Positions 1 to 64,000 of a stretch of DNA of 64,000 nucleotides are shown piece by piece. Within the stretch, counting starts at the first letter, position 1; the number at the start of each line of letters is the position of its first letter. A model generated the notes under the pieces. It did no database searches. It had not been told where the DNA came from and saw only the letters and a list, made by a program, of their open reading frames with translations. Position numbers and translations under genes: made by a program. Origin of the DNA: Escherichia phage SelmaRatti. The stretch is from the sequence record MZ501103. One strand, 5' to 3'.

Positions 1-221
1 CTAGCTAGCTGTTGGTTTATTTGCTCTACAGTAAGCTTAGCTTTATTACTACAATGTGGGCAACCACTACCCTTTCTTATATTATTTAGGTAAGCTTTCC
101 ATTGGTGGCCATTTAAGCATTTAAACATGGCTGGTGTTCTTATGTTAACCCATTCACTTACTATACTAAAGCCTCGTGACTCTAACTCTTTATTTATTTG
201 TTTTGCTGTTAACTTTTTCAC
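1..221 (-). CDS. T5orf172-type zinc-ribbon endonuclease-like paralog, partial (gene continues past window start)
   Basis: Minus-strand translation from GTG at 221 gives VKKLTAKQINKELESRGF...GHQWKAYLNNIRKGSGCPHCSN, the same GHxW/GCPxC repeat as 9649-10512 and 24387-25076. Confidence 0.45.
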   Translation of the reverse strand, partial: MKKLTAKQINKELESRGFSIVSEWVNIRTPAMFKCLNGHQWKAYLNNIRKGSGCPHCSNKAKLTVEQINQQLA

Positions 222-240
222 TATACTTTATATACAACAA

Positions 241-262
241 AGGAGAGCCGAAGCTCTCCTTT
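241..262. terminator. symmetric GC hairpin (AGGAGAGC-CGAA-GCTCTCCT) followed by T-run, bidirectional terminator candidate
   Basis: Perfect inverted repeat followed by TTTTCTTT; lies just beyond the stop of the minus-strand gene 269-559. Confidence 0.55.
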
Positions 263-268
263 TCTTTA

Positions 269-559
269 TTATTTTTTACCTACTGGCGTAGCTCTATCAA
301 GTTCACTAGACAATGAAGTGATACGTTTTACCTTATTTACCGGGATGAATCGGAAGCTATCATTAGTACGGCTAAATACTAGAATCTCGTCGTCTTTTGG
401 TTGGCGAATACGCTCCTGGGCGAATCGTTTACTGAGATACTTATCAGAAAAGTCCATAGTACCTTGAAGATACGTAGTACCTTTTTGACGTAATTTCTCA
501 TAATGAAGGTAGAACTCGTTATGAGCTTCACATGCGGAGATGATTTCTTGTTTATTCAT
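269..559 (-). CDS. hypothetical protein (96 aa)
   Basis: ORF in minus-strand gene array. Confidence 0.5.
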   Translation of the reverse strand: MNKQEIISACEAHNEFYLHYEKLRQKGTTYLQGTMDFSDKYLSKRFAQERIRQPKDDEILVFSRTNDSFRFIPVNKVKRITSLSSELDRATPVGKK

Positions 560-574
560 GCAAAAATCCCCTTA

Positions 575-985
575 TTACTTAGTGATAGCTCGGATTGCTT
601 CTGCCAGATGAGCAGCCGCTTTACCAGTCAGTTTGTCGATAATTGCATCATCCAGAAAATCTGGTGCTAGGCCAGCATCAGAGAATGCTGAACGAAGATC
701 GGCATGAGCTTGGGCTTTAGAAGTGCGAGAACCACCAGAAGCTTTTTCTCCAGTAGATGCGCTAGATTTAGAAGCAGAGCCAGCAGCTTTCTTGATGTAC
801 AAACCTGCTTTAGTCAGCTTCATACGAAAACCGTTCGGAGTTACACCATTTTCCTGGGCAATTTCGCTAACAATTTCCATGCTAACACCCGGACGTTCAT
901 CCTCTGGGAATTGCTCCATACGAGCAACGTATTCGGAAGACATTTTTTCGAACAGTTCATCAGTCCACTGAGTTGGAGTAGTCAT
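575..985 (-). CDS. hypothetical protein (136 aa)
   Basis: ORF; antisense ORFs 704-1006 and 723-971 considered spurious. Confidence 0.55.
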   Translation of the reverse strand: MTTPTQWTDELFEKMSSEYVARMEQFPEDERPGVSMEIVSEIAQENGVTPNGFRMKLTKAGLYIKKAAGSASKSSASTGEKASGGSRTSKAQAHADLRSAFSDAGLAPDFLDDAIIDKLTGKAAAHLAEAIRAITK

Positions 986-1091
986 ATTTTATATTTCCTT
1001 AATTAAGAATTAAACAGAATAGTTCTTTCAAACTATGAGAATATTATATCAAGAATTATAGGATTAAGCAACTGAAATTTTTCGGTAATTG

Positions 1092-1346
1092 CTACACATC
1101 TAGTTCAACAATCTCCCAATCGTCGGCCAGAGCCTCGTCTAGGGTAAGGTTTACTTGACGGATAAGTGGGGATTCCATACCGTTCTCCCACACATGTTCA
1201 GTCACTGTACCCTGCTCTACGTTAAATTCTAAAACCACTGTAAAGTGTTTATTATTTTCCCAGCTATCCCGCTGGAGATATTTTACATCCCCATCTTTCA
1301 GTAAATCTGTTAGCTTACTCACGGCGTTTTCCTTTTTCTTTATCAA
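1092..1346 (-). CDS. hypothetical protein (84 aa)
   Basis: ORF, overlaps upstream gene end. Confidence 0.4.
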   Translation of the reverse strand: MIKKKENAVSKLTDLLKDGDVKYLQRDSWENNKHFTVVLEFNVEQGTVTEHVWENGMESPLIRQVNLTLDEALADDWEIVELDV

Positions 1347-2019
1347 GTTTCAGGGCAGCCTTGACAGCTTCGTTAATCAACGTAATAATTTCTTCACGAG
1401 TCCATTTATATCCTAGAGATTTTACGTCAACCCCTAGCTTTTCCAGATGTTTAACAGAGGCCAACTCGTAATTCATATAGTGGACGTTCTGTTGTTTGCC
1501 TTCCGATAGAAGCCATACACGGTAACAACCAACAGGATTATCCATTGCTTTTTTGATTTCACCGATACACTGGTATCCAGGAACCCAAACAAGCTCACCA
1601 ACTGCAAATTCTTCTGCTACAGCATCATCAGGAATAATTGGAGGATTCAATGGATCTACAATATCGTTCAAACGAAGTAGAGCACCGTATCGTTCCAGAA
1701 CAGATTTAACCATTGCTACAGAGCGATAATTACGATCGGCAATTTCTTCGAAAGAATCACCAGATAAATACTGCTCAATAACGTTAGCTAACTCGATGCC
1801 TTCAATGAGTGTGCCACGTTTCTTTTTCTTCATTTCGGCAACTTGAATCTGGCGATCTTGCCACTCCTCAATCATCCTTTCCATAGTTGGATTGGACGAT
1901 ACGCCGAGCATTTCACATGCTGCTTTCTTAGTACCACCGTTCTCCAGATGCTCTATAACCTTTTTAAAGACTTCATCTGGGATTTCATGGATATGTTTCT
2001 TTCTACGAGAACCAGCCAT
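1315..2019 (-). CDS. hypothetical protein, possible HTH DNA-binding N-terminus (234 aa)
   Basis: ORF; N-terminal segment GGTKKAACEMLGVSSNPTMERMIEEW looks like a helix-turn-helix. Confidence 0.55.
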   Translation of the reverse strand: MAGSRRKKHIHEIPDEVFKKVIEHLENGGTKKAACEMLGVSSNPTMERMIEEWQDRQIQVAEMKKKKRGTLIEGIELANVIEQYLSGDSFEEIADRNYRSVAMVKSVLERYGALLRLNDIVDPLNPPIIPDDAVAEEFAVGELVWVPGYQCIGEIKKAMDNPVGCYRVWLLSEGKQQNVHYMNYELASVKHLEKLGVDVKSLGYKWTREEIITLINEAVKAALKLDKEKGKRRE

Positions 2020-2087
2020 ATTTAAACTCCTCTCTCAAATTTATGAATCTATTATACAGAAATTTTTTGAACTATGCAAATAAATTT

Positions 2088-2330
2088 TTATGATTCCTTG
2101 AGCAAAGAAGCAAGTTCAGCATAGACTTTATCTAATTCAAAGCCGATGCGAAGAGACACGTTTGTTTTCCGTTGTTTAAGTAACCACTCGGATATGTTAG
2201 GGATGCCAGCTAGTCTAGCAGGAACCACCCTACATAGCTTTTCCGAAGTGTCGTAAACAGGAAATTTATGTTCTTTTACTGGAAACTTCCTTGTTTCCCA
2301 TTTTTTATTCTTCACTGTCATTTCTAGCAC
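2088..2330 (-). CDS. hypothetical protein (80 aa)
   Basis: ORF. Confidence 0.4.
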   Translation of the reverse strand: MLEMTVKNKKWETRKFPVKEHKFPVYDTSEKLCRVVPARLAGIPNISEWLLKQRKTNVSLRIGFELDKVYAELASLLKES

Positions 2331-5094
2331 CTAGCTCCGCCATTGCTTCATCATGCATATGTTTCTCCTCATCAGTCATAAACTTATACGGGATTGGCAT
2401 ACACTCGATTTTACAATAAGTCCTGTACCAGTCTACAATATTCTCCGTGTTCATATCCTTGCCAATACCCATCATACCAAGATACATTCTTGCATATTTT
2501 GGGTTAGCACTCTGACCTGTTTTAAGGAAGAAATCTTTCTTCTTACCTTTCAGAGCTTCTATGAATGGTTTGATAGTGACATTTGAACACTTCTTAATAT
2601 CTTCCCAGAACATCTCGTGCATCTTATGGAAGAATGCAGCTCGATCATTAGGTTTATCCTTGATATATTGTTCAACATGCTCAACTGTTACATCTTTAAT
2701 AGACTCAAGATGATAGTAGCGAACAAGAAGTAGTTTAGCTTCATACGCATCTGCATGGCGTGGAGCACAATAATCAGGAGTTGAATACAAAATAGCTTTG
2801 ATTCGCTCTTCCGTATATTCCTTCCCAGCACCTTCGATAGTTCCCCAGCTTTCACTGAAAATATCAATAGTTGCACCCTGATCAAGCAAGTAATAGCGTA
2901 GAGTACTAGTATAGTTTCTAGATTCCAGCTCCCTGCGACGTGCATATAGTTGCTGTGCTAACTCCAGCCAACCCTCATCAATGTTATATTGCTCAGAACC
3001 TGCGGAGAATCCACTCGTAGATTTATCAATAAAATAATAGATATTCTGAGCACCACGGTCGCGCCTGATTGCTTGAAAACGCATGTTTGGCGCTTGGTTA
3101 CTGGTTCTAGTGATAACGAATACGTTATCAAAATAGTTGAAGTCAACACCACTAGTTACGGATGGACTACATAATAAGCAATCAATTTGTTGATCAATCA
3201 GCTCATTAGTTGTGTAATCCAGAATACGTCTAATATCCACATCAGACGTAGAATTTGAGTGGATTTCCTTAACTAACGCACCCGTATTACGACGTAATGC
3301 CATACCCTTCTCATTCAGCTCATCAGGGCCACAATCAGATACCAGAATAGATTTCTCACCCATCTCTAGAGAAGTCTGAAGTGCAACCCAAATACTGGAT
3401 TCATCAGGAAACTCATAAGCATGAGCTTTTGACAGCATTTTACGGTGATGATTATAAAATGCAACCGGTTTATCAAACTCGATCAAAGAACCATATGCTT
3501 CAATTGTTTCTGCACTAATATCACCATCTGATAATATAATGATTTTTGCAGTTGCAAGAATATCCCGAAGAACCTGAATACATTCACGACGTTGTTTAAC
3601 AACCGGGGCGAATAATAGGTCGTTCATTACTGCATCACATTCATCGATAAAGATTGCATCAATTTGACCAATAAAACTCTTGAACTTATGCAAAGAGTGA
3701 ATAGTTGTGGACATACGGTCAATAGCACCACGCTTAAAATTAAGCATATCTACAGACTTATCATATTGTCCTGCACTAAATTTCTTAGCATTGGAAGATA
3801 CTAGCGCTCTAGTATTTGTAACTGCTAAAAAGTTGCCAGGAAGAACACCTGCGTCCAGCCATTTAGTTACTGCCGTAGTTTTACCAGTACCAAGACTTGC
3901 CTTAACAAAGGTTATGTGGCCTTTTGGAGGCACAATGTTAATCTTCAGGTATGGAACTTCTGGTGGAGAATCCACTTCTAATTTCTTGAGTGGAACACCC
4001 TTCAGATTTAATGGAATCTCACGTTTAGAATTATTAACAAACGCTTTGAGAGCCTGCTTACGACCGTTATTAAAGTAATCTTGAATATTACGACTGTTAT
4101 CTTTAGTTGCAATATATTCAGATAAAGCGGGTTTAATCTCACGTTCTAGCCATGCGAAATCAACACCATCCTCTAATGCTCTATGGTATAGTTTAGGGAT
4201 AATACGCAAGTACACCCCATCCTCAGCTTCTTCCAATTCGCTGATAGTTTCTTCTACTTTATCAGACGCGATCTTTTTGCCTTTAATTTGGTCAAGTAAG
4301 GAATAGAATTCCTCTTTGAACTCCCCTCTAGTTGTTTCATAGTCAACCAGATTATTAGGCAAATTTACCTTCGAACCTTTAACATACACCAGACGTGGCT
4401 TACTATCCGCTTTAAACGGATCAACAATACCATCACTAAATAAAGGATCGGCAAAATAATGGAGCTGGACAGATGAATAATAAGCTAAGTCGGCAATGTC
4501 AAAACCGAATTTTTGCTTACTACTATCATTGATAGACGTAAATAAGAACTTTAACTGACCTTGAGTTACCTTGACGTTAGATTCTAGCATTAAGTGCATT
4601 CGGATACCTGGTTTTAGGCCAGCCGAAGACGATGCATGAGCAATAAACCCTGCATCAAGAGGAAACATGTCCTCACTAATACTATTCAACATCTTAATAA
4701 TGTGACGGGCCATGCCTACAAGATTAAACTTGTCGTACCCACCGGTATCTAGGATACCATCCACGTCCATAGCAATAATATTGCTAGGGTTAGACACATT
4801 AAAGTTACCTTTCTTACGTCGCACATTATTTTTAGGTGCAAGACATCGACCTCGTACCGCAACGATATGAGGGTCAGACGTTAAACGTCTCATAAGTGGT
4901 AACATTTCGGCAAGGCTTTGCGGGTCGTGCTCTTCTATTACATCAAATTTGAAGGGCATAGAGGCTGGTTTACCTTCTGGATGCTCTTTCGAGAATCGCT
5001 TGGCAAAGGTATAATCTTCCGCTTTGATTTCTCGCCAAATACCTGTTGCTAAATCACGAGAAAATCCGGCGTGACCTTGAAGAATAGAAAACAC
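2305..5094 (-). CDS. large P-loop ATPase, SF2-helicase-like, possible replication-initiation or origin-binding protein (929 aa)
   Basis: Walker A SLGTGKTT and DExD-like Walker B IFIDECD in the central region; 2.8-kb ORF. Confidence 0.6.
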   Translation of the reverse strand: MFSILQGHAGFSRDLATGIWREIKAEDYTFAKRFSKEHPEGKPASMPFKFDVIEEHDPQSLAEMLPLMRRLTSDPHIVAVRGRCLAPKNNVRRKKGNFNVSNPSNIIAMDVDGILDTGGYDKFNLVGMARHIIKMLNSISEDMFPLDAGFIAHASSSAGLKPGIRMHLMLESNVKVTQGQLKFLFTSINDSSKQKFGFDIADLAYYSSVQLHYFADPLFSDGIVDPFKADSKPRLVYVKGSKVNLPNNLVDYETTRGEFKEEFYSLLDQIKGKKIASDKVEETISELEEAEDGVYLRIIPKLYHRALEDGVDFAWLEREIKPALSEYIATKDNSRNIQDYFNNGRKQALKAFVNNSKREIPLNLKGVPLKKLEVDSPPEVPYLKINIVPPKGHITFVKASLGTGKTTAVTKWLDAGVLPGNFLAVTNTRALVSSNAKKFSAGQYDKSVDMLNFKRGAIDRMSTTIHSLHKFKSFIGQIDAIFIDECDAVMNDLLFAPVVKQRRECIQVLRDILATAKIIILSDGDISAETIEAYGSLIEFDKPVAFYNHHRKMLSKAHAYEFPDESSIWVALQTSLEMGEKSILVSDCGPDELNEKGMALRRNTGALVKEIHSNSTSDVDIRRILDYTTNELIDQQIDCLLCSPSVTSGVDFNYFDNVFVITRTSNQAPNMRFQAIRRDRGAQNIYYFIDKSTSGFSAGSEQYNIDEGWLELAQQLYARRRELESRNYTSTLRYYLLDQGATIDIFSESWGTIEGAGKEYTEERIKAILYSTPDYCAPRHADAYEAKLLLVRYYHLESIKDVTVEHVEQYIKDKPNDRAAFFHKMHEMFWEDIKKCSNVTIKPFIEALKGKKKDFFLKTGQSANPKYARMYLGMMGIGKDMNTENIVDWYRTYCKIECMPIPYKFMTDEEKHMHDEAMAELGARNDSEE

Positions 5095-5712
5095 AACAAT
5101 ACTCCTGTGTTGGTTAATCGAAAATCTTTTCTTTAGGACTATTCAGAAAGAATAGAACAACTATTACTACTATTTACGTAAACATCAATTATCATCAAGC
5201 AATATGAATAAGTTATCATATCTCAGTGCTGTGCTCTCTTCGCTCATATACAGAATAGAACCTAGGTCATTGGCCGCTAAGCCGATTCTATTTGTCCTCA
5301 CTATCCTATTGGTAGGTGACTACTGTACGTGCCGCCATTCGCTGCTCTTTTCGTTCGCACCCCCATATAAAGCTCTGCCTATATAACGAGCTAAATATGC
5401 ACGGTTTGGATTTACCTTTCCGAATTCAGGGTACACAGATCACTTAATTGAAGATTAACTAATGCAATATAAACACTAGTAACAGTTAAAACAACCCTTA
5501 ATGGGGCAGCCTAACTGTTCCGTATCGCGGATTGTAAACAAGAAAAATTAGCAAAATCAATTTTTACTAATGTCTCTCAATTCAATATAAATATTATATC
5601 AAGATTTTGAGCACCGTGCAAGTAAATTTTTCCCAAAGGTGCTATCAGTGTCTTTGAGTACAGAGAAAACCGAGCCAAAATGACTCGGTAATCAGAGTTC
5701 AGCTAGTAAAAA

Positions 5713-6105
5713 TCATTCATCATTTAGGCCTGGAACATAAATCCCAATACGGTTTAATTGTTCTTTAGCTTCTTTGAGAATATCTGGAGTGTACTCCCAA
5801 ATATCATCTTTCACCTGTAAAAGATGGGGCGAACAACCGTCATCAGGCACACGACATATGGCAAAACCACGTGGATGGAACAAAGAGAAATTTAGGGAAA
5901 CAATTAAACCCATAGAGGACAATTCATTCCAGTCCATCTCCCATTCCCCGGCATATCCAGACAGGAAAACGCCAGTGCAGGGATCATCTATTTGCTGCTC
6001 TGGAAAAGTGAAGGAGGCTTGCTTTACCCCCAACCAACGTTGTAGCAGCTTCTCAGCACGCTTCACCAAACTAGGATCAATCTGGCGCCAATATACTTGT
6101 TCCAT
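5713..6105 (-). CDS. hypothetical protein (130 aa), tandem paralog of 6115-6543
   Basis: ORF; shares segment ELxxMGLxxxLNxxLFxP with neighbour. Confidence 0.55.
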   Translation of the reverse strand: MEQVYWRQIDPSLVKRAEKLLQRWLGVKQASFTFPEQQIDDPCTGVFLSGYAGEWEMDWNELSSMGLIVSLNFSLFHPRGFAICRVPDDGCSPHLLQVKDDIWEYTPDILKEAKEQLNRIGIYVPGLNDE

Positions 6106-6114
6106 TCTGCCTCC

Positions 6115-6543
6115 TTAAGCAGTTAAACCTGGGATCATATACCCGAAACGGCGAAGTTTCTGAATCCCCTCATTCACTTCTTCCGGTGAGTAAGACCAAC
6201 CATAACGTTCATTAACCTGAAAACCAGGAGATTCACTAGTTTTATAGTTAACAACTAGGCGATGCTTAGCAGGCATAAACAGCTTATAGTTTAACGCAAA
6301 AACTAAGCCCATTTCGTCTAACTCTTTCCAGCCCACAATCTCTTCAAGACCATCCTCTACCTGCACAATTAAACCAATACAGGGGGCCTCATCAATATCA
6401 TCCTTAAAAGCAAAGGAGATTTCGTTATTCTCACACCATATTTTCAAAGAGTTAATAGCCTCATTATACAGGCTAGCTGGGAGAGTACGCCAAAAGTTAA
6501 CCAAAATTGGGTTAGCTTCTTTAGAGAATACATTATTGAACAT
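6115..6543 (-). CDS. hypothetical protein (142 aa), tandem paralog of 5713-6105
   Basis: ORF; WKELDEMGLVFALNYKLFMP similar to neighbour. Confidence 0.55.
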   Translation of the reverse strand: MFNNVFSKEANPILVNFWRTLPASLYNEAINSLKIWCENNEISFAFKDDIDEAPCIGLIVQVEDGLEEIVGWKELDEMGLVFALNYKLFMPAKHRLVVNYKTSESPGFQVNERYGWSYSPEEVNEGIQKLRRFGYMIPGLTA

Positions 6544-6545
6544 AT

Positions 6546-6995
6546 TTACACCTTAAATTGTTGTAAGGATTTACACATTTCAATATCTGGGCTAAATTCT
6601 AGCATATAGCTAACAGCTTTTAAATCTTGAAGATTTATCCCAGTCCTACCGTTGACTATAACCGTTGGATACTGATACATCATAGCACCAGCACGCTCAA
6701 TAAGGTCATCAACGTTAGTAGTCAAATTTACTACTTGACCAGGATATTTCTTATACCATTCCCCAATACGCAAGTGTGCAAGGTTAGGTTCAACAGTTTC
6801 TAGCTCTTCACGTCGCTTGTTGTAAAACATATGGGTTTTATGATAAAAGTTACCACGAAAGGCATGAATATTACATACCTCTTCTAAGTCATAATCATCC
6901 CACAATGCTTTACCACTAGCAGTATCAGTACGGAAGGCTCGTACACCACTTTCAACACTCAAACCTACACCACTGATAATAATTAATCTACGCAT
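6546..6995 (-). CDS. truncated Sir2-like (sirtuin N-terminal half) protein, probably non-catalytic (149 aa)
   Basis: ISGVGLSVESGVRAFR matches sirtuin GAGIS.ESGIP.FR; TTNVDDLIERAG matches TQNID.LHERAG; the expected catalytic His position reads VIVNG (Asn); no zinc-ribbon or C-terminal half. Confidence 0.45.
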   Translation of the reverse strand: MRRLIIISGVGLSVESGVRAFRTDTASGKALWDDYDLEEVCNIHAFRGNFYHKTHMFYNKRREELETVEPNLAHLRIGEWYKKYPGQVVNLTTNVDDLIERAGAMMYQYPTVIVNGRTGINLQDLKAVSYMLEFSPDIEMCKSLQQFKV

Positions 6996-7209
6996 TTTTC
7001 ACCTGTTCTCTAAAGTTTTGCCCAATACTGTCTAACAGCTCAGCTAATTCTTTATTGCCTTTCTCCATTAAGGTATTAGCAATAACTTCTAGCATAGTAG
7101 CGCAGGATTCAACACCATCCTTATAGCCAGTTTCCCAGTGCTGCATTAATGCGTTTTCCAAAGCGGTGTTTAAATCACTGCCTGGTAGCATCGGCTTCGA
7201 GAATGCCAT
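6988..7209 (-). CDS. hypothetical protein (73 aa)
   Basis: ORF. Confidence 0.45.
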   Translation of the reverse strand: MAFSKPMLPGSDLNTALENALMQHWETGYKDGVESCATMLEVIANTLMEKGNKELAELLDSIGQNFREQVKNA

Positions 7210-7381
7210 AAAGTTTCTCCTCTAGTTCCATAACACGATTTTCATAAGAGGCACGCAACTTTTCAATTGCCAGTGCACGCACTGTAACCTCATTAGAATT
7301 AATAGCTAATTGGGCCAGATCTTCTGTTTCCATACGTCCGTTGTAAATTAAGCGATATTTAAGATGTTTTACGTTTTTCAT
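7175..7381 (-). CDS. hypothetical protein (68 aa)
   Basis: ORF. Confidence 0.4.
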   Translation of the reverse strand: MKNVKHLKYRLIYNGRMETEDLAQLAINSNEVTVRALAIEKLRASYENRVMELEEKLYGILEADATRQ

Positions 7382-7773
7382 ACTTTTAGCTCCGCCCCAA
7401 TATCCTCATAGAAGTAATCGTAGTAAACTTGCTTAATATGATGCTTAATAACAGAGGAGAAATCCTCTGTGCCATTAGAGGTAACATTAAATACTTGTAA
7501 GTGGTTCCAATACACAAATTCTAGAGTCTCTTTTAAGTCTTCAGGTTCTTCGTATATAGGATTATAGACAGTAATATCTAATTCTTGCTCTACAAAGTCG
7601 CCTAGTAATGTAGGATACCCAATACCTTCTAGTAATGAGTAATCACCCGTAGCAGCAAAAATAGCTTCCTGAATAGTATCTACCCCTAAGTGATAATGTC
7701 CTAACTTAGATACAACAATAAATGGTTTTAGTTCCATATACCCTCCTCTCAAATTTATAAATCTATTATACAT
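7378..7773 (-). CDS. hypothetical protein (131 aa)
   Basis: ORF. Confidence 0.5.
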   Translation of the reverse strand: MYNRFINLRGGYMELKPFIVVSKLGHYHLGVDTIQEAIFAATGDYSLLEGIGYPTLLGDFVEQELDITVYNPIYEEPEDLKETLEFVYWNHLQVFNVTSNGTEDFSSVIKHHIKQVYYDYFYEDIGAELKV

Positions 7774-7835
7774 ATATTTTTAGCTGAAAGCAAATAAAAT
7801 AAAAGCCAGGTCGACTAGCAACCTGGCTGATTAGC

Positions 7836-9662
7836 TTATTTAAGATTTAAGTGTTTTACTCTACCAAGCACTTCTTTTTGTTTCCCAGAATTGAAAGGCC
7901 TACTGCCCGGGGATCCCAGGTACCCGCAAACCCTACGTGTAACCTCTATTTCTTCAGATCCACAACCCGGACATACAAACCCACGTTCAGAAGCAACAGA
8001 TTCACCCATATATCCGCAGTTGAAACACTCATCAATTGGTATATTAACACCAATATAATGGCTACATTCTAGCCCCTTATCCACCACATACTCAAGAGCT
8101 TTGTGGAACTTTTTCATTTGAGGTAGTTCCACAAATGATATATTACCACCATTAGCTATTTTGGTAAAATGAGCTTCGTACTCAAATTTAGTATCTGGGG
8201 CTACTTTCTCTCTTACGTCCAAATGGTGACTATTAGTAAGATAGCCTTTATCTGTTAACCAAGAATACTCTGGGAACCTACGTTCTAGTAATTTATTAAA
8301 ACGATTACATAGAGACTCACTAGGAGTAGCATACAAGCTAAACCCAAGATTAGTCTCATTAGCTTTAACTTCGCAACGATTTTTTAGGTGAGTGAGAACT
8401 TCCTCTGTAAATTCAATACAATCCCTATGGGTTTGTGGTAGACCAAACATTATTTGGCACATCTCATAGACCCCAATGTATCCAAGAGATACAGAAGATC
8501 TACCCTCAAAAATAGGCCATACATACTCTTCCCCATCTAAACGCACACCAAAACCCCCGTGCATATAAAGAATAGGGGCTTGTTTAGCCTTCACTTTCTT
8601 AAGTCTATTTAAGAAAAAATCATGAGCTTCAAAAGCCTCATCCACATATTTGTCCAGAATATCCCAGAAATCTTCAAAAACCCCATCTGCCTCAGCAGCA
8701 ACCATAGGTAGATTAATAGACACTACACCTAAATTATTGCGCCCTGCAATTTCTCCGGAGGGGATAGCAGATAAAAAGCTACGACAACCCATAGGTGCTT
8801 TAAAATCACCAGTAACAGCTACAACTTTCTCGTAACTTAAATAGTCCGGGTACATACGGGTAGCAGAACACTCAAGTGCTAGCTGTTTTATATCGTAGTT
8901 AGGGTCGCCTGGATTTTTATTTAACCCTTCTTTAACTGAGAATACTAGTTTAGGGAAGATAGGGGTTGACTCAGCAGCACCTAAACCTTTAATACGGTTT
9001 TGGAGGATGGCTTTCTGAATCATCCTTTCCTCCCACCCCTGTCCTAGCCCAAAGCCAAGCGTAACAAAAGGAGTCTGTCCATTAGAGTTAAATAATGAAT
9101 TAGTTTCATACTCTAGGGCTTGGAATGCGTCATAACACTCTTTTTCAGTAAGTTCAGTAGCATATACAGCAGCTTTCCTTTCATCCTTGAGCCAACGTAG
9201 ACCACGACCCAGATGTTTATTGTAAGACTTTCTGACATACGGGGCTAGAACCTCATCGATACGATCAATAGAGGTGCCACCATACTGAGCACCAGATACT
9301 TGGGCAATAATCTGAGCAGTGATTGCACATGCAGTAGTTATGGATTTAGGAGTTTCAATATTTGCATTACCAATTTTAGTACCATTCTTCAGCATGCTAC
9401 CAAGGTCTACTAAGCAACAGTTAGTGTACCCCTGTGCTCTGTAATCCATATCATGAATGTGTATCTTACCTAGATTATGGGCGTCTAACAGGTGTTTAGG
9501 TAACTCTTGCGATACTAAATACTTGTTAACTTCCCCAGCTAATAAGTCTCTTTGAGTATGGAACATCTCACTAGGTTTATTAGCATTATTATGCTGTAAA
9601 TCCTTATCCGCAGTTAGAGTGAGCAGACCTTTGCAATTCTCAATTAATTCATTCTCTGTCAT
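7836..9662 (-). CDS. nrdD: anaerobic ribonucleoside-triphosphate reductase (class III RNR)
   Basis: 608 aa; C-terminal glycyl-radical motif RVCGYLG preceded by Cys-rich zinc ribbon (CFNCGY...CPGCGS). Confidence 0.85.
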   Translation of the reverse strand: MTENELIENCKGLLTLTADKDLQHNNANKPSEMFHTQRDLLAGEVNKYLVSQELPKHLLDAHNLGKIHIHDMDYRAQGYTNCCLVDLGSMLKNGTKIGNANIETPKSITTACAITAQIIAQVSGAQYGGTSIDRIDEVLAPYVRKSYNKHLGRGLRWLKDERKAAVYATELTEKECYDAFQALEYETNSLFNSNGQTPFVTLGFGLGQGWEERMIQKAILQNRIKGLGAAESTPIFPKLVFSVKEGLNKNPGDPNYDIKQLALECSATRMYPDYLSYEKVVAVTGDFKAPMGCRSFLSAIPSGEIAGRNNLGVVSINLPMVAAEADGVFEDFWDILDKYVDEAFEAHDFFLNRLKKVKAKQAPILYMHGGFGVRLDGEEYVWPIFEGRSSVSLGYIGVYEMCQIMFGLPQTHRDCIEFTEEVLTHLKNRCEVKANETNLGFSLYATPSESLCNRFNKLLERRFPEYSWLTDKGYLTNSHHLDVREKVAPDTKFEYEAHFTKIANGGNISFVELPQMKKFHKALEYVVDKGLECSHYIGVNIPIDECFNCGYMGESVASERGFVCPGCGSEEIEVTRRVCGYLGSPGSRPFNSGKQKEVLGRVKHLNLK

Positions 9663-10512
9663 TGATTATTTCCTCGATAAACTTTATAGCTACTTTTGGT
9701 TCAATATTGAAGAATTCCGTAGCACCGTCAAAATCTTTGTACTGGCAATTCTGCTCTTTAAAGTAGTTATGGGCTAATTTTTCTATTAGAACTGCACCAC
9801 TATATTCTCCAATTTCAAATACTTTAATTATTTCCAAATCAGTAAGGTGGCTACTAGACCTAATATGTAGAAGTCTACGCTCTGGATTGTTAGATCTACC
9901 TATTTTAACTCCGTGTGATGGGCTATGCATAACATATATCTTAGTACTTTCTAAATCTCTATAACTACAGTAAGGACAACCATTCCCTCTTAATACAGAT
10001 CCTGGAGTAGCTTCCCACCTATGCCCTGCACCACAAAGAAAGGCGGTCTTAGTATTCGCATTACTATACTCACCCACTATTCTGATATTTCTGGCAGCAA
10101 GACGATCATTTATAGTATTAACACTAAGTTTCTGTTTATTAGCAGCACAAGATGGGCAGCCACTACCTCTATTAATTATACTATTAAGTGTAGTAGCCCA
10201 CTCATGACCACAAACACACCTAAATTTAGTATTTATATCAGCACTATTTTTATAGCCGTTCAACAATGTAATACCTCTGTCCTGTAATATAGTATTAATT
10301 TTATCAATATCTAGTTTACGGCTACTAATAGAGCAAGTATGACACTTGGTCTTTCCATTCCTAATGGCGTCAAATTTAGCTGTCCATTGATGACCGTATT
10401 CGCACTGATACGTATGCCTATACCTAGAATTTTGATATGGCTTATCCACCATAGTAAAACCACGCTCGGCTAGGCATTTATCTACTTCTTCTTGAGTTAA
10501 TTTTTTCGGCAT
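9649..10512 (-). CDS. T5orf172-type endonuclease-like protein with repeated zinc-ribbon modules
   Basis: Three repeats of GHxW...G.GCPxC plus C-terminal IYVMHS...KIGRSNNPERRL (GIY-YIG-like); start moved to Met15 (MPKKLTQEE) by paralog alignment and RBS GGAGA. Confidence 0.6.
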   Translation of the reverse strand: MPKKLTQEEVDKCLAERGFTMVDKPYQNSRYRHTYQCEYGHQWTAKFDAIRNGKTKCHTCSISSRKLDIDKINTILQDRGITLLNGYKNSADINTKFRCVCGHEWATTLNSIINRGSGCPSCAANKQKLSVNTINDRLAARNIRIVGEYSNANTKTAFLCGAGHRWEATPGSVLRGNGCPYCSYRDLESTKIYVMHSPSHGVKIGRSNNPERRLLHIRSSSHLTDLEIIKVFEIGEYSGAVLIEKLAHNYFKEQNCQYKDFDGATEFFNIEPKVAIKFIEEIINDRE

Positions 10513-10540
10513 TCCACTTCTCCACAGAATTTTTACACCT

Positions 10541-10569
10541 ATTATACTAAACATTATCCACTATGTCAA
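10541..10569 (-). promoter_or_regulatory. sigma70-type promoter (TTGACA-17-TATAAT) on minus strand
   Basis: Reverse complement reads TTGACATAGTGGATAATGTTTAGTATAAT upstream of the 10512 start. Confidence 0.55.
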
Positions 10570-10706
10570 TTAAAATTTTCTTTCGCCATCTAATACTGTA
10601 ATATTTCGCGTATAAATAAATGATTATCTAGTATCATATTTCTACCTTTATAAGCAAGTAAATTTTTTATTTAAAAGCAATATCATAGGTTTATTTAAAA
10701 TTATAC

Positions 10707-10735
10707 TTGCTTTTTGCTGTAAACCTTGTTATAAT
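10707..10735 (+). promoter_or_regulatory. T5-type early promoter (TTGCTT-17-TATAAT)
   Basis: ACTTGCTTTTTGCTGTAAACCTTGTTATAATAT upstream of phoH. Confidence 0.6.
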
Positions 10736-10811
10736 ATATTTGTAAGTTGATAAACAAGATCTCTTTGTTGATCCTCTGTTAGAAGCGAAGTACACTATAG
10801 GAGTGTTATTT

Positions 10812-11564
10812 ATGGGAAAAGCACGTCAAAAAAGAGAGAACCGCAATGGTTCAAGAAAGCGTGGCAACAAATATGAGAATAACGTAATTCAGGCTGATTT
10901 TTCTAATGATTACGCTAACCCAGTTGCTAAATCCCTAGTAGGTAAAAACCGAGAGCAAAAATCATATATCAATATGATCAAGAACAACACAGTGACTGTG
11001 GGTATTGGTGAGCCAGGTACTGGTAAAACCTTTATCCCGTCTGTTCTTGCAGCTCAGGAACTCGTAGACATTCACTCAGATATTGAGCAAGTGATTCTAG
11101 TCCGTCCTAATGAACCTCTAGGTAAGTCTCTTGGTATGCTTCCTGGTGATCTAGCAGAAAAGCTAGAGCCTTGGTTAGAGCCAATAGCTGATGGTATGAA
11201 ATGGGCCATCGGTGATCATGCCTATAATGGGTATGTCGAACGTCAGAAAATTAAATTTTTGGCTGTAGAACATGCTCGTGGCAGAACTTTCAACAACTCC
11301 TATGTAATTGTCGATGAAGCTCAGAATATTTCCGTTGAGGCAATGATTTGTCTCCTAACTCGTGTAGGACAAGACTGCCGTTTAATTATCTGTGGAGATA
11401 TAGCTCAGAAAGACATTAAAGGTGACTCAGGTCTAGCACTCCTTATGGAAGTCTATGAAAAATACGAAAATGCCCCATTCTCAATGATCGAATTGATTGA
11501 TAACGTTCGTTCTGTTGAGTCTAAAGCATTCTATGATATTTTTAAAGACATGGGGAAGGTGTAA
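10812..11564 (+). CDS. phoH: PhoH-like ATPase
   Basis: Walker A GEPGTGKTF; start placed at ATG 10812 after RBS AGGAG rather than the GTG at 10803. Confidence 0.8.
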   Translation: MGKARQKRENRNGSRKRGNKYENNVIQADFSNDYANPVAKSLVGKNREQKSYINMIKNNTVTVGIGEPGTGKTFIPSVLAAQELVDIHSDIEQVILVRPNEPLGKSLGMLPGDLAEKLEPWLEPIADGMKWAIGDHAYNGYVERQKIKFLAVEHARGRTFNNSYVIVDEAQNISVEAMICLLTRVGQDCRLIICGDIAQKDIKGDSGLALLMEVYEKYENAPFSMIELIDNVRSVESKAFYDIFKDMGKV

Positions 11565-11565
11565 T

Positions 11566-11763
11566 ATGGGAGACGTTGTACATCTACACCGAAAAACTAA
11601 AATACATCGTACTTCACTGAGTGCTGCTAATATGATTACACGTAAGGAAGGGGAAGAAAGTCCTAAGACTACCCTAGCGTGGAAAATTGTAACCTCAAAT
11701 CCAAATCGGCCCTTCAATTATAATGAACTAAGTACCTCAATAGATATTCTGCTGAGAACTTAA
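11566..11763 (+). CDS. hypothetical small protein (65 aa)
   Basis: ORF with RBS GGGGAAGGTG; the longer ORF-track version overlaps phoH. Confidence 0.4.
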   Translation: MGDVVHLHRKTKIHRTSLSAANMITRKEGEESPKTTLAWKIVTSNPNRPFNYNELSTSIDILLRT

Positions 11764-11907
11764 GTGGCCAAAAACTAGACTGACAACACAGAAGGCCTGG
11801 GTATGAAAATGCTCGGGCCTTTTCTATCAGAAAATTTTATTTGCCAAATGACTGAGAATAAAGTAAACTATTTCCTAAATCCTGATAACTATAAAAAGGA
11901 AAGCCAA

Positions 11908-14900
11908 ATGAGCCATCGCATTGAAAAAGTAATTAAACGTGACGGTACTGTAGAAGACTTTGCTCCTGAAAAACTCAATGGTTGGGCAGAGTATGGTTGC
12001 AAAACAGTTGATGTAAGTTGGTCAGCCATTACTATGGCTGCTCAAAAAACCCTACCTAAAGGGGTTGTAGATTCCGACACTCTTATGGACGCATTAATTA
12101 AAGCTGCTGAAAGTCTTATCAAAGATAACCCAGCATACGATGTGCCAGCAAAGGAATTACGTCTTGCGCAAATGCGTAAGCGCCTTTATGACTCTTTCGA
12201 ACCACCTTCTCTACGCTTCTTCCATGACCACATGGTTAGCGTAGGTACATGGGAAGACATGAGTGCATGGATTACCGATGAGCAATTTGAAGCTCTGAAT
12301 CAGGTTATCGACCATGATCGTGACCGTCTTTTTACTAGTGGTGGGCTGAAGCAGTTCTTTGATAAGTATTCACGTCGTAACATAGCCACTGGTGAAATTT
12401 ACGAAACCCCTCAATTCGCCTATATGGGTATGGCAATGGCGATGTTATCTCAACCTAACTGGACAATTCTAGATGCAATCGATCTCTACAATGCAATGTC
12501 GCTCCACAAGATCAACGTTCCTACGCCGCCATTGGTTGGCTTGCGCTCTAGTGACCGTGGATTTGCTAGTTGCTGCCTCGTGGATTCCACTGACACATTG
12601 GATTCAATCGACACAGCAGAGCACATCGTCTTCAAAATGGTCGCAGCCAGAGCGGGAATCGGGTATCATCTTGAAAGCAGATCAATTGCTGATCCGGTGC
12701 GAAATGGGGCATTCCCGCATTCCGGAAAACTGCCATATTATCGACACATTGACCGCTCAGTAAAGGCCAATACTCAGCAAACTCGTGGTGGTTCTGCTAC
12801 AGTGTCTTATCCATACTTCGACCCTGAAATCATTCAATTGATGCAGGTTAAGCAACAACGTGCTACAGATGAGAATAAAATCGATAAGATGGATTATTCT
12901 CTGAGCTTTAACAATCTTTTGTTAAAACGTTATCTTAAAAACGAAGATATTACGCTAATGTCATACTTCTATGCTCCAGAAGTTCATGAAGCGTTTTATA
13001 GTGATGACGAGGCTAAATTTGAAGAAATCTACGTGGCAGCGGAGAAACGTGTGGCATCTCTTACAAAAATCGACCACGAAGGAAAAACAGTTCCAGCAGC
13101 TCCTAAAGTCTCTGCAAAAGAAATCCTAGATACTTGGCTACGTATCCGAATGGAAACAGGACGTATGTACGCTCACCACATCGGGGAATCTAATCGTCAC
13201 GGTAACTTTCTTGATCCAATCCGTATGACTAACCTTTGTGTAGCTCCAGAAACAAAAATTTTAACCAAAAATGGTAACATAGAGATTATTGATTTAGTTG
13301 GTAAAGAAGTAGAGATTTGGAACGGGCAAGAATGGTCAACAGTTATCCCTGCTAAAACTGGGGAAGCTCAGGAGTTGATGAAAATCACATTCTCTGATGG
13401 ATCTACTATTGAATCTACTCTTTATCATAAGTTCTACCACCAGCCCAAATATGTAAGAGAGGATCGTAGTACCTCCTTCAAACAGGGTCTAGAAGAGGTA
13501 CGAGCAGTAGACTTGCAAGTAGGTATGAAAATGCCTAAATTTAGTAATCCTATTGTAGATCATGGAAATATGGTACTAAAATCTCCTTATACTAACGGTT
13601 TCTTCACTGGAGATGGAACTTATGGAAGACATGGAGAACCTAAGCTGTACTTCTATGAAAAAGGAGGCAAACTACCATTAGTGGATAAAATTGACGCAAA
13701 GATTCAGGGAAGTGGATTACTGGACAGCACAGGTAGACTGAGTTATATTGTTAAGTCTGATTTAATGCCGAAGTATTTTGTACCTGGCCCAGAATACACT
13801 ATTGATAGCCGTATCAAATGGTTAGAGGGATATTTAGATGCAGATGGCTGCATACAGAAAAATGGCACAACCCCTAGTATTGTGGTTGCTTCGGCAGAGC
13901 CTGATTTTCTAAGTAAAGTGAAGGATTTGTTACTAGAATTGGGGATTACTAGCAAGATTATTTTAGGACGCCAAGAAGGTGACTACGAGTTACCAGATGG
14001 TACTGGTAGTAGTAGTAAACTATACCACTGCAAGGAGACTAGTAGGCTTATTGTGGGGAGTAGTGGCTTCTGGAAACTTAAAGATTTAGGACTCTCTTTG
14101 GATAAAGAGAAACTCTTAAACCTAACACGCCCCAATAGAGACGCAACCCGTTTTGTAACTGTAACTAACGTTGAGTTTACTGGTCGTATTAGTGATACCT
14201 ATTGCTTTACAGAACCTAAATTAAACTTGGGTGTATTTAATGGCATTTTAGCTGGTAACTGTGTAGAGATTACTCAGCCTACACGCCCGTTCCACCACAT
14301 CACAGAGCTGTATAAGACAAAAGAGCAGCTTGATCAAATGAAGCCGGAGGATATTGGTGAAGTATCTCTGTGTAACTTAGGTGGTGTTGTACTTGGACGC
14401 ATGGAATCTCTGGCTGAGTGGGAAAAAACTTGCTACATCCTTCTGAAATTCGTTGATACAATTATTGAAATTCAGGATTATCCGTTCCCAACTATGGAAT
14501 ATACGGCTAAGAAACGTCGTAATGTTGGTATTGGCCTGATGAACGCAGCAGGTGCAATGGCAGCAGAAGGTCTGGCTTATGAAGGTATTGAAGCCCGTAA
14601 CTGGATTCACCGTGAGGCTGAAAAACTGTCTTACTTCCTGCATAAAGCCTCTGTACGCCTAGCTAAAGAACAGGGCGCATGTGAGTGGTTTGATCGTACT
14701 AAACCATCTAAAGGAATTCTGGTAATCGACACTTACAAGAAAACTGTTGATGAACTGGTATCCGTAGGTCTAGAAATGGATTGGGAATCTCTGCGTGCAG
14801 ATATTCTGAAATACGGTATGCGTAACTCTGTTCTGACTGCGCAGATGCCTGGAGAAAGCTCTTCTGTACTATTGGGTGTTACCAACTCAATTGAGCCACC

Positions 14901-15264
14901 TCGTAAGATTGTATCTATCAAGGGTAGTGCAGTGAATAAAGTAATTGCAATTGCTCCAGGTGCAACCGATTGGGATACTCTCATGAGCTATAAACTGGCC
15001 TATGATATTGATCGCACTGAGTGGATCAAGTGGAACGCCGTTTACCAAAAATTCTTGAGTCAGTCATCAAGTTTCCAGATGTATTATGATTACTCTAAAT
15101 TCGAGAATGAAATCATCCCTGGCCCAGTAGTAGTTCGTGACTTTATGACTGCGGTTAAGTATGGTATAAAAACCTGGTATTATGCTAACTTTAACACTGC
15201 GAATGGTGGAGGAGCTGGTGAAGAGGCGGCAACAGGTTGTGCATCAGGCGGTTGTCAGTTATAA
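11908..15264 (+). CDS. nrdA: ribonucleoside-diphosphate reductase large subunit (class Ia), intein-containing
   Basis: ATP-cone-like N-terminus after ATG 11908 (MSHRIEKVIKRDGT); active-site NLC/VEI split by an insert; exteins sum to about 777 aa. Confidence 0.85.
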   Translation: MSHRIEKVIKRDGTVEDFAPEKLNGWAEYGCKTVDVSWSAITMAAQKTLPKGVVDSDTLMDALIKAAESLIKDNPAYDVPAKELRLAQMRKRLYDSFEPPSLRFFHDHMVSVGTWEDMSAWITDEQFEALNQVIDHDRDRLFTSGGLKQFFDKYSRRNIATGEIYETPQFAYMGMAMAMLSQPNWTILDAIDLYNAMSLHKINVPTPPLVGLRSSDRGFASCCLVDSTDTLDSIDTAEHIVFKMVAARAGIGYHLESRSIADPVRNGAFPHSGKLPYYRHIDRSVKANTQQTRGGSATVSYPYFDPEIIQLMQVKQQRATDENKIDKMDYSLSFNNLLLKRYLKNEDITLMSYFYAPEVHEAFYSDDEAKFEEIYVAAEKRVASLTKIDHEGKTVPAAPKVSAKEILDTWLRIRMETGRMYAHHIGESNRHGNFLDPIRMTNLCVAPETKILTKNGNIEIIDLVGKEVEIWNGQEWSTVIPAKTGEAQELMKITFSDGSTIESTLYHKFYHQPKYVREDRSTSFKQGLEEVRAVDLQVGMKMPKFSNPIVDHGNMVLKSPYTNGFFTGDGTYGRHGEPKLYFYEKGGKLPLVDKIDAKIQGSGLLDSTGRLSYIVKSDLMPKYFVPGPEYTIDSRIKWLEGYLDADGCIQKNGTTPSIVVASAEPDFLSKVKDLLLELGITSKIILGRQEGDYELPDGTGSSSKLYHCKETSRLIVGSSGFWKLKDLGLSLDKEKLLNLTRPNRDATRFVTVTNVEFTGRISDTYCFTEPKLNLGVFNGILAGNCVEITQPTRPFHHITELYKTKEQLDQMKPEDIGEVSLCNLGGVVLGRMESLAEWEKTCYILLKFVDTIIEIQDYPFPTMEYTAKKRRNVGIGLMNAAGAMAAEGLAYEGIEARNWIHREAEKLSYFLHKASVRLAKEQGACEWFDRTKPSKGILVIDTYKKTVDELVSVGLEMDWESLRADILKYGMRNSVLTAQMPGESSSVLLGVTNSIEPPRKIVSIKGSAVNKVIAIAPGATDWDTLMSYKLAYDIDRTEWIKWNAVYQKFLSQSSSFQMYYDYSKFENEIIPGPVVVRDFMTAVKYGIKTWYYANFNTANGGGAGEEAATGCASGGCQL
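13237..14259 (+). mobile_element. intein with LAGLIDADG homing-endonuclease domain inside nrdA
   Basis: 341 aa in frame; starts with Cys after NL, ends in Asn followed by Cys of CVEI; motifs GFFTGDGT and LEGYLDADGC. Confidence 0.75.
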
Positions 15265-15272
15265 TAAAAACA

Positions 15273-15300
15273 AGGAGATCTTCGGGTCTCCTTTTTCTTT
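15273..15300 (+). terminator. rho-independent terminator after nrdA
   Basis: AGGAGA-TCTTCGGG-TCTCCT hairpin then TTTTTCTTT. Confidence 0.7.
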
Positions 15301-15310
15301 GAAATTTTAC

Positions 15311-15339
15311 TTGCTAATCGCTACCAGATTTGCTATAAT
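15311..15339 (+). promoter_or_regulatory. T5-type early promoter (TTGCTA-17-TATAAT)
   Basis: TTACTTGCTAATCGCTACCAGATTTGCTATAATATT upstream of nrdB. Confidence 0.65.
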
Positions 15340-15370
15340 ATTCCTGAAATAGTGAGAAAGAGGAAAATCA

Positions 15371-16516
15371 ATGACTACTTTACTAAACCTGAATTGGGAT
15401 CATACTAATGCTGACCTTTTCCTGGGAGATTCTCTCGGTATCGCAGATTATGTACGTGTAGCACATCCAGAACTAGAACGTCTGGCGTTATTAGCTCGCT
15501 CTCAATTTTGGACTGAAACTGAAATCAGTCTGGAAGCAGATAAGAAACAATGGCCTAATCTCCCACGAGAAATTCAGGAAATTACCCTCCTGAACTTAGC
15601 ATGGCAGACTCAAACAGATTCTTTCATTAGTCGCGCGCCTGAAGCAGCTATTATGCCGCTTGTAAGTCGTCCAGAATTGGAAGGCATGCTCAAACAGTGG
15701 AGCTATTTTGAAGACCTGCATAGTCGTGCTTATAGCAATATTATTCGTAATGTTCTGACTGATCCAGCAGAATTTATTGATTCTGTAACCAAAAACCAAG
15801 AAGCATTCGCACGCATCGCTGATTCTGTTGAACTATTCGATGAACTGTACCAGTTAGGTCAGTATTTCATCGCAGTACGCGATCATCGTGGTGACAATAC
15901 ATATCCAGAAACTGAGTTCCCTGAAGTTAAACGTGAAACTCAGGCTAAGCTATTAGACGCTTACTTTGCGATCTATGGTCTGGAAGCAATGCAGTTTTAC
16001 GCATCCTTTGCATGTACCTTTGCATTAGCAGAGAACGATATTCTGCAAGGTATTGCTAAAAATCTGCAATTAATCGCTAAAGATGAAGCTCTGCACACTC
16101 AGATGTCCAAAGCAATCATCCAGATTATGTTCCAGCAGTTTGACAAAGATCTGGTGGATGAAGCAGTGGCTAAAGCACCAGCACAGCTCCTGAAAACTCT
16201 GAAAACTGAAATTGAATGGGGTCACTTCATTTTCAAAGGTCGTAGTCTTATTGGCTTGAATGCAGAACTTCTAGAAGAATATCTGTACTTTGTGGGGCGT
16301 AATGCATTTATGCACATCGGTGTAGAATGGCCTAGTCATTTACCAGCAATCACTAAGAACCCCATTCCGTGGATCATGAACTGGCTGGATACCACTTCTT
16401 TACAGCCTGCTCCACAAGAAATCCAGATCGGTGCAGCATATCGTGTAGGTCAAGTCACCGAAACCTCTACTGATACTCTGAAAGATCTGGGTAATGAATT
16501 TGGAGATTTCTTATGA
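15371..16516 (+). CDS. nrdB: ribonucleoside-diphosphate reductase small subunit
   Basis: 381 aa directly downstream of nrdA; length and position typical of class Ia beta subunit. Confidence 0.8.
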   Translation: MTTLLNLNWDHTNADLFLGDSLGIADYVRVAHPELERLALLARSQFWTETEISLEADKKQWPNLPREIQEITLLNLAWQTQTDSFISRAPEAAIMPLVSRPELEGMLKQWSYFEDLHSRAYSNIIRNVLTDPAEFIDSVTKNQEAFARIADSVELFDELYQLGQYFIAVRDHRGDNTYPETEFPEVKRETQAKLLDAYFAIYGLEAMQFYASFACTFALAENDILQGIAKNLQLIAKDEALHTQMSKAIIQIMFQQFDKDLVDEAVAKAPAQLLKTLKTEIEWGHFIFKGRSLIGLNAELLEEYLYFVGRNAFMHIGVEWPSHLPAITKNPIPWIMNWLDTTSLQPAPQEIQIGAAYRVGQVTETSTDTLKDLGNEFGDFL

Positions 16517-17046
16517 TTACAGCAATGTATGCAGTTGGGCCGAATGGAGAGTTCGGCCTCCGAGGTAAACTTCCCTGGGGTTCCTTCAAAGAAGAACTAG
16601 ATGCTTTCTATTCTCAACTGGACGTGTTGAATCCAGATAACATCATCATTGGTGCGGGTACTTATTTAGCACTTCCAGAAGTTGTTCGGCAACGTATGAT
16701 TGGAGAATCTGACCTCTTTATTCGTGCGGATCGTCCTCTGCCTGATGATATTAAACATGGTATTTACACTCCAATTTCTAAGATTGGGGATACATTACCT
16801 ACATTCTTAAAAGATCAACAGACAGTGGTTTTAGGTGGCGCAACATTACTGTACGAAATGTATATTCATGGACATATTGAAAGTGCTTTTGTATCAACAA
16901 TCTTTAGTAATCAAAAACTAGAGGCAGATGTACATCTGGATAATATGATTCTAGATTACAACTATGAATCTACTCGTTTAGTTTACGCAACCGGCGCAAA
17001 CAGTGATAACAGCCTGCGATTTGTACAGGAATTGGTTACTTATTAA
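16513..17046 (+). CDS. frd: dihydrofolate reductase
   Basis: 177 aa; start overlaps nrdB stop (ATGA); N-terminus MITAMYAVGPNGEFGLRGKLPW is DHFR-like. Confidence 0.75.
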   Translation: MITAMYAVGPNGEFGLRGKLPWGSFKEELDAFYSQLDVLNPDNIIIGAGTYLALPEVVRQRMIGESDLFIRADRPLPDDIKHGIYTPISKIGDTLPTFLKDQQTVVLGGATLLYEMYIHGHIESAFVSTIFSNQKLEADVHLDNMILDYNYESTRLVYATGANSDNSLRFVQELVTY

Positions 17047-17879
17047 TGAAACAGTATATTGATTTAATTAATAAAGTTTTATCTGAGGGAACTCACGTGT
17101 CTGACCGGACAGGTGTAGGTACTATCTCTTCCCTAAATAATATTGTCTCTTTTGACCTTACTAAAGGGTTTCCAGCAGTAACAACAAAAGCACTAGCGTG
17201 GAAATCCGTGGTAGGGGAGTTGTTGTGGTTCCTCTCAGGATCCACTAACTTGTATGATCTAGAAGAGTATACTCATGGGACTAGAGGAGAGAAGCGTACT
17301 ATCTGGCATCCTAATTATGAAAAACAAGGGGTCGAAAAAGGCTACACTGAAGGTTATCTGGGATATATTTATGGGAAAACCTGGAGAGACTTCTTCGGCA
17401 CAGACCAGATTATGAAACTAATCGAGGATATCAAATCCGATACTTTTCATAATAGAAAAATGGTAGTCTCAGCATGGAATCCTGCAAAACTTGACGACGT
17501 TGTGCTTTCCCCCTGCCACGTAATGTTCTCCGTAAACCAAAGAGATGGACACCTACACTTAACATGGTACCAGGTTAGTTGTGATGTATTTCTGGGATTA
17601 CCATTTAATATAGCTAGCTATGCCTTACTCTGTCATATTTTAGCTGCACTCACAGGAAAGAAACCTGGGTCAGTAACGGGACATCTTGTGGACACTCATA
17701 TTTACTTAAATCACCTAGACCAAGTAAAGGAGCAAGTAACTAGAGAACCCCTGGAGCTACCTAGACTAGTGCTACCAAACTTCTCTTCCTTAGAAGATCT
17801 TCTGGCCCTAACACCCAAAGACTTTATCCTGGAAGAATATAAACATCACCCTAAATTAACTGGTAAAATGGCAGCATGA
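17046..17879 (+). CDS. thyA: thymidylate synthase
   Basis: 277 aa; catalytic-Cys region LSPCHVMFSVNQ and LGLPFNIASYALL. Confidence 0.85.
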   Translation: MKQYIDLINKVLSEGTHVSDRTGVGTISSLNNIVSFDLTKGFPAVTTKALAWKSVVGELLWFLSGSTNLYDLEEYTHGTRGEKRTIWHPNYEKQGVEKGYTEGYLGYIYGKTWRDFFGTDQIMKLIEDIKSDTFHNRKMVVSAWNPAKLDDVVLSPCHVMFSVNQRDGHLHLTWYQVSCDVFLGLPFNIASYALLCHILAALTGKKPGSVTGHLVDTHIYLNHLDQVKEQVTREPLELPRLVLPNFSSLEDLLALTPKDFILEEYKHHPKLTGKMAA

Positions 17880-18649
17880 TTTACATCTATAGTATAACTC
17901 AGTTATCTACTGGAAGACAGTACGTTGGATCGACTAAGGATATTGAGGCTAGAAAGCGTAAACATTTTTACTCACTAAGTAAGGGGAACCACCATAACGC
18001 TTTTCTACAGAGAGCTTATGATAAAACCGGAAAGCAAGACTTTGTATTTGACATCTTAGATACTACTGAAGAAGTAGATCAGCAGTTCCTACTAGAAGAA
18101 GAGTGGGCTAAGGAGCTGGGAGCAGAGTTCAACATAGGTAGTTACGGTGGTGGGGATAATCTCACAAATAATCCTCGAAGAGAGGAGATTATTAAGAGAA
18201 TTGGTGAGAGTGTTAGAAAGCATATAGCGTCCTTATCTGAAGAAGAAAGAAAAGCCCGGTGGAGTAGACCAGGTGAGCTAAACTATAACTGGAAGGGAGG
18301 AGTATCTACTCGCTCAAAAACATGTATTGATTGTGGTTCCCTACTAGCCCTTAATAACACTAATGGGGAGTACTGTAATAGTTGCAGGGATCGAACAGGT
18401 GAGAATAACCCCTTTTATGGGAAGAAGCATACTGAAGAGGCTCTGAGCAAGATGTCTCAGGCTTCTAAGCAGTACCAAGAAAGTATTAGAGAGGGAAAGA
18501 CACCCCTTCCTACCCACTTTAAGGCAGTACGTGTGGATGGTGTGGAATACGTTAGTATGAGTGCAGCAGCTATAGCATTGGGGTGTTCCACAGCGACTAT
18601 AGGTAATAGAGTTCGTTCACCTAAGTTCCCGACGTATGAGTTTGTATAA
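17876..18649 (+). CDS. GIY-YIG homing endonuclease
   Basis: N-terminal IYIYSITQLSTGRQYVGSTKDIEARKRKHF; overlaps thyA stop. Confidence 0.75.
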   Translation: MIYIYSITQLSTGRQYVGSTKDIEARKRKHFYSLSKGNHHNAFLQRAYDKTGKQDFVFDILDTTEEVDQQFLLEEEWAKELGAEFNIGSYGGGDNLTNNPRREEIIKRIGESVRKHIASLSEEERKARWSRPGELNYNWKGGVSTRSKTCIDCGSLLALNNTNGEYCNSCRDRTGENNPFYGKKHTEEALSKMSQASKQYQESIREGKTPLPTHFKAVRVDGVEYVSMSAAAIALGCSTATIGNRVRSPKFPTYEFV

Positions 18650-18658
18650 TTTAAATAG

Positions 18659-18682
18659 CCCTTCGGGGCTATTATATTTAAA
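18659..18682 (+). terminator. rho-independent terminator
   Basis: TAGCCC-TTCG-GGGCTA hairpin followed by T-rich tract. Confidence 0.65.
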
Positions 18683-18751
18683 TTTCATTTGCTTATTTAG
18701 TGAAATTTAAATATAATATACTCAATTAATAAACAAAGGATAAATACGAAT

Positions 18752-19261
18752 ATGATTAATCCAAAAGTAGCTAATGCCTATATTAAGTACAAAGAAGGGA
18801 CAGCTTCAAAAGAGCAGCTAAAGTTGCTGCTAGATGTAATAGCCCAAACGTTCCATTATATGGAACTACATGCACTAAATAGTGATGAGGACTGCCAGCT
18901 AGTCATTCGTTATGATGGAGTAGGTCAGGAAGAGGAATGGCCGGACTATCTAGCAGAGGAGATAGATAGTATAGAGTGTGATGAATCTTTAACTGCTGAG
19001 GAAACAGCACAGAAGGTTCAAAGAGTACTAGATGAATATTATAAAACCAAACCTAAGAGGGGTGCAACCTGTTCCATAGAAACTCTCACACCTTGTGAAG
19101 ATGATATTCAAGAGGTAACTGAGTGGTTCTCAGAGTTTAAAGAATATACCCACTACTTTAGTGAGCCAGCTTTTCTCTCACTATTAGCACTACCTAGAAT
19201 GTATAAACCAGCAGATAGTGAACCATCACATTGGCCTGAAGATACCTACGAAGGGGAATAA
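18752..19261 (+). CDS. hypothetical acidic protein (169 aa)
   Basis: ORF downstream of promoter-like TTTGCTT...TATAAT. Confidence 0.55.
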   Translation: MINPKVANAYIKYKEGTASKEQLKLLLDVIAQTFHYMELHALNSDEDCQLVIRYDGVGQEEEWPDYLAEEIDSIECDESLTAEETAQKVQRVLDEYYKTKPKRGATCSIETLTPCEDDIQEVTEWFSEFKEYTHYFSEPAFLSLLALPRMYKPADSEPSHWPEDTYEGE

Positions 19262-19263
19262 TA

Positions 19264-19740
19264 ATGTCGGTTTTCCACGTTTACACAGATGGGGCTTGTA
19301 AGGGTAATCCGGGTTTAGGTGCTTGGGGTTTCGTAGTTTATGATCCTAATGACGAACGTTTAGGTTCTAAGTCGGGTTTCAGCCCAAAAACTACAAATAA
19401 TGAAATGGAACTCACAGCTATTGTTGAAGTTCTGCGCTGGGCCACTAAGAATGATAAACGCCCAGTTATAATTTACACTGACTCTGCATACTGTAAAAAT
19501 GGTATGGAGAGTTGGGTATTTGCCTGGCAAAAGAAAGGATGGAAAAAAGCAGATGGTGAGGCCCCTCTTAATCTAGAACTATGGAAAGAGGCATTTTCTT
19601 TACTACAGAAATATATAAACTTCCATGACACTACGCCTACTTTTATAAAAGTCAAAGGTCACTCAGGGGACCCTAGAAATGATGAAGTAGATGCTCTATG
19701 TAACACAGTTATTACTGAGCAAGAACTTGCTGAGATGTAA
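19264..19740 (+). CDS. rnh: ribonuclease H
   Basis: VFHVYTDGACKGNPGLGAWGFVV and TNNEMEL RNase H1 motifs. Confidence 0.85.
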   Translation: MSVFHVYTDGACKGNPGLGAWGFVVYDPNDERLGSKSGFSPKTTNNEMELTAIVEVLRWATKNDKRPVIIYTDSAYCKNGMESWVFAWQKKGWKKADGEAPLNLELWKEAFSLLQKYINFHDTTPTFIKVKGHSGDPRNDEVDALCNTVITEQELAEM

Positions 19741-19760
19741 TAAATAAATTAAAAATCTTC

Positions 19761-19789
19761 TTGCTTAAAGCCCTCTAATTTAGTATAAT
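19761..19789 (+). promoter_or_regulatory. T5-type early promoter
   Basis: TTGCTT-17-TATAAT. Confidence 0.6.
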
Positions 19790-19816
19790 ATTCGTATTGA
19801 AAGTGAGGAGGGCTTT

Positions 19817-20095
19817 ATGCGAATTTATAACTCAAATTCATTAGGATTTAAACCGTTGAGAAAACGTGCACAATCACCTCGTCAAATAAGAAAGGCTAAT
19901 ATTGGTGAGCCAGAAACACGTCTCCCACCTCCTCCAGAACAACGTTTAGTTTATCTGGATGAAGAATTAGCTGAACGCGAAAGAAAAGCTCAAGAAGAGA
20001 TTGAGCGTAAGAAAATGTGTACTGCTCCAGCGTATAATAAAGGAGCGTATCAATATGTTTCCGATGCAGAACAAGCCAAGATGGTTGGTAGATAA
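19817..20095 (+). CDS. hypothetical protein (92 aa)
   Basis: ORF after promoter and RBS GAGGAGGG. Confidence 0.5.
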   Translation: MRIYNSNSLGFKPLRKRAQSPRQIRKANIGEPETRLPPPPEQRLVYLDEELAERERKAQEEIERKKMCTAPAYNKGAYQYVSDAEQAKMVGR

Positions 20096-20178
20096 TTTTT
20101 AAAAAATTCAGTTGCTAAACGCTTCAAATTCTCGTATAGTATACTTCATAAATTGATAAACAAAAAGGAAAACAAATA

Positions 20179-20694
20179 ATGGCTAAGCAGAAAAACGCAA
20201 AAACTCAAGCAGCTACTACAGTTAAAACTTTCCCGCAGACTGAGGCTAACCGCAAAGCTCGTCTGGAACGCCACCTGCGCAAGCACCCTACTGATGCTCA
20301 AGCTGCACAGGCACTGAATCGTCCGGCTCCTATTCGTCAAAAGCCGAAGGCTAAGAATGCTACTCGTTCTGTAGCCCGCCTTGTGACCTATGTACAGGGT
20401 TATGGTCACAAATCTGTTCCAGTAACACTGAGTTTCAATGCTGGAGCTGAATTGTTCTCTCGTAATGGCATGGCCATGAAAGATTATGAGAAAGCAGTTA
20501 ACCAGAAGCGTAAACCAACGGCAGATGTACTGCGTGATGCTCGTGGACAGTTTGGTTCTGTTAAGCCAAATATCTTCGGTGTAGAGTATAGCAAAGATAA
20601 CGTTCGTGCTCTGTGCTACGGTGTAGGGATTAAATTCACGGGCGATTCTGCTCGTAAATCTGCTAAACCAGCTCGTAAACGTAAAGCGAAGTAA
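20179..20694 (+). CDS. hypothetical basic protein (171 aa), possible nucleic-acid binder
   Basis: ORF; Lys/Arg-rich termini. Confidence 0.55.
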   Translation: MAKQKNAKTQAATTVKTFPQTEANRKARLERHLRKHPTDAQAAQALNRPAPIRQKPKAKNATRSVARLVTYVQGYGHKSVPVTLSFNAGAELFSRNGMAMKDYEKAVNQKRKPTADVLRDARGQFGSVKPNIFGVEYSKDNVRALCYGVGIKFTGDSARKSAKPARKRKAK

Positions 20695-20700
20695 TAGATA

Positions 20701-20726
20701 AGAGGGGCTTTCGCCCCTCTTAGTTT
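20701..20726 (+). terminator. rho-independent terminator
   Basis: AGAGGGGC-TTTC-GCCCCTCT hairpin then TAGTTT. Confidence 0.65.
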
Positions 20727-20735
20727 GGAGAAACT

Positions 20736-20957
20736 ATGCGTAATTTTGTAGTAAAGAATGATTTTAACCGTGCTAGCACTCATAAGTCTGCTAGAGATTA
20801 CACACGACTTTCTAGTCATGAGATAATGGATTTAGCAGTGGATGAGTTAGACTTAGATGACCTCTCTATGGAAGAGAACTGGGATGTCAGTGAAGATATG
20901 CTTCCTGGTTTTAAAGACCCCAAGAAGTGGGAGTCTATTAAAGAGACAACTCTTTAA
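20736..20957 (+). CDS. hypothetical protein (73 aa)
   Basis: ORF. Confidence 0.45.
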   Translation: MRNFVVKNDFNRASTHKSARDYTRLSSHEIMDLAVDELDLDDLSMEENWDVSEDMLPGFKDPKKWESIKETTL

Positions 20958-20985
20958 TAGTTTTCTACACAATAAAGGATAAGTT

Positions 20986-21687
20986 ATGAAAGTAAAACCA
21001 TTTGGTATGCTAGATATTGAATCTCTAGGAACTCCAGGAGATTGTGGTACTACTCATATTGTAATGCCTTCTTTCGCTTTTGTGGCTATGCACGGAATTG
21101 ATAAAGATCCTGGTCTAGTGTTTGTTACTTTAGATGTACAAGATCAGCTTAATTCTGGAGCTAAAGTTACGGCATCTACTCTAGCATTCTGGATGGATCA
21201 AGCTAAACATAGCCCGTCTGCTGTCCACATTATGGAAGCTATGAAGGAACGTAATCCAAAACTGATTGCCTTCCAAAATGGTAAACATTATTGCACTAAT
21301 AAATTAGGCTCAAACTATGCTGCCTTCTCTATGGCTAAAAACATTATGGAATCGGCTCTAGGAGAGAATGCTCTATACTACGGCAATGGCCCGGAGTTTG
21401 ATATGACTATCTACTCTGCAAATACGTTCCACGCGGGAACTCACGAAGAGGTAGTTCCGTGGAAATTCTGGAACTTAGGTAATGTTCGATCTATACGCAA
21501 TCTTTGGATGCAGGCTGGCTATAGTTATAAAGATCTAGAAGCCGAAGGTATTAGCTGGGCAATAGCTAAAATGGAGAAGATGGACACCATTCGTTATGGG
21601 ATCTATCCGGTTAAGCATGATCCAGCATTCGATGCCTTAGTTGAGAGCTATTGTATTGCAGCTATGATCGAAAAAATGAAAATTTGA
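20986..21687 (+). CDS. hypothetical protein (233 aa)
   Basis: ORF with RBS AAAGGA. Confidence 0.55.
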   Translation: MKVKPFGMLDIESLGTPGDCGTTHIVMPSFAFVAMHGIDKDPGLVFVTLDVQDQLNSGAKVTASTLAFWMDQAKHSPSAVHIMEAMKERNPKLIAFQNGKHYCTNKLGSNYAAFSMAKNIMESALGENALYYGNGPEFDMTIYSANTFHAGTHEEVVPWKFWNLGNVRSIRNLWMQAGYSYKDLEAEGISWAIAKMEKMDTIRYGIYPVKHDPAFDALVESYCIAAMIEKMKI

Positions 21688-21774
21688 TTTGCTTCCGGCT
21701 CCAAAATTCTGTATAATATATTCATAAATTTGAGAAAACAATAAAAAAAAGAAAACAATAAAAGGAAAACAAAT

Positions 21775-21957
21775 ATGCCAGTATCTAAAAATGTTCGTAA
21801 AAATGGTAAGAAAGCTACTCGTAACCTGGGTATCCGTCGTATGGCTGAACGTCAATCAGGTGTCCAGAAAATCTTTGATCTGCTAAATCGTGCTAATCCT
21901 AAAATTGATAACAGTAACGATACTGTTCTGCGCACTCTGCTGGCAATTGGTCTGTAA
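21775..21957 (+). CDS. hypothetical small basic protein (60 aa)
   Basis: ORF after T5-type promoter at about 21690-21725. Confidence 0.45.
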   Translation: MPVSKNVRKNGKKATRNLGIRRMAERQSGVQKIFDLLNRANPKIDNSNDTVLRTLLAIGL

Positions 21958-22010
21958 TAAACCAAGTTTAAACAAATTCAAATCTCAAATTTCATATAAG
22001 GAAGCAAATA

Positions 22011-22649
22011 ATGACTACTAGTATTTCTAAAACTCGCGCTCTGGCAACTATCAAATCTCTGGAAGCTAAAATCCGTAAAGCTACTGAACAACAGCTTCTG
22101 ATCGCTGTTGGTGAAGGTAAGGATAAAAATAAGGTTGTAGTTGGCGCTGCAATCGAAGTAGACGATCTGTCTGCTCGTATTAAGACTGATTTCCAGTCTC
22201 TGCTGGATATGATGTCCCAGCGTGATCGTATCAAAGCTGCTCTGATTAAAAGCAATGCTGAAACAATCGTTGAGATTGGCTCTCGTAAGATGACTGTTGC
22301 GGAAGCAATTGAAGCTAAGCGTTCTATGGAACTTAAAGCCCAACTGCTGGATAACATGCGTAAGCAGTTCCATGCCGCTACGGTTAAGTTTAATACGCAG
22401 AAAGCACAGTTTGATGCTAAATATGAGCGTTTGCAGGATAGCATGGCTACCCGCGATAAGAAAACTTCCGAAGATGAAGTTAAAATGCAGCTCAACCTGC
22501 TGGAACTCAAGAATACTCCATTCTTGATTGACCCGCTGGAACTGGAAAAGCTGATTAAGCAGCACGACGAGGAATACCAGGACTTTGCAACAAATGTTGA
22601 CTTTGTTCTGTCCGAGTCTAACGCCTCTACCTTTATTGAAGTAGAGTAA
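22011..22649 (+). CDS. hypothetical protein (212 aa)
   Basis: ORF with RBS AAGGAAG; antisense ORFs 21978-22790 and 21992-22510 rejected. Confidence 0.55.
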   Translation: MTTSISKTRALATIKSLEAKIRKATEQQLLIAVGEGKDKNKVVVGAAIEVDDLSARIKTDFQSLLDMMSQRDRIKAALIKSNAETIVEIGSRKMTVAEAIEAKRSMELKAQLLDNMRKQFHAATVKFNTQKAQFDAKYERLQDSMATRDKKTSEDEVKMQLNLLELKNTPFLIDPLELEKLIKQHDEEYQDFATNVDFVLSESNASTFIEVE

Positions 22650-23091
22650 TAATTTAAAAGCTAGTAAATCGGTAGACGAAAGCCCAAGCATCTTACCTCG
22701 CAGCAGCGGTTGAAATACGAGGTTAAATAAGACCGCTGACCATACTATAAAGTATAATCTATTGGAGATTATGTTTATTACATCAGACACTTAATCTGAC
22801 ACGTAAAAACAAAGCGTCGTTGATATTACCGACACAACTTCAAAGATCAACATTTAAGTATGAAAGCTGAAAAGTTTAAAGAACTCAAACTTCTAAACTT
22901 CTAAAGCTAAAAGATGCAAAGTATTCGTTGATGATTCAAACCCTAGATCAAAGGTACATGGCTCGTAAGATATGGCCTGTGGCGCCTCTAGGCTGTTTAT
23001 CGGTTTACTAGTTTCACAATTTAAAAATGTATTTGCTAATCTACTAAATTATATGTATAATATATTTTTAAATTGATGAAACGAGGCTATT

Positions 23092-23913
23092 ATGGGTAAA
23101 TTACAAAAACAAATACTACCATATATAGATTATATTCGAGAAATTATAAAATATAATCCTTATACCGGTAAATTATTTTATAAGCCTAATAAATACAAGA
23201 ATAAAACTTGGCACACCCTATATGCTGGGAGAGAAATATGTAGTAAGAACTCTAATGGGTACATCAGAGTTAGCTTGCTCTTAGGTAATAAACCCACAAT
23301 TATTTATGGGCACCGAATAGCGTGGTTGCTCCATTATGGTGAAGAGCCACCTGATATGATCGACCATATAAATACCATACCGTGGGATAACAGAATTCTT
23401 AATCTAAGAGAGACAAATTTTAAGTTAAATAGGATTAATACTGATAAAACCGTAGGTGTAGAACTCCTCTCCGAGGGTTTTGTGTATAGCATTACATTAG
23501 GTGGAAAGTTTTTCGTATCTCCTGGCTTCACCACTTTCGAACAAGCTAAAGGGGAAAGAGAAAAACTAGTAAATGGTTTATGTAATGCAGAAATTGGGAA
23601 GCAGACCAATATTCTAATAGACGATGTTAGAGATCTACCTGAAATGTCCATTATTTGTCGTACAGTTATAGGTGCGCTGGAACTATCAGATATGTTTAGT
23701 TTCACAGGATCCTATTTATTTATGGACTCAGATTTAGGGGATCCAGAGGTACAAGGAAAAGATTTATTAGATCATATACTATTTTTAGGTCAAAGACCAC
23801 TAAAAGTGGTTCTAGTAACATCTAATCCTGTTGACGCAGAGTACATGAGAGGAACCCTTACGTCTTATGGATACCGAGAAAATCCCAATAGATTAGAATA
23901 TGATCTATTTTAA
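23092..23913 (+). CDS. HNH homing endonuclease
   Basis: GHRIAWLLHYGEEPPDMIDHINTIPWDNRILNLRE HNH-type motif. Confidence 0.65.
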   Translation: MGKLQKQILPYIDYIREIIKYNPYTGKLFYKPNKYKNKTWHTLYAGREICSKNSNGYIRVSLLLGNKPTIIYGHRIAWLLHYGEEPPDMIDHINTIPWDNRILNLRETNFKLNRINTDKTVGVELLSEGFVYSITLGGKFFVSPGFTTFEQAKGEREKLVNGLCNAEIGKQTNILIDDVRDLPEMSIICRTVIGALELSDMFSFTGSYLFMDSDLGDPEVQGKDLLDHILFLGQRPLKVVLVTSNPVDAEYMRGTLTSYGYRENPNRLEYDLF

Positions 23914-23925
23914 GGAGTAAAAAGA

Positions 23926-24375
23926 ATGAAGGCAGCTTTGCTTTTAGTAGCTGCCCTTACCTTCAGCTTTAGTAGTCAGGCATCGCACGATGCAAAAGAA
24001 ATAGATTGCATTGCTAAAAATATCTATTTCGAAAGTCGTGGTGAGGGCATAAAGGGAATGACGGCGATTGCACATGTTACTAAAAACCGTGTAAACTCCG
24101 GTAAATTCCCAGATTCCTACTGTAAAGTATTATATCAGTCTAACCAGTTCTCTTGGGTATCTAAGAGACCAAAAGTTGATAAAACTGATGAGGCTTGGCA
24201 AACCGCCAAGAATTTAGCTAGAGTGATATACTACGTTGATTTACCACAAGATCCTACACATGGAGCACTATACTTCCATAGTGGTAAAGATAAACCTTAC
24301 TGGACAAAGAAGTTTAAGAAAACAACTAAGATTAAGGGACATACGTTTTATAAACCTGTTGTCACTAAAACTTAA
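23926..24375 (+). CDS. secreted SleB/CwlJ-like cell-wall hydrolase
   Basis: Signal peptide MKAALLLVAALTFSFSSQA; AKNIYFESRGEG...AIAHVTKNRV...FP.S.C.VLYQSNQFSWV. Confidence 0.75.
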   Translation: MKAALLLVAALTFSFSSQASHDAKEIDCIAKNIYFESRGEGIKGMTAIAHVTKNRVNSGKFPDSYCKVLYQSNQFSWVSKRPKVDKTDEAWQTAKNLARVIYYVDLPQDPTHGALYFHSGKDKPYWTKKFKKTTKIKGHTFYKPVVTKT

Positions 24376-24386
24376 AAATTTATTAA

Positions 24387-25076
24387 ATGAAAAAATTAAC
24401 ACAGGAAGAAGTAGAGAGTTACCTAGTTAGTAGAGGCTTATTCACTAATGATAAGTATACTAATACTAGGACTAAAATGCAGTTCTGTTGCACCTATGGA
24501 CATGTTTTTAATGCTACCCTAAATAATATTAGGAACGGAAGAGGTTGTCCCTACTGCTATGGAAATGTTAGGTACACTCAAGAACAAGTATCTGAATATT
24601 TGCGTAGTTTAGGATATTACACCATTACCAAATATATAAATAATAACTCTAAGCTACAACTTACTTGTAGTAAGGGGCATGTATGGATTACCACTTTTAG
24701 TGCCATAAAAAATATGGGTAATAGATGCCCTGAGTGCTCCAATATATGGAGCGATGGTGGGATACTTTATATAATAACTAGTTCATTAGGTACAAAAATA
24801 GGAATTACTAATTCTCCTGCTCGTAGGTTAAGGGATTTGATTACTGCATCCGGGGATCCCACAGCTAAGTATTATGGTCATTATACATATGGTAGCTCTT
24901 CTAAATCAGAAACCCTTGCTTTAGAGAAGAAGGCACATATGTATTTTAAAAGTCATAATTGTGGTTATAGTGGATTTGCTGGATCTACTGAATACTTTAA
25001 TATTTCCACCGAAGAGGCAGAAGAATTCCTCTTGAAAGAGGGGGCCACAATAGTACAGAAAGAGGGTGGTTTATGA
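24387..25076 (+). CDS. T5orf172-type endonuclease-like protein
   Basis: Paralog of 9649-10512: GH.W/GCPxC zinc ribbons plus ILYIITSSLGTKIGITNSPARRL. Confidence 0.6.
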   Translation: MKKLTQEEVESYLVSRGLFTNDKYTNTRTKMQFCCTYGHVFNATLNNIRNGRGCPYCYGNVRYTQEQVSEYLRSLGYYTITKYINNNSKLQLTCSKGHVWITTFSAIKNMGNRCPECSNIWSDGGILYIITSSLGTKIGITNSPARRLRDLITASGDPTAKYYGHYTYGSSSKSETLALEKKAHMYFKSHNCGYSGFAGSTEYFNISTEEAEEFLLKEGATIVQKEGGL

Positions 25077-25242
25077 AGAACTTGATCGTCATTGGTGTTA
25101 ATACTCGCGGTATTCGTACTACGAAAACTGTTAAAACTTCCAACGTTGCTGAGATCACTACGAACCCTAAGAAGTTTGATTTCGCTAAAGTCTCGGCAGT
25201 TATGACAGAACAATCTTTTAACCAAGCACTGGGAATTAAATA

Positions 25243-25686
25243 ATGGAAGAGAATATTCTAGATGTTTTGCGTAGGGCTTTGCAGGGATCTAAGGTTGATG
25301 GTTCTGATAAAGAAGTAGCTAAAAGCTACCAGACCATAATCGGAGATCTTCAGCGTGTTGATAAAGACTTCATTACTTCTGAACAGTTTGTATCTTATCT
25401 AAAAGCTCAACTGAAAAGCATTAATCAGACGAAAGCTAAACTTCACGGTCAAGACCTTGATAATTATAGCTTGCAGTCTGCTCAGTATGAATATATACTG
25501 AACAAATGGTTACAGCAGTATTTGCCACCTCAGTTATCTGATTCTGAGATTCGCAAATACTTTGCAGAATTAGTTAAGTTGAACCCTGGGATTACAAAAG
25601 GTATGCTGATGAAAGCGATTAAGGAAGAATTTCCTGGGCGTTATGATGGTGGTACTGCTGCTCAGATTGCTGGCGAATTTAATTAA
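25243..25686 (+). CDS. GatB/YqeY-domain protein
   Basis: C-terminal LPPQLSDSEIRKYFAELVKLNPGITKGMLMKAIKEEFPGRYDGGTAAQIAGE resembles YqeY. Confidence 0.55.
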   Translation: MEENILDVLRRALQGSKVDGSDKEVAKSYQTIIGDLQRVDKDFITSEQFVSYLKAQLKSINQTKAKLHGQDLDNYSLQSAQYEYILNKWLQQYLPPQLSDSEIRKYFAELVKLNPGITKGMLMKAIKEEFPGRYDGGTAAQIAGEFN

Positions 25687-25694
25687 AAATTTAC

Positions 25695-25723
25695 TTGCTA
25701 AATGCTTATAAATTCTGTATAAT
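25695..25723 (+). promoter_or_regulatory. T5-type early promoter
   Basis: TTGCTA-17-TATAAT followed by the recurrent CATAAATT box. Confidence 0.65.
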
Positions 25724-25800
25724 ATATTCATAAATTAGAGAGTAATTCTTCTCTAATTTATTAAATAGTGGGGTGTGGAAATCACTTATGTAGTAACACT

Positions 25801-25872
25801 GCCGTCCTAGTATAATTGGTATTATCAAGCCGTAACTGGTGGAAGATGTAGGTTCGAATCCTACGGTCGGTA
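25801..25872 (+). pseudogene. tRNA-like element, degenerate (no clean anticodon arm)
   Basis: Perfect T-arm GTAGG-TTCGAAT-CCTAC and 6/7 acceptor pairing, but D and anticodon stems do not fold canonically. Confidence 0.35.
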
Positions 25873-26375
25873 AGAACTGGATAACTGATGCTTTTAACGT
25901 AAAAGCTTCCGAGGTTAGTTGCGCACTGCCTAAACCACGCGGTAGTTGGTTCCAGACTAACCAACCAGTCTGCTGAATAGTTTTATTACGATTTAACTAT
26001 GTCCAGGCTAAAGAAGAACTTTAGAAGGTATTTCTAGGGTAGTGAAGTTCTTTCTCCATATCGGAGTAGTTTTTCAGGCTATCCACAAAGTGGGAAATGC
26101 TGACATGAGAGATGTCACTAATGGTGCACAATAGCACAGGTAATTCGCGATAACTCCTGTTGAGTAGCAGCAAAAGGCGGGAAGTCATGACCCCAAGCCT
26201 AACCGAGTCCTCAATATACCGCAGGACATAACCACTAAGTCACCCTGACTTAAACTGGAAAATAATAGACGTTACCGTATTTTGTCTTGAAATACTTAAT
26301 GAGTGAGACTTATGACTCTCCCGGTATCGTCTGTATTTTTAAGAGTTTTTACGAGAGTTCTTAAAAATACTTAAA

Positions 26376-26450
26376 CGGGGTGTAGTCTAAGGGAGAGGCA
26401 GGAGTCTTCTAAATTCCTTTATGCAGGTTCGAATCCTGTCACCTCGGCCA
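26376..26450 (+). tRNA. tRNA-Arg(TCT)
   Basis: Hand-folded cloverleaf: acceptor CGGGGTG/CACCTCG, anticodon loop CTTCTAA, T-loop TTCGAAT, encoded CCA. Confidence 0.65.
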
Positions 26451-26484
26451 ATTTTATTAACTGTAACTAAAACAAAGGAAATAT

Positions 26485-27432
26485 ATGTTTAATACTAAAA
26501 ATATGAAAGAACTAACTTCTGAGCAGAAAGTAATTCGTACTATTAAACGTTGGGGGATTGGTGCTGTAGTTGGTTTAGCAGGTTTAATCCTAGCTTTTAA
26601 TTCATATACTATTGTTTCTGATGGTACGGTTAAAACTCAAACATTCCTGGGTAAAGTAGACCCTAATCCAGTATTACCTGGTTTCCATATTGTAAACCCG
26701 TTTGCATCTTTCGATACTTTCAGTACAAAAGATATTGCTGTAAAATTAGATAAACTTCAGGTTCCTAGTCAGGATAAGTTTAAATCCACTGTTGACCTGA
26801 CTGTTATGTTACAATTTGATGGTTCTAAGGCACCGATCAACCGTATTAATGCAGGTACTCAGGATCAGGCTCTAGATAAGTACGTAACTGAAAAATTACT
26901 GTCCACTATTCGTGAGTTCGGTAAGTCTGTACCTAAAGCACAAGATTTATTTGATGCTAAAATTCAGGCTCAATTGCAAACTGCAATTCAACAGGAAGTT
27001 GAAGAGTATGCACGCCCATATGGTTACACAGTTAAGCAGGTATTCCTTCAGGATATTACTTTGCCACCGGTAATCATGGAACAGGTACAGAATACCAAAG
27101 TTCGTGAAGAACAGGTTAATGCTGCTAAAGCTGAATTAGCTCGTGTTGAACAGGAAGCACAGCAAAAAGTTAAACAAGCAGAAGCAGATCGTGAAGCTCG
27201 CAACAACCAAGCTATCGCTAATGAACGTGACGCAGATGCTAAACTGTACGCAGCTAAGAAAGAAGCTGAAGCTAACGCCGCACTGCAACGTACCATTACT
27301 CCTGAGATGATTCGTTGGAAACAACTGGAAGTTGAGATGATTCGTGCTCAGAAATATCAAGGTGGTGTGCCGCAGACTGTGGTTGGCACTGGTTACGATG
27401 GCCAGATGATTATGGATATGCGTAATAAGTAA
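26485..27432 (+). CDS. SPFH/band-7 (prohibitin/HflKC-like) membrane protein
   Basis: N-terminal TM helix, SPFH-like core, long Ala/Glu/Gln coiled coil. Confidence 0.7.
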   Translation: MFNTKNMKELTSEQKVIRTIKRWGIGAVVGLAGLILAFNSYTIVSDGTVKTQTFLGKVDPNPVLPGFHIVNPFASFDTFSTKDIAVKLDKLQVPSQDKFKSTVDLTVMLQFDGSKAPINRINAGTQDQALDKYVTEKLLSTIREFGKSVPKAQDLFDAKIQAQLQTAIQQEVEEYARPYGYTVKQVFLQDITLPPVIMEQVQNTKVREEQVNAAKAELARVEQEAQQKVKQAEADREARNNQAIANERDADAKLYAAKKEAEANAALQRTITPEMIRWKQLEVEMIRAQKYQGGVPQTVVGTGYDGQMIMDMRNK

Positions 27433-27571
27433 TATCCACGCGTAATATTCGAAGTAAGCCCTGTGTTTCCTGGAGAGCGCAGGCAATTAAATGAATTTAT
27501 ATAAAATTTTGCTTGTTTTTGCGCGTAAAATTTTATATAATATTTACTCAAATTTGGAAGAATACGTTAAC

Positions 27572-27943
27572 ATGAATACTAATAAGAAAGGAAATATAGG
27601 GCTAGGAAGTGCGATTGCTCACTTTACTAGTAAAGGTTTGATTGTTTCACTACCTTTAAATGACAGTCAAGATTACGATCTAATCGTAGATATGGGGGGT
27701 ACTCTAAATAAAGTTCAGGTGAAATATACCTCCCAAAAGGCACCCTCTGGTAGTTATATTCTAGCTATGAGAAGTACAAGTGGCACTTCTAGAGTAGCGT
27801 ATAAGACTCTTAATGAAACTAATATTGATTTAGTGTTTGTGTATACTGATCAGTATCAGTTGTTAATTCCAATTAAGAAATTAACTAATAAAAATCAAAC
27901 TACCCTTACTAAAGAATTAGTACAAGAATTCCGAGTTATATAA
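27572..27943 (+). CDS. hypothetical protein, possible PD-(D/E)xK-like fold (123 aa)
   Basis: Start moved to ATG 27572 downstream of a T5-type promoter; DYDLIVDMGG...KVQVK resembles D-x-D/E-x-K. Confidence 0.4.
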   Translation: MNTNKKGNIGLGSAIAHFTSKGLIVSLPLNDSQDYDLIVDMGGTLNKVQVKYTSQKAPSGSYILAMRSTSGTSRVAYKTLNETNIDLVFVYTDQYQLLIPIKKLTNKNQTTLTKELVQEFRVI

Positions 27944-27945
27944 AA

Positions 27946-28035
27946 GGAAGAATACGTTAAAAGGTAAACGAGCTGATTGCTAATCAGTAGCTCTGAAATA
28001 TAGCCTTGTGGGTTCGATTCCCACTTCTTCCGCCA
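27946..28035 (+). tRNA. tRNA-Ser(GCT), long variable arm
   Basis: Acceptor GGAAGAA/TTCTTCC, D-stem CGTT/AACG, anticodon loop TTGCTAA, T-arm GTGGG-TTCGATT-CCCAC, CCA encoded. Confidence 0.7.
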
Positions 28036-28041
28036 AACATA

Positions 28042-28116
28042 GGGTCGGTAGCTTAAAGTTAAAGCGGTGGCCTCATAAGCTAACGAGTAGGAGTTAGATT
28101 CTCCTCCGACCCACCA
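28042..28116 (+). tRNA. tRNA-Met or Ile2 (CAT)
   Basis: Acceptor GGGTCGG/CCGACCC, anticodon loop CTCATAA, unusual T-loop TTAGATT, CCA encoded. Confidence 0.6.
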
Positions 28117-28291
28117 AATTAAGGAAATAAGATGTATAGACATCCACCTCCGCCAACACGTCGTTCTAGAGAAGTTATCCTCATGGAATTGACTAAAAAC
28201 TTCAAGGCAACTCTTGAAGATAGAGATTTAGGCACAGATGAAGATGTTGATTTCATCTGTAAACTATTAAAAATGAAACTGGAGAAACAAC

Positions 28292-28498
28292 ATGGCTAAT
28301 CCTGAAATTACCGCACAACGTTTCATGCTTAAAGGCATGATTGCTGAGGCAGGTATGACTCAAGAAGTTGTAGATTTTCAAAAGCAATTCCTCAATATTC
28401 TCACTCAAGCCAAAGAGCTAGGAGAGAAAGAACATGGAGCAGCAATTATGGCTATATCTCTTATTAGTCTAGACTTGGCTGAAGAATCAGGAGTTTAA
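28292..28498 (+). CDS. hypothetical protein (68 aa)
   Basis: ORF with RBS GGAGAAA. Confidence 0.45.
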   Translation: MANPEITAQRFMLKGMIAEAGMTQEVVDFQKQFLNILTQAKELGEKEHGAAIMAISLISLDLAEESGV

Positions 28499-28528
28499 CT
28501 CCTCCAAGCAGAAATTTTAAAAATGTAC

Positions 28529-28558
28529 TTGCCTTTTGCTTTAAATTTCTGATATAAT
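28529..28558 (+). promoter_or_regulatory. T5-type early promoter
   Basis: TTGCCT-18-TATAAT then ATAAATTGATGAG. Confidence 0.6.
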
Positions 28559-28587
28559 AGTTATATAAATTGATGAGAGGAATCAGA

Positions 28588-28863
28588 ATGTCAAAACGTG
28601 TTACAGCAACTGGTATTGAAAGTGTAATCTGCAAATCCTGGGAAGACAGGGAAGGTGAGATTGAATGGCTTTATTTCTATGATGTAGAACTTCTACCGGA
28701 AGTTAAAGCTAAATGTATTGAAGCTGGTATGGCTCCTGATGCTACTGCTGATGTTGAGATTATCATGAATAAGCTAGAGGGTCTGGTAATCACTGTTAGT
28801 GATGAGGGCGAAGAAGTCTTCGAACTTCCGTTCTCCTTAACTGTCACTCCTAAGTTCGACTAA
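28588..28863 (+). CDS. hypothetical protein (91 aa)
   Basis: ORF; start at ATG 28588 after RBS GAGG. Confidence 0.5.
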   Translation: MSKRVTATGIESVICKSWEDREGEIEWLYFYDVELLPEVKAKCIEAGMAPDATADVEIIMNKLEGLVITVSDEGEEVFELPFSLTVTPKFD

Positions 28864-28991
28864 CTAATACAGCACTGAGCAAGTTCTTCAAAATTTTACT
28901 TGCTCAGTGCCATAAAACTTGATATAATAGTTATCTAATTTGGAAACATATTTAAAAGTGTTTAAACTAGTATTTGAATACTTTTAAATGT

Positions 28992-29075
28992 GCATCGTTG
29001 GCAGAATGGCTATTGCAGCGGTCTGTAAATCCGTGCCCTTCGGGGTTGGTGGTTCAAATCCATCACGATGCACCA
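28992..29075 (+). tRNA. tRNA-Tyr(GTA), long variable arm
   Basis: Acceptor GCATCGT/ACGATGC, anticodon loop CTGTAAA, variable hairpin GCCCTTCGGGGT, T-arm GGTGG-TTCAAAT-CCATC, CCA. Confidence 0.65.
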
Positions 29076-29434
29076 AATTAAAGGAGCTGCTGATGCATCC
29101 TGAAAACTTCTTTATTTACTGCGAGGATAAGTAGCTGAAACGTAGAATTAACAAAGTCTATCATTATCGTGCTAGTCAACAGCCTTATATATACGCTTTT
29201 GACGGTGATCACATTCCACTAGAACAATTATCCTGTGATTACATGATATTGAAGAACTTTGACGAGACAAAGATCTCAAGCGTTCATAATCGACAGAATC
29301 CATTAACGTGGAAATATAAGAAGAAAAAGAAAGGCATCAAATTCTTAAAAAATGTAGTTGCTTAGTTTCCAAAAGTTCTGTATAATAATTACATAAATTG
29401 AACTGGAGAAGCAACATGACAGAACAAGGTAAAT

Positions 29435-29507
29435 CGACCGTTGGCTGAATTGCTTAGGTGAAGGATTGCAAATCCTTTTTATGTGAGTTCAAATCTCATG
29501 CGGTCGT
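29435..29507 (+). tRNA. tRNA-Cys(GCA)
   Basis: Anticodon arm AAGGA-TTGCAAA-TCCTT, T-arm GTGAG-TTCAAAT-CTCAT, acceptor 6/7 pairs; D-arm irregular. Confidence 0.55.
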
Positions 29508-29517
29508 CTAAATTTTA

Positions 29518-29600
29518 GGGTCGTTAGCCAAGTGGTTTGGCGGCGGATTGTTAATCCGTGTCGAAAGACAACGTAGGTTCGATTCCTGCACCCGCTGCCA
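29518..29600 (+). pseudogene. tRNA-Asn(GTT)-like, aberrant (about 14-nt extra segment, non-pairing acceptor)
   Basis: D-arm GCCA/TGGC and anticodon arm GCGGA-TTGTTAA-TCCGT fold well, but 3-prime ACCCGCT does not pair with 5-prime GGGTCGT. Confidence 0.4.
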
Positions 29601-29620
29601 TCTTAATAGAGGATTTCGAA

Positions 29621-29785
29621 ATGAAAGTATTTCGATTAGTAGTAAGTGATCGACGTTCTAGCAAAGATCGTTCGAAGTATACCTTAGCCCACTATGGTAA
29701 AGATGAAAAAGAAGTAATGGTGGAGTTTGGGATTAATCATCGCTACTTAGAAGTTTACTCTATTAAGGAAGTTTATCCGTATTAA
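29621..29785 (+). CDS. hypothetical small protein (54 aa) between tRNA genes
   Basis: ATG 29621 after RBS AGAGGA; ORF-track start lies inside the upstream tRNA-like element. Confidence 0.4.
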   Translation: MKVFRLVVSDRRSSKDRSKYTLAHYGKDEKEVMVEFGINHRYLEVYSIKEVYPY

Positions 29786-29863
29786 GGGTCGTTAGCTCAA
29801 TTGGTTAGTAGCACTTGCCTTTTAAGCAATAGGTTGAAGGTTCGAGTCCTTCACTACCCACCA
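29786..29863 (+). tRNA. tRNA-Lys(TTT)
   Basis: Acceptor GGGTCGT/ACTACCC (one mismatch), anticodon loop CTTTTAA, T-arm GAAGG-TTCGAGT-CCTTC, CCA. Confidence 0.65.
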
Positions 29864-29870
29864 AATTTTT

Positions 29871-29944
29871 GCTCGGTTAGTTTAATGGGAGAACCCCGTC
29901 TTTACACGGCGGTTGCGATAGTTCGATTCTATCACCGAGTACCA
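29871..29944 (+). tRNA. tRNA-Val(TAC)
   Basis: Acceptor GCTCGGT/ACCGAGT, anticodon loop TTTACAC, T-arm GATAG-TTCGATT-CTATC, CCA. Confidence 0.6.
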
Positions 29945-29969
29945 ATTAACTCAAAATAAGGAATTGCAA

Positions 29970-30329
29970 ATGCAATTATCAAGCAAGATTCAAGGTTATT
30001 TCGGTCATGTGACAATGGAGTTCGCTATCTCTAAAGGTTGGGATTTCGAGCAAGATCTAGCTGAGTTCTACAAAGATATTGATCTGAACGTACCGTATAT
30101 GGGACTTTCTACTGGTCAGGAGATCACAGAAGCCGATGTATTCAAGGCAAGTCAAGGTGAGATAACACCTAGTTTTGCCACTTTTTGGAGTGGCTTCACA
30201 ATTAAAGAAGAAGCTCCAGATGATGATGTATTTATGCAAAGCATGCACTCTGGGAGTTCTGATATGTTATTTGTTAAAGATGTACGACATATCCAAGAAG
30301 TGGTAAAAACGTATTTGCAAAATGCTTAA
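29970..30329 (+). CDS. hypothetical protein (119 aa)
   Basis: ORF; ATG 29970 after RBS TAAGGAA. Confidence 0.5.
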   Translation: MQLSSKIQGYFGHVTMEFAISKGWDFEQDLAEFYKDIDLNVPYMGLSTGQEITEADVFKASQGEITPSFATFWSGFTIKEEAPDDDVFMQSMHSGSSDMLFVKDVRHIQEVVKTYLQNA

Positions 30330-30876
30330 TTTCTTGTTATAATATTTATATAAATTGATGCGAAAATAGCTGCCTAGATACCAGGTGTATGACGTCTACA
30401 CTAGCAGAGCTACCGAAAAAGAGATCCTCAGGATAAACGTCGTAGCAAAATTAGTCTGGTATCCATCAATTTAGTTCACTAAGGTATTAGCTCGACCTAG
30501 GACTGGCTGCCAAAAAGCACGACCCCTACGACTCGGGAGAAGTTCTAGATTAGTCCACTAGATTCAGCGGCAACTGAATAGTGTATCGGGTTTGTGAAGA
30601 GCGGCTATCCTCTACTGGCTAATGTATGAGGTTAGTACGCACACCGAGCTAATAGCCTTAGTAAACTAAAGAATTTGGGCGAATAGTGTCAGCGGGAGCA
30701 CACCAGACTTGCAATCTGGGAGGGAGGGTTCGAGCCACTCTTTGTCCACCAAATTAAAAAGAATGCGCGCGATTGACGGAATAGGTATACGTGTAAGCCT
30801 TAGAAGTTGAATTTTGAGGGTTCGAATCCCATCGAGGCGTAACTGCCTGGTGTGATAGAGGCATCATCTTATTATT

Positions 30877-30967
30877 GGAAGAGCAAATCGAATTGGCGAC
30901 GAAAACCGCTGGGAAAGTGGCTGACTGGTAAAACGGCTTGAGAGTTCAAATCTCTCCTCTTCCGCCA
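30877..30967 (+). tRNA. type-II-length tRNA-like gene, anticodon unresolved (possibly Ser or Leu)
   Basis: Perfect acceptor GGAAGAG/CTCTTCC and T-arm GAGAG-TTCAAAT-CTCTC with CCA; internal arms not resolved by hand. Confidence 0.45.
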
Positions 30968-30979
30968 AACAATTTATAA

Positions 30980-31074
30980 GGTAGGTCAATCCAACGGCTG
31001 GCGATGGACTCCGACTTGAAATCGGTTGATCGTAGTGATACGGTGTAAGGGTTCGATCCCCTTACCTACCTCCA
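30980..31074 (+). tRNA. tRNA-Ser(TGA)-like, long variable arm
   Basis: Acceptor GGTAGGT/ACCTACC, T-arm AAGGG-TTCGATC-CCCTT, anticodon stem-loop CCGA-CTTGAAA-TCGG, CCA. Confidence 0.55.
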
Positions 31075-31440
31075 AATCTTGAAGTATGCCGGAATCGGTA
31101 GACGGGGCTTCCTAAAGGGCGTAAGGGGAACATCCACTCCTCATAAGATACCCGAAAACGAGGCTGAGATAAATGGTCTATCTCGTGAAGGTTCAAGTCC
31201 TTCTGCTTCTTGATACCTCTATGGCTCAAAGTGTAACGGTGCTATTTGATGCTCTTAGTAAGACTTTCCCGACATGCGTTCGGGGGTAAGCTGCTAAGAC
31301 TAGAGTAGAAGAGTTTCGGAGAGCCGCCACAATTGAAAATTCGTACTCGTCTTGAGCTGCGTGCAATAGGAGATAACTTGATTAGTATTCTAGAACATGC
31401 TAATTGAGGAAGGTTTCTCTAACCCTGCGAGTTTTCAATT

Positions 31441-31531
31441 GTGGCTATATCATAATTGGTTAATGATCCTGATTGTGAATCAGGCCTTCCAAGCCTCGCT
31501 GAGTAGGGTTCGATTCCCTCTAGCAGCTCCA
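31441..31531 (+). tRNA. tRNA-His(GTG)-like with unusually long extra arm
   Basis: D-arm TCAT/ATGA, anticodon arm CCTGA-TTGTGAA-TCAGG, T-loop TTCGATT, CCA; 19-nt variable region and one acceptor mismatch. Confidence 0.45.
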
Positions 31532-31548
31532 ACTTTAAGGAAACATTT

Positions 31549-31770
31549 ATGCACGTTTTTGAGTTTAGTGATAAAAGTAACAATAAACGAGTTATTGTTA
31601 TTGGAGAAACATACCGAGCTTATGAACAAACTGACGGCTCTGTTATCTTGAATGATGAGAAAGCTGGTTTCAGTTTCTATCCTGACGAACCTTATGAAGA
31701 GTTTCGTACTAAGTTTCTTTTACCAGACTGGCTAGCAGTAGCCGAGCAACGAGAATCCAAAGATGGCTGA
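31549..31770 (+). CDS. hypothetical protein (73 aa)
   Basis: ORF with RBS AAGGA immediately after tRNA-like gene. Confidence 0.5.
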   Translation: MHVFEFSDKSNNKRVIVIGETYRAYEQTDGSVILNDEKAGFSFYPDEPYEEFRTKFLLPDWLAVAEQRESKDG

Positions 31771-32285
31771 TAATCTAAAATTAAGGTTGACAAACAAAAG
31801 AAATACGTTGAGGTTGAATTAGGCGAATAACGCTTAAAGCTAACTTTCGAGTTTCTTCAGCAGTTGGCTATGACAGTTATGACTGATAAGTCTCCTGTTA
31901 TTGAAAAAGAAATCCCGTTGAAATAATGGGATCATCGCTCTTAAAGCATTGCCGGAGATGCAACGGTCTTGTAAACCGTGGAACGGGCGTGACAGCAGGA
32001 AGTAGACTGCAACTCCATGCTATCCAGGAGTATAAATGTAGAAGCTAAGACTTTAGATAGCCATTGTCTTAGCGTGAGCAATCACGTAGTTGCAACAGAC
32101 CAGGGGGATCGCAACGTTAAAATCAAAGCTCCTGTACTTATTAAACTTAATGGGACTATCAATCCACAAGCCGGACTACGAGCGATTATCGGGTATTCAC
32201 TTAATAAGCAAGCCTGCCTTCCAGTTTTTATCTTGCTTCTGGGTTAACAAAAAGCTGAGCCAAATTCTAACATCAGGGAGATCTA

Positions 32286-32654
32286 ATGAAAGCGTATCAA
32301 AACCTTAAATCTGGCGTAATTAACATTGTTCATAACAATCAGATCATTCAACTATGTTCTAAAGATGGTGAACTTAAACAGAAAGTTCTAGTCGAAGATC
32401 TAGAAGGTATCACACCTCACTTTGACCCTGAGGCCTTTCGCATTGTAGATGTGGAAGTGATTCCTCAAATCGAGGGAGGTCAGCACCTAAATGTCAATGT
32501 GTTAAGTCGTGATCAGCTTTTGGATGCACAGAAACATCCTGAAAAATACCCTCAATTAACTATCCGTGTTTCAGGGTATGCTGTACGTTTTAACTCACTG
32601 ACGCGTGAACAGCAGAACGACGTTATTAGTCGTACATTTACTCAGGCGATGTAA
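32286..32654 (+). CDS. GrcA/YfiD-like autonomous glycyl-radical cofactor
   Basis: [11 protein letters not shown]...[36 protein letters not shown] matches the PFL C-terminal glycyl-radical domain. Confidence 0.8.
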
Positions 32655-32735
32655 TGGGGCTTGGATACGGTTTCTACGAACTACGTAAGGTAGTCGAGCA
32701 AACTCCATTTATCTCCCAAGTTTTAGGAGAAATGT

Positions 32736-32981
32736 GTGGATCGAGCATTAAGACGTCATCACCGGCAACGTGTAAAGAACAACCGCAAGAAGTATTGGAC
32801 AGTCTTCCCACATGAAGAAAGCCCTAAGCGGTTAGGTATTATCACTACTACTCCTTGCATCTGTTCTTGTTGGATGTGCGGGAATCCTCGCAAACACTTT
32901 AAGAATAGTAAAGCAGGGATGAAAACCTCGGAGATTAGGAAAATGGTGGATGGTAAGCTTTGGCGTGATCATGTGAAATAG
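32736..32981 (+). CDS. hypothetical Cys-rich basic protein (81 aa), GTG start
   Basis: RBS AGGAG 6 nt before GTG; CICSCWMCG cluster. Confidence 0.45.
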   Translation: MDRALRRHHRQRVKNNRKKYWTVFPHEESPKRLGIITTTPCICSCWMCGNPRKHFKNSKAGMKTSEIRKMVDGKLWRDHVK

Positions 32982-33240
32982 TTTGCTCTTTTTCCTGATG
33001 ATGATGTATCATGTATGGCAGTGAAGCCTTGAGCCTTGAGCTTTCGCTTTAATGCATTGTGAAATTTTTATAGATTCACAATGACATTAAGGCCACGCTC
33101 CACCGAAAGGTGATAATGGCAAGAGATTTGGATGAGGCTCGACAGGAAACTGTCGGGCCTTTTCTATATACAGGTAAATAATTTATGTATAACAAAATTC
33201 ATCCACATTAGGTTAATTTAAAAGACTTAATGGAGGTAAT

Positions 33241-33588
33241 ATGAGCCGTACTTATCGTAGACAATCTGGTGATCAGTGGTGGAAGTCTAAAGCTAATTAC
33301 ACCCAGGGATATACTTTCCTCAAAGCAAGTGGCTACTACATTCGTGTTATTTATGCTAAATCCTGGGATGAGGTAGAACAGGAAATGGAAGAAGCAACCA
33401 TTAGTAATGAGAAAAAGGATGGTTATAACTGGAATTCTGTTAGTAAGAATGTTAAGTGGCATTCTAATAAAATGGTTCGTCAAGGAAATCGTCAAGAACT
33501 CCACCGCGTGATGAAAGATCCAGAAAATTATGACTATAATCGCGATCATGACATGCGTAAGCGTGGATTATGGTGGTGCTATGATTGA
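33241..33588 (+). CDS. hypothetical protein (115 aa)
   Basis: ORF with RBS GGAGG. Confidence 0.5.
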   Translation: MSRTYRRQSGDQWWKSKANYTQGYTFLKASGYYIRVIYAKSWDEVEQEMEEATISNEKKDGYNWNSVSKNVKWHSNKMVRQGNRQELHRVMKDPENYDYNRDHDMRKRGLWWCYD

Positions 33589-34102
33589 GAACAAAATGGA
33601 AGAATGGAAAATCATCGAGAATTTTCCATCTTATGAGGTTTCTAGCTTAGGTAGGGTTAGAAACTTAAAAACAGGAAAAATCCGAAAACCCGTAGTACAT
33701 CACAGTGGATACTTACAACTAAACCTAGTAAAGAAAGATGGGTCTAAAAAGACTGTGTATATCCATAGGGTAGTGGCCTTTGCTTTCTGCAATCCTCCTA
33801 AAAACTGGAAAGAATTAACTGTCAATCATAAAGATGGAAATAAGGAAAATGTAGAGGCTACTAACCTAGAGTGGATTAGTATGTCAGATAATTTAAAACA
33901 CACAAGACTTACTGGTTTAAATCATATAGATGGTGAAATGAACGGTAGGGCTTTATTAACAGCAGAACAGGTTCTTTGGATACGGAATGTTTATATACCC
34001 AGGGACAAGGAATTTGGGCAGAAAGCCCTTGCAGAAAAATTCAATGTTAGCAAAGCCACTATAAGCCATATAATAACACGTAGGACTTGGACAGAAATTT
34101 AA
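33581..34102 (+). CDS. HNH homing endonuclease
   Basis: ELTVNHKDGNKENVEATNLEW HNH motif; start at ATG 33581 overlapping upstream stop. Confidence 0.65.
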   Translation: MIENKMEEWKIIENFPSYEVSSLGRVRNLKTGKIRKPVVHHSGYLQLNLVKKDGSKKTVYIHRVVAFAFCNPPKNWKELTVNHKDGNKENVEATNLEWISMSDNLKHTRLTGLNHIDGEMNGRALLTAEQVLWIRNVYIPRDKEFGQKALAEKFNVSKATISHIITRRTWTEI

Positions 34103-34170
34103 ATAATTCATTTGCTAAACCTCTCTTTTCTTGCTATAATATGTTTATAAATTGATGAGAGAGGTTTGAA

Positions 34171-34452
34171 ATGAAAACTCGTCTAGATTGTGCTGTTCAT
34201 GTTCTTGAACATGATGTTGTGGGAACCTGTATGTCTTACCACGAAGCAGGTCGCTTAATTAAAGAACGTGTGGCAGATGTGTGCGGATTGAAGATTACTG
34301 TTAAGGAAGCTGATGATCTTTTAGGTCAAGCACTAGAGAAAACCGAAATGTTTCTCTGCGATTCTTGTTCTTGGTGGTGTGAAGCTCACGAACGTTCTTT
34401 CAACGATTATGATGTATGTCGTGATTGTAGTGGGGAGGATGAAGATGAATAA
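34171..34452 (+). CDS. hypothetical Cys-rich acidic protein (93 aa)
   Basis: ORF after T5-type promoter; CDSCSWWCEAH and CRDC pairs. Confidence 0.5.
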   Translation: MKTRLDCAVHVLEHDVVGTCMSYHEAGRLIKERVADVCGLKITVKEADDLLGQALEKTEMFLCDSCSWWCEAHERSFNDYDVCRDCSGEDEDE

Positions 34453-34744
34453 GTTTATTATTGCACTGATGATCTCCGCAGTTAGTTTCGGTTCTCTGGC
34501 ATCTACCAAAGTTTCTATGAAAAACGGGAATGTTAGGATACAACAGAACGGCATTATTACCGAGTATGGTAAAGTTCGTGATGTTAAAGAACGTAATGGT
34601 AAAGTAGAAATCTATACTAATAAAAACTTCTCTACTCCAGCCGTTACTATTAGCAAACACGGTGAAATAACCACTCAACGTACTAATAGCTCCGGTTCTT
34701 TTACTTGTCGTTATGATTGCGACTTTGAAGGTGAAGATGAATAA
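34445..34744 (+). CDS. secreted protein with signal peptide (99 aa)
   Basis: MNKFIIALMISAVSFGSLA signal-peptide-like N-terminus. Confidence 0.5.
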   Translation: MNKFIIALMISAVSFGSLASTKVSMKNGNVRIQQNGIITEYGKVRDVKERNGKVEIYTNKNFSTPAVTISKHGEITTQRTNSSGSFTCRYDCDFEGEDE

Positions 34745-35132
34745 TTTAGACCCTAGAATTAAATTTGCTATTACAGAAATCCAAGATCAAATTGATGAGG
34801 ACTTCACTGTTTGGTCAAGGTCTGGTAATGGAGAATATTGCCAGCTTTATAGCATGAAAATGGGTATCTCAATTGAGCTTAATATCAACTCTGAAGGTAG
34901 AGTAGAAGCCCAACCTATGTTTAGTATTCCAGGCTTCTCTGGATTTGTTGCAGGTATGAAATTGTGTCTACCAAATAACCATCTTCATCGAGTTATTTGT
35001 CAACTAGAGACTATTAAACACTTCTTACCAGAAGATAACATTAATGACCACTACCATGAAGTAGTAGCAGCTCATATGATGAAAGAATGCAAACGTCGGA
35101 GAGAAGAACGTGAAAAAGCTAAACATCAATAG
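34737..35132 (+). CDS. hypothetical protein (131 aa)
   Basis: ORF; start inferred at ATG 34737. Confidence 0.45.
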   Translation: MNNLDPRIKFAITEIQDQIDEDFTVWSRSGNGEYCQLYSMKMGISIELNINSEGRVEAQPMFSIPGFSGFVAGMKLCLPNNHLHRVICQLETIKHFLPEDNINDHYHEVVAAHMMKECKRRREEREKAKHQ

Positions 35133-35406
35133 CACAGTGCAGATTCCAGCAACTAAGGATATTTTAACATTCCTACGTAGTGAAAACACTCAGTTTTGGC
35201 ACGACTATATTCAGGAAAATAAAAATAATCCAGATATAGTGGCTTTTGCCAAAAAACGTATTGGTGAATATAAAGATCCAGAGATTAAAGATGGGATGAT
35301 TACCATGCAATTATGGATAGCTATGAAAACCTTTGGACCCACTATGAGTCTAGGATTTACTCCACTGTTTACTAATATTCTAATTAATGAAAAGGATCTG
35401 AAATGA
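35110..35406 (+). CDS. hypothetical protein (98 aa)
   Basis: ORF. Confidence 0.45.
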   Translation: MKKLNINSTVQIPATKDILTFLRSENTQFWHDYIQENKNNPDIVAFAKKRIGEYKDPEIKDGMITMQLWIAMKTFGPTMSLGFTPLFTNILINEKDLK

Positions 35407-35687
35407 TTATCTCTCCGTTTGCTCTTTGGTTCGTCATTGGCTCTGTGGTTGCTATTTACAGCTGTGTTGACGATGTGTTCTTCTCGAAAAACAAGGCTGT
35501 ATTATTAGAGCATCTGTGGCGAACTTCCCCAGATACTTTAATCTTCTTTGGTGCGGAAAAGGGATACAAGATCGCCCTAGTGATATTTATTATAATTGAC
35601 ACATTATTAGGGCCAGTAGCTCTCTACGGATTCTATCGTAAAACCCGCAAGATGAAACAACTCAAAGCTAAATACTTTGGGAAGTAA
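35403..35687 (+). CDS. hypothetical membrane protein (94 aa)
   Basis: Two hydrophobic helices. Confidence 0.5.
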   Translation: MIISPFALWFVIGSVVAIYSCVDDVFFSKNKAVLLEHLWRTSPDTLIFFGAEKGYKIALVIFIIIDTLLGPVALYGFYRKTRKMKQLKAKYFGK

Positions 35688-35797
35688 AGAATTCGCGTAG
35701 GACCGAGTTGCGTCACCTGCAACTGTTACGGATAAGGGAGTCGTGCCCCTTAGTGCGGTAAGTGGTGAGTTGGTCGCTGACCTTAACTGGAGATGAT

Positions 35798-36142
35798 ATG
35801 ACTATAGTATTAATTCTTGTTACCACTTGGTTTTTAATTGGTGCTGGGTATGCAGTAGATGTACTTAGACATTTGGACGAATATTCTGCTGAATGGTTCA
35901 TCAAATACCTTCGTATCGACAACAAGGAACATGAATTTAAAGATGAAAAGCAGAAAAAGGCAGTAGAGAAAATGACAGCCAAAGAATGTTTATTCTACAT
36001 GCGTATTATAGGATTCTTTGGGTTATTAATTGCTGGCCCAATTGGTTCTACTATTGCTCCGTACAAAGAAACAGTTGCTGACATCAAATTATGGAGAAAT
36101 GCAGGGGTACTACGCAAAGCTAGAGAAACTAATATTACATAA
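35798..36142 (+). CDS. hypothetical membrane protein (114 aa)
   Basis: ATG 35798; MTIVLILVTTWFLIGAGYAV TM helix. Confidence 0.5.
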   Translation: MTIVLILVTTWFLIGAGYAVDVLRHLDEYSAEWFIKYLRIDNKEHEFKDEKQKKAVEKMTAKECLFYMRIIGFFGLLIAGPIGSTIAPYKETVADIKLWRNAGVLRKARETNIT

Positions 36143-36296
36143 GATTGACACTAAGTCAACTTACTAGCAAAAGCAAATAATGACAAAGCCCAGCCTGCAC
36201 TTTTGCGACTGGGCTATTTTTGTAATAAAATTTTAGTTGCATAGATGCCCAAACTTTTGTATAATATACTCATAGATTGAGGCAATAGGATTAAAT

Positions 36297-36995
36297 ATGA
36301 GAATCATTTCTAAATTCGCAGATGTGTATGATTTGCAGAACAGTTTGTTTGATCCCGATCGTGTTTGGGAGCGTAAAACTGAAGAGTTACTAGTTAAGGT
36401 AACTGATGATGCAGAAAAGAACATTGTGCATACTCGCCAAGTATTTCGTGAGGGTTCACTATCTTTCCGTGGTGACTTCGAATACTTCGTAAACCCACTG
36501 TTTATTGCAGGTGAAGTTTACTGGCTACACGAGCTGTACTGCTGGCACCCAGCATTTAGTTTCAAAACGTTCAACCTCGACACTATGTTCGATAAAATGG
36601 AAGAGATGGGATTGCATGCTCGCTCCTACTTAATGGATAAGAGTCGTGGAGATGTTCGTGAAACAATGCGTGATTTGCTCGTTGAAGCAAAACCTAAAGC
36701 AGAACGTATCTTGTCCGAACTGCGTGTACCGATTGCATATGTGAAAGGTATTAAGAAGAACGATAACGATGATGTTCGTAACTTCGTGATTCAGACTAAC
36801 ATTCGTTTCCATCAGTCAGGTATTCCGTGGCAGGAAATTGAAAGTAACTTATACCGTTTACACCAGATGATCGAGCAATATATCTGGGGCGTGTTAGGAA
36901 CCGGTGAACCAAATACTATTACGATTTCCGATAAGGATCGCTTAGCTGCACATGGATTTGATACGATTACATCATTCAGGAATATGAAAAGATGA
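36297..36995 (+). CDS. hypothetical protein (232 aa)
   Basis: ORF after T5-type promoter near 36245-36275. Confidence 0.55.
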   Translation: MRIISKFADVYDLQNSLFDPDRVWERKTEELLVKVTDDAEKNIVHTRQVFREGSLSFRGDFEYFVNPLFIAGEVYWLHELYCWHPAFSFKTFNLDTMFDKMEEMGLHARSYLMDKSRGDVRETMRDLLVEAKPKAERILSELRVPIAYVKGIKKNDNDDVRNFVIQTNIRFHQSGIPWQEIESNLYRLHQMIEQYIWGVLGTGEPNTITISDKDRLAAHGFDTITSFRNMKR

Positions 36996-37435
36996 TAAAA
37001 AACTTTATTAGTTCCCTATGGCAAGGTAAGTGGTATATCCTGGGAGCAGGTCTAGCGATAGGCATCGGGTTCGGTGCTTATCACTTAGTAGATAAAGTGG
37101 AGACTCTAGCAGGAGATCTTGCGGTAGCTACTAAAAAGATTACGTCCCTAGAGACTTCCCTTAATAATATGAAAGCTGAGAGTAAACTTCGTGAAACTCG
37201 TATGAATCAGTATTTCACAATGAATAATGTTTCCCAAGCAGATCTAGACAAGAAGATTAATCAGCTTGATAAGGCACTTAGTCGTCAAGATATTATAGCT
37301 GCAAAGCCTGGATTGGTTACATTAATTGCTAAAAAGCAGAGTAAAGAATTTGAGGAGAGATTAGCATGTCTTTCTGGAAGTGTGGAATACTGCTCGCAGC
37401 CGCAATCACAATCACAGGCTGTGCACAAGAAATAA
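36992..37435 (+). CDS. i-spanin (Rz-like) candidate
   Basis: N-terminal TM helix then coiled coil; 3-prime end overlaps the lipoprotein gene in another frame. Confidence 0.6.
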   Translation: MIKNFISSLWQGKWYILGAGLAIGIGFGAYHLVDKVETLAGDLAVATKKITSLETSLNNMKAESKLRETRMNQYFTMNNVSQADLDKKINQLDKALSRQDIIAAKPGLVTLIAKKQSKEFEERLACLSGSVEYCSQPQSQSQAVHKK

Positions 37436-37719
37436 AGCCAGAACCTACACATGAGCTACCAACAGCTCACGTAGATTGGCCTAAAGGACTTCAACCTTGT
37501 AGCTTTGACTTTAAGTTTGAAAAGAAATTAGCTACAAATGGGGAAGATGGCGTAGTAGTAGTCGTACCATATAAAGATTGGAATATGTTGGCAAAATGCC
37601 GTGAGGCAGAATATTCATATATTTCACGGCTGACAAGTATGGTTTGCTTCTATCGCCAAGATTTACAAGAAAAACGTTGCTTAGTTTACTATCCACCAAT
37701 TAACAATAGGAAAGATTAA
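37366..37719 (+). CDS. o-spanin (Rz1-like) lipoprotein candidate
   Basis: Signal peptide with lipobox ITGC; gene overlaps upstream TM/coiled-coil gene. Confidence 0.6.
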   Translation: MSFWKCGILLAAAITITGCAQEIKPEPTHELPTAHVDWPKGLQPCSFDFKFEKKLATNGEDGVVVVVPYKDWNMLAKCREAEYSYISRLTSMVCFYRQDLQEKRCLVYYPPINNRKD

Positions 37720-38471
37720 TGTCAGTATTAGTCGGTTTACATGGCGAGGCAGGTGCGGGAAAAGATACCGTTGCAAAATTAATTATCGATTGGTGTAATA
37801 ACACGTATCCAACGTGTTTATCCAGTCGTTACAGTTTTGCTAAGCCCGTTTATGAACTTGCATCCGTAATTCTCGGTGTAACTCCAGAGTTTCTAGGAGA
37901 GCGCAGGGGAAAAGAGGTTGACCAATGGTTTACGGTCACACAATCTCAATTGGAGCGAGCCAGAGATGTGTGGTTTAAGTACGGTATCGATAAGTTTGAA
38001 GACTTCTCGTACGTTTGGCCTATTTTTGAGGAAAAATATCTTAATCCTCAACAACTTATCTCAGAGAATAAAGAAGACGGACTTTATAGTTTATTTATTT
38101 CTCCGAGAAAAATGTTACAGCTCGTAGGAACAGAGCTAGGAAGGCAGCTGGTGCATGAACGCATTTGGCTCATAATTCTGGAGCAATCCATCGCTAAAGA
38201 CGACCCAGATGTCGCCGTAATAACAGATGTGAGATTCCCCAATGAAGGAGAGTTACTAAGAGAAACAAACCATTTAGATATGGATTCTTTGATATTAAAT
38301 GTAGTACCCGCTGAGCAGAAGTTCACTATTAAATCAGATCATCCATCTGAAAGTGGTATTCCTGCAAAATATATTACTCACGAATTAGTTAATAAATTCG
38401 ATGGTATCAATAACCTTAAACTAGAAGTTTATAACTTCTGTGACTTAGAGCTAAAACCACTAGTTGGATAA
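37719..38471 (+). CDS. deoxynucleoside monophosphate kinase-like P-loop kinase
   Basis: P-loop GEAGAGKDT near N-terminus; 250 aa. Confidence 0.6.
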   Translation: MSVLVGLHGEAGAGKDTVAKLIIDWCNNTYPTCLSSRYSFAKPVYELASVILGVTPEFLGERRGKEVDQWFTVTQSQLERARDVWFKYGIDKFEDFSYVWPIFEEKYLNPQQLISENKEDGLYSLFISPRKMLQLVGTELGRQLVHERIWLIILEQSIAKDDPDVAVITDVRFPNEGELLRETNHLDMDSLILNVVPAEQKFTIKSDHPSESGIPAKYITHELVNKFDGINNLKLEVYNFCDLELKPLVG

Positions 38472-38483
38472 TCAAGGATCGCT

Positions 38484-39080
38484 ATGACTAATAAAAAAGA
38501 AGAAAAGACTAACCTGTTTCACTCCATTCGCCAATCTAATGAGTATACCTTTTTCTTTGATGAAGAATTAGGTCCGCCGGATGAATACCGTGATTTATCA
38601 ATGGTACTTATGCAAGCAAATGAGAACGACGAAATTAATCTGATGATTAATGGTCCAGGTGGTTATGTTGATACTGCTGCACAGTTATCTAACTTAATTG
38701 CTAATTGCCGTGGAACAGTTATAGGGCATCTGGTTGGTCCTAGTGCTTCTGCTTACTGCACAATCTTCCTATCTTGCCACGGTTGGGTAGTACATCCGCA
38801 TGCTACGCTAATGGGACACACGTTCTCTGGGGGGTTCTGCGAGAAAGGTCAAGAAATCAAGAAAGCCTATGAATCTTACAACAAGTTCGTAGAAGATATG
38901 ATGCTAGATGTCTACTATCCATTCTTCTCAATAGATGAAATCGACGAGATGGTAAAAGACAACAAAAATATCTATCTAGATAGCAAGGAAATCCATAAGC
39001 GTATTGAAATCTTGGCAAAATATCGATCTGAGCAATATAATAAAGCCCAGTTACCTCAATTCGAGGAGCATAAAGAATAG
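38484..39080 (+). CDS. ClpP/S14-S49-like serine peptidase homolog
   Basis: MINGPGGYVDTAAQLSNLIANCRGTVIGHLVGPSASAYCTIF resembles the ClpP INSPGG core. Confidence 0.55.
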   Translation: MTNKKEEKTNLFHSIRQSNEYTFFFDEELGPPDEYRDLSMVLMQANENDEINLMINGPGGYVDTAAQLSNLIANCRGTVIGHLVGPSASAYCTIFLSCHGWVVHPHATLMGHTFSGGFCEKGQEIKKAYESYNKFVEDMMLDVYYPFFSIDEIDEMVKDNKNIYLDSKEIHKRIEILAKYRSEQYNKAQLPQFEEHKE

Positions 39081-39092
39081 TAAGTAGTTTTA

Positions 39093-39124
39093 AGCCAGGG
39101 TTTAACGACCCTGGCTTTTCTTTT
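39093..39124 (+). terminator. rho-independent terminator
   Basis: AGCCAGGG-loop-CCCTGGCT hairpin then TTTCTTTT. Confidence 0.7.
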
Positions 39125-39145
39125 AAGAAAAATAAGGAAAAATAA

Positions 39146-39682
39146 ATGTTAACACAGAAGGAATTAAAAAGAAAGATAGAGTACAACCCAGAAACAGGAG
39201 AGTTCTTTAGGAAGCTGAAAAGTGGTAAAAAGTTAATAAATAATAGACCTAACAAAGATGGGTATATTTTAATAGGAGTTGCAGGGGGTGGAGTGCCACA
39301 ACAACTAGCCCATCGATTAGCTTTCCTTTACATGACTGGAAAAATACCAAAAATCGTTGACCATATTAATAGAAATACAGGAGATAATCGTTGGTGTAAT
39401 CTTAGAGACGCTACTCCACAACAAAACAGCAGAAATAGAAAGTCTAATAATAAGTCAGGATACTTAGGTGTATTTTGGAGTAAGGTTGCACAAAAATGGC
39501 AAGTACAAGTAACTGGATCAAACGAAGAGCTAGTATACGGAGGGTTATTCGAATACTTGGAACTGGATAAAGCAGTCGAAAAAGCAAATGAGCTAAGATT
39601 ACAGTACCATGGTTCTAGGGCAATGGTAGAGGTTTTCGATAATACACGACCGTTACCGCCTATTAAGGGATTAAATATGTGA
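39146..39682 (+). CDS. HNH homing endonuclease with AP2-like DNA-binding domain
   Basis: VDHINRNTGDNRWCNLRDATPQQN HNH motif; paralogs at 41873, 45342, 60574. Confidence 0.7.
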   Translation: MLTQKELKRKIEYNPETGEFFRKLKSGKKLINNRPNKDGYILIGVAGGGVPQQLAHRLAFLYMTGKIPKIVDHINRNTGDNRWCNLRDATPQQNSRNRKSNNKSGYLGVFWSKVAQKWQVQVTGSNEELVYGGLFEYLELDKAVEKANELRLQYHGSRAMVEVFDNTRPLPPIKGLNM

Positions 39683-39811
39683 TCCAACCCCCGGATATAA
39701 AGTATACTTGACATTACGCAAAAAATTTTGTGCTCCAGAAGTGATCTTTAAAAACACATTGTAATTTTCCTCCAAAATTAGTATAATGGTATTGGTTAGA
39801 GGAGGTTACAA

Positions 39812-40468
39812 TTGGAAAAGTTCTTACAATTATTAACGGTACTGCTCCAAGAAGCGAAAGATCCAGCATCGCTTCTTAAACGTCTGCTAACTATCTTAGT
39901 TGCTGTCATTATTTTCTTGTTTGTAAGTAACACTAGCGAGGTGATGTCATTTTTAAAGACTTTCTCCACGTCTTCGGTTTTACAGGATGTTCAAACCCAA
40001 AGGATAGATAACTTTCCTAATGTAGCACGAGAAAAGAGCATGGTACTCTTTTCTCAAACGGGTGCGGATGCTGTTTTTGTCGTCAAGTATAAACCCGATG
40101 CCATTAATGATTATTCTAACATTATTGCATGGGAAAGCAATGCGCAATTAGATAGGGCTGACTTGGCCGATAAAGCGGTAAATAAAACGTCTGAGCTATA
40201 TAGACGTCACTTGGAAGGCTTTAACTACGCATCGGATTTAAGTGTAAAAGTAAATAAATACATGGGGTTAAATATACCTGCGTTTAAGAACGTTACTTTT
40301 AATTACATATACACTTGTCCGTATTTCAATCTAAACAATATCTATGCTGGATATATTGGTATTGCTTGGAAAGATAATCCTGTAGATGCAGCCGATTCTG
40401 AACAGTTCAAGGAATATTTAGCAAAGCTCTGTTCCCCACAACAGAGATCTTTAGGTAGGTCAATATGA
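39812..40468 (+). CDS. holin candidate (218 aa)
   Basis: TM segment LLTILVAVIIFLFV; directly upstream of and overlapping the endolysin gene. Confidence 0.55.
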   Translation: MEKFLQLLTVLLQEAKDPASLLKRLLTILVAVIIFLFVSNTSEVMSFLKTFSTSSVLQDVQTQRIDNFPNVAREKSMVLFSQTGADAVFVVKYKPDAINDYSNIIAWESNAQLDRADLADKAVNKTSELYRRHLEGFNYASDLSVKVNKYMGLNIPAFKNVTFNYIYTCPYFNLNNIYAGYIGIAWKDNPVDAADSEQFKEYLAKLCSPQQRSLGRSI

Positions 40469-40878
40469 GTTTTAAATTTGGTAAAAATAGCGAAAAACAA
40501 TTAGCTACTGTTAAGCCAGAGCTACAAAAAGTAGCTCGTAGGGCTTTAGAATTATCTCCATATGATTTCACGATCGTACAGGGTATTCGTACAGTAGCAC
40601 AAAGTGCCCAGAATATTGCTAATGGTACTTCATTTTTAAAAGATCCTAGTAAAAGCAAGCATATTACTGGGGATGCTCTTGATTTTGCTCCATATATTAA
40701 TGGCAAAATTGATTGGAATGACTTAGAAGCATTTTGGGCAGTTAAAAAGGCTTTTGAACAAGCTGGTAAAGAGCTAGGCATTAAACTTCGTTTTGGTGCT
40801 GATTGGAATGCTTCGGGAGACTATCACGATGAAATAAAACGTGGTACCTATGATGGCGGTCATGTAGAACTAGTTTAA
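40465..40878 (+). CDS. endolysin, M15-family L-alanyl-D-glutamate peptidase-like
   Basis: 137 aa; HITGDALDF and DGGHVEL zinc-peptidase motifs. Confidence 0.75.
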   Translation: MSFKFGKNSEKQLATVKPELQKVARRALELSPYDFTIVQGIRTVAQSAQNIANGTSFLKDPSKSKHITGDALDFAPYINGKIDWNDLEAFWAVKKAFEQAGKELGIKLRFGADWNASGDYHDEIKRGTYDGGHVELV

Positions 40879-40888
40879 TTAATAACTT

Positions 40889-40914
40889 AGGCGGGAATAT
40901 TCCCGCCTTTTTAG
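40889..40914 (+). terminator. rho-independent terminator
   Basis: GGCGGGA-ATAT-TCCCGCC hairpin then TTTTT. Confidence 0.7.
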
Positions 40915-40955
40915 GCAAAGGGGGCTTTAATAATTTTTGAAGATAGGAGAAAGCC

Positions 40956-41372
40956 ATGTTTGCAGAACTATTCACTATGATGCTGCTAGGTATCTGGAAA
41001 ATAAGTCTAGTAGTATTCGTTTTAATGATAGTCTTTACTATCCTTGCATTAACTACCCGAAATAGCTTATTAATAAAGGTTATTCACGGACTAGAGTATA
41101 TAATTATGGGTTCATTCGGCGTTTGTAAATGCAATTGCCATAGAGATACGAAATATTGTTGGTTATGGATGGAACTAGAGAATCCTATATCCATAGCTTT
41201 GGCTGTTTCATTCGGTATGATTCTTATGGCCCTTACTCTAGCATTAATACCTTTGATGTTAGCTGGAGGAGTTACAGCGTATTTCACCCTTTTCTCCCCA
41301 ATAACTATGTACTCAATTTACCCAATAACTATGTATCTAGTTAGGAAAAGATTTATACATGTAGTAGATTAA
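40956..41372 (+). CDS. hypothetical polytopic membrane protein (138 aa)
   Basis: Several hydrophobic helices. Confidence 0.5.
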   Translation: MFAELFTMMLLGIWKISLVVFVLMIVFTILALTTRNSLLIKVIHGLEYIIMGSFGVCKCNCHRDTKYCWLWMELENPISIALAVSFGMILMALTLALIPLMLAGGVTAYFTLFSPITMYSIYPITMYLVRKRFIHVVD

Positions 41373-41447
41373 GATAAAAAAGTAGTTGACTTTTAGCCCT
41401 AGTTATTATATAATATATACATAAATTAGTTAAGAGAGGTATATATT

Positions 41448-41876
41448 ATGTCTGATCGTTTCTACACTCAAATGGCTGAACATTTTCGTATACCACATTA
41501 CGAGCTAAACATTGCACTCCGTGATCATGACTCTCCTGAGTACAAAAAGCTCGAAAAGAAAGCGGAAAAATCTATTGATACAAAGGTAGGTGCATCTATG
41601 TCTAAGGGCAAAAAGTTAACTCGTCTTGATCTTAATAAAATTTTAACTGAACTTTTGGGTACTGATATTGAAGGTGCTAAATTACCGCTTCTTGTACTAG
41701 AGACTATGATTAAAAAGGTCAAAAATAAAGAGTATAAAAAGGTAGAAGTCCCAGAAGGAAGATTGAAGGCTCCTTATCAGGAAGCATTAACCGAGTGTTT
41801 GGGTGTAAATCTTGATCTGAGCACCGCAACCGTAAAAACTATGAAAAACTTCTTAGAGGCCATTAATAAATTGTGA
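41448..41876 (+). CDS. hypothetical protein (142 aa)
   Basis: ORF after T5-type promoter. Confidence 0.5.
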   Translation: MSDRFYTQMAEHFRIPHYELNIALRDHDSPEYKKLEKKAEKSIDTKVGASMSKGKKLTRLDLNKILTELLGTDIEGAKLPLLVLETMIKKVKNKEYKKVEVPEGRLKAPYQEALTECLGVNLDLSTATVKTMKNFLEAINKL

Positions 41877-42379
41877 TTACTATGGAAAGATTATTAGAGG
41901 TACTAGAATATCATGAAGATGGTACTCTAACCTGGAAACCTAGACCGGAAGGTACAAGAGGTTGGAATACTAGCCTTAACAATATGCCTGCTGGGTCTAT
42001 TAATGCTGATGGCTATCTAATGCTCTCTATTGATGGAGAACGAATACTTGCGCATAGAGCAATCTTCTTTATGCACAAAGGCTATTTACCTGATATAGTA
42101 GATCATGATGATACCAATACGCTAAACAATCGTATTGGTAACTTAATAGAAGCTACAAAAGCTCAAAATGCTTTTAATAGGAAATCGGCTAATAAAAATA
42201 ACCTATTGGGATTAAAAAACATATCTCAAAGAGGGAAGTCTTTTAGAGTAAAAATCTCTAGGGCAGGAATCAATTATATGAAAACGTGCAGTTCTTTGGA
42301 AGAAGCAATTGCATGGAGAGATAAAAAACTAGAAGAACTCCACGGTGAGTTTGCCAGCAAAGGAAATAAAAATGTCTAA
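41873..42379 (+). CDS. HNH homing endonuclease (AP2-like)
   Basis: IVDHDDTNTLNNRIGNLIEATKAQN; paralog of 39146 and 45342. Confidence 0.65.
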   Translation: MITMERLLEVLEYHEDGTLTWKPRPEGTRGWNTSLNNMPAGSINADGYLMLSIDGERILAHRAIFFMHKGYLPDIVDHDDTNTLNNRIGNLIEATKAQNAFNRKSANKNNLLGLKNISQRGKSFRVKISRAGINYMKTCSSLEEAIAWRDKKLEELHGEFASKGNKNV

Positions 42380-42662
42380 ATTAGTCTATCTATTAAAAGG
42401 TTCCACTTGTAACCCATGTAAACTTTTCGAACCAGTATTTGATAAAGTAGTCAGCGACTATAATTTGGAAATCCATAAAGAGACTGATAATACAGAATTA
42501 ATGCAGAAATTTGGTGTGCGCCAAGTTCCTGTAGTAGTTCTGGCAGATCGCTTACCTAATGGTCGAGTAGAAGCTAACCATATTTTGATTGGACGTCAGC
42601 TTCGTAAAGAAACTATGCACGAAGCTATTAAAAATTTCCTGGATGATAACCCAGAGGATTAA
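42372..42662 (+). CDS. thioredoxin-fold protein (CxxC)
   Basis: GSTCNPCKLFEP active-site-like motif; start at ATG 42372. Confidence 0.55.
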   Translation: MSKLVYLLKGSTCNPCKLFEPVFDKVVSDYNLEIHKETDNTELMQKFGVRQVPVVVLADRLPNGRVEANHILIGRQLRKETMHEAIKNFLDDNPED

Positions 42663-42668
42663 TAAACA

Positions 42669-42700
42669 AAGCCTGATCAGCTAAGATCAGGCTTTTATTT
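42669..42700 (+). terminator. rho-independent terminator
   Basis: AAGCCTGATC-loop-GATCAGGCTT hairpin then TTTATTTT. Confidence 0.7.
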
Positions 42701-42759
42701 TACTTGCTTTTTACTAAAAATTTTGGTATAATACTTATATAAATTGATAGGAGGATTAA

Positions 42760-43005
42760 ATGTTAGCAGAGCAAGCAAAACGTTTAGCTAGGATAAATAG
42801 AGTTGCACTCTTTAAGAGCCGAAAGAAAACGTATAGATGGGTTGAGCGGAGGATAGTATCTTCTGTAGAGGCTGGGGGTTCTTTTATACAATTTAATCGT
42901 GATGAAATTAGTTATGAAGCTATAAAAGCCCTCTATAAAGATGGTTATACTCTCCAATTATCTAATGAGTATGGCACAACTATTTTAACTGTTATTTGGG
43001 AATAA
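42760..43005 (+). CDS. hypothetical protein (81 aa)
   Basis: ORF after T5-type promoter. Confidence 0.5.
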   Translation: MLAEQAKRLARINRVALFKSRKKTYRWVERRIVSSVEAGGSFIQFNRDEISYEAIKALYKDGYTLQLSNEYGTTILTVIWE

Positions 43006-43007
43006 TT

Positions 43008-43871
43008 ATGAAAAAAGAATTTAATGTGCATAAAACACTAGTAGTACCTGATGATGTTAATTTATTCTTTGTTGGTGATATTCATGGATGCAACGATTTA
43101 CTAGAAGATGCACTACAATTAGCTGGCTATAACGGCAAGAAAGACTGCGTTGTATGCGTGGGGGATTTAATTGATCGAGGCACGCAGAACCTACAAGTTT
43201 TAGCCAAATTCCTGTATAATCCACGCTTTATCAGTGTCCGTGGAAACCACGACCAGTTTATGATTGTGGGAGATTGGGCTAACTGGATGTATAATGGTGG
43301 TATGTGGGCTATGAATGAACTAGATGCAGATACCATTAAAAATATTGCCGAAGATATGGCTGAAAAACTTCCAGTATTTCTGACTGTGCTGCATCGTGGC
43401 AAGAAATTTGGTGTTGTTCATGGTGGTGTACCTTTTACATACAAAGAATGTGGTAACGAAGTAGAAACCCAAGTATGGGATAATCTTATTGCGCAAGTAG
43501 AAGCAGCTAAGGAAGACCCACATGACCATCCGGGATACCATGTTGAACCATATTTATGGGATCGAGATGTAATCCAAGAAATAGGCTTCTACTTGTCCAA
43601 AAATGGTGAGGAACACCCATATTTCCAGCGTTATGCAGGATTTAAAGAAAAATACATGGTAGAAGTGCCAGAAGTTAAGGGGGTAGATTTTGTGTTCCAC
43701 GGACACACTGGGGTTCCTTACCCACTTCTTTATAAAAACCGTGTTTATCTTGATACTGGCGGTGTTTTCAACGGGCAGTTGACGGTTGCGCAAGTTAATG
43801 ATGAAACTGGCAAAATCACAACATTTACCACGCTTCGCGAAGATAGCTGTGGCATACAGAGGATTCTTTAA
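43008..43871 (+). CDS. Ser/Thr protein phosphatase (calcineurin-like metallophosphatase)
   Basis: GDIHG, GDLIDRG and GNHD motifs. Confidence 0.8.
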   Translation: MKKEFNVHKTLVVPDDVNLFFVGDIHGCNDLLEDALQLAGYNGKKDCVVCVGDLIDRGTQNLQVLAKFLYNPRFISVRGNHDQFMIVGDWANWMYNGGMWAMNELDADTIKNIAEDMAEKLPVFLTVLHRGKKFGVVHGGVPFTYKECGNEVETQVWDNLIAQVEAAKEDPHDHPGYHVEPYLWDRDVIQEIGFYLSKNGEEHPYFQRYAGFKEKYMVEVPEVKGVDFVFHGHTGVPYPLLYKNRVYLDTGGVFNGQLTVAQVNDETGKITTFTTLREDSCGIQRIL

Positions 43872-44392
43872 TGAAAGTCTGCTTTTGGAGCGATCTACAC
43901 TTAGGACATGAAAATATTACTAAATTCAGACCAATCTTCTCTACTATGGAAGAGCATGATGAATTTATTATGGATACTATTACATCCATGAAAGATAAGC
44001 GTACAGTATTTTATATTTTAGGGGATGCATTTGTATCTAGAAATGGTTTGGAGAAATTCGAAAAACTCTTTAGTAATGTTAGAACTACATTAGTTTTGGG
44101 GAACCACGACTTAGAACGAGAAGGGTTATCTTTCAAAGACTTAGTGGGAGTTGTAGATAACGTACAATCCCTAGTTAAGTATAAAAACTTTTGGCTTTCC
44201 CATGCTCCAGTACATCCAGAAGAGTTAAGGGGCAAGAAGAACTTACATGGGCATACTCACTTTGAGTTAATGGGGGACCACCGTTATATTAACGTTTGTG
44301 TAGAGTATGCAAAATCACCAGTACGCCTGGAAGACATCATGAATGGTAAGTACACTTCTCATGATAAAACTAGCTGGATGTTAAATGTCTAA
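43871..44392 (+). CDS. metallophosphoesterase
   Basis: SDLHLGH, GDAF, GNHD and GHTH motifs. Confidence 0.65.
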   Translation: MKVCFWSDLHLGHENITKFRPIFSTMEEHDEFIMDTITSMKDKRTVFYILGDAFVSRNGLEKFEKLFSNVRTTLVLGNHDLEREGLSFKDLVGVVDNVQSLVKYKNFWLSHAPVHPEELRGKKNLHGHTHFELMGDHRYINVCVEYAKSPVRLEDIMNGKYTSHDKTSWMLNV

Positions 44393-44500
44393 GTATATAG
44401 CTGAGGTTATTATTAAACGAATTATACAGGCGATAGCAATACTTATAATCATTTGTATTGCTATTGGCACAGGATTAGGCATTTTAATTGAAAGTTTTAT

Positions 44501-44529
44501 TTGCTAAAATGCCTAAGTTTCTGTATAAT
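44501..44529 (+). promoter_or_regulatory. T5-type early promoter
   Basis: TTGCTA-17-TATAAT then TTTATAAATTGATGAG. Confidence 0.65.
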
Positions 44530-44559
44530 TACTTTATAAATTGATGAGAAGGAATCAAA

Positions 44560-44991
44560 ATGAACAAAGTTGATAAAGCTCTAGTTTTCGCAGCAGCAGA
44601 TAAGTTTGAACAAGTTAAGGCAACTTTCCGAACCTTGTTCCAGTCTTACGTTCAGGATAAGTCTAATCCTATCTCTGAACGTTTGATGGTCTGGGAATGT
44701 CATGCATGCAATGCCTTATTAATTGCTGATTATCGTAGCGATATAGATAAAGATCTGTGCGAAATTCTTATCGCTGAGGAGGCAGAACGTTATCAGTTAA
44801 TCTCTTTCCAAGATTTGGCAGAGCATATCATTCCCGATGATCTTTGGGATAAATACTATGGTGATCCTGAAGATGAAGGAATGACTCCAGAAGCATGCAT
44901 TGAGCTGATCTGCAAAGATCATCCTGAAATTGCAGAGAAATTTGAAAAAGTTTTTGCTTCTGAGTTCTCCGGCGTTGTTAACGATTGGTAA
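44560..44991 (+). CDS. hypothetical acidic protein (143 aa)
   Basis: ORF. Confidence 0.5.
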   Translation: MNKVDKALVFAAADKFEQVKATFRTLFQSYVQDKSNPISERLMVWECHACNALLIADYRSDIDKDLCEILIAEEAERYQLISFQDLAEHIIPDDLWDKYYGDPEDEGMTPEACIELICKDHPEIAEKFEKVFASEFSGVVNDW

Positions 44992-45051
44992 GTAATTAAA
45001 AAATTCAGTTGCTTTAAGCCTTAAAATTCTGTATAATAAGTTCATAAATTA

Positions 45052-45345
45052 ATGAGAGAGGAAATTCTAATGGAAAACATGACTAAAGACTTCGACGCCT
45101 CTAACCTTACCAAGACTGAAATGGCCAATGTATTAGCAATTCTTCTCGACATGCAAGGATTTGAGGGGCAACTGATGAAAATGTCCATCCCAGCAATGAA
45201 AAAGATGTATGATTCTCTTAATAAGAACGCTATGGCCTTTAACTTAGCGAAACAAGAGGCACGATTTGCTAAAGAGCATCAAGCAGTGGCAGAACGCCGA
45301 GCAGCTAGCTTTGAGCGTGAAGTCAAGCAATTAAAGAAAAAATGA
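45052..45345 (+). CDS. hypothetical protein (97 aa)
   Basis: ORF after T5-type promoter. Confidence 0.5.
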   Translation: MREEILMENMTKDFDASNLTKTEMANVLAILLDMQGFEGQLMKMSIPAMKKMYDSLNKNAMAFNLAKQEARFAKEHQAVAERRAASFEREVKQLKKK

Positions 45346-45878
45346 TAACACAAGAAAGATTAAAAGAGCTATTTGAATACCGCCAGGAAACGGGCGAGTT
45401 TATAAGGAAAGTCAGTAGAGGGCGAGGTAAAGCAGGTAGTATTGCTGGTAGTCCTGATAAGGATGGTTATATATTTATTGGAATAAATAGAAAAAGATAT
45501 GCAGCCCATAGATTAGCCTTTTTGTATATGGAGGGGTATATTCCAAATCTAGTACACCACTTAAATAATATAAGAAAAGATAATAGATGGTGTAATTTAA
45601 AAGATTGTACGTCCCAAGAGAATAATCGTAGCAAAATCGCTCAATCTAATTCGGGGTACTTAGGAATTACTTGGAAAAAAGATAGACAACAATGGAGAGT
45701 CCAGGTCAGAAGCGCCGAAAGTATTACAGTACACGGAGGCTACTTTAGGTATCTAGATTTAGAGTTGGCAGTTCAAAGAGCTAATGAACTACGTTTAGAA
45801 CTACATGGGGCTAACGCTGTTATAGAAACTTTTGATCATACAAAACCCTTACCTACTTTAGAGGAATTAAATAAATGA
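45342..45878 (+). CDS. HNH homing endonuclease (AP2-like)
   Basis: LVHHLNNIRKDNRWCNLKDCTSQENN; paralog of 39146. Confidence 0.7.
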   Translation: MITQERLKELFEYRQETGEFIRKVSRGRGKAGSIAGSPDKDGYIFIGINRKRYAAHRLAFLYMEGYIPNLVHHLNNIRKDNRWCNLKDCTSQENNRSKIAQSNSGYLGITWKKDRQQWRVQVRSAESITVHGGYFRYLDLELAVQRANELRLELHGANAVIETFDHTKPLPTLEELNK

Positions 45879-46156
45879 TTACAGAAATTTTAATTGGGTT
45901 ACTAATTCTTACTACGCTAGTAGCGATTGGTGGAGTTATTGGGGTTGTAAACGCACGAAAAAACATGGAAAGTATGCTCATTACTAATGATGGATTACAC
46001 CACCGTTTGCTAGAGCAAGAGCAAGATATTGAATTAGCACAAAGACGCTCAGATATTCTTAAAGAAAAATTAAATAATATAGAAGCAATAATTGGGAATA
46101 ATAAATTACCCGCTAAAGTAATGCGTACACAGATAATCACGGAGATTAAAAAATGA
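45875..46156 (+). CDS. hypothetical membrane protein (93 aa)
   Basis: N-terminal TM helix. Confidence 0.45.
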   Translation: MITEILIGLLILTTLVAIGGVIGVVNARKNMESMLITNDGLHHRLLEQEQDIELAQRRSDILKEKLNNIEAIIGNNKLPAKVMRTQIITEIKK

Positions 46157-46395
46157 TGTTTATTCTAGCATTTTATATAATCGTGGTAGGGGTTCTAGTT
46201 ACTAAGTACCATACATGGGCACCAAAGAATGTAGCTAAGGTAGCATTATTTGTTATTCCAGTTCCCCTTGTTATATTTTCTATGCTACTAGTGATGTTAA
46301 TCGGTAAAGTGACGAAGACCGATGTTAAGCGCATTGCTGACGAATTGCAACAGTCCTGTGATATGATTGAGGATATTATTAAAGATGAAACTTAA
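46153..46395 (+). CDS. hypothetical membrane protein (80 aa)
   Basis: Two TM helices. Confidence 0.45.
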   Translation: MMFILAFYIIVVGVLVTKYHTWAPKNVAKVALFVIPVPLVIFSMLLVMLIGKVTKTDVKRIADELQQSCDMIEDIIKDET

Positions 46396-46711
46396 TTTCA
46401 ATGAGTTAAATACTTTGCATGAGCTGTTACAGTTTGTAAATAATAATATTAGTATTCCAGATGATACACTAGAAGTTCTCATGTTAATAGAGAAAAAGGT
46501 AGGGGTTGAAATTGAGGATTCTTGGAAACCACTTTCTACATTAACACCTCTCAAAATGAAGGTGGTTGTTAAAAATATTGAAACTGGAGAAGAACGTGAG
46601 ATGGTTCGTACAGAACTAGCGAATAGTTACTCTCCAACGTCTGTAGTGATGCAACATGATGGTGTTTCCGAAGTTCTACAGACAGCTAATTACGTATGGC
46701 GTCTCCCATGA
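46367..46711 (+). CDS. hypothetical protein (114 aa)
   Basis: ORF; true start may be the internal Met. Confidence 0.45.
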   Translation: MRILLKMKLNFNELNTLHELLQFVNNNISIPDDTLEVLMLIEKKVGVEIEDSWKPLSTLTPLKMKVVVKNIETGEEREMVRTELANSYSPTSVVMQHDGVSEVLQTANYVWRLP

Positions 46712-46810
46712 TTGATTTAGTACCAATTACTGCTGGGCTAATAGCATTATTAGTGCTAGCAGTTTTCATTATTGTGGAGCAGGCCAAAGTAATAAGGAGA
46801 CTTAAAAACA

Positions 46811-47011
46811 ATGATAAAACGTATTGTTTATCAGACACCAAAGATTGTAACTGAGTATTTTGTATTACTGCCTCAGATTGTATTTCTAACAGCATTATTT
46901 AATATACTTTTTCGACATCTAGGAATAACGGAAAATATATTCTATACTTCTGGGTTACTTCCTTTTATGTACGAAGGCATCATTATGGCAATTAACGGGG
47001 TTCGTAAATGA
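46811..47011 (+). CDS. hypothetical small membrane protein (66 aa)
   Basis: Hydrophobic ORF; an unlisted 49-aa TM ORF lies at 46708-46857. Confidence 0.4.
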   Translation: MIKRIVYQTPKIVTEYFVLLPQIVFLTALFNILFRHLGITENIFYTSGLLPFMYEGIIMAINGVRK

Positions 47012-47469
47012 CAGCACTACAACAACTACAGAATTACTGGTTTGATAACCAATTTAACGATCTCTTCATCCAGTTGTTTGTCGAAACGAACGGACGCTTC
47101 AACTACCGATTCTTTAATAAGTTTCACGAAACAAAATTCTCACATACAGAAATTAATGCAGCAATCCAAGACCTAACTGGTTCTAAAGTAATTCAGTATC
47201 GTGAAGTAGACTTCACACCAGATTGTTTTGGGTTTGAATTGTTTAAGAAAGCGTATAAATTTGGTAAGTTTGAGGATGCTCGTCAATGGGTTCATGATTT
47301 CTGGTACAACACCGATATTGTCCCTAGTCGCGTGCTGATTCTTAACTGGATTGCTAAGCAACATCCACCTAAAACGCAATCATCCTTCTTACCGACTGAC
47401 ACAGGAAACCTCTACCATGACAGAAAAGAAAAATCCATTATTGGAGCAGATGAAGGAGTGGGAGAGTAA
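47008..47469 (+). CDS. hypothetical protein (153 aa)
   Basis: ORF. Confidence 0.5.
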   Translation: MTALQQLQNYWFDNQFNDLFIQLFVETNGRFNYRFFNKFHETKFSHTEINAAIQDLTGSKVIQYREVDFTPDCFGFELFKKAYKFGKFEDARQWVHDFWYNTDIVPSRVLILNWIAKQHPPKTQSSFLPTDTGNLYHDRKEKSIIGADEGVGE

Positions 47470-47788
47470 TATTGAAACTGGTCTAATAGACGGTGAAGAT
47501 ATTGTCAACTCCATGCTAGAAGTAACAGTAGATAATATTAATCCTATTTTGGCTGGAGAAACCTCAGATCTTATAGGACTCTCTAGCACATTTGATTCTT
47601 TGGCTAAATTAGCTTTAGACGATGAAGAGATAACTAAAGAAGATCTCGCTACAGCTATGAATATGGCTATTAATGCTTACATCGGTAAACGTACTGATGA
47701 ACTTGGTAAACAGATCAATAAGCGTGATGCTACGCTAGGTCTTATGGAAACGGCCACTATGTTAAGAAGTGGTAAACAACTTCATTAA
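47351..47788 (+). CDS. hypothetical acidic protein (true start probably internal Met near 47417)
   Basis: ORF overlapping upstream gene. Confidence 0.45.
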   Translation: MLSNIHLKRNHPSYRLTQETSTMTEKKNPLLEQMKEWESNIETGLIDGEDIVNSMLEVTVDNINPILAGETSDLIGLSSTFDSLAKLALDDEEITKEDLATAMNMAINAYIGKRTDELGKQINKRDATLGLMETATMLRSGKQLH

Positions 47789-47794
47789 TTTTAG

Positions 47795-47828
47795 GAGGCC
47801 AGAACAACTAAGTCCTGGCCTTTTATGT
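47795..47828 (+). terminator. rho-independent terminator
   Basis: GGCCAG-loop-CTGGCC hairpin then TTTTATGTTTT. Confidence 0.65.
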
Positions 47829-47844
47829 TTTCAAGGAACTTCAA

Positions 47845-48048
47845 ATGCAAGTATATGTCCTTACTAGAGATATAAATGAGTATAATCAGGATGGTGAGTA
47901 TTTTGTAAAAGTATTCGCTGAAAAGCCAAGTAAACAACAATTATTAGATGCGGGGGTACCCGAAGACCAGGCTAAGTGTATACTACAAGATAAAGAGTTT
48001 ACCGGGGATGCTTACGAATGTTTCTACCTTAACTGTGAGACTATTTAA
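47845..48048 (+). CDS. hypothetical protein (67 aa)
   Basis: ORF. Confidence 0.45.
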   Translation: MQVYVLTRDINEYNQDGEYFVKVFAEKPSKQQLLDAGVPEDQAKCILQDKEFTGDAYECFYLNCETI

Positions 48049-48490
48049 TATGAGAGAGAAAGTAAATGAATTATTAATCGAGGAAGCTAACAACTTTCCA
48101 ATAAATAGATTCATTAAATCGGATGGATCTATTAATAGAACTAAGATTAAGCAGCTACATCCCGACTTTCAACAAGAAGCACTAAACCTTATATTTATCA
48201 AGAAAGCTGTTGCAGTTCATGGAGCTTTCTTTGGGTATGAACGTGTAAATTATAAGACAATGCAACAGCAAGTCGAGATCTACTGCCCGGACCATGATGG
48301 TTATTACTGGCAAACTGCTAGATCTCATTTAGAAGGGCACGGTTGTCGACTGTGTGCACACAAGGTTGTGCAGCGTGTCACGGATTATGGAACTTATACC
48401 GTGCCATCATGTTACCATAAATTTGTAATTGACGATAATCATATAGTTTGGTATAATAAGTTTTCAAAGTTAAGAATGGAGATAAAATAA
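47948..48490 (+). CDS. hypothetical protein with Cys/His cluster (true start probably Met near 48050)
   Basis: CPDHDGYYWQTARSHLEGHGCRLCAHK putative zinc-binding segment. Confidence 0.45.
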   Translation: MRGYPKTRLSVYYKIKSLPGMLTNVSTLTVRLFNMREKVNELLIEEANNFPINRFIKSDGSINRTKIKQLHPDFQQEALNLIFIKKAVAVHGAFFGYERVNYKTMQQQVEIYCPDHDGYYWQTARSHLEGHGCRLCAHKVVQRVTDYGTYTVPSCYHKFVIDDNHIVWYNKFSKLRMEIK

Positions 48491-48670
48491 TGGAAACACT
48501 TTTTTAATGCTCGTAGGTTCGTTAGTAGTTATATTAGCACTTCTACTAATCTGCAATATTCTTAATAATAAGAATTTAGAGTTAAAGTGTGAGAACCAAA
48601 TCCTTAATCGTGAACTTACACAATATAATGTAGCAGCTCGCAAGCTGTTAGACAAACTGGAGAATAAATA

Positions 48671-49282
48671 ATGTTTACACAACAAACCATTAAAGTAGTA
48701 GCAGATCATGAACTCGACACATGGGATTACAGCTTTAAAGATCTGACTGCTACAGTACAGTTTAAATCTATGCAACTGTCGTTTTTGCACACTGATCTTC
48801 AAGGTTGTAAAGAGTTTCAGGCTAAGCTCATCGATGCTCGTAAGATTTTTGGTACGGCTCGCATCCCGGCTGATAACCTGATTAATGCACTAATCGATGC
48901 AGGGTACAAACTCGTGAAGACCGAGGTGAACCGCCCTAGTACTCCAGTGACTATTAGAGATCCGTGGCAGTCAGGGACAATCTCAATGCTGAATAACTCC
49001 GATAAAAGATTAATGTCGGATATGCACAATGTTCATTGTGGTGGTGTGGTAAGCAATACGCAATCATATAAGTTTGGTGAAGATTGCGGCCCTTCTGTAC
49101 AGCTGCAACATACCCAAGAGGCTTTTGAATCTGATATGCGAAGCGTAGCACCTGAGGATGCTGGAGTTTCTAGGAGTTCTGTTTGTACTATTCATTTTAA
49201 TAATCTTAGGCCTGGGAATATAAATGATACTATCCTTGAAGCGTTGGGGGCTGCTCTTAATGAAGATAAGAGAGGTAGTTAA
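48671..49282 (+). CDS. hypothetical protein (203 aa)
   Basis: ORF. Confidence 0.5.
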   Translation: MFTQQTIKVVADHELDTWDYSFKDLTATVQFKSMQLSFLHTDLQGCKEFQAKLIDARKIFGTARIPADNLINALIDAGYKLVKTEVNRPSTPVTIRDPWQSGTISMLNNSDKRLMSDMHNVHCGGVVSNTQSYKFGEDCGPSVQLQHTQEAFESDMRSVAPEDAGVSRSSVCTIHFNNLRPGNINDTILEALGAALNEDKRGS

Positions 49283-49629
49283 TGATATTTGGTAAAACAA
49301 AAATAACTTCTGCTGGTGACGATTTAATTACTCTTAGTCTCTACTATAAAGATGAAAATGTAGAATTAGAAACATTAGAGTATATTCTAATAACTACTAA
49401 TAAGCCAAAAATAGGAGAGTTATTTGATATAATATCTATAGTCTCTGCTAGGGAAGATATTCCAAGTATAACACCAAAGAATATAGCTCACTTAGCACAA
49501 CAATTAGGAATCCTATGGTATAAAGTAGATCTTCCAGCTAAAGAAAGAACCAAAGGAACCTTTGCAGAAGTTGCAAGAAAACCTAAGCCAGAAAAGAAAG
49601 AAACAGGGGAGCAAGCGTCTGATATATGA
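49282..49629 (+). CDS. hypothetical protein (115 aa)
   Basis: ORF. Confidence 0.5.
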   Translation: MIFGKTKITSAGDDLITLSLYYKDENVELETLEYILITTNKPKIGELFDIISIVSAREDIPSITPKNIAHLAQQLGILWYKVDLPAKERTKGTFAEVARKPKPEKKETGEQASDI

Positions 49630-50339
49630 TTAAAGAAGCTGAAAAATTAAAACGTCTCATCCAGTTAGCGCGTGGTGCTACACAAAAGAGTCTTTCACAG
49701 CTAACTGATGAAGAAAAATATGCAGTAATGTTTTTAGGAGATCATTATCCTGCTAAGTGGGATAAGGGTAAGATCAAATATGATCGTGATGCAAAACAAG
49801 TAGTTTGGTCAGGCTCATATGTAGAGGTGAATAAAGCATTAAAGGCTTTAGATCCTGCAGCAAAAGGTTTCTCTTCTAATGCTATTCATATTCTAATTGA
49901 TGAAGATCTCCCAAGATTTAAGGAAGCATCATTTAAAGAAGCATTAGCTAGCGAAGATCTTATTCCTTTCAAACATGGCAAATATGCACATCTTCCTCCA
50001 CTAGAAAAAGAGAAACCAACTCTAGTTAAAGATGAAGTTTATCGTGGGATTGGCACAATGCTAGCGAGTTTGACTGTAGCTCTCCATAAAGATCTAGAGT
50101 TAACGCCCTTAGAAAATGCTGTGCATTTCATGTGCCATAAATATGAGGATACATTTAAAGAACTATGTAAGTCGCTAGGAATGCCAAGTTACACGATATT
50201 AAACTACGCTCCTGAGTATACTAGAGCAGCTCGCGGAACTATGGATTACGATGATACAGGATCAACTGCTTCCTATTTAGCAACTTATATCTACTTCGCA
50301 TCCTTAGGTATCAAACTCAAATCCAAGAAGGAGGAATAA
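49626..50339 (+). CDS. hypothetical protein (237 aa)
   Basis: ORF. Confidence 0.55.
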   Translation: MIKEAEKLKRLIQLARGATQKSLSQLTDEEKYAVMFLGDHYPAKWDKGKIKYDRDAKQVVWSGSYVEVNKALKALDPAAKGFSSNAIHILIDEDLPRFKEASFKEALASEDLIPFKHGKYAHLPPLEKEKPTLVKDEVYRGIGTMLASLTVALHKDLELTPLENAVHFMCHKYEDTFKELCKSLGMPSYTILNYAPEYTRAARGTMDYDDTGSTASYLATYIYFASLGIKLKSKKEE

Positions 50340-50356
50340 AAGTTAACAAAATTTTC

Positions 50357-50386
50357 TTGACAACTCATTGCGGCACATGTTATAAT
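50357..50386 (+). promoter_or_regulatory. sigma70-type promoter (TTGACA-18-TATAAT)
   Basis: TTCTTGACAACTCATTGCGGCACATGTTATAATAATC; no ORF follows. Confidence 0.65.
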
Positions 50387-50393
50387 AATCTCA

Positions 50394-50560
50394 TAGATTA
50401 ACAACTACTCTAGTTGATTAACTCTAGGGGCGATGATTATTACACGAATGTCTCGTATAGCTTGCGGCTGAGCAACAGCGGTATGACGGCATGAGTACTC
50501 ACGTAATTAATCACGCGCCCCCAGGAGAGACTCTCATGAAATTGGGGGTCTCTTTTTCTT
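50394..50560 (+). ncRNA. candidate small non-coding RNA (about 165 nt) bounded by promoter and terminator
   Basis: Strong promoter at 50357-50386 and terminator hairpin AGAGAC...GTCTCT plus TTTTTCTTT at 50525-50560, with no ORF of 20 codons or more between. Confidence 0.45.
50525..50560 (+). terminator. rho-independent terminator
   Basis: GAGAGACTC-loop-GGGGGTCTCT then TTTTTCTTT. Confidence 0.65.
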
Positions 50561-50639
50561 TATATTATTTAAATATTTAAATATTTTTAATGGCAATATC
50601 TGTGTTCAAGATGATACACCGGTTGCCGCTCATCTGCTA

Positions 50640-51300
50640 GGATGGCACAACACTTTCTAGTAGACTCCTAAGTTTCTAGGAAAACTCTCACTTTCTAGGG
50701 CAGTTTCTCTCCAACGTTACATATCCTAGGCCGGTTTTCCTATACAGGGCGGTTATGGGGAGGGCGGTTATTTCTAGAAGACATTTTTTGAAAACATTTT
50801 TCCAGAAATTACTGTCGGATTTGCACCTTGTGTTTCTAGAAATTTATGGTCGGATTTGCACAATCGCCTAAGTTTTTAGGAACATATAATCTCCTGAAAA
50901 TGGCAGCATTATTTCGGGCCGAAGGCCCATGATTGCCTGAGTTTTTAGGGCCACAGAAATTTTCACTTGTCAAGCTATTTTGCCCCATTTTGCTAATAAA
51001 ATTTTACTTTTTCTGCACCTATCTCAAATTAACCCAAATTATCTCAACTCTTCCCCAAAATCCCCGCAAATCGGGTGCCCCGCACCAAACATGCGCCCCT
51101 CTCACAGTTCCCTCAAATTTCTCTCGCTATCTCACCTTCACTACAAACCTATACAATCACACACCATCTCATCGAAGTCACAAAAATTTCATCGGATTCG
51201 CACAGCTCAACACATGTCGGATTTGCACATACTCTAGCTAATTCCACAGGATTCGAACGCAGTTCGTGATTGCTGGAGTTTTTAGGGAGACAGATTCGTC
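50640..51300. repeat. dispersed short repeat family, about 8 copies of (A/G)GTTT(C/T)TAGG
   Basis: Copies near 50646, 50663, 50684, 50774, 50833, 50871, 50942, 51283. Confidence 0.55.
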
Positions 51301-51415
51301 ACTCTCACGAATTTATAAATTTTTTTCGGGTCGGATTTGCACACTACCAAAAATTGTCGGATTTGCACATACATGCCCGCACGTAACACCCGTGGAGCAT
51401 TGTCGGATTTGCACA
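50814..51415. repeat. iteron-like direct repeats, 7 copies of GTCGGATTTGCACA
   Basis: Copies at 50814, 50849, 51192 (variant TCGGATTCGCACA), 51216, 51330, 51356, 51402, all same orientation. Confidence 0.8.
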
Positions 51416-51420
51416 AAAGC

Positions 51421-51438
51421 GCAGGGCAATTGCCCTGC
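51421..51438. repeat. perfect 18-bp palindrome GCAGGGCAATTGCCCTGC
   Basis: Exact reverse-complement symmetry. Confidence 0.8.
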
Positions 51439-51443
51439 TCGCC

Positions 51444-51615
51444 TGAATGCGAATGATAATGAGAATCAATCTCGTTTAAAAAGCTGAATGCGAATGATAA
51501 TGATTCGCATTTAAGAAAGGGAATGAGAACTATTCAAGAAGTGAAATGATTCTCATTTAAAAAGTGGAGTGATTATCGGTTAGCTAGTGAAATGCGAATG
51601 ATAATGATTCGCATT
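51444..51615. repeat. three copies of AATGCGAATGATAATGA, two forming palindromes AATGCGAAT-N7-ATTCGCATT
   Basis: Copies at 51444, 51485, 51591; related half-sites AATGATTCTCATT at 51543. Confidence 0.75.
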
Positions 51616-51648
51616 TAAAAATGGAAGTGAGAAACACTATTATTTAAG

Positions 51649-51730
51649 TTATCCACAGACTTATCAACAGCACGATTTGACTTGACAGAATCCTAGCCAT
51701 TTTGAGGCGTTATTAACAGACTTATCCACA
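51649..51730 (+). promoter_or_regulatory. cluster of DnaA-box-like 9-mers (TTATCCACA x2, TTATCAACA, TTATTAACA)
   Basis: Exact consensus TTATCCACA at 51649 and 51722; one-mismatch boxes at 51661 and 51710. Confidence 0.6.
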
Positions 51731-51738
51731 GCTTATCC

Positions 51739-51758
51739 TACTGTATAAATATACAGTA
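51739..51758. promoter_or_regulatory. LexA-box-like palindrome TACTGTATAAATATACAGTA
   Basis: CTGT-N8-ACAG with AT-rich spacer, matching the SOS-box consensus. Confidence 0.6.
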
Positions 51759-51998
51759 TTCCTATGTAGTGAATAATTCTAATATAGGCCTAAAACGTCC
51801 TGAATCGCATTCTAACGCGTTTAATTTTGGTGGAGGTATTTTAATATGGGGAAATTTGAGGAAGGCCATAAAAGGTGGGGCCAGTAGTTGCGCCCCGTGA
51901 TTATTAGTGGTAGATATATTTTTGCCAATAGCGGCGGATACTGTCGCCACCAGCGGAATCATTCACAGCCTCAACATTACCCGCGAAAATATATAATC

Positions 51999-52343
51999 TC
52001 ATTGTGCCACCTTTCGAAACGCTATTTCAATACTATCCGCAGTGGATTGAATATATGCGCCTTTCATTATCAGGCGCTCGGTGCATATCTTGCGAAAAAT
52101 GTTGATAAAATCATCTTCATTTTCTGCAATTAATGCCTCACCCATAACCTGAACGTCACAAGACCCAAAAGTTAAAAATTGAAACGCTAGTTCACGGGCG
52201 ACAACGGCAGAAATTTTATAATGCGCCTTACCCTCATAAATATTAACCACGCCTTTATAAACTGGTGAAAGCTGATTTAAATAGTTTGCTAATAATGCCG
52301 GACGGCAATTAGCAACAAAACGATTGCCCTCATAAATAACCAT
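51999..52343 (-). CDS. hypothetical protein (114 aa), last gene of the inverted-repeat-flanked module
   Basis: ORF with strong SD GGGAGG. Confidence 0.55.
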   Translation of the reverse strand: MVIYEGNRFVANCRPALLANYLNQLSPVYKGVVNIYEGKAHYKISAVVARELAFQFLTFGSCDVQVMGEALIAENEDDFINIFRKICTERLIMKGAYIQSTADSIEIAFRKVAQ

Positions 52344-52466
52344 TTTATAACCTCCCGATCAGATAGCCTGATAAAAGCATAAAGATACCCAACGAAAGAG
52401 GGTCATTCTTAAATAAGGTGGCGATAAAACCGCCAGCCATTGCAAGGAGAACAACAATAACGCTTT

Positions 52467-52679
52467 TCATAGTACCCCACGAAACGCAGCGTAAAAGGTG
52501 GCAAAATGTTTAACCGTTTCAGCGATCACGTTGCCGCGCTTATCAAATTTTTTCTCGGTAACACGAAAGGCATTTTTGTTACGTGCTACATATTCGATTT
52601 TACAATCTGGACGCTCGAACGTGTTAACATCCACCAGCTTAAAGCCTTTCGAACGTGCAAGAGAAACGTTGCGTATCAT
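52467..52679 (-). CDS. hypothetical basic protein (70 aa)
   Basis: ORF with SD AAGGAG. Confidence 0.5.
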   Translation of the reverse strand: MIRNVSLARSKGFKLVDVNTFERPDCKIEYVARNKNAFRVTEKKFDKRGNVIAETVKHFATFYAAFRGVL

Positions 52680-52681
52680 TT

Positions 52682-52864
52682 TTATTCTCCTTTACTAATC
52701 ATGCAGCCCAGCAGATAAGAAAATACAGCAATGCCAGCGCCAATAGTAACCATTGGTTTTGTATTTACTAAACCGCAATAAGAATCTTGAATACCATAAG
52801 CGGTGGCGAAAAGAGTCAGAATAGCGCCCAAGATACCCGCCAGAATAGCTCGAAAAATAACCAT
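52682..52864 (-). CDS. small two-helix membrane protein (60 aa)
   Basis: MVIFRAILAGILGAILTLFATAYG and VTIGAGIAVFSYLLGCMI hydrophobic helices; SD AGGGGA. Confidence 0.5.
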   Translation of the reverse strand: MVIFRAILAGILGAILTLFATAYGIQDSYCGLVNTKPMVTIGAGIAVFSYLLGCMISKGE

Positions 52865-52913
52865 TTTTATTTCCCCTAGTTAGTGGGTGATACTGTATAT
52901 CCCCCGTTATTAC

Positions 52914-53144
52914 TTACATTAAAATAATTTTTGCAGCTTGTTTTTTGGTGCAATGTTCCGCTTTCAATTCATCCAGCAAAAAACCAGCCGTTGGCTGATC
53001 AATTTGATCATTATCATAAAGCGCCTGAATGGTAGTGTAAGTTTTAGCAATGCCGTATTCTTGCACCATTTCATGAATGATGACGCGGTTAGATACCCAG
53101 CCTTGCGCGGTGAACAGATGACTAGCAGAAGAATAAGCAACCAT
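52914..53144 (-). CDS. hypothetical protein (76 aa)
   Basis: Start set at the Met preceded by SD GGAGG rather than the longer ORF-track start at 53201. Confidence 0.5.
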   Translation of the reverse strand: MVAYSSASHLFTAQGWVSNRVIIHEMVQEYGIAKTYTTIQALYDNDQIDQPTAGFLLDELKAEHCTKKQAAKIILM

Positions 53145-53261
53145 TTTAAGCCTCCAAATTTTTGGGAAAATTTTCAGTCCACCGTTTCGGTGTAAAGGCA
53201 TTATAACAAAAAAGGCCGCCGATTATGGCGACCTTTACAAAACTTTACATTAGGTTAATTA

Positions 53262-54236
53262 TTACTCGCTTTCGCTGTTTTGGGTAAAGGTGGAAATATC
53301 AATACCTTTCACCATTTCATCAATCATTTCAGCGATATTAAAACTTTGCACCATTTCCAGCATTGCCGCCTCCATAGCCGCTCCTGCTACCGCTTTCGCT
53401 TTCGCATTAGTCGGGGCGTACTGGTCAACCGCTACACTCAGCAGGTTAGCGATCACTACACGACCAATCGGCGTATCAATATACCCTTTAATCATAAACG
53501 GTGCTTTTTTAGCCGCTACTTTCGTAATTTGAGTCAGTGCAATTTTACCCGCTTCCAGTTTTGCAGCGTTTACAACAGCAGACTTATTGGCGGCAACGAT
53601 AGAAGATACTTTAGTCATGATATTTCCTTTATTTTCAGTAGTTTGAGTGCTAGAATTTACAGCATATTTTTTCGTGTTGTCAATAGGCTGATTTTCCTCC
53701 TTCCAGAAGGAAAAGCCCGCGCTTTCGATAACCCCATCATATATGTATGGGTATATTTCCGACGGTAGCAAAAAATTGCCATCATCATCAAAGGCCATTA
53801 CAGCCGCCAGACGATAACCGTCACTAATTGACCGATTCCAGCCAACGGATAAATAACTCCAAAATGAATCAAGAAAGTTTTCAACGTCATAAAGGTCCTT
53901 ATCATAAGGCTCATAATTTTCTATCGAAAAAGCTTCTAAGCCCACCCCAGTATCATAGGCTTTTACTGTGCTACCTTTTACAATTATAAAATCAGCATCC
54001 AGCCCCCTACTAGAAAGTAGGTGATTATCTCGATTATATAAAACAAGCGTTGCCCCTTGCTTGTACAGTTGCAAAAAACTACTCATATCATAGGCGTCAT
54101 ATTCATCAAAAAAGTTTTGATGAATAGTTTCAGCCTTGTTAACAAAGTGTTTGATGATGGATGTTCTGCTACCATCCAGCAGGTTACACAGCGAACTTTT
54201 TAAGACGGCTGCGTTATCTGGTTTATATAGCCTCAT
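53262..54236 (-). CDS. hypothetical protein (324 aa) with Ala/Lys-rich amphipathic helical C-terminus
   Basis: SD GGGAGG; C-terminal 130 aa of repeated amphipathic/hydrophobic helices (GRVVIANLLSVAVDQ, AVAGAAMEAAMLEMV). Confidence 0.6.
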   Translation of the reverse strand: MRLYKPDNAAVLKSSLCNLLDGSRTSIIKHFVNKAETIHQNFFDEYDAYDMSSFLQLYKQGATLVLYNRDNHLLSSRGLDADFIIVKGSTVKAYDTGVGLEAFSIENYEPYDKDLYDVENFLDSFWSYLSVGWNRSISDGYRLAAVMAFDDDGNFLLPSEIYPYIYDGVIESAGFSFWKEENQPIDNTKKYAVNSSTQTTENKGNIMTKVSSIVAANKSAVVNAAKLEAGKIALTQITKVAAKKAPFMIKGYIDTPIGRVVIANLLSVAVDQYAPTNAKAKAVAGAAMEAAMLEMVQSFNIAEMIDEMVKGIDISTFTQNSESE

Positions 54237-54351
54237 TTGTTGGCCTCCCTCGTTAATCGGTAGAAGAATGATAATGGTATTTTCTTTCTAGGGCAAGTAT
54301 TATTTTACCTTTTTATTTTCCTTGCCTAACGCCTAGTTTTATGCTAACCGC

Positions 54352-54423
54352 GCAGCGGTGTAATAAAGAGCAAAACACGGCGAAGCCACCAGGCCGACGC
54401 GTCGAGGCTTTACTTTAATATTA
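54352..54423 (-). promoter_or_regulatory. structured 5-prime leader candidate (long imperfect inverted repeat) upstream of the 324-aa gene
   Basis: GCAGCGGTGTAATA pairs with TATTACACCGCAGC across about 45 nt containing the palindrome GACGCGTC. Confidence 0.35.
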
Positions 54424-54497
54424 CACCGCAGCGTTTTGCTCGTTAGAAAGCGATTTAGGCCGCGTAAAATTGATTGCAGTTGTTAACACTACCTTTC

Positions 54498-54517
54498 TAC
54501 CCTGTATATTTATACAG
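54498..54517. promoter_or_regulatory. LexA-box-like palindrome CCCTGTATATTTATACAGTA
   Basis: CTGT-N8-ACAG; reverse complement nearly identical to the box at 51739. Confidence 0.6.
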
Positions 54518-54526
54518 TAGGAAAAC

Positions 54527-54596
54527 CTGTGGATAAGCCCTTATATCACCACCTATTGTGTCAAATCATTTTGTGCTGTGGATAACTTTGTGGATA
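54527..54596 (-). promoter_or_regulatory. cluster of three DnaA-box consensus 9-mers (TGTGGATAA on plus strand)
   Basis: Exact TTATCCACA on minus strand at 54527-54535, 54576-54584, 54588-54596. Confidence 0.65.
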
Positions 54597-54635
54597 ACTT
54601 AAATGATAGTGGTTCTCACTTAAACCGATAGTTTC

Positions 54636-54716
54636 TTATAGTTATTATTATAGTAGTGATTATTTTTATAGTTATTATTTTTATAGTTATTATTTTTATA
54701 GTTATTATTTCTATTT
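54636..54716. repeat. AT-rich tandem repeat, about 4 units of ATAGTTATTATTTTT
   Basis: Head-to-tail units; roughly 90 percent A+T; 40 bp from the DnaA-box cluster. Confidence 0.75.
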
Positions 54717-55453
54717 AATTTATAAGTATATTATATAATATGAAATAGTTAGTTGGCTAATGAGATTTTCCGGGATTAGTAGTCTGCTAATAGTTCAGGC
54801 TGTTACAATCCACCAGCATGATTATCATCCTAGCAATTATTAGTCTGCTATCTTTCTAATACACAACAACAAATAAAAGTCAATTAATTTATTTCATAAA
54901 ATAACTCAATGCCCCTTGATTTTAAAAAGTCAATACCTTTTACAACTATTTTTCAATTTTGCTTTTGTTAAATATTTGTTAAATCGAAAATGAGCCGCCT
55001 AAAACGCCCTAGAAAGCGGTAAAATTTTCAGGTATGCCATTGCATAGCCTACCCTCGTTTATCGTCACCACGAGCTTTTTAGATTTTGTCAAGTAGGGGA
55101 GAGCAAATATAAATGAAAAAATTACTTGCCTATTTGCTTTGTTTTGTGGTATTCGCGCGCCCGTTTCTTTTAATTTTAGGCCGTCACCGCACGCCATCCG
55201 GTGAATCGTGTCTTTACGTTTCTTTACAAAAATAAGGTTGCGCCATTTTCGGGAATCCCCTATTATTTATCACGTAGGGCGGCAATGACGAACTACACGG
55301 CGGGAAGTTTACCGCCGCGCTCTTTAAAAATTGGGTATATCTTAAAGTCTATCGGCGGTAAACTTATCTATTATAAGGAATCGACGATATGAAACAAACT
55401 TTATTAATCACCGGTAAACCAGCCAAAAATTGGATGGCAATACTAGAAAGCTG

Positions 55454-55481
55454 TTGACAATAGCTCAACAATCCGTAAAAT
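55454..55481 (+). promoter_or_regulatory. sigma70 promoter (TTGACA-16-TAAAAT), pre-early operon P1
   Basis: Near-consensus -35 and -10 elements. Confidence 0.6.
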
Positions 55482-55587
55482 ATCGATTCACGCAGTACAA
55501 GAAAGGTAGCCAGCAAGGTTTAGAAATGGTCTGGCGAAATATTATGATTGACTTGAAAGAAAATCATAAAAAACTGCAAAAAATTGT

Positions 55588-55616
55588 TTGACAACCTAGC
55601 CGATAGGCTTTAAGAT
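55588..55616 (+). promoter_or_regulatory. sigma70 promoter (TTGACA-17-TAAGAT), pre-early operon P2
   Basis: Consensus -35 with 17-bp spacer, about 140 bp upstream of first pre-early ORF. Confidence 0.6.
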
Positions 55617-55754
55617 GTACCCCGTAGTAACTGCTCTTTAACGACTTGGAAAACGATAATGTTTAGGCTAACTCCTAGTGGATTTTTTCTTATTATCTGC
55701 TACTTTCTAGCAGATAATGCGGAACAATCCATCAAATAACTTGGAGTTTATACC

Positions 55755-56006
55755 ATGAAAAACGTTATTACCGCGCCTAAAATTGGTCAATCCGTCTTCA
55801 TTCCTTTCGTTACTAAAACGGATGAATTAACCGGAAAAGCCGAACGTATTAAAGGTGCGGCGCTTATGCCGTTCGATACAATCGATGCGGTATACGCTGA
55901 AACGGAACGTAGTAACAACGGAAAAACTATTTATAGCGTTCGGGTTAAATCTGGCGACGCTGTAAAGGTTGTTCAACGTAACGAAAAATGGGAAGCCGTA
56001 GCGTAA
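55755..56006 (+). CDS. hypothetical pre-early protein (83 aa)
   Basis: ORF with conserved TGGAGTT RBS context. Confidence 0.55.
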   Translation: MKNVITAPKIGQSVFIPFVTKTDELTGKAERIKGAALMPFDTIDAVYAETERSNNGKTIYSVRVKSGDAVKVVQRNEKWEAVA

Positions 56007-56100
56007 TAGTGTTACTTTATATTCCTCTGTTTCAGGGGAATATAATAATTAACATTAGGTTAATCTAATCCCTTAAATTAAATTAATTGGAGTTATAATC

Positions 56101-56517
56101 ATGGCTAACGTTAAAACCGAAAAATCTGCAAAATTCGCATGGAATGAAGAAAACACCCAGCAGGCTGTTACCATGTATCAGCAGCTCATCAATGAAAACG
56201 GCTTGGAGTTCGCCAACAGCGACGGCCTGAGAGAGATCGCAAAAGCAGTGGGCGCGGCTTCTCCCGTATCCGTTCGGTCAAAATTGTCCAGAGCGAAAGT
56301 CTATCAAAAAAGCGATAAGCCTCGCAAGGTTGGCGGCGGCAGTTCAATTCGCAAGGCGCACTATGTACGCGTTATTGCAAAACATGCTATTGATTCCGGC
56401 ATTATCAAAGACGCTGACGATTTAGCAAGCCTTGAAATCGCAAAATTGGAAACGCTGGACGCCGTGGCGCAACTATTGGGCGTTGCCGATGAAGTAAAGC
56501 AGGCCGCAGGTGAATAA
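56101..56517 (+). CDS. hypothetical pre-early protein (138 aa)
   Basis: ORF with TGGAGTTATAATC-ATG context. Confidence 0.55.
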   Translation: MANVKTEKSAKFAWNEENTQQAVTMYQQLINENGLEFANSDGLREIAKAVGAASPVSVRSKLSRAKVYQKSDKPRKVGGGSSIRKAHYVRVIAKHAIDSGIIKDADDLASLEIAKLETLDAVAQLLGVADEVKQAAGE

Positions 56518-56574
56518 ATTTAATTAGCTGGGAATATTCCCCGCTATAATTTCCCTTTGACTGGAGTTATTAAA

Positions 56575-56772
56575 ATGATCTTTTACCCCACTGAATCGCT
56601 AATTTTAGGCTTATTTATTATGGCGGCCTCATTATTATTTGCTTATTTTCAAAATGATTTAGATTCGTATTATTTTAAGCGAAAAGCTAAATTGGCAAAG
56701 CGTTTAGGTCTGATTTGTTTTATTGCCGCCATTGCTCTTGGTGTAAGTTCAAGCCTAATGCCTATTAGTTAA
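56575..56772 (+). CDS. small membrane protein (65 aa)
   Basis: ATG 56575 after CTGGAGTT RBS; two TM helices. Confidence 0.5.
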   Translation: MIFYPTESLILGLFIMAASLLFAYFQNDLDSYYFKRKAKLAKRLGLICFIAAIALGVSSSLMPIS

Positions 56773-56869
56773 ATATTGCAAATTATAACGCCACTCATTT
56801 GCGGCGTTATATCTGGCAATATTTGCCAATAACAAACGTTTTTAATCCCTTCAATGGAGTTTTATTACT

Positions 56870-58534
56870 ATGGTTATTTCCGCAGAAAAACAAATCCAGA
56901 TTCTCAACCTTGCCGCTGATTTTAATTTTTATGGTAAACGTCTGCGCGCTACTAAGCTGGAAGTTTGTGACGATATATCAAAAGCTGTTTATGATACGCC
57001 GAAACATTCCACCGCTATTTGTGACTGGCTGGAAGCAAATAAGCCAGCGAAACCGAAAGCGGCAAAAGCTGAAAAGGCGATTAAAAACGATGATCGCCCC
57101 GAAGCGGCTGGGATTGTTTCTAGTACGGTGGAGCAATGGGAAGTAAAACAAGGTAAACGCTTTATTATTACATCGATTCAGAATAATACGTTCCCACATA
57201 AAAACTTTTTAGCCTCGCTTGAACAATATGCCCAGTTTATCGGCGCTGATTTGCTTGTTTCTAAGTATATTTATAATAAAAACGGATTCCAAAATGGAGA
57301 AGGGGCAGACGGTATCAAATATGATTCCGCATTTGATAAATATATCTGCGAGAAAAATGTATTTTTAAACAATCGCCGTTTTGCTTTCATGGCTGAAATT
57401 AATGTTTTGCCAACCGCAGATTATCCGCTTTCTGGATTCGCTGAAACTGCAACGGCTTTAAATATTGAAGGGCTGGCAATTGGTCACGCTAAAATTACCG
57501 CCGAAAGCGTGCCAGCTTTAAAAGGTGGAGTAGTGCGCCGTATGTATTCAACCGGAACGGCAACGTTAAAAAACTACATTCAGCAGAAAGCAGGACAAAA
57601 GGCCGGGGCGCTGCATAATTTCGGGGCGCTTATTGTTGAGTTCGACGACGACGGGGAATTTTTTGTTCGCCAGCTTGAAACGATGGACGAAAGCGGCGTT
57701 TTTTACGATTTGAATATTTACGCCACTCCCACCGGATGCTATGAAACAACGGGGCACGTTTTAGGTTTACAATATGGCGATATTCACGCCGAAAAATTAG
57801 ATGATGATTGTGCCGTTGCGTCATGGGCTGGCGAAAATAGCTTGCTTGATATTTTAAAGCCTAAATATCAGTTTGTGCATGACGTGCATGATTTTACATC
57901 GCGCAATCACCACAACCGCGCGTCTGGTGTATTCCTAGCGAAACAGTATGCAGCCGGACGTGATAAAGTTCTGGATGATCTCATCGACACGGGGCGCGTG
58001 CTGGAATCAATGGAACGCGATTTCTCGCAAACAATCATCGTGGAGTCTAACCATGATCTGGCGCTTTCCCGCTGGCTGGATGATCGTAATGCTAACATTA
58101 AAGACGACCCAGCAAACGCGGAACTATATCACCGCCTTAATGCTGCAATCTATGAAGCTATTGCAGAAAAAGACGACACTTTCAACGTGCTAGATTATGC
58201 GCTGCGCAAGGTTGCAGGCTGTGAATTTAACGCCATTTTCCTTACTACTGATCAATCTTTCAAGATTGCAGGCATTGAATGCGGCGTACACGGTCACAAT
58301 GGCATTAACGGAAGCCGTGGCAATCCGAAACAGTTTAAGAAATTGGGCAAATTAAACACCGGACACACTCACACGGCTAGTATTTACGGCGGCGTATATA
58401 CCGCTGGCGTGGCTGGTTCCCTTGATATGGGTTACAACGTTGGCGCGTCAAGCTGGACGCAAACGCATTTAATTACCTATGCGAACGGCCAGCGCACTTT
58501 GATTGACTTTAAAAACGGCAAATTTTTCGCGTAA
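56870..58534 (+). CDS. A1: A1-like pre-early protein, SbcD/Mre11-like metallophosphoesterase
   Basis: 554 aa; phosphoesterase motifs GDIH, HDVHD, ESNHD, GVHGHNG, GHTHT; position in pre-early operon upstream of dmp. Confidence 0.6.
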   Translation: MVISAEKQIQILNLAADFNFYGKRLRATKLEVCDDISKAVYDTPKHSTAICDWLEANKPAKPKAAKAEKAIKNDDRPEAAGIVSSTVEQWEVKQGKRFIITSIQNNTFPHKNFLASLEQYAQFIGADLLVSKYIYNKNGFQNGEGADGIKYDSAFDKYICEKNVFLNNRRFAFMAEINVLPTADYPLSGFAETATALNIEGLAIGHAKITAESVPALKGGVVRRMYSTGTATLKNYIQQKAGQKAGALHNFGALIVEFDDDGEFFVRQLETMDESGVFYDLNIYATPTGCYETTGHVLGLQYGDIHAEKLDDDCAVASWAGENSLLDILKPKYQFVHDVHDFTSRNHHNRASGVFLAKQYAAGRDKVLDDLIDTGRVLESMERDFSQTIIVESNHDLALSRWLDDRNANIKDDPANAELYHRLNAAIYEAIAEKDDTFNVLDYALRKVAGCEFNAIFLTTDQSFKIAGIECGVHGHNGINGSRGNPKQFKKLGKLNTGHTHTASIYGGVYTAGVAGSLDMGYNVGASSWTQTHLITYANGQRTLIDFKNGKFFA

Positions 58535-58591
58535 TTAAATTATTTCCCTAGCGGCTTGAAATATAGCCGCTATTATAGGAGCTAAATTAGA

Positions 58592-58849
58592 ATGAAAGTT
58601 ACATTACCCAAAACATTGGACGAAAAAGTATTCATTTCACCGGATGAAATGGAATCCGGTGAAGTTTACAGCTTCGGGCCTATCCTAGCCGCCAAAACTA
58701 ATACGGATGGCATTATTACGGTCAATTATCGTGATAATGATATTGTTCCTTTTGAAGATGATGACGCTTTTTATGAGTGGCTAATCGTTAATAATTTACC
58801 CGTAGACGGTGAATTAACGCCATATCAAATGCAAATTATCATTAAATAA
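58592..58849 (+). CDS. hypothetical pre-early protein (85 aa)
   Basis: ORF with RBS AGGAG. Confidence 0.5.
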   Translation: MKVTLPKTLDEKVFISPDEMESGEVYSFGPILAAKTNTDGIITVNYRDNDIVPFEDDDAFYEWLIVNNLPVDGELTPYQMQIIIK

Positions 58850-58860
58850 AGGTATCAATA

Positions 58861-59151
58861 ATGAAAATTAATTTACCTAGTAGTGAGTTTTCCCCTAAAT
58901 CCCTTTTATTAGATGATATTATTAATCAATATTCTTACATAAACGGGGAAGTATATCGCGCTTGTTCTGACTTCCTAGATTATCCCGATTATCCAATCTA
59001 TAAGGGTGATTTCATTATACCTGTTTATAATGGTGTGCTAGTAGTATGTAAAGCTGGGGCTATTGTTATAGATAGCTGCACATTATCACAAGAAACGTTT
59101 AAAGTGCCGATAGAGTTAACTAATTATTCTACTAGTATCACAGTACAATAA
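58861..59151 (+). CDS. hypothetical pre-early protein (96 aa)
   Basis: ORF. Confidence 0.5.
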   Translation: MKINLPSSEFSPKSLLLDDIINQYSYINGEVYRACSDFLDYPDYPIYKGDFIIPVYNGVLVVCKAGAIVIDSCTLSQETFKVPIELTNYSTSITVQ

Positions 59152-59187
59152 ATTAAGTCCCTTATTAAATTAATTGGAGTCATAAAC

Positions 59188-59583
59188 ATGGATAAATCTA
59201 ACCGTATCCCATTCGATCGCGCTCAGTCTTCTATTGTTCTGGTTTATTCTAATGGTGAACGTTACCACGTCGAGGCGGGGCACGTTATTGGTGAATTGCT
59301 AGACTTTAACGAGGCGCTACAGGTTACTACTTTCGCCTATACCACGGGCAAGGCAGCAAGCCGCATTAAAGCGAAAGGCGTTTATATTGATACCATGAAA
59401 CAAGAAACCATCATTATTGACGCTGTAAAATCAGGTCTAGCCTTTGCAGTAGTCGCACCTTGCCCCGCTTGCCTCGATGATCAATTGATTAGCGCAAAAG
59501 TATATACTTGTGCGGGTATTCGTTCCAATGTATCCGGTGAGGATGTTAGTTTTATCGCTGATGCGTTGGCTTATGGTCTTTAA
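59188..59583 (+). CDS. hypothetical pre-early protein (131 aa), possible A2-like partner
   Basis: ORF with TTGGAGTCATAAAC-ATG context; A2 assignment is positional guess only. Confidence 0.45.
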   Translation: MDKSNRIPFDRAQSSIVLVYSNGERYHVEAGHVIGELLDFNEALQVTTFAYTTGKAASRIKAKGVYIDTMKQETIIIDAVKSGLAFAVVAPCPACLDDQLISAKVYTCAGIRSNVSGEDVSFIADALAYGL

Positions 59584-59596
59584 TAGTTAATTTATT

Positions 59597-59620
59597 ATTG
59601 CCCGCTGATAAATAGCGGGC
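59597..59620 (+). terminator. hairpin, weak terminator or attenuator
   Basis: TTGCCCGCT-loop-AGCGGGCAA without a strong T-run. Confidence 0.35.
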
Positions 59621-59663
59621 AATGCTGAATTAATCTAATCCCTTAAATGGAGAACGTAACAAA

Positions 59664-60398
59664 ATGAATCAAGTTAAAACGAATATTACCCGCAATTTCC
59701 CGCATATTTCCCGCGTCATGATTTGGGACTTAGACGGCACTATCGTTAATTCATTCCATCGCGTAGCGCCTTGCTTTGATGATAACGGGAATCTAGATTT
59801 AAATAAGTATTCCCGCGAAGCCTGCAAACATAATTTAATAATGCAAGATACTTTATTGCCGCTTGTTACATATATGCGCCAGTGCATGAATGACGCAAAT
59901 ACTTTAAACATTATCTGTACAGCTCGACTGATGAGAAAGTCGGACTATTATTATTTGCGTAAACAAGGCTTACGAGGGGGTGTGAATAGTAATATCCGTG
60001 TATTTTCCCGCGATACACTACACAAATATTTTAAAGCTGATAAGGTTAGCGAAATATACCACAGCAAAGACGCAGTATATAAATCTTATTATTTTGAATT
60101 ATTTAAACAGTTATATCCGAACGCTGATTTTACAATGATTGATGATCATAAAGGCGTGCTATCAGCGGCGGCATCATACGGATTTAAAACGCTGGACGCG
60201 CAAGCCGTTAACGATATTCTATCAATCGGCGTGGCATTGATAGGTGAAACCTTTATCGATGAATCTCTTGAGGATGATAATGATTATCAGTTCCTAGCCG
60301 ACCGTCTGCAATTATGTTGGGAAGGTATGACCGAGGAAGAACGCGCAGAATATAGTTGCAGCCCGCAACAATATATTGAGAAACTAAAAGTTGCGTAA
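59664..60398 (+). CDS. dmp: 5-prime-deoxyribonucleotidase, HAD-family (Dmp-like)
   Basis: 244 aa; HAD motif I in VMIWDLDGTIVNS. Confidence 0.7.
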   Translation: MNQVKTNITRNFPHISRVMIWDLDGTIVNSFHRVAPCFDDNGNLDLNKYSREACKHNLIMQDTLLPLVTYMRQCMNDANTLNIICTARLMRKSDYYYLRKQGLRGGVNSNIRVFSRDTLHKYFKADKVSEIYHSKDAVYKSYYFELFKQLYPNADFTMIDDHKGVLSAAASYGFKTLDAQAVNDILSIGVALIGETFIDESLEDDNDYQFLADRLQLCWEGMTEEERAEYSCSPQQYIEKLKVA

Positions 60399-60417
60399 TA
60401 ATTAAAGTTGAAATTGT

Positions 60418-60451
60418 TTCACCCTGCAATTAAAATGGTTGCAGGGTGAAA
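60418..60451. terminator. long hairpin between convergent dmp and HNH genes
   Basis: TCACCCTGCAA-loop-TTGCAGGGTGA. Confidence 0.45.
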
Positions 60452-60573
60452 TAGTTAGCAGGGTAATAGTAACGGGGGTGGCGGTTAGGAGACTAAGTAT
60501 TCTCCCACTAGCCACTGCACCCACCCACGCGTACGTAATCCAAAGAATTTGGTAAAAGTCATTTTAGTGCTAA

Positions 60574-61071
60574 TTAATTATGATTTGCAAACTCGCCGTG
60601 ATAATGCTCCCTGGCTTTTTTAAGCTCTTTTTCAGCCTGCTCAATGGTTTTAAAAGTTCCTACGGTAATTCTATTGCCATTTACACGTAGTTTTGCTTCG
60701 AACTTTTCCTCCCCACGTTTATATACCCCCTTAACTCCGGTAGATTCATTTTTCCATCCCGAAGAGTTTTTGCCATTCTCTGCATTTGTTGCTTTACGCA
60801 GGTTATTCCACCTATTGTTGAAAGGGTCTTGATCTTTATGATCAATGAGAAACTCACTAGGATCTTCTCCTGTCATGTATAGATACGCTACCAGATGGGC
60901 CTTATATAACCCATTACTGCCCATTGATAGGGATATTCCTGAGCTATTTCTACTGCCTGCTGGCTTACCTTTACGACTCCCTGAGTTCCAAGTAAATATA
61001 CCCGTCTCTGGATCATAATCAAATTTCTTCTGGTATTCTGCTAAGGGGAGTAGAGGTTTATGATTTGCCAT
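60574..61071 (-). CDS. HNH homing endonuclease (AP2-like)
   Basis: LIDHKDQDPFNNRWNNLRKATNAEN HNH motif. Confidence 0.7.
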   Translation of the reverse strand: MANHKPLLPLAEYQKKFDYDPETGIFTWNSGSRKGKPAGSRNSSGISLSMGSNGLYKAHLVAYLYMTGEDPSEFLIDHKDQDPFNNRWNNLRKATNAENGKNSSGWKNESTGVKGVYKRGEEKFEAKLRVNGNRITVGTFKTIEQAEKELKKAREHYHGEFANHN

Positions 61072-61255
61072 CTATCTTGAATCTCCTCCGAGAACTTCTT
61101 GAATCATCATTCCACTCCCACTCGAACTCCGCACGTTTCTCGTCAAACTTCCGCTCCCTTTCCGCAGTATATTTACGATGCTTGTTAATAGCCGCAGTCA
61201 TTCCGAAAACTCCCGCGAGTATCCCAATAATAAAAGCAATTATAATACTAAACAT
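61058..61255 (-). CDS. small membrane protein (65 aa)
   Basis: N-terminal TM helix MFSIIIAFIIGILAGVFGMTAAI. Confidence 0.45.
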   Translation of the reverse strand: MFSIIIAFIIGILAGVFGMTAAINKHRKYTAERERKFDEKRAEFEWEWNDDSRSSRRRFKIDGKS

Positions 61256-61442
61256 CTAATTCCCTCTCAATTTGCAGAATACGGGTGCTGTCACAACGTT
61301 GCAGTAGTACTAGCTTTTCTAGAGTAACTTGTTGTTGTTTTACTTGAGCTTCTAGAGTTTTTAAGCGGAGATACACGATACGAGAGACAATGAAGATTGC
61401 CCAGACTAATATTACTATTAGTGTAACTGCCATTTCCATCAT
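61248..61442 (-). CDS. small membrane protein (64 aa)
   Basis: TM helix VTLIVILVWAIFIVS; overlaps neighbours. Confidence 0.45.
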   Translation of the reverse strand: MMEMAVTLIVILVWAIFIVSRIVYLRLKTLEAQVKQQQVTLEKLVLLQRCDSTRILQIERELDV

Positions 61443-61850
61443 TTACGTTTCTCCGTTAATAAAGTTTCAATTCTAGCTAAGTGATTATCTAAGATACATT
61501 GCCCAATAATCACAATCCCTAGCAACGCAATAAGTACCCATTCCATTAAATCCACCCCGCCATAGCTGCTAACCAAAAACCTGCGAAAATAAAGAATAGG
61601 ATAGTTCCGAACCCAAAGCTATTAATCCAGCTATCGTACACTTCTCCACGTCTGCTCTTTCTTTTGTTTGACATATCTTTCATGCTCCTATAAATATGGT
61701 ATTTAAAATATTCTATAATTTGTGCATAACCAACCGTGCCTGTGAACTCCTAAAAGGACTTCTACTTTTCTTACATAGTGGTTTCTGCCAATATACCATC
61801 CAAAAAATAAAAAATTTAGTTTACTTGGATGTCTTTTTGCTTTATACTAA

Positions 61851-62117
61851 TTACAGGTAGTTAGATTGCTCTAGTTTAAATTTACAATCACCATATTTAA
61901 GATCAAACTGACTGAGATCCCACCACCCAAACTTAGTACGGAGCTGTACTACTGGAAAGCGATCTCCCTTAATACGAACTTTTTGAACCTTGAGGCCGTA
62001 ATGTTCCTCTCCCGCACCTCCAAAAGATTTTACAAATCCCGTACAAAATGGTTTGGGGGCAGGTGCACAACCAGATAACATAACTGCGGCAACTAGTGCA
62101 ATTACAAACTTTTTCAT
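61851..62117 (-). CDS. llp: Llp-like lipoprotein (receptor-blocking superinfection-exclusion candidate)
   Basis: 88 aa; signal peptide with lipobox LSGC; divergent from the receptor-binding protein gene. Confidence 0.55.
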   Translation of the reverse strand: MKKFVIALVAAVMLSGCAPAPKPFCTGFVKSFGGAGEEHYGLKVQKVRIKGDRFPVVQLRTKFGWWDLSQFDLKYGDCKFKLEQSNYL

Positions 62118-62202
62118 ATTTATCTCTCCATTTCTATTTTATGAATATATTATAGCAAAGTAGAGAGATAAAAGCAAATACATTTTTATAATAGGAGATT
62201 AT

Positions 62203-63990
62203 ATGGGTTTTTTCGCTGGAAAATATAGTGATGGTAAGACCGTACTATCTTTAAATACTGAATCTGGGGGTGACATTAATGCCCACAAAACTCCTAATGC
62301 CAATACTATATTTCATTCTGATATGCCATTTGTTCTAGTTGAGAGTACGTATGAGAGTGCGTTAAGTAATGCTGGTAATGGGTTCTTTGTATGCCAAATG
62401 CCTTCTGTAATAGCCAATTTAAAGAGTAATGACCCTGGTATGGTTATACTAACCGCTGTTGAGATAAATGGTACACATAGAGCTTTTCTTAATGGTACTC
62501 AATCCCAGGTTGGACAATTTCTTACATTTTTTGAAGATCTCTCTATTGGCAGGGCTGGTGCTGAATTAGGTCTTACGTCAGCTTTTGCATCTGGTAATAG
62601 CTTAGCACATGGTACTTATACTTATAACTCCAGTCTAGGCCATGAAGAGTCAATAGCTAGGCAAGGTACTGGTGGTACTATATCACAGGCTTCTGGGTTT
62701 AACTTATACAGACCAAAAGGGGCGTACGCCGGTGAAGCTATAGGCAGAGCATGGACTTTAGCAGGATTTCCAGCAGGAGCGTCTACAGTACCTATAGACG
62801 GTGGTAATGCTGACTACTGGCACCCTAATTGGCAAGCCCCTATAGGAGCCGCTTATAGAGGACATAATTGGTTTTACGTTTGTAACTCTAATATACGTGG
62901 TTATGTAGGTAAAAAGGGCACAGTACCAGCTAATGTTAACTTATTGTATCAATCTCCTACTTACCCTGATAAGGTTTATATATGTAAAGGTTCAACATCT
63001 AACCTAGCAGCACAGGCCGCTAAGAAAGTGTATGTGCAGGATTGGTATAACATAACTCCTACCAAAGTTATTTGGTATGTACTTAATTTGAGGTATTCTA
63101 ACGGTAATATGGGTGTATCTGGTAACCCATTTACCGGATCAGATATACTTATAACTCCATCTAATTTTACTATAAAAGGGGTTAGTCTACCAAATACTGG
63201 ATATAAGTTTATCAACCAAAATGCTTTTGGTAATTTAGGCTATAGACCAGATATGGAGTACATTGGAAATAATGCAGCGTACACTGGAGCCTTTGGAGAC
63301 ACCACTGCGCGTTGTGAAATTGTAGGATCTAGTAACGGATCTTTATGGTCTCCTGTAGATTATGGAGGGGCTAAGTCTCAGATTAGTATTTACAAGTTCG
63401 GAGCTGGTAAGCAATGGTACGTAAACTCAAGTAATAACACTATAGGTAATGAGCATGGAGCTGTGTGGAGTCCTAGTACTGTACCTTTAAGACTATTTCC
63501 TAATAATGTTGCTAGTACCTACGTTGGTGATGATATAACCCCAGCGTATCCTGGAGCAGGTAACTACTATACGGCTCTAGCTACCATAGGACTAGGATTA
63601 CCTAATGCTAACGCAACGGTAATATTAACTACGGAAGTTATTATGGGTAATATTAATACGGCTGGAGGAGCCATACGCACATACGGTGGTACTGCTTGGC
63701 AAGTACAAGGAAGAAGACAGCATAGTTACACGGAAGGTGATGGAATATTCCATCAAATATTAACCTTACCTCCTGGATACTTAGTCCCTTATCACTCCAC
63801 TACTGCATACAGTTATACTCAAACTTGGGCAAGTAGACCTGATGAGTTAACATTTAGAAGAAACGGATATATTTATACTATTAAAAATCTAGGAAATGGT
63901 AATGCTGAATTGGGCGTAATTATTCATGCTGCTGAGGCTGCAGCTATTTTCCTACCTAGATTAAGAGTAACAGTTCAACGCCTTACCTAA
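62203..63990 (+). CDS. oad: receptor-binding tail protein, pb5/Oad-like
   Basis: 595 aa; N-terminus MGFFAGKYSDGKTVLSLNTESGGD; Gly/Asn/Tyr-rich; adjacent divergent lipoprotein. Confidence 0.55.
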   Translation: MGFFAGKYSDGKTVLSLNTESGGDINAHKTPNANTIFHSDMPFVLVESTYESALSNAGNGFFVCQMPSVIANLKSNDPGMVILTAVEINGTHRAFLNGTQSQVGQFLTFFEDLSIGRAGAELGLTSAFASGNSLAHGTYTYNSSLGHEESIARQGTGGTISQASGFNLYRPKGAYAGEAIGRAWTLAGFPAGASTVPIDGGNADYWHPNWQAPIGAAYRGHNWFYVCNSNIRGYVGKKGTVPANVNLLYQSPTYPDKVYICKGSTSNLAAQAAKKVYVQDWYNITPTKVIWYVLNLRYSNGNMGVSGNPFTGSDILITPSNFTIKGVSLPNTGYKFINQNAFGNLGYRPDMEYIGNNAAYTGAFGDTTARCEIVGSSNGSLWSPVDYGGAKSQISIYKFGAGKQWYVNSSNNTIGNEHGAVWSPSTVPLRLFPNNVASTYVGDDITPAYPGAGNYYTALATIGLGLPNANATVILTTEVIMGNINTAGGAIRTYGGTAWQVQGRRQHSYTEGDGIFHQILTLPPGYLVPYHSTTAYSYTQTWASRPDELTFRRNGYIYTIKNLGNGNAELGVIIHAAEAAAIFLPRLRVTVQRLT

Positions 63991-64000
63991 AGGAGGAAAT

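What the first reader, a model, noticed from the sequence alone, without database searches (positions are those of the whole stretch)
29518..29600. Aberrant tRNA-Asn-like gene and long-armed tRNA-His-like gene
Seen in sequence: the Asn-like element has textbook D and anticodon arms (loop TTGTTAA) but an extra segment of about 14 nt before the T-arm and a 3-prime acceptor strand (ACCCGCT) that does not pair with its 5-prime strand (GGGTCGT). The same GGGTCGTTAGC start recurs at tRNA-Lys (29786). The His(GTG)-like gene at 31441-31531 carries a 19-nt extra arm, unexpected for His. Inference: possible recombination or duplication among tRNA genes, producing pseudogenes or non-canonical tRNAs.
Basis: seen in the sequence. 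Interest (0 to 1): 0.45.

Follow-up and report, generated by a model that had tools for sequence, protein, structure and literature searches.

The report
Hybrid tRNA pseudogenes left by deletions
The two odd tRNA-like genes are fusion relics made when a T5-like phage lost the DNA between two neighbouring tRNA genes (Asn joined to Met, His joined to Gly); this is ordinary genome decay in a region known to be deletion-prone, not a new kind of tRNA.

Summary
The window is a T5-like phage (Demerecviridae), about 88-92% identical to known Tequintavirus and Epseptimavirus genomes. The Asn-like element (29518-29600) is the 5' two-thirds of the family's tRNA-Asn(GTT). It is joined, inside a shared 10-nt T-arm stretch (GTAGGTTCGA, 29573-29582), to the 3' end of a tRNA-Met(CAT) gene. 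In five relatives that Met gene lies 1.36-1.70 kb downstream. The genes in between (two small ORFs, tRNA-Asp, tRNA-Pro) are missing, and the acceptor strands no longer pair. The His-like gene (31441-31531) is tRNA-His up to its anticodon stem, joined at CAGGCCT (31481-31487) to tRNA-Gly(TCC) from the anticodon loop onward. Its "19-nt extra arm" is Gly's anticodon loop, stem strand and variable region; 462 bp (one ORF, two tRNA-Gln) are missing. A third fusion (Leu-TAG-like, 30767-30842) and a truncated Thr gene (31937-31988) lie in the same cluster. Neither flagged junction was found in any public collection searched. The 13-nt extra segment of the Asn gene is not part of the damage: it is a conserved, covarying hairpin in intact phage tRNA-Asn genes. 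The hybrids are most likely non-functional. Low interest; a known kind of event.

The parts
29518..29582 (+). Asn-derived part of hybrid 1: 5' acceptor strand GGGTCGT, D arm, anticodon arm (GTT), 13-nt variable hairpin GTCGAAAGACAAC, and the 5' side of the T arm
   Evidence: 95% identical to tRNA-Asn of Salmonella phage GSP044 (L001:1857-1937, E=1.6e-31). Alignments.
29573..29582 (.). Crossover interval of hybrid 1: GTAGGTTCGA, identical in the T arms of parental tRNA-Asn and tRNA-Met
   Evidence: The window follows Asn up to ...GACAAC and follows Met from ...TTCCTGC. Only these 10 nt are shared.
29583..29600 (+). Met-derived part of hybrid 1: rest of the T loop, 3' T stem CCTGC, 3' acceptor strand ACCCGCT, G73, CCA
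   Evidence: Matches the 3' end of tRNA-Met(CAT) in GSP044, oldekolle, HdH2, K37 and S113, and continues collinearly into the ORF that follows Met.
29621..29785 (+). Small ORF (54 aa) that follows tRNA-Met and precedes tRNA-Lys in relatives. It anchors the right side of the deletion.
   Evidence: Window 29573-30360 is 90% identical to S113 L005:2289-3078, which holds Met 3' end, orf95, Lys and Val. Annotation.
31441..31487 (+). His-derived part of hybrid 2: acceptor 5' strand GTGGCTA, D arm, complete anticodon arm (GTG)
   Evidence: 100% identical to tRNA-His of oldekolle and HdH2 through ...TCAGGCCT.
31481..31487 (.). Crossover interval of hybrid 2: CAGGCCT, shared by the His anticodon-stem 3' strand and the Gly anticodon-stem 5' strand
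31488..31531 (+). Gly(TCC)-derived part of hybrid 2: Gly anticodon loop remainder TCCAA, stem strand GCCTC, variable region, T arm, 3' acceptor strand TAGCAGC, U73, CCA. This is the apparent 19-nt 'extra arm' plus the 3' third.
   Evidence: Matches GSP044 tRNA-Gly (L001:5433-5508) and continues into the downstream ORF (31473-31933 vs L001:5450-5910, E=1e-147).
30767..30842 (+). Third hybrid in the same cluster: tRNA-Leu(TAG) 5' part fused at GGGTTCGAATCCC (30818-30830) to a 3' tRNA remnant that lies 79 bp downstream in relatives. The acceptor strands GCGCGAT/CGAGGCG do not pair.
   Evidence: Alignment, size. Rfam scores only 22.1 bits, below threshold.
31937..31988 (+). Truncated tRNA-Thr(TGT): 5' acceptor strand, D arm, anticodon arm and the start of the T stem. 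The T loop and 3' half are lost.
   Evidence: Window sequence compared with oldekolle tRNA-Thr L002:6726-6799. Synteny break.

Best explanation
Both elements are hybrid tRNA pseudogenes. They were created by short-homology (illegitimate or unequal) recombination between conserved segments of two different tRNA genes in the tRNA-rich region of a T5-like phage.

Hybrid 1 joins tRNA-Asn(GTT) to tRNA-Met(CAT) inside the shared T-arm sequence GTAGGTTCGA. About 1.4-1.7 kb is lost: two small ORFs, tRNA-Asp, tRNA-Pro, and in some relatives further genes.

Hybrid 2 joins tRNA-His(GTG) to tRNA-Gly(TCC) at CAGGCCT. About 0.46 kb is lost: one small ORF and two tRNA-Gln genes.

Shown here:
- the chimeric composition of each element;
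- breakpoints that fall in shared sequence;
- loss of the intervening genes;
- intact parental genes in relatives;
- loss of acceptor-stem pairing in hybrid 1, and of synthetase identity elements in hybrid 2.

Inferred:
- The molecular route. It could be replication slippage, RecA-independent short-homology recombination, unequal exchange between co-infecting phages, or repair after cleavage by one of the homing endonucleases common in this region.
- The hybrids are still co-transcribed with their neighbours but are not matured or charged. The phage would then depend on host tRNAs for these codons.
For: 1. Identity of the phage. It is T5-like: 537 related phage records, with the best at 88-92% identity.

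2. Synteny against GSP044.
- 29511-29591 matches Asn and 29573-29849 matches Met 3' end + ORF + Lys; the two matches overlap by 19 nt.
- 30818-31487 ends inside His and 31473-31933 starts inside Gly; these overlap by 15 nt.

3. Base-level alignments with 4-5 relatives place the switches in GTAGGTTCGA and CAGGCCT.

4. Missing DNA. Asn-Met: 1526 bp vs GSP044, 1360 vs oldekolle, 1359 vs HdH2 and K37, 1697 vs S113. His-Gly: 462 bp vs GSP044.

5. The parental genes are canonical.
- Asn acceptor GGGTCGT/ACGGCCC forms 7/7 pairs.
- Asn scores 58.4 bits in Rfam and has a cloverleaf minimum-free-energy fold with z = -3.1.
- His scores 60.9 bits.

6. The hybrids are degraded.
- Rfam scores fall to 41.1 and 40.1 bits.
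- Their minimum-free-energy folds are not cloverleaves, with z = -1.3 and -1.1.
- ARAGORN misses hybrid 1.

7. Identity elements. Bacterial His identity needs C73 (with G-1), and Gly identity needs U73 plus C35 and C36 (PMC9976931). Hybrid 2 has a GUG anticodon with U73 and a G3.A70 mismatch, so it fits neither.

8. The same cluster holds a third fusion and a truncated Thr gene. This shows repeated events of the same type.

9. Literature. The T5 tRNA region is dispensable and repeatedly deleted.
- T5Mos lacks 8 kb and 16 of 23 tRNAs; T5-123 lacks 3 kb; there is a collection of tRNA-region deletion mutants (PMC11464382, which cites Glukhov et al. 2018).
- T5n and SP15m carry ~8-kb deletions (PMC11555353).
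- BF23 lacks 5 of T5's 24 tRNA genes (PMC10644984).
Against: - No expression, processing or charging data exist, so non-functionality is inferred, not shown.
- Hybrid 1 keeps the two bacterial Asn identity elements, anticodon GUU and G73. Its discriminator is G where the Met parent has T in five relatives. This may be coincidence, but it is the change expected if Asn charging were being retained.
- Hybrid 2 still has 6 of 7 acceptor pairs and passes both ARAGORN and the Rfam gathering threshold.
- The retained 5' parts are nearly unchanged: 1 substitution in Asn and 0 in His. That fits a recent event but does not exclude constraint.
- The junctions are seen in this one sequence only, so an assembly error cannot be formally excluded without reads.
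- The left and right flanks of junction 1 resemble different relatives: 97.8% to GSP044 on the left, and 90% to S113 but 77% to GSP044 on the right. The event may therefore have been an unequal exchange between two phages rather than an intragenomic deletion.
Confidence: 0.9

Rival explanations
1. The elements are functional non-canonical tRNAs: an Asn tRNA with an irregular acceptor helix, and a class-II-like His tRNA. Alternatively they are expressed decoys whose intact Asn and His anticodon stem-loops soak up host anticodon nucleases.
For: - Both score above the Rfam tRNA gathering threshold, at 41.1 and 40.1 bits against 29.
- The D, anticodon and T arms are intact.
- Hybrid 1 has GUU plus G73, the bacterial Asn identity set.
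- Hybrid 2 has 6/7 acceptor pairs.
- T5-family tRNAs are known to counter tRNA-targeting defences (PMC11464382, PMC11555353).
Against: - Hybrid 1 has three consecutive acceptor mismatches and no alternative strand.
- Hybrid 2 carries U73 instead of C73. Its 'extra arm' is simply the Gly anticodon hairpin, which competes for the CAGG of the His anticodon stem.
- Both architectures are fully explained as accidental fusion products.
- Neither junction was found in any other sequence searched, so there is no sign of evolutionary retention.
Confidence: 0.05
2. The junctions are assembly or sequencing artefacts, in which an assembler jumped between repeated tRNA segments.
For: Every junction lies in a sequence repeated in several tRNA genes. 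The junctions are unique to this sequence.
Against: - The exact repeats are only 7-13 nt, shorter than usual assembly k-mers (inference from established practice).
- Three or four separate junctions are each collinear with relatives on both sides.
- Natural and laboratory deletions in this region are well documented.
- Relatives themselves carry tRNA remnants, for example the 3' fragment downstream of Leu-TAG.
Confidence: 0.04
3. The elements are ancestral or independent odd tRNA genes (intron-containing, split or permuted) rather than products of deletion.
For: Phage tRNA clusters do contain unusual tRNAs. The native long variable arm of the Asn gene shows that the family tolerates non-standard architecture.
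Against: - ARAGORN with intron search and a lowered threshold gives no sensible call at 29518-29600.
- The 3' parts are near-identical to specific other tRNA genes and their downstream ORFs. Only a fusion explains that.
Confidence: 0.01

Closest known systems
Deletions in the tRNA-rich region of phage T5 and relatives: T5Mos, T5-123, the Glukhov et al. 2018 mutant collection, T5n, SP15m, and natural variation such as BF23
   Same: The same genomic region of the same phage family. tRNA genes and small ORFs are lost without loss of viability, and tRNA complements differ between relatives (PMC11464382, PMC11555353, PMC10644984).
   Different: The published cases I could read are 3-8 kb deletions described by their coordinates. 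Here the deletions are small (0.08-1.7 kb). I show that their end points lie inside tRNA genes and leave fused genes. Whether the published mutants have the same kind of end points could not be checked, because Glukhov et al. 2018 is not held.
Hybrid or chimeric tRNA genes made by unequal or short-homology recombination between tRNA genes, for example deletion mutants of the T4 tRNA cluster and organellar tRNA chimeras (recalled from memory, not verified here)
   Same: A crossover in a conserved tRNA segment gives a gene with the 5' part of one tRNA and the 3' part of another.
   Different: No paper describing this for T5-like phages was found in the searchable library. The resemblance is therefore a lead, not a tested membership.
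Intact T5-family tRNA-Asn(GTT), 82-86 nt, as annotated in GSP044, oldekolle, HdH2, K37 and S113
   Same: Identical 5' strand, D arm, anticodon arm and 13-nt variable hairpin, with one substitution in the D loop.
   Different: The intact genes end ...CCTAC ACGGCCC G CCA and form a 7-bp acceptor stem. The window element ends with the Met gene's ...CCTGC ACCCGCT G CCA.
Class II tRNAs (Ser, Leu, Tyr, Sec), which have variable regions of 10 or more nt (PMC7609411)
   Same: The His-like element superficially has a 19-nt variable region. The Asn gene family has a genuine 13-17-nt hairpin arm.
   Different: The His-like 'arm' is a leftover Gly anticodon hairpin, not an evolved arm. The Asn arm is real, but it sits on a tRNA with an Asn anticodon and G73, which is outside the canonical class II set.

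Membership tests
Functional canonical tRNA (applied to the Asn-like element) | 7-bp acceptor stem formed by the 5' and 3' ends, stacked directly on the T stem | tested here: not met
   GGGTCGT/ACCCGCT has mismatches at 3:70, 4:69 and 5:68. Rfam aligns it only by deleting 3 positions. No alternative adjacent strand exists.
Functional canonical tRNA (applied to the Asn-like element) | D arm, anticodon arm with a 7-nt loop, and T arm with a TTCGA-type loop | tested here: met
   Rfam alignment and fold.
Functional canonical tRNA (applied to the Asn-like element) | Detected by standard tRNA finders | tested here: inconclusive
   Rfam RF00005 gives 41.1 bits against a threshold of 29. ARAGORN does not call it at default or lowered threshold.
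Bacterial tRNA-Asn identity | Anticodon GUU and discriminator G73 (PMC9976931) | tested here: met
   GTT in loop 29548-29554 and G at 29597. This is sequence-level only; charging was not tested.
Bacterial tRNA-His identity (applied to the His-like element) | C73 discriminator (with G-1) and anticodon GUG (PMC9976931) | tested here: not met
   The anticodon GTG is present, but position 73 is T, inherited from Gly (TAGCAGC-T-CCA). Relatives have C73. Position -1 is T in the window and in relatives.
Bacterial tRNA-His identity (applied to the His-like element) | Class I architecture with a 4-5-nt variable region | tested here: not met
   19 nt at 31485-31503. Intact relatives have a short variable region and a gene of 76-77 nt.
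Deletion-derived hybrid tRNA pseudogene | The 5' part is orthologous to tRNA gene A, and the 3' part plus downstream flank is orthologous to a different tRNA gene B | tested here: met
   Asn/Met and His/Gly.
Deletion-derived hybrid tRNA pseudogene | Relatives carry A and B intact and separated, and the genes between them are absent here | tested here: met
   Annotations of GSP044, oldekolle, HdH2, K37 and S113. Gap sizes. No Asp, Pro, Gln or Gly tRNA is found anywhere in the window.
Deletion-derived hybrid tRNA pseudogene | The breakpoint lies in a short sequence shared by A and B | tested here: met
   10 nt GTAGGTTCGA, 7 nt CAGGCCT, and 13 nt GGGTTCGAATCCC for the third case.
Deletion-derived hybrid tRNA pseudogene | The product is not matured or aminoacylated | not testable with these tools
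   Needs tRNA-seq, northern blots, or in-vitro processing and charging assays.
Long-variable-arm (class-II-like) tRNA, applied to the native Asn gene family | A variable region of 10 or more nt forming a hairpin that is conserved and covaries | tested here: met
   12 distinct intact genes have 13-17-nt regions. The stems are GUC/GAC, GUUC/GGAC, AUCC/GGAU, GAC/GUC, GAGC/GUUC, GAGA/UCUC, GGG/CCU, GCC/GGC and GAGC/GCUC. Caveat: the search pattern itself required a 12-20-nt spacer.
Intron-containing, split or permuted tRNA | A canonical cloverleaf is restored after removing an insert or re-joining the halves | tested here: not met
   ARAGORN intron mode gives no call for the Asn-like element. The 3' parts belong to other identifiable genes.

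The most novel reading that the evidence does not exclude
The part of the observation that is not damage may be the novel part. The 13-17-nt hairpin between the anticodon and T arms could mark a distinct class-II-like lineage of tRNA-Asn(GUU, G73). It occurs in T5-like phages and in unrelated phage contigs, and its stem covaries. If it is functional and undescribed, it could be an adaptation, for example to escape host tRNA-targeting nucleases or to change recognition by synthetases or modification enzymes.

A second and less likely reading is that the Asn|Met and His|Gly hybrids are themselves expressed and used, for instance as anticodon-nuclease decoys. I put that at about 0.05.
Probability: 0.3. 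Interest if true: 0.5.

Novelty: new member of a known kind. Interest (0 to 1): 0.17.

Why it matters
The main value is for annotation and for reading phage tRNA repertoires.

- The His|Gly hybrid is called a normal tRNA-His by ARAGORN. Both hybrids pass the Rfam threshold. Automatic pipelines would therefore credit this phage with tRNAs it probably does not have.
- On the tRNA-finder scans, the phage has lost Asn, Asp, Pro, one Met, two Gln, Gly, His, Leu(TAG) and Thr from this stretch. T5-family tRNAs protect against tRNA-cleaving defences such as PARIS, retron-Eco7 and PrrC, so the loss bears on host range.
- The case also shows that conserved tRNA segments (T arm, anticodon stem) act as recombination substrates that erode phage tRNA clusters.
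- It does not reveal a new mechanism.

Tried and rejected
1. Alternative boundaries giving a canonical cloverleaf. No 5' partner for ACCCGCT lies within 140 nt upstream. The 6/7 partners for GGGTCGT downstream are G.U-rich, not adjacent to the T stem, and about as frequent as chance.
2. Intron, split or permuted tRNA. ARAGORN with introns at an 80% threshold gives only implausible calls with long introns.
3. Searching for the same junctions elsewhere.
- Exact and degenerate junction patterns found nothing in IMG/VR.
- Nothing in JGI metagenomes for Asn|Met.
- One hit for the His|Gly pattern turned out to be an unrelated GC-rich bacterial coding region with no tRNA.
- Nothing in GTDB genomes for Asn|Met.
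- BLAST against 50,697 phage records found no record spanning the Asn|Met junction. Every listed His|Gly match was two pieces about 0.6 kb apart.
4. Exact-protein look-ups of three neighbouring small ORFs, to find the source contig or near-identical assemblies. None is on record.
5. The idea that the shared GGGTCGTTAGC means the Asn and Lys genes recombined. Rejected: the Lys allele is an ordinary, host-like allele found in 14 other phage records.
6. The idea that the long-arm Asn family derives from tRNA-Tyr by an anticodon change. Pairwise comparison with the other tRNAs of HdH2 and of the window gave no clear closest relative. Left open.
7. Literature on the break points of T5 deletion mutants. 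Glukhov et al. 2018 is not in the held library. No paper on hybrid tRNA genes in T5-like phages or on long-arm tRNA-Asn was found.
8. My first IMG/VR pattern for Asn genes used a spacer of 20-30 nt, which excludes the T5-type spacer of 19. It returned mainly unrelated canonical Asn genes, so I repeated the scan with a different pattern.

Full report
WHAT THE WINDOW IS

The window is part of a T5-like phage genome (family Demerecviridae).
- A 2.4-kb query around the finding matches 537 phage records, mostly Salmonella, Escherichia and Klebsiella T5-like phages. The best full-length matches are about 88-91% identical.
- A 20-kb stretch downstream is about 92% identical to Tequintavirus genomes such as HdH2, SP15 and STP-SP2.
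- The finding lies in the well-known tRNA-rich region of these phages.
- ARAGORN finds only 10 tRNA genes in the whole window. The same region of relatives carries more than 20.

CHECKING THE OBSERVATION

The Asn-like element runs from 29518 to 29600.
- It has normal D, anticodon (loop TTGTTAA) and T arms.
- It has a 13-nt segment GTCGAAAGACAAC (29560-29572) in front of the T arm.
- Its 3' strand ACCCGCT gives three consecutive mismatches (3:70, 4:69, 5:68) with the 5' strand GGGTCGT.
- ARAGORN does not call it.
- The Rfam tRNA model scores it 41.1 bits, but only by deleting three positions of the 3' acceptor strand.
- No alternative neighbouring strand restores a canonical stem.

The His-like gene runs from 31441 to 31531.
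- ARAGORN calls it a 91-nt tRNA-His(gtg). Rfam scores it 40.1 bits.
- It has 19 nt (31485-31503) between the anticodon stem and the T stem.

WHAT THE ASN-LIKE ELEMENT IS

In five related phages the tRNA-Asn gene has the same 5' strand, D arm, anticodon arm and 13-nt segment. The five are GSP044, oldekolle, HdH2, Kenya-K37 and S113. Their Asn genes end ...GTAGGTTCGAATCCTAC ACGGCCC G CCA, which gives a perfect 7-bp acceptor stem.

The window instead ends ...GTAGGTTCGATTCCTGC ACCCGCT G CCA, followed by TCTTAATAGAGGATTTCGAAATGAAAGTATTTCG.... Apart from two point substitutions, this is the 3' end of a tRNA-Met(CAT) gene plus the start of the small ORF behind it. In the relatives that gene lies 1359-1697 bp downstream of Asn.

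BLAST shows the two matches overlapping by 19 nt.
- 29511-29591 matches Asn (E=1.6e-31).
- 29573-29849 matches Met 3' end, ORF and Lys (E=1e-52).
- The right side is 90% identical over 793 nt to S113.

The window follows Asn up to ...GACAAC and follows Met from ...TTCCTGC. The only shared run is GTAGGTTCGA (29573-29582), so the crossover lies there.

Everything between the two genes in relatives is absent: a 61-aa ORF, tRNA-Asp, a 115-aa ORF and tRNA-Pro. In S113 the interval also holds a homing endonuclease, tRNA-Lys(CTT) and tRNA-Gly(GCC).

WHAT THE HIS-LIKE GENE IS

The first 47 nt are identical to tRNA-His of oldekolle and HdH2 through the complete anticodon arm (...CCTGATTGTGAATCAGGCCT). 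The intact gene then continues ATGTGGATTCGAATTCCAC TAGCCAC C CCA.

The window continues TCCAAGCCTCGCTGAGTAGGGTTCGATTCCCTC TAGCAGC T CCA and then runs into the ORF beginning ATGCACGTTTTTGAG. That is tRNA-Gly(TCC) of GSP044 from its anticodon loop onward, plus its downstream ORF.

The shared sequence is CAGGCCT (31481-31487). It is the 3' strand of the His anticodon stem and the 5' strand of the Gly anticodon stem. Relative to GSP044, 462 bp are missing: the His 3' half, a 66-aa ORF, two tRNA-Gln genes and the Gly 5' half.

The "19-nt extra arm" is therefore the rest of Gly's anticodon loop, its 3' stem strand and its variable region. It is not an evolved variable arm.

THE SAME THING HAPPENED ELSEWHERE IN THE CLUSTER

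- Leu(TAG)-like element, 30767-30842. It is the 5' part of tRNA-Leu(TAG) fused at GGGTTCGAATCCC (30818-30830) to a 3' tRNA remnant. In relatives that remnant sits 79 bp further on. The acceptor strands do not pair, and Rfam gives only 22.1 bits.
- Thr(TGT) fragment, 31937-31988. tRNA-Thr breaks off in its T stem.
- Relatives themselves carry tRNA remnants.

Erosion of this cluster at conserved tRNA segments is therefore recurrent.

ARE THE HYBRIDS FUNCTIONAL?

Probably not. This is inferred, not shown.
- Scores drop. Parent genes score 58.4 bits (Asn) and 60.9 bits (His), and Asn folds into a cloverleaf as its minimum-free-energy structure (z = -3.1). The hybrids score 41.1 and 40.1 bits, and their minimum-free-energy structures are not cloverleaves (z = -1.3 and -1.1).
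- Hybrid 1 lacks an acceptor helix, which is needed for end processing and charging (established tRNA biology).
- Hybrid 1 does keep GUU and G73, the bacterial Asn identity set (PMC9976931). Its discriminator is G where the Met parent has T in all five relatives. I regard this as coincidence but cannot exclude otherwise.
- Hybrid 2 has 6/7 acceptor pairs (G3.A70 mismatch, U2.G71 wobble). It carries U73 from Gly instead of the C73 that His identity requires, and it has a His anticodon instead of the C35/C36 that Gly identity requires.
- In hybrid 2 the intact Gly anticodon hairpin competes with the His anticodon stem for the CAGG segment.

HOW IT MOST LIKELY AROSE

The most likely cause is short-homology recombination between conserved tRNA segments. 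The shared runs are 7-13 nt exact and up to 17 of 19 nt in the T arms.

The route is inferred. Possible routes are:
- replication slippage;
- RecA-independent recombination;
- repair of a break, since homing endonuclease genes are common in this region (one lies between Asn and Asp in S113, and an HNH gene sits next to Thr in HdH2);
- unequal exchange between two co-infecting phages.

The last route is suggested by the flanks of junction 1. The left side is 97.8% identical to GSP044. The right side is only 77% identical to GSP044 but 90% identical to the Epseptimavirus S113.

Context from the literature: the T5 tRNA region is dispensable and repeatedly deleted.
- T5Mos lacks 8 kb and 16 of 23 tRNA genes.
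- T5-123 lacks 3 kb.
- A collection of tRNA-region deletion mutants exists (PMC11464382, citing Glukhov et al. 2018).
- T5n and SP15m carry ~8-kb deletions (PMC11555353).
- BF23 lacks 5 of T5's 24 tRNA genes (PMC10644984).

ARE THE JUNCTIONS SEEN ELSEWHERE?

No.
- No phage record spans the Asn|Met junction. Every listed match to the His|Gly query consists of two pieces about 0.6 kb apart.
- Exact and degenerate junction patterns find nothing in IMG/VR, in JGI metagenomes or in GTDB genomes.
- The single metagenome hit to the short His|Gly pattern is an unrelated GC-rich coding region with no tRNA.

The events are private to this lineage, or to this isolate or assembly. Nothing suggests the hybrids are being retained by selection. 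An assembly artefact cannot be excluded without reads. It is unlikely, given the short repeats and the several independent junctions that are each collinear with relatives.

THE TWO CLUES THAT ARE NOT PART OF THE DAMAGE

1. The extra segment in the Asn gene is native.
- Every intact T5-like tRNA-Asn has it.
- A pattern scan of IMG/VR recovered further tRNA-Asn(GTT) genes with quite different acceptor stems.
- Together these give 12 distinct intact genes, all with G73. In every one, a 13-17-nt region forms a 3-4-bp hairpin, mostly capped by GAAA.
- The stem sequence changes in a compensatory way: GUC/GAC, GUUC/GGAC, AUCC/GGAU, GAC/GUC, GAGC/GUUC, GAGA/UCUC, GGG/CCU, GCC/GGC and GAGC/GCUC.
- Caveat: the search pattern demanded a 12-20-nt spacer and a particular T arm, so this shows the class exists and covaries, not how common it is.
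- Bacterial class II tRNAs are normally only Ser, Leu, Tyr and Sec (PMC7609411). I found no paper describing a long-arm tRNA-Asn.
- This is the most interesting by-product of the work.

2. The GGGTCGTTAGC shared with tRNA-Lys at 29786 is ordinary family resemblance.
- That Lys allele occurs at 98.7% identity in 14 other phage records.
- It is about 85% identical to E. coli tRNA-Lys.
- Canonical phage tRNA-Asn genes also start with GGGTCGTTAGC.

COMPARISON WITH WHAT IS KNOWN, AND NOVELTY

The elements work like hybrid tRNA pseudogenes produced by deletion, and they meet every sequence-level criterion for that class. They fail the defining criteria of functional tRNA-Asn (acceptor stem) and tRNA-His (C73, class I architecture).

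The closest documented phenomenon is the set of natural and laboratory deletions in the T5 tRNA region. Hybrid tRNA genes arising from recombination between tRNA genes, for example in T4 deletion mutants, are recalled from memory only. These are new instances of a known kind of event.

VERDICT

- Confidence in the fusion-by-deletion explanation is 0.9.
- Interest is low (0.17).
- The practical lesson is that standard tRNA finders will over-count this phage's tRNA repertoire.

Noticed in passing
window 29560-29572. Intact examples: L001:1864-1946, L005:534-619, L074:4876-4960, L083:1686-1770, L061:6977-7059, L055:426-511: tRNA-Asn(GTT, G73) genes of T5-like phages and of unrelated IMG/VR phage contigs carry a 13-17-nt hairpin variable arm, mostly capped by GAAA, with compensatory stem changes. 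This is class-II-like architecture on an Asn tRNA. No description was found in the searchable literature.
   Followed up: partly
window 30877-30967: A 91-nt tRNA-like element with a perfect 7-bp acceptor stem (GGAAGAG/CTCTTCC), a T arm (GAGAG-TTCAAAT-CTCTC) and GCCA. Three small hairpins stand in place of recognisable D and anticodon arms. It is nearly invariant in all Tequintavirus relatives examined and is unannotated there. Its two variant positions keep the predicted pairs. Rfam matches only its 3' part, at 24.7 bits.
   Followed up: partly
window 29786-29863: tRNA-Lys(TTT) has a T instead of G in the 3' acceptor strand (ACTACCC instead of ACGACCC). This creates a C5.U68 mismatch relative to the same allele in S113; 14 phage records match at 98.7%, i.e. 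with one difference. In Tequintavirus relatives the Lys allele at this position is quite different (AGATCGC...). That may matter, because T5 tRNA-Lys counters PARIS and PrrC.
   Followed up: partly
window 30767-30842 and 31937-31988: Two more broken tRNA genes lie in the cluster. One is a Leu(TAG)|remnant fusion at GGGTTCGAATCCC with 79 bp missing. The other is a tRNA-Thr(TGT) truncated in its T stem.
   Followed up: yes
window 25801-25872: A tRNA-like element scores 35.5 bits in Rfam but is not called by ARAGORN. Its T arm (GTAGGTTCGAATCCTAC) is identical to that of the intact Asn genes. It has one acceptor mismatch and no convincing anticodon arm. It may be another decayed or hybrid tRNA.
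   Followed up: no
window 30380-30676: About 300 nt of non-coding sequence lies between a promoter-like site (TATAAT ending at 30343) and tRNA-Ala. It is conserved at about 80% in relatives (L001:3749-4119) and has no Rfam match at E<=1. It could be a stable RNA or a leader.
   Followed up: no
window 31085-31215: A conserved non-coding stretch after tRNA-Ser(TGA). It begins like a class II tRNA (GCCGGAATCGGTAGAC...) and ends with a T-arm-like hairpin (GAAGGTTCAAGTCCTTC), but it has no matching acceptor strands. Relatives have it too, so it is probably an old tRNA remnant.
   Followed up: no
window 28992-29075 compared with L001:940-1276: The window has a single tRNA-Tyr where relatives have Tyr-Glu-Trp-Phe. 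Its Tyr allele is too different from that of GSP044 to align by BLAST. Its acceptor stem is perfect, so it is not a hybrid.
   Followed up: no
window 29509-29517 compared with L001:1716-1856: Cys and Asn are 9 nt apart here, as in phages such as Stitch and oselot. GSP044, oldekolle, HdH2 and S113 have a spacer of about 150 nt.
   Followed up: no

What the first reader, a model, noticed from the sequence alone, without database searches (positions are those of the whole stretch)
30340..31440. tRNA-fragment-rich non-coding stretch with unpaired T-arm motifs and a free Ala-type anticodon arm
Seen in sequence: about 1.1 kb downstream of a T5-type promoter has no ORF on either strand. It holds two type-II-length tRNA-like genes I could fold (30877-30967, 30980-31074) plus GGGTTCGA-type T-arm motifs near 30727, 30816 and 31187 for which I found no pairing acceptor strand, an isolated anticodon arm CCAGA-CTTGCAA-TCTGG (Ala-type TGC) near 30696-30712, and a Leu-like D-arm GCCGGAATCGGTAGACGG near 31089. 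Inference: tRNAs with insertions, split or permuted tRNA genes, or unrelated structured RNAs.
Basis: seen in the sequence. Interest (0 to 1): 0.6.

Follow-up and report, generated by a model that had tools for sequence, protein, structure and literature searches.

The report
Phage T5 tRNA and stable-RNA operon
This ORF-free 1.1 kb is the already-described tRNA and small stable RNA gene cluster of T5-like phages (RNA2H, tRNA-Ala, a deletion-damaged tRNA-Leu, two tRNA-Ser, the tRNA-like RNA1, RNAI and RNAIII), so it is ordinary for this phage family, although what the non-tRNA RNAs do is still unknown.

Summary
The window comes from a T5-like (Demerecviridae) phage. Region 30340-31440 is collinear with the curated promoter-P13b unit of T5 (AY692264) and BF23 (NC_042564): promoter, RNA2H, tRNA-Ala, tRNA-Leu1, tRNA-Ser2, tRNA-Ser1, RNA1, RNAI, RNAIII, tRNA-His.

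- The "free Ala anticodon arm" and the T-arm near 30727 are one ordinary tRNA-Ala (30677-30751).
- The two type-II genes are tRNA-Ser2 and tRNA-Ser1.
- The Leu-like D-arm (31089) and the T-arm (31187) belong to one gene, RNA1. RNA1 is a tRNA-Leu-derived cloverleaf whose anticodon loop is replaced by a 48-nt helical extension with an invariant ACAUCCAC loop. Covariation across 24 sequences supports this fold: 14 pairs change on both sides, against 1-2 in slid-partner controls.
- Only the T-arm near 30816 truly lacks an acceptor partner. A 79-nt deletion between two GGGTTCGAATCCC repeats fused tRNA-Leu1 to a downstream tRNA remnant.
- The remaining sequence is RNA2H, RNAI and RNAIII, which are conserved stable RNAs.

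Nothing is split or permuted, and nothing behaves as an intron. The verdict is "already known". The functions of RNA1, RNAI, RNAIII and RNA2H remain unassigned in the database annotations and in the literature I could search.

The parts
30315..30343 (+). Sigma-70 promoter, homologue of T5/BF23 promoter P13b (TTGCAA-17-TATAAT with TG extended -10)
   Evidence: Promoter scan scores 10 of 12 with TG. Window 30292-30360 aligns at 88% to the annotated P13b of T5 and BF23.
30355..30484 (+). 5' leader. It holds about 100 nt that T5/BF23 lack, apparently inserted inside a small leader hairpin (TTGATG...CATCAA). It is conserved in Elw, TrudiRoth, MSP1, GSP044 and S132. Its role is unknown.
   Evidence: Pairwise alignment to T5. 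Six homologues at 97-100% identity. Structure evidence is weak: z = -0.25, and 2 of 35 predicted pairs are compensatory among 7 near-identical sequences.
30485..30657 (+). RNA2H homologue (T5/BF23 note: 'stable RNA with unknown functions')
   Evidence: Coordinates transferred from AY692264. 95.6% identity to T5 RNA2H over its first 113 nt. Invariant 10-bp terminal helix, and 9 of 48 RNAalifold pairs keep pairing through changes on both sides, across 22 sequences.
30677..30751 (+). tRNA-Ala(UGC), contiguous and canonical. It carries a private G.A mismatch in the T-stem.
   Evidence: ARAGORN default and Rfam 43.6 bits. Drawn structure. Best database identity is 96.5%.
30767..30840 (+). tRNA-Leu1(UAG) remnant. 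The 5' part of the gene, up to the T-loop, is fused to the 3' end of a downstream tRNA remnant. The acceptor stem is destroyed. This is the 'orphan' T-arm near 30816.
   Evidence: Rfam gives a partial match only (model positions 8-63, 22.1 bits). ARAGORN calls it only at -ps80. Alignments to MSP1, GSP044, Elw, BF23 and TrudiRoth show the 79-nt deletion.
30818..30830 (+). Deletion junction: the single surviving copy of the 13-nt direct repeat GGGTTCGAATCCC (T-loop core)
   Evidence: The two BLAST segments overlap on exactly these bases. Relatives carry two copies 79 nt apart. No phage record spans the junction in one piece.
30877..30967 (+). tRNA-Ser2(GGA), with G instead of the near-universal U at position 33
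   Evidence: ARAGORN -ps80. There is one difference from BF23 tRNAS2, in the anticodon loop. The homologue is annotated tRNAS2 in T5/BF23. Best database match has 1 mismatch in 106.
30980..31074 (+). tRNA-Ser1(UGA)
   Evidence: ARAGORN default. 100% identical to the copy in phage 3sent1. Annotated tRNAS1 in T5/BF23.
31078..31222 (+). RNA1 homologue (BF23 note: 'tRNA-like RNA with unknown functions').
- acceptor stem 31080-31086 / 31204-31210
- D-arm 31089-31105
- anticodon-stem equivalent 31107-31111 / 31160-31164
- 48-nt extension 31112-31159
- variable-arm hairpin 31166-31184
- T-arm 31187-31203
No 3' CCA is encoded.
   Evidence: Annotated rna1 in AY692264 and NC_042564. ARAGORN intron mode. 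RNAalifold finds 13 of 37 pairs compensatory. My explicit structure gives 93.8% of cells paired against 39-50% when partners are slid, 14 pairs changed on both sides against 1-2, and 0 of 500 shuffles reaching the observed score.
31130..31137 (+). Invariant apical loop ACAUCCAC of the RNA1 extension (the 12-mer GAACATCCACTC, 31128-31139, is invariant in all 24 distinct homologues)
   Evidence: Alignment A2 invariant columns 51-62.
31223..31329 (+). RNAI homologue ('stable RNA with unknown functions'). 5' GGCUC pairs with GAGCC, followed by N-CCA, so the CCA is encoded.
   Evidence: Coordinate transfer. 91.6% identity to T5 RNAI. Found in 305 phage records, nearly all at 90% or higher. Only one compensatory pair, so the internal fold is not established.
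31334..31439 (+). RNAIII homologue ('stable RNA with unknown functions'). Its long terminal helix (31330-31345 with 31426-31441) fills the whole space between the CCA of RNAI and the 5' end of tRNA-His.
   Evidence: 98.1% identity to T5 RNAIII. Found in 282 records, all at 90% or higher. No covariation within the family. An unrelated RNA in the same slot in beppo, MSP1 and PMBT22 keeps a fully paired terminal stem of different sequence.
31441..31531 (+). Just outside the finding, at the end of the same RNA block: a hybrid gene. The tRNA-His 5' part, including its anticodon arm, is fused at the shared heptamer CAGGCCT to tRNA-Gly1 from that gene's anticodon arm to its CCA. At least 0.46 kb is deleted, including both tRNA-Gln genes.
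   Evidence: Pairwise alignments to T5/BF23 tRNA-His and tRNA-Gly1. BLAST segment overlap. Database phages cover it only as two pieces, with the matches spanning about 595-680 nt in the records against 136 nt in the query.

Best explanation
The stretch is the T5-type promoter-P13b transcription unit of the phage's tRNA-rich ('del-1') region. It is a run of RNA genes with no protein-coding gene among them.

Shown here:
- Gene order and sequence match the named T5/BF23 features: RNA2H, tRNA-Ala, tRNA-Leu1, tRNA-Ser2, tRNA-Ser1, RNA1, RNAI, RNAIII, tRNA-His.
- RNA1 is a conserved, covarying cloverleaf most similar to type-II tRNA-Leu. In it, a 48-nt helical extension ending in an invariant ACAUCCAC loop replaces the 7-nt anticodon loop.
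- RNA2H has a conserved terminal helix with compensatory changes.
- RNAI and RNAIII are highly conserved, with tRNA-style or long terminal helices.
- The one truly orphan T-arm is the product of a 79-nt deletion between two copies of the T-loop core.

Inferred from established knowledge of polycistronic tRNA processing in E. coli (RNase P at tRNA 5' ends; RNase E and 3' exonucleases; CCA repair):
- One transcript starts near 30350 and is cut into its parts by host enzymes.
- The tRNAs act as punctuation that defines the ends of the neighbouring stable RNAs. For example, the 3' end of RNAIII would be the RNase P site of tRNA-His.
- RNAI, with its acceptor-like stem plus encoded NCCA, is a plausible RNase P substrate of the hairpin type.
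- Closed terminal helices make the products stable.

RNA1 keeps U8, A14, G18-G19 and the T-loop UUCxA, so it probably folds into a tRNA L-shape and is handled by tRNA-processing enzymes. It has no anticodon loop, no encoded CCA and a U.U first pair. I therefore infer that it does not decode, and that its invariant loop is the working surface for a still-unknown partner. The functional tRNAs supplement translation and, as shown for other T5 tRNAs, can replace host tRNAs destroyed by defence nucleases.
For: - Collinearity with the curated T5 and BF23 annotation, with identities of 82% (RNA1), 92% (RNAI), 98% (RNAIII) and 96% (RNA2H 5' part).
- Promoter.
- No ORF longer than 55 codons. The longest ORF over RNA1 varies from 25 to 48 codons among homologues, and a 1-nt indel separates lineages.
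- tRNA calls.
- RNA1 structure.
- RNA1 relationship to tRNA-Leu: the covariance model's next-best hits are type-II tRNA-Leu genes at 38 bits, and 17 of 19 D-arm bases match T5 Leu1.
- RNA2H covariation.
- RNAI/RNAIII conservation and distribution.
- RNAIII terminal helix retained in an unrelated alternative RNA.
- Deletion junction.
- Literature: the T5 tRNA-rich del-1 region is a hotspot of repeat-associated deletions (PMC12483538). It is dispensable in the laboratory, and its tRNAs counter PARIS and retron Eco7 (PMC11464382, PMC11555353).
Against: - No expression or end-mapping data exist for this phage. That these RNAs accumulate as stable species rests on the notes in the T5/BF23 records, and I could not read the primary papers.
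- The internal folds of RNAI and RNAIII are unsupported by covariation (1 and 0 compensatory pairs).
- No terminator or second promoter was mapped, so 'one transcript' is an inference.
- The processing scheme is by analogy with host tRNA operons.
- The function proposed for RNA1's loop is conjecture. No complementary target was found in the window.
Confidence: 0.9

Rival explanations
1. RNA1 is a true tRNA gene interrupted by a short intron. The 40-41 nt are spliced out to give a decoding tRNA (Leu-UAA or Phe-AAA).
For: ARAGORN in intron mode calls a tRNA with a 40-41 nt insertion in the anticodon loop in all 24 homologues. In the T5 lineage, excision would leave a canonical CUUAAAA Leu(UAA) loop on a Leu-like body.
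Against: - The predicted insertion point (33, 35, 36 or 37) and the anticodon (AAA or UAA) differ between lineages.
- The insertion forms covarying helices with an invariant loop, as expected for part of a mature RNA.
- 40-48 nt is far too short for a group I or II intron, and Rfam finds no intron family even at E = 10.
- Bacteria lack the archaeal/eukaryal tRNA splicing endonuclease (established knowledge).
- No CCA is encoded and the first pair is U.U, unlike every tRNA in the block.
Confidence: 0.04
2. The T-arm, D-arm and anticodon-arm motifs are halves of split or circularly permuted tRNA genes that are joined at the RNA level, as in some archaea and algae.
For: One T-arm (30816) really has none.
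Against: Two of the three T-arms and the anticodon arm lie in contiguous genes found by standard software. The third is explained base for base by a 79-nt deletion relative to five relatives that carry the intact tRNA-Leu1. No complementary leader or trailer sequences and no reversed half order are present.
Confidence: 0.01
3. The non-tRNA stretches (30355-30657 and 31223-31439) are only spacers or decayed tRNA debris, not functional RNA genes.
For: The region is deletion-prone and does hold tRNA debris: the Leu1 remnant, and a tRNA 3' remnant conserved in relatives. RNAI and RNAIII show almost no covariation. The leader's fold is no better than shuffled sequence. The whole tRNA-rich region is dispensable in the laboratory (PMC11464382, PMC11555353).
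Against: RNAIII is 90-99% identical in 282 phages and RNAI is 90% or higher in about 300. Both are more conserved than neighbouring RNA1, which falls to about 78% among the hits listed, with 41 records in the 60-80% band. RNA2H shows compensatory changes and module swaps that keep pairing. The T5/BF23 records label them stable RNAs. An unrelated RNA in the RNAIII slot keeps the terminal helix.
Confidence: 0.05

Closest known systems
RNA1 (rna1) of phages T5 (AY692264) and BF23 (NC_042564), annotated 'tRNA-like RNA with unknown functions'
   Same: It occupies the same position between tRNA-Ser1 and RNAI. It is 82% identical, with the same cloverleaf plus extended anticodon arm, the same invariant GAACAUCCACUC, and no encoded CCA.
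   Different: The window copy belongs to the EPS7/beppo sequence type. Relative to T5 it has compensatory changes in the acceptor stem, the anticodon stem and the extension helices. The small ORF that separates Ser1 from RNA1 in T5/BF23 is absent.
T5/BF23 stable RNAs RNAI, RNAIII and RNA2H ('stable RNA with unknown functions'; rnaIII is also annotated in DT57C)
   Same: Same order, lengths (107, 106 and about 172 nt) and sequences (92%, 98%, and 96% over the 5' part).
   Different: The 3' domain of RNA2H is the alternative module shared with TrudiRoth, MSP1 and EPS7 rather than the T5 one. An extra leader of about 100 nt precedes RNA2H.
T5 RNA2 (rna2), the second annotated 'tRNA-like RNA'
   Same: Same architecture: ARAGORN reads it as a tRNA-like gene with a 48-nt insertion at the anticodon loop and no encoded CCA.
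   Different: The sequence and the inserted arm are unrelated (no ACAUCCAC), and RNA2 is absent from this window.
Deletion mutants of the T5 del-1 / tRNA-rich region (Glukhov et al. 2018, PMID 29512629, as cited in PMC12483538 and PMC11464382)
   Same: The deletions lie inside the tRNA cluster, with end points in short direct repeats: here 13 nt (T-loop cores) and 7 nt (CAGGCCT).
   Different: These are small (79 nt and at least 0.46 kb), leave hybrid tRNA genes behind, and are not found in any of the 50,697 phage records searched. I could not read the 2018 paper itself.
Phage T4 tRNA cluster with its two small stable RNAs (species 1 and 2, RNA C and D); from my own knowledge, not tested here
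   Same: A phage tRNA operon that also yields stable non-tRNA RNAs of unknown function, interspersed with homing endonuclease genes.
   Different: No sequence relationship was tested or is expected. T4 has 8 tRNAs, whereas the T5 group has about 20 or more.
tmRNA tRNA-like domain (it resembles RNA1 in architecture; RNA1 is not a member)
   Same: An acceptor/T-arm module with a long helix in place of the anticodon stem-loop.
   Different: RNA1 keeps a D-arm and a long variable arm. It has no G3.U70, no encoded CCA, no pseudoknots and no tag ORF. Rfam gives no tmRNA match. ARAGORN's only tmRNA call (a permuted tmRNA, 'tmRNAp') came from the relaxed-threshold tmRNA+intron run and maps to window 30718-30967, not to RNA1. 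I regard it as spurious.

Membership tests
T5-type P13b tRNA / stable-RNA transcription unit | Promoter P13b upstream of RNA2H | tested here: met
   30292-30360 aligns at 88% to the annotated P13b of T5 and BF23. The consensus scan scores 10 of 12 with TG.
T5-type P13b tRNA / stable-RNA transcription unit | Gene order RNA2H - Ala - Leu1 - Ser2 - Ser1 - RNA1 - RNAI - RNAIII - His | tested here: met
   Feature-by-feature coordinate transfer from AY692264 and NC_042564. Leu1 and His are present only as deletion-fused remnants.
T5-type P13b tRNA / stable-RNA transcription unit | Sequence homology to the named RNAs | tested here: met
   RNA1 81.9%, RNAI 91.6%, RNAIII 98.1%, RNA2H 95.6% over 113 nt.
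T5-type P13b tRNA / stable-RNA transcription unit | The products accumulate as discrete stable RNAs in infected cells | not testable with these tools
   This rests on the notes in the T5/BF23 GenBank records. No RNA data are available for this phage.
Canonical tRNA (Rfam RF00005 / ARAGORN) | Complete cloverleaf with paired acceptor stem and 7-nt anticodon loop: 30677-30751 (Ala) | tested here: met
   43.6 bits against a gathering score of 29, and an ARAGORN default call. One G.A mismatch in the T-stem.
Canonical tRNA (Rfam RF00005 / ARAGORN) | Paired acceptor stem: 30767-30840 (Leu1 remnant) | tested here: not met
   The Rfam match covers model positions 8-63 only, at 22.1 bits (below 29). ARAGORN's relaxed call has 2 mismatches in the acceptor stem and a truncated 3-pair T-stem. 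The true 3' strand is deleted.
Canonical tRNA (Rfam RF00005 / ARAGORN) | U33 and full-score cloverleaf: 30877-30967 (Ser2) | tested here: inconclusive
   Acceptor, D, variable and T arms fold, and CCA is encoded, but position 33 is G. Rfam scores it 24.7 bits (below 29) and ARAGORN calls it only at a relaxed threshold. The BF23 note says this tRNA could not be turned into an amber suppressor.
Canonical tRNA (Rfam RF00005 / ARAGORN) | 7-nt anticodon loop and 3' CCA: 31078-31222 (RNA1) | tested here: not met
   48 nt lie between the two strands of the anticodon stem, no CCA is encoded, and the first pair is U.U. There is no RF00005 match even at E = 10.
Intron-containing tRNA gene | A recognisable intron (group I/II core, or bulge-helix-bulge) and a conserved anticodon after excision | tested here: not met
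   No intron family in Rfam at E up to 10. The length is 40-48 nt. The predicted excision point and anticodon vary between lineages. I did not search specifically for a bulge-helix-bulge motif.
Split or permuted tRNA genes | Separate 5' and 3' halves (or a 3' half upstream of a 5' half) that pair to rebuild one cloverleaf | tested here: not met
   All motifs lie in contiguous genes or in a remnant explained by a mapped deletion.

The most novel reading that the evidence does not exclude
RNA1, together with T5 RNA2, represents a distinct class of phage tRNA-derived effector RNAs. It would be a tRNA-Leu(UAA) descendant that keeps the L-shape so that host tRNA enzymes process and stabilise it. 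Its anticodon loop has been replaced by a covarying helix that presents an invariant ACAUCCAC loop. In this reading RNA1 acts as a decoy, sponge or guide against a host tRNA-binding factor or a tRNA-directed defence system, matching the counter-defence role already shown for neighbouring T5 tRNAs. RNAI and RNAIII could be further effectors of the same kind. None of this has been tested in any source I could access.
Probability: 0.2. Interest if true: 0.6.

Novelty: already known. Interest (0 to 1): 0.2.

Why it matters
For the genome scan, the finding is explained. A region that looks like scattered tRNA fragments is a known, named RNA gene cluster of T5-like phages, plus one tRNA gene damaged by a deletion. 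Three points have practical value.

First, default tRNA finders and Rfam miss five of the nine RNA genes here. Several GenBank records also place 'hypothetical protein' CDS over RNA1, RNAI and RNAIII, so Demerecviridae annotation is systematically incomplete in this region.

Second, the covariation analysis gives solid comparative support for the RNA1 fold, for its descent from tRNA-Leu, and for the terminal helix of the RNAIII slot.

Third, RNA1, RNAI, RNAIII and RNA2H are conserved in hundreds of phages, yet I found no function assigned to them. They sit in a region now known to carry counter-defence tRNAs, which makes them reasonable candidates for functional screens.

Tried and rejected
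- **Rfam at E up to 10 over 30250-31600:** only tRNA-clan matches and noise.
- **IMG/VR scan with the bare 14-mer GGAACATCCACTCC:** mostly chance hits.
- **Two-part pattern in bacterial genomes:** 12 hits, about the number expected by chance, and none scores with the RNA1 covariance model. RNA1 stays confined to T5-like phages, including the Klebsiella Sugarlandvirus phage examined (vB_Kpl_K32PH164C1).
- **Target complementary to the invariant RNA1 loop in the window:** 4 matches against 3.5 expected, and the only perfect one is RNA1 itself.
- **Structured-RNA test of the extra leader (30355-30484):** z = -0.25, not supported.
- **Mini-ORF inside RNAIII (UUG AUU AGU ... UGA after an AGGAG):** the three substitutions seen among homologues are all non-synonymous by my reading of alignment A4, so there is no sign of a conserved peptide.
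- **'tRNA genes are decaying while stable RNAs are intact':** rejected as stated, because private mismatches also occur in RNA2H (6), RNAI (2) and RNAIII (1).
- **ARAGORN low-threshold 'tmRNAp' and a reverse-strand 'tRNA-Val' with a 543-nt intron:** spurious.
- **Literature:** no paper in the searchable library assigns a function to these RNAs. Glukhov et al. 2018 is not held.
Full report
**What the window is.** A megablast of 30300-31560 finds 522 phage records, nearly all Salmonella, Escherichia and Klebsiella phages of the family Demerecviridae, that is, T5-like phages. The segment 31075-31215 is 100% identical to phages beppo, Sepoy and EPS7.

**Checking the observation.**
- The quoted motifs are all present.
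- A strong promoter lies at 30315-30343: TTGCAA, 17 nt, TATAAT, with TG before the second hexamer.
- Between 30340 and 31440 the longest ORF on either strand is 55 codons.
- ARAGORN at default settings finds tRNA-Ala(tgc) at 30677-30751 and tRNA-Ser(tga) at 30980-31074. It also finds an odd 91-nt tRNA-His at 31441-31531.
- Rfam's gathering thresholds confirm Ala at 43.6 bits.

The 'isolated Ala-type anticodon arm' and the T-arm near 30727 are therefore parts of one ordinary tRNA-Ala, whose acceptor stem GGGCGAA/TTTGTCC pairs normally. At a relaxed threshold ARAGORN adds Leu(tag) at 30767-30838 and Ser(gga) at 30877-30967. With intron mode on, it joins the 'Leu-like D-arm' (31089) and the 'orphan' T-arm (31187) into one 132-nt tRNA-like gene, 31080-31211, with 41 extra bases in the anticodon region.

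**The region is already named.** In T5 (AY692264) and BF23 (NC_042564) the counterpart of 31078-31222 is annotated 'rna1: RNA1'. The curated records give this map:

promoter P13b → RNA2H → tRNA-Ala → tRNA-Leu1 → (HNH endonuclease in T5) → tRNA-Ser2 → tRNA-Ser1 → small ORF → RNA1 → RNAI → RNAIII → tRNA-His

The BF23 notes describe RNA1 as a 'tRNA-like RNA with unknown functions', and RNAI, RNAIII and RNA2H as 'stable RNA with unknown functions'. Transferring coordinates by pairwise alignment gives the following:

| Element | Window coordinates | Identity to T5 |
|---|---|---|
| P13b | about 30295-30360 | 88% |
| RNA2H | 30485-30657 | 95.6% over the first 113 nt |
| RNA1 | 31078-31222 | 81.9% |
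| RNAI | 31223-31329 | 91.6% |
| RNAIII | 31334-31439 | 98.1% |

The two adjacent tRNA-Ser genes were cloned and sequenced in 1983 (Kryukov et al., cited in PMC4810235). The flanking ORFs at 29964-30329 and 31549-31770 belong to conserved phage families of unknown function, phrog_7572 and phrog_5598.

**The one truly orphan T-arm.** Alignments to MSP1, GSP044, Elw, BF23 and TrudiRoth show that the window lacks exactly 79 nt. The missing segment lies between two direct copies of GGGTTCGAATCCC. One copy is the T-loop core of tRNA-Leu1. The other is the T-loop of a tRNA 3' remnant that all these relatives carry downstream. TrudiRoth has the intact parent gene, 98.7% identical on the 5' side, with acceptor GCGCGAT/GTCGCGC followed by A-CCA. 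The window keeps GCGCGAT but has lost the partner strand, and it also carries a C-to-A change that breaks an anticodon-stem pair. No record among 50,697 phage genomes spans this junction in one piece. This fits what is known of the region: the T5 tRNA-rich 'del-1' segment is described as a hotspot of repeat-associated deletions (PMC12483538), and it is dispensable in the laboratory (PMC11464382, PMC11555353).

**RNA1.** I collected 24 distinct homologues from 18 annotated phage loci and from T5-like IMG/VR contigs.
- RNAalifold, without guidance, predicts the acceptor stem, a long anticodon arm, a variable-arm hairpin and the T-arm. In 13 of 37 pairs both sides change and pairing is kept.
- My explicit cloverleaf of 38 pairs has 93.8% of cells paired, against 39-50% when the 3' partners are slid by 1-3 columns.
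- 14 pairs change on both sides, against 1-2 in the slid controls.
- The covariation score is 0.283, against at most 0.074.
- No shuffle out of 500 reaches the observed values.
- The Klebsiella phage copies have a completely different acceptor-stem sequence that still pairs at 6 of 7 positions.

The 48 nt between the strands of the anticodon stem (31112-31159) form two further helices separated by internal loops. They end in an 8-nt loop, ACAUCCAC (31130-31137), and the 12-mer GAACATCCACTC is invariant in all 24 sequences. U8, A14, G18-G19 and the T-loop UUCxA are conserved, so an L-shaped fold is likely.

A covariance model built from this alignment scores RNA1 at 142-168 bits. Its next-best hits are type-II tRNA-Leu genes at about 38 bits. 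17 of 19 D-arm bases match T5 tRNA-Leu1.

Unlike every tRNA in the block, and unlike RNAI, RNA1 encodes no CCA, and its first pair is U.U. ARAGORN's 'intron' falls at position 33, 35, 36 or 37, and the 'anticodon' is AAA or UAA depending on lineage. Only the T5 lineage would retain a canonical CUUAAAA loop. I read this as descent from a tRNA-Leu(UAA), not as a spliced decoding tRNA.

T5's second tRNA-like RNA, RNA2, has the same design with a 48-nt insertion, but it is absent from this window. The two-part pattern scans add 25 viral contigs, all from T5-like genomes of about 96-121 kb apart from the 14.5-kb BF23 tRNA-region record. They also give 12 bacterial hits, which are at chance level and do not score with the model.

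**The other RNAs.**
- *RNA2H.* It has an invariant 10-bp terminal helix. In 9 of 48 predicted pairs, pairing is kept through changes on both sides. Whole hairpin modules are exchanged between lineages.
- *RNAI.* It is at least 90% identical in about 300 phages. It ends in a tRNA-like way: 5' GGCUC pairs with GAGCC, followed by N-CCA. Only one pair covaries, so its internal fold is not established.
- *RNAIII.* It is 90-99% identical in 282 phages and shows no covariation. In beppo, MSP1 and PMBT22 the same slot holds an unrelated RNA of about 122 nt. That RNA has the same outer inverted repeat, CAATTGA...TCAATTG. Its inner terminal stem has a different sequence but is fully paired, 17 bp against 16 bp. 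The helix that fills the space between RNAI's CCA and the 5' end of tRNA-His is therefore the conserved feature.
- *The extra leader.* The roughly 100 nt at 30361-30462, absent from T5/BF23, is conserved in six other phages, but evidence for structure is weak.

**How it most likely works.** What is shown here is the gene content, the conservation, the RNA1 and RNA2H structures, and the deletion. The rest is inferred from established knowledge of bacterial tRNA operons. A single P13b transcript would be cut by host RNase P, RNase E and 3' exonucleases. The tRNAs would act as punctuation that sets the ends of the stable RNAs, and the closed terminal helices (plus NCCA in RNAI) would make the products stable. 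RNA1 probably borrows the tRNA processing and stabilisation route while presenting its invariant loop to an unknown partner. I found no complementary target in the window and no published function.

**Comparison and verdict.** The stretch is a member of the T5-type P13b tRNA/stable-RNA unit. The three sequence-level defining features (promoter, gene order, homology) are met. Only the accumulation of the RNAs in vivo could not be tested. It is not a set of split or permuted tRNAs, and RNA1 fails the tests for both a canonical tRNA and an intron-bearing tRNA.

The finding is already known, and interest is low for that reason. The residual interest lies in the unexplained, strongly conserved RNA1, RNAI, RNAIII and RNA2H, which sit in a region now known to supply counter-defence tRNAs (PMC11464382, PMC11555353; see also PMC13056530 for cleavage of a T5 tRNA-Ala by a bacterial Schlafen nuclease).

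Noticed in passing
window 31441-31531: The 91-nt 'tRNA-His' is a hybrid. The T5-type tRNA-His 5' part, through its whole anticodon arm, is fused at the shared heptamer CAGGCCT to tRNA-Gly1 from that gene's anticodon arm to its CCA. At least 0.46 kb is lost, including both tRNA-Gln genes and a small ORF. The Gly anticodon arm now sits where a long variable arm would be, and the discriminator is U rather than C73. Database phages never show this junction in one piece.
   Followed up: yes
window 30877-30967 (position 33 of tRNA-Ser2, about 30911): The near-universal U33 is G (loop UGGGAAA against UUGGAAA in BF23). The best of 257 database matches still has one mismatch, so the change appears private to this genome. 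It could be a damaging mutation, a sequencing error, or an anticodon-loop variant under selection.
   Followed up: partly
window 30677-30751: tRNA-Ala carries three private substitutions relative to its closest relatives, which are 96-96.5% identical. One of them turns a T-stem G-C pair into G.A.
   Followed up: partly
L006:2256-2384 (beppo), L001:1912-2039 (MSP1), L010:2755-2882 (PMBT22), compared with window 31330-31441: The RNAIII slot has an alternative occupant: an unrelated core of about 122 nt with the same outer inverted repeat (CAATTGA...TCAATTG) and a fully paired terminal stem of different sequence. It looks like cassette exchange of small RNAs between RNAI and tRNA-His.
   Followed up: partly
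alignment A5 columns 40-77 and 130-180 (window 30485-30657 and homologues): RNA2H exists in at least three modular versions. One hairpin is replaced by a longer one in beppo, S132 and PMBT22. The 3' domain has two alternative sequences, and both keep pairing.
   Followed up: partly
L015:2492-2636 and L014:2492-2636 (Klebsiella T5-like phages; L015 is classified as Sugarlandvirus): RNA1 lies in a different gene context in both: in L015 it follows tRNA-Val and is not next to tRNA-Ser or RNAI. Its acceptor stem has an entirely different sequence, yet its core is about 90-93% identical to the window copy. That is closer than T5's RNA1.
   Followed up: partly
L004:63-187 (T5 RNA2): T5's other annotated tRNA-like RNA has the same design as RNA1: a tRNA-like gene with a 48-nt insertion at the anticodon loop and no encoded CCA. 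Its inserted sequence is unrelated. RNA2 and RNAIV are absent from this window.
   Followed up: partly
window 29518-29594 and 25801-25872: Two further Rfam tRNA matches (41.1 and 35.5 bits) that ARAGORN does not call at default. The first has a GTT anticodon loop and an unusually long extra region. The second is weak.
   Followed up: partly
L010:2487-2714 (PMBT22), L014:2432-2560 (Klebsiella K7_rec15), and records SB10, VSe12, Sw2, 3-29, NG_S8 and STWB21: Several GenBank records annotate 'hypothetical protein' CDS directly over RNA1, RNAI or RNAIII. Given the RNA-level conservation, and an open frame over RNA1 that varies from 25 to 48 codons, these are probably misannotations.
   Followed up: partly
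relatives L001:832-943, L005:2002-2113, L018:1893-2017: All relatives examined carry a tRNA 3' remnant (T-arm plus a 3' strand, with no recognisable 5' half) between tRNA-Leu1 and tRNA-Ser2. In T5 an HNH endonuclease gene lies between Leu1 and Ser2. The remnant may be an older deletion or homing scar, and it supplied the second repeat for the window's 79-nt deletion.
   Followed up: no

What the first reader, a model, noticed from the sequence alone, without database searches (positions are those of the whole stretch)
32286..32654. Phage-encoded GrcA-like spare glycyl-radical domain
Seen in sequence: the 122-aa product carries the pyruvate formate-lyase-type glycyl-radical motif RVSGYAV embedded in a GrcA/YfiD-like segment. 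Established knowledge: GrcA can replace the oxygen-damaged glycyl-radical domain of PflB. Inference: the phage may sustain host anaerobic formate metabolism; the phage NrdD uses a different RVCGY motif, so repair of NrdD is less likely.
Basis: partly seen in the sequence, partly recalled or inferred. Interest (0 to 1): 0.5.

Follow-up and report, generated by a model that had tools for sequence, protein, structure and literature searches.

The report
T5-type phage GrcA spare glycyl-radical protein
This is the well-conserved T5-phage copy of a small "spare part" protein that can replace the oxygen-broken radical-bearing tail of the host enzyme pyruvate formate-lyase; the gene is real, but it is already annotated and its phage T4 relative was tested in 2001.

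Summary
Window 32286..32654 (+) is an intact 122-aa gene with a good Shine-Dalgarno site. It carries an exact RVSGYAV motif, with the radical glycine at Gly97. Its C-terminal 60 residues are 49/60 identical to both E. coli PflB and E. coli GrcA.

The exact protein is already deposited as QXV84393.1 from Escherichia phage SelmaRatti, a T5-like phage. It is the orthologue of T5.056. Orthologues are labelled "putative autonomous glycyl radical cofactor GrcA" or "pyruvate formate-lyase" in many phage records. It is 52% identical over its full length to T4 Vs.6 (Y06I), one of only two spare-part proteins validated biochemically.

Among 31 T5-type orthologues dN/dS is 0.07 overall and 0.018 in the radical domain.

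T5-type genomes encode NrdD and this protein but no radical-SAM activase. Activation must therefore come from the host, with PflA the likely enzyme. There is no detectable similarity to the phage NrdD.

The one non-trivial point is the N-terminal half. It has diverged beyond recognition from bacterial GrcA, and AlphaFold predicts a small β-sheet there.

The parts
32286..32654 (+). CDS of the 122-aa GrcA-like autonomous glycyl-radical protein (orthologue of T5.056), stop codon included
32275..32280 (+). Shine-Dalgarno AGGGAG, 5 nt upstream of the ATG
   Evidence: read directly from the sequence
32286..32465 (+). N-terminal half (aa 1-60). It is phage-type and not recognisably GrcA-like. AlphaFold predicts four beta-strands in aa 2-37. 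dN/dS is 0.11.
32466..32651 (+). C-terminal glycyl-radical domain (aa 61-122). The EGGQHL...TFTQAM core (aa 63-122) is 49/60 identical to PflB and to GrcA. dN/dS is 0.018.
32565..32585 (+). RVSGYAV, the PFL-AE recognition heptapeptide; the radical glycine Gly97 is encoded at 32574-32576
   Evidence: the RVSGYAV peptide is the PFL-AE substrate mimic crystallised in PDB 3CB8 (PMC10665898)
32736..32981 (+). Downstream gene, probably co-transcribed: homologue of T5.055 (basic, CxCxCxxC, unknown function). It is 81 aa here against 103 aa in T5.
33134..33170 (+). Terminator-like hairpin plus T-run. It sits where T5 has its annotated rho-independent terminator after T5.055, and the flank TTTTCT.TATA.AGGTAAATA is conserved.
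7836..9662 (-). Context only: phage NrdD (anaerobic ribonucleotide reductase, RVCGY). It is the second glycyl-radical protein of this phage and is unrelated in sequence to the GrcA-like protein.

Best explanation
[quoted passage not shown] It is probably expressed from the T5-type early region. The host enzyme PflA (PFL-AE) is expected to recognise the RVSGYAV loop and abstract a hydrogen atom from Gly97. The radical-bearing C-terminal domain would then dock into host PflB, whose own C-terminal radical domain has been cut at Gly734 by oxygen or is otherwise inactive. [quoted passage not shown] Shown here: homology, the exact activase-recognition motif, the predicted radical-domain fold, strong purifying selection, and the absence of any phage activase. 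Inferred: activation by host PflA, docking to host PflB, and the benefit. The proposed benefit is that a 122-aa patch keeps fermentative ATP and acetyl-CoA supply running during micro-aerobic or anaerobic infection, once T5 has shut off host gene expression and the cell can no longer make new PflB or GrcA.
For: 1. Domain matches: Pfam Gly_radical E 3.5e-18. The best NCBIfam hit is GrcA TIGR04365. The best PDB sequence hits are YfiD 6OWR and PflB.
2. Radical domain: 49/60 identical to both PflB and GrcA. All 32 invariant columns of a 60-sequence family alignment, including [10 protein letters not shown], are kept.
3. T4 relative: 52% full-length identity to T4 Vs.6, E 2e-37. T4 Y06I and YfiD are the validated PFL spare parts (PMC8683613; PMC13450708).
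4. Activase recognition: the RVSGYAV peptide itself binds PFL-AE (PDB 3CB8, cited in PMC10665898).
5. Structure: the AlphaFold model has a helix, a beta-hairpin with Gly97 at its tip, and a second helix. Foldseek's best hits are YfiD (TM 0.72 normalised to the target) and PFL (rmsd 2.5 A over 50 columns).
6. Selection: all 31 T5-type orthologues are intact 122-aa ORFs, with dN/dS 0.07 overall and 0.018 in the C-terminal half.
7. Distribution: 441 phage records hold a copy at 80% identity or more, and 1583 hold a homologue. The hosts are overwhelmingly enterobacteria, Vibrio and Aeromonas.
8. No phage activase: there is no NrdG or PflA homologue in the window or anywhere in T5, with a positive control.
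9. In vivo precedent: GrcA rescues inactive PflB G734A in E. coli (PMC12338860).
Against: No T5-type protein has been tested biochemically or genetically, and I found no paper on it. The N-terminal half is not recognisably GrcA-like. This is the half that, in YfiD, is needed for measurable binding to cleaved PFL and for efficient radical installation. In the window protein, TIGR04365 aligns only to aa 54-122 and scores 120.5 bits against a cutoff of 170. hhalign of the N-terminal halves against bacterial GrcA gives 26% probability over 12 columns. However, the validated T4 protein also falls below that cutoff at 151 bits. Timing and promoter use are inferred from T5's annotated map; the promoter scan in this window was at chance level.
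Confidence: 0.8

Rival explanations
1. The chemistry is the same, but the main target is a different formate-lyase or a different state of one. Candidates are TdcE (2-ketobutyrate formate-lyase) or full-length, never-activated PflB, rather than oxygen-cleaved PflB.
For: The DNA also matches tdcE (72.6% identity over 179 nt). GrcA restores activity to full-length PflB G734A in vivo (PMC12338860). The divergent N-terminal half could alter which partner or state is recognised.
Against: pflB is the best DNA match in essentially all E. coli genomes. PflB is the abundant, constitutive enzyme. T4 Y06I was shown to work with cleaved PFL.
Confidence: 0.1
2. The protein is a decoy or modulator. It soaks up host PflA activity, or occupies PflB without supporting catalysis, and so redirects pyruvate or SAM use for the phage's benefit.
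For: The N-terminal half differs from that of GrcA and is predicted to be folded rather than disordered. The phage supplies no activase of its own.
Against: Every catalytically relevant and invariant residue of the radical domain is kept under very strong purifying selection, with dN/dS 0.018. That is more than a decoy for the heptapeptide-recognising PflA would need. The T4 homologue restores PFL activity.
Confidence: 0.06
3. The protein is a spare radical domain for the anaerobic ribonucleotide reductase NrdD, either the phage's or the host's.
For: The phage encodes NrdD (7836..9662). All glycyl-radical enzymes suffer the same O2 cleavage. The reviews state that spare parts for glycyl-radical enzymes other than PFL remain an open possibility.
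Against: BLASTP finds no similarity to the phage NrdD (E 4.4). The motif is RVSGYAV, not RVCGY. Identity to the PflB C-terminus is 49/60. The NrdD radical domain also contains a Zn-ribbon (CPGC...) that is absent here.
Confidence: 0.03
4. The ORF is a non-functional leftover of a captured 3' end of pflB or grcA.
For: The DNA similarity to E. coli covers only the last 186 nt of pflB.
Against: The 122-aa ORF is intact in all 31 orthologues, with dS 0.38 and dN 0.027. It has a good Shine-Dalgarno site. It is conserved across T5-like, T4-like and jumbo phages.
Confidence: 0.01

Closest known systems
Bacteriophage T4 Vs.6 (Y06I), autonomous glycyl radical cofactor
   Same: Both are phage-encoded, of similar size (120 vs 122 aa), and start with MKAYQ. 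Identity is 52% over the full length, with the same [13 protein letters not shown] core. Y06I was shown in vitro to be activated by PFL-AE and to reconstitute O2-cleaved PFL (Wagner 2001).
   Different: T4's radical domain is almost identical to E. coli GrcA (59/60 by inspection), whereas the T5-type has a phage-type signature ([17 protein letters not shown]) shared with jumbo phages (53/60). T4's N-terminal half is clearly GrcA-like (hhalign 95.7%, E 1e-8), while the T5-type N-terminal half matches T4 only over its last 30 columns (79%). T4 also carries its own NrdG activase and T5-type phages carry none.
E. coli GrcA (YfiD), NCBIfam TIGR04365, PDB 6OWR
   Same: Both are two-part proteins of about 125 aa with a C-terminal glycyl-radical domain. 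Identity is 74% over aa 51-122 and the structural match has TM 0.72. The window protein's Gly97 corresponds to Gly102.
   Different: The score of 120.5 bits is below the family cutoff of 170, and only aa 54-122 align. The N-terminal half shows no detectable homology. That half is predicted to be a beta-sheet, whereas YfiD residues 1-60 are disordered by NMR. The gene is phage-encoded and lies in an early/tRNA gene region.
C-terminal glycyl-radical domain of pyruvate formate-lyase PflB (residues ~698-759)
   Same: 49/60 residues are identical, including the TFTQ.M ending and the LLDA segment. This is also the best DNA-level match, at 74% over 186 nt.
   Different: The window protein is a stand-alone 122-aa protein. 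It lacks the 10-stranded barrel and the catalytic Cys418/Cys419, so it cannot be a formate acetyltransferase, although many records name it 'pyruvate formate-lyase'.

Membership tests
Glycyl radical domain (Pfam PF01228) | Score above the gathering threshold, with the conserved RVxG[FWY] radical loop | tested here: met
   66.5 bits against a cutoff of 22.2; RVSGY at aa 94-98
[quoted passage not shown] | A small stand-alone protein (~120-130 aa) consisting of an N-terminal extension plus a PFL-type radical domain, with no catalytic barrel | tested here: met
   122 aa; the radical domain occupies aa 61-122; the best hits are GrcA, PflB C-terminus and T4 Vs.6
[quoted passage not shown] | Exact PFL-AE recognition sequence RVSGYAV around the radical glycine | tested here: met
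   Identical heptapeptide at aa 94-100; the peptide is the PFL-AE ligand in PDB 3CB8
[quoted passage not shown] | NCBIfam TIGR04365 equivalog cutoff (170 bits) | tested here: not met
   120.5 bits for the window protein and 121.5 for T5.056. The validated T4 Vs.6 also misses the cutoff (151.1), while E. coli GrcA passes (234). The cutoff therefore delimits bacterial GrcA, not the functional class.
[quoted passage not shown] | GrcA-type N-terminal half (needed in YfiD for binding cleaved PFL and for efficient activation) | tested here: inconclusive
   hhalign of N-terminal halves gives 26% probability over 12 columns for T5-type vs bacterial GrcA, 79% over 30 columns for T5-type vs T4/jumbo type, and 95.7% over the full length for T4/jumbo vs GrcA. 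Homology is therefore plausible only through intermediates, and aa 1-32 remain unassigned.
[quoted passage not shown] | Radical installation by PFL-AE and restoration of activity to O2-cleaved PFL | not testable with these tools
   This needs biochemistry. It has been shown only for YfiD and T4 Y06I.
Pyruvate formate-lyase / formate C-acetyltransferase (the name given in many phage records) | A ~760-aa barrel with catalytic Cys418/Cys419; TIGR01255 cutoff of 994 bits | tested here: not met
   86.7 bits, matching only profile positions 683-744. The names 'formate acetyltransferase', 'pyruvate formate-lyase' and 'ribonucleotide reductase subunit' in the records are mis-annotations.
T5.056 orthologue group (phrog_1209) | Full-length match and conserved position in the T5-type early/tRNA region, upstream of T5.055 | tested here: met
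   phrog_1209 E 1.2e-47 over aa 1-122; the same 90% cluster as the T5, BF23 and DT57C proteins; synteny with T5.055 and the terminator

The most novel reading that the evidence does not exclude
The T5-type N-terminal half is conserved (dN/dS 0.11), is predicted to be a folded four-stranded beta-sheet, and is not recognisably GrcA-like. It may give this lineage a different docking or recognition logic from YfiD and Y06I. For example, the protein might bind PflB or TdcE without needing the 696-733 'cleaved-but-intact' signal, or might recruit host PflA directly. In that case T5-type phages, which carry two glycyl-radical proteins and no activase, would be actively re-routing the host's radical-SAM activases rather than simply patching damage.
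Probability: 0.1. Interest if true: 0.45.

Novelty: already known. Interest (0 to 1): 0.15.

Why it matters
The gene is a tidy example of a phage auxiliary metabolic gene. A 122-aa patch keeps a 170-kDa host fermentation enzyme working when oxygen intrudes and the host can no longer make replacements. For phage biology, it underlines that T5-like phages are equipped for anaerobic or micro-aerobic gut infection through NrdD plus a PFL spare part. It also shows that they rely on host activases for both proteins. None of this is new in kind. The T4 counterpart was characterised in 2001, and the T5-type gene is already annotated as GrcA-like in public genomes. The remaining open question is modest: what the divergent N-terminal half does.

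Tried and rejected
- Phage activase: I looked for a phage-encoded activase that could explain activation without the host. A CxxxCxxC scan of all ORFs of 80 aa or more found only the 81-aa T5.055 homologue. tblastn with T4 NrdG and E. coli PflA against the window and the whole T5 genome found nothing below E 0.9, while the T4 control was found.
- NrdD link: there is no BLASTP similarity.
- Promoter scan of 31400-33300: 4 sites found against 4.0 expected, so uninformative.
- Literature on the T5-type protein: no papers for 'glycyl radical cofactor' + 'bacteriophage T5' or for 'Tequintavirus' + 'pyruvate formate'. The GrcA + phage search gave only host-side papers.
- Papers not held: Bowman 2019 and Kammel 2022.
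- Structure libraries: the AFDB50 fold library was unavailable. The BFVD search returned only other phage GrcA homologues and nothing for the N-terminal sheet.
- Origin of the radical domain: I could not decide from the 60-aa domain whether the T5 lineage derives from pflB or grcA. Identity is 49/60 to each, so the signal is too weak; the closest relatives are other phage copies.
- Source record: it appears to be absent from the phage DNA collection, where the best matches are about 93-95% identical. The phage was identified by the exact protein match.

Full report
**Observation.** The ORF at 32286..32654 (+) is real. It runs from ATG to TAA and encodes 122 aa. An AGGGAG Shine-Dalgarno sequence sits five nt upstream of the ATG (read). 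The heptapeptide RVSGYAV occupies aa 94-100 (nt 32565-32585), which puts the putative radical glycine at Gly97.

The match is far beyond chance. Pfam Gly_radical scores 66.5 bits, E 3.5e-18. The PDB sequence search gives YfiD/GrcA 6OWR at E 1.5e-29 and PflB at E 2.6e-27. The only other RVxGY-type motif in six frames is RVCGY, in the 608-aa NrdD at 7836..9662 (-).

**What the window is.** The window comes from a T5-like phage (Demerecviridae). DNA matches are 90-95% identical to hundreds of Salmonella and Escherichia T5-like phages. The exact protein sequence is deposited as QXV84393.1, 'putative formate acetyltransferase [Escherichia phage SelmaRatti]'. Its 90% cluster contains the T5, BF23 and DT57C proteins.

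In T5 the orthologue is T5.056, 'putative acetyltransferase-related protein'. It lies in the early/tRNA region, downstream of promoter P11. It is followed by T5.055 and a rho-independent terminator. The window keeps T5.055 and a terminator-like hairpin at the equivalent place, with a conserved flank. Other records call the orthologue 'putative autonomous glycyl radical cofactor GrcA', 'glycyl radical cofactor', 'pyruvate formate-lyase' or, wrongly, 'ribonucleotide reductase subunit'.

**Relationship to known proteins.**
- *Radical domain.* The core EGGQHL...TFTQAM (60 aa) is 49/60 identical to E. coli PflB, 49/60 to E. coli GrcA and 48/60 to T4 Vs.6. It is 51-53/60 identical to copies in jumbo and Vibrio phages, with which it shares DAQ.HPEKY and DVISRTFT.
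- *DNA level.* The last 186 nt match the 3' end of pflB at 74% in every E. coli genome.
- *T4 Vs.6.* Over the full length the protein is 52% identical, E 2e-37, and both start MKAYQ. T4 Vs.6 lies between regB and denV and is annotated 'autonomous glycyl radical cofactor GrcA'. From my own knowledge it is the protein called Y06I.
- *Literature on the class.* According to PMC8683613 and the 2026 review PMC13450708, YfiD and T4 Y06I are the only two biochemically validated spare-part proteins. PFL-AE installs the radical on them, and they then complement oxygen-cleaved PFL (Wagner et al. 2001). In vivo, GrcA also rescues full-length PflB G734A (PMC12338860).
- *Recognition motif.* RVSGYAV is the very peptide crystallised in PFL-AE, PDB 3CB8 (PMC10665898).

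**Evidence that the gene is functional.** Thirty orthologous loci from IMG/VR plus the window all have intact 122-aa ORFs. Nei-Gojobori estimates over the 29 distinct sequences are:

| Region | dS | dN | dN/dS |
|---|---|---|---|
| Whole gene | 0.38 | 0.027 | 0.07 |
| N-terminal half (aa 1-60) | 0.438 | 0.050 | 0.11 |
| Radical domain (aa 61-122) | 0.331 | 0.006 | 0.018 |

(All values.)

A 60-sequence alignment spanning phage and bacterial members has 32 invariant columns, all kept in the window protein. They include the whole P89-N103 block, [15 protein letters not shown].

The AlphaFold model has mean pLDDT 75.7. In the C-terminal half it shows helix 75-83, a hairpin (strands 91-95 and 98-101) with Gly97 at its tip, and helix 107-117. 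Foldseek against the PDB returns YfiD first (TM 0.72 normalised to the target). PFL follows (rmsd 2.5 A over 50 columns), and then the radical domains of other glycyl-radical enzymes.

**Where it departs from GrcA.** The NCBIfam GrcA equivalog model aligns only to aa 54-122. It scores 120.5 bits against a cutoff of 170. For calibration, E. coli GrcA scores 234, the validated T4 Vs.6 scores 151 (also below the cutoff), a jumbo-phage copy scores 137 and T5.056 scores 121.5. The cutoff therefore delimits bacterial GrcA rather than the functional class.

Profile-profile comparison of the N-terminal halves alone gave the following:

| Comparison | Probability | E-value | Columns |
|---|---|---|---|
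| T4/jumbo type vs bacterial GrcA | 95.7% | 1e-8 | full length |
| T5-type vs T4/jumbo type | 79% | 1.5e-5 | last 30 |
| T5-type vs bacterial GrcA | 26% | 7e-4 | 12 |

The T5-type N-terminal half is therefore the most diverged of the family. AlphaFold predicts four beta-strands in aa 2-37 with pLDDT about 82, whereas YfiD residues 1-60 are disordered by NMR. No fold match was found for this part. In YfiD the N-terminal half is needed for measurable binding to cleaved PFL and for efficient activation. This is the one place where the T5-type protein could behave differently.

**Who activates it.** No ORF of 80 aa or more in the window has a CxxxCxxC motif except the small T5.055 homologue. tblastn with T4 NrdG and E. 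coli PflA finds nothing in the window or in the complete T5 genome (best E 0.96). The same search recovers T4 nrdG at E 1e-107, and PflA finds it at 1e-10. T5's annotation likewise shows nrdD followed directly by a terminator.

T5-type phages thus carry two glycyl-radical proteins and no activase. The GrcA-like protein must be activated by a host enzyme, for which PflA is the obvious candidate given the exact RVSGYAV motif. This last step is inference.

**Rivals.**
- *NrdD repair* is very unlikely. BLASTP shows no similarity between the two phage proteins (E 4.4), and the motif and flanks are of the PFL type.
- *A pseudogene or leftover* is excluded by the selection analysis.
- *A decoy role* is hard to reconcile with near-absolute conservation of the whole radical domain.
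- *A preference for TdcE or for uncleaved, inactive PflB* is a variation on the same mechanism and cannot be excluded.

**Why a phage would carry it (inference).** T5 shuts off host gene expression through its pre-early genes (annotation of A1). After that, the cell cannot replace oxygen-damaged PflB or induce its own grcA. A cheap early-expressed 122-aa patch would preserve pyruvate-to-acetyl-CoA flux, and with it ATP from acetate formation, during infection of enterobacteria in fluctuating low-oxygen habitats. Homologues occur in 1583 phage records, almost all from phages of facultative anaerobes such as Escherichia, Salmonella, Klebsiella, Shigella, Aeromonas, Yersinia and Vibrio. This fits that reading.

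**Verdict.** The finding is already known: the same protein is in public databases, orthologues are annotated as GrcA, and the concept dates from 2001. Interest is low. The only residual novelty is the divergent, apparently folded N-terminal half and the dependence of both phage glycyl-radical proteins on host activases.

Noticed in passing
window 7836..9662 (-) and 32286..32654 (+); T5 genome NC_005859 (L042-L044): T5-type phages encode two glycyl-radical proteins (NrdD and the GrcA-like protein) but no NrdG or PflA-type radical-SAM activase anywhere in the genome, unlike T4, which has nrdG. Both proteins must rely on host activases.
   Followed up: yes
window 11803..15264 (+): The class I ribonucleotide reductase large subunit is 1153 aa. 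Its barrel domain is interrupted by a LAGLIDADG_3 homing-endonuclease domain at aa 672-758, so it probably contains an intein.
   Followed up: no
window 17876..18649 (+), 33530..34102 (+), 9649..10554 (-): Free-standing homing-endonuclease-type genes: GIY-YIG/NUMOD3 (I-TevI-like) after thyA, HNH/NUMOD4 two genes downstream of the GrcA-like gene, and a T5orf172/MUG113/CapR-domain protein overlapping the start of nrdD.
   Followed up: no
window 32736..32981 (+): The gene immediately downstream is the homologue of T5.055. It is a basic protein with a CxCxCxxC cluster and no Pfam match. Here it is 81 aa against 103 aa in T5, and similarity stops after residue ~70, so the C-terminus has been replaced or truncated.
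   Followed up: partly
window 31975..32245 and the tRNA region 26376..31531: This phage has only 10-11 tRNA genes, against about 24 in T5. It lacks the T5.058/tRNA-Ile/tRNA-Met block (and apparently tRNA-Thr) that sits directly upstream of the gene in T5 and close relatives. About 270 nt of unrelated sequence replace about 900 nt.
   Followed up: partly
window 29518..29594 (+): Rfam tRNA hit (41.1 bits, above the gathering score) that ARAGORN did not call. It may be a divergent tRNA or one of the T5-type tRNA-like stable RNAs.
   Followed up: no
proteins P0076, P0102, P0103, P0119: Some database 'GrcA' proteins, mostly from short contigs, combine an E. coli-type GrcA N-terminal half with a C-terminal half identical or nearly identical to PflB (MNREMLLDAME.PEKY...TFTQSM). 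This could be grcA/pflB gene conversion or assembly chimeras.
   Followed up: no
window 6546..6995 (-): A 149-aa ORF lies at the position of T5's Sir2-like genes downstream of nrdD (T5.102/T5.105). It looks like a truncated Sir2-family protein, but I did not check it against Pfam.
   Followed up: no
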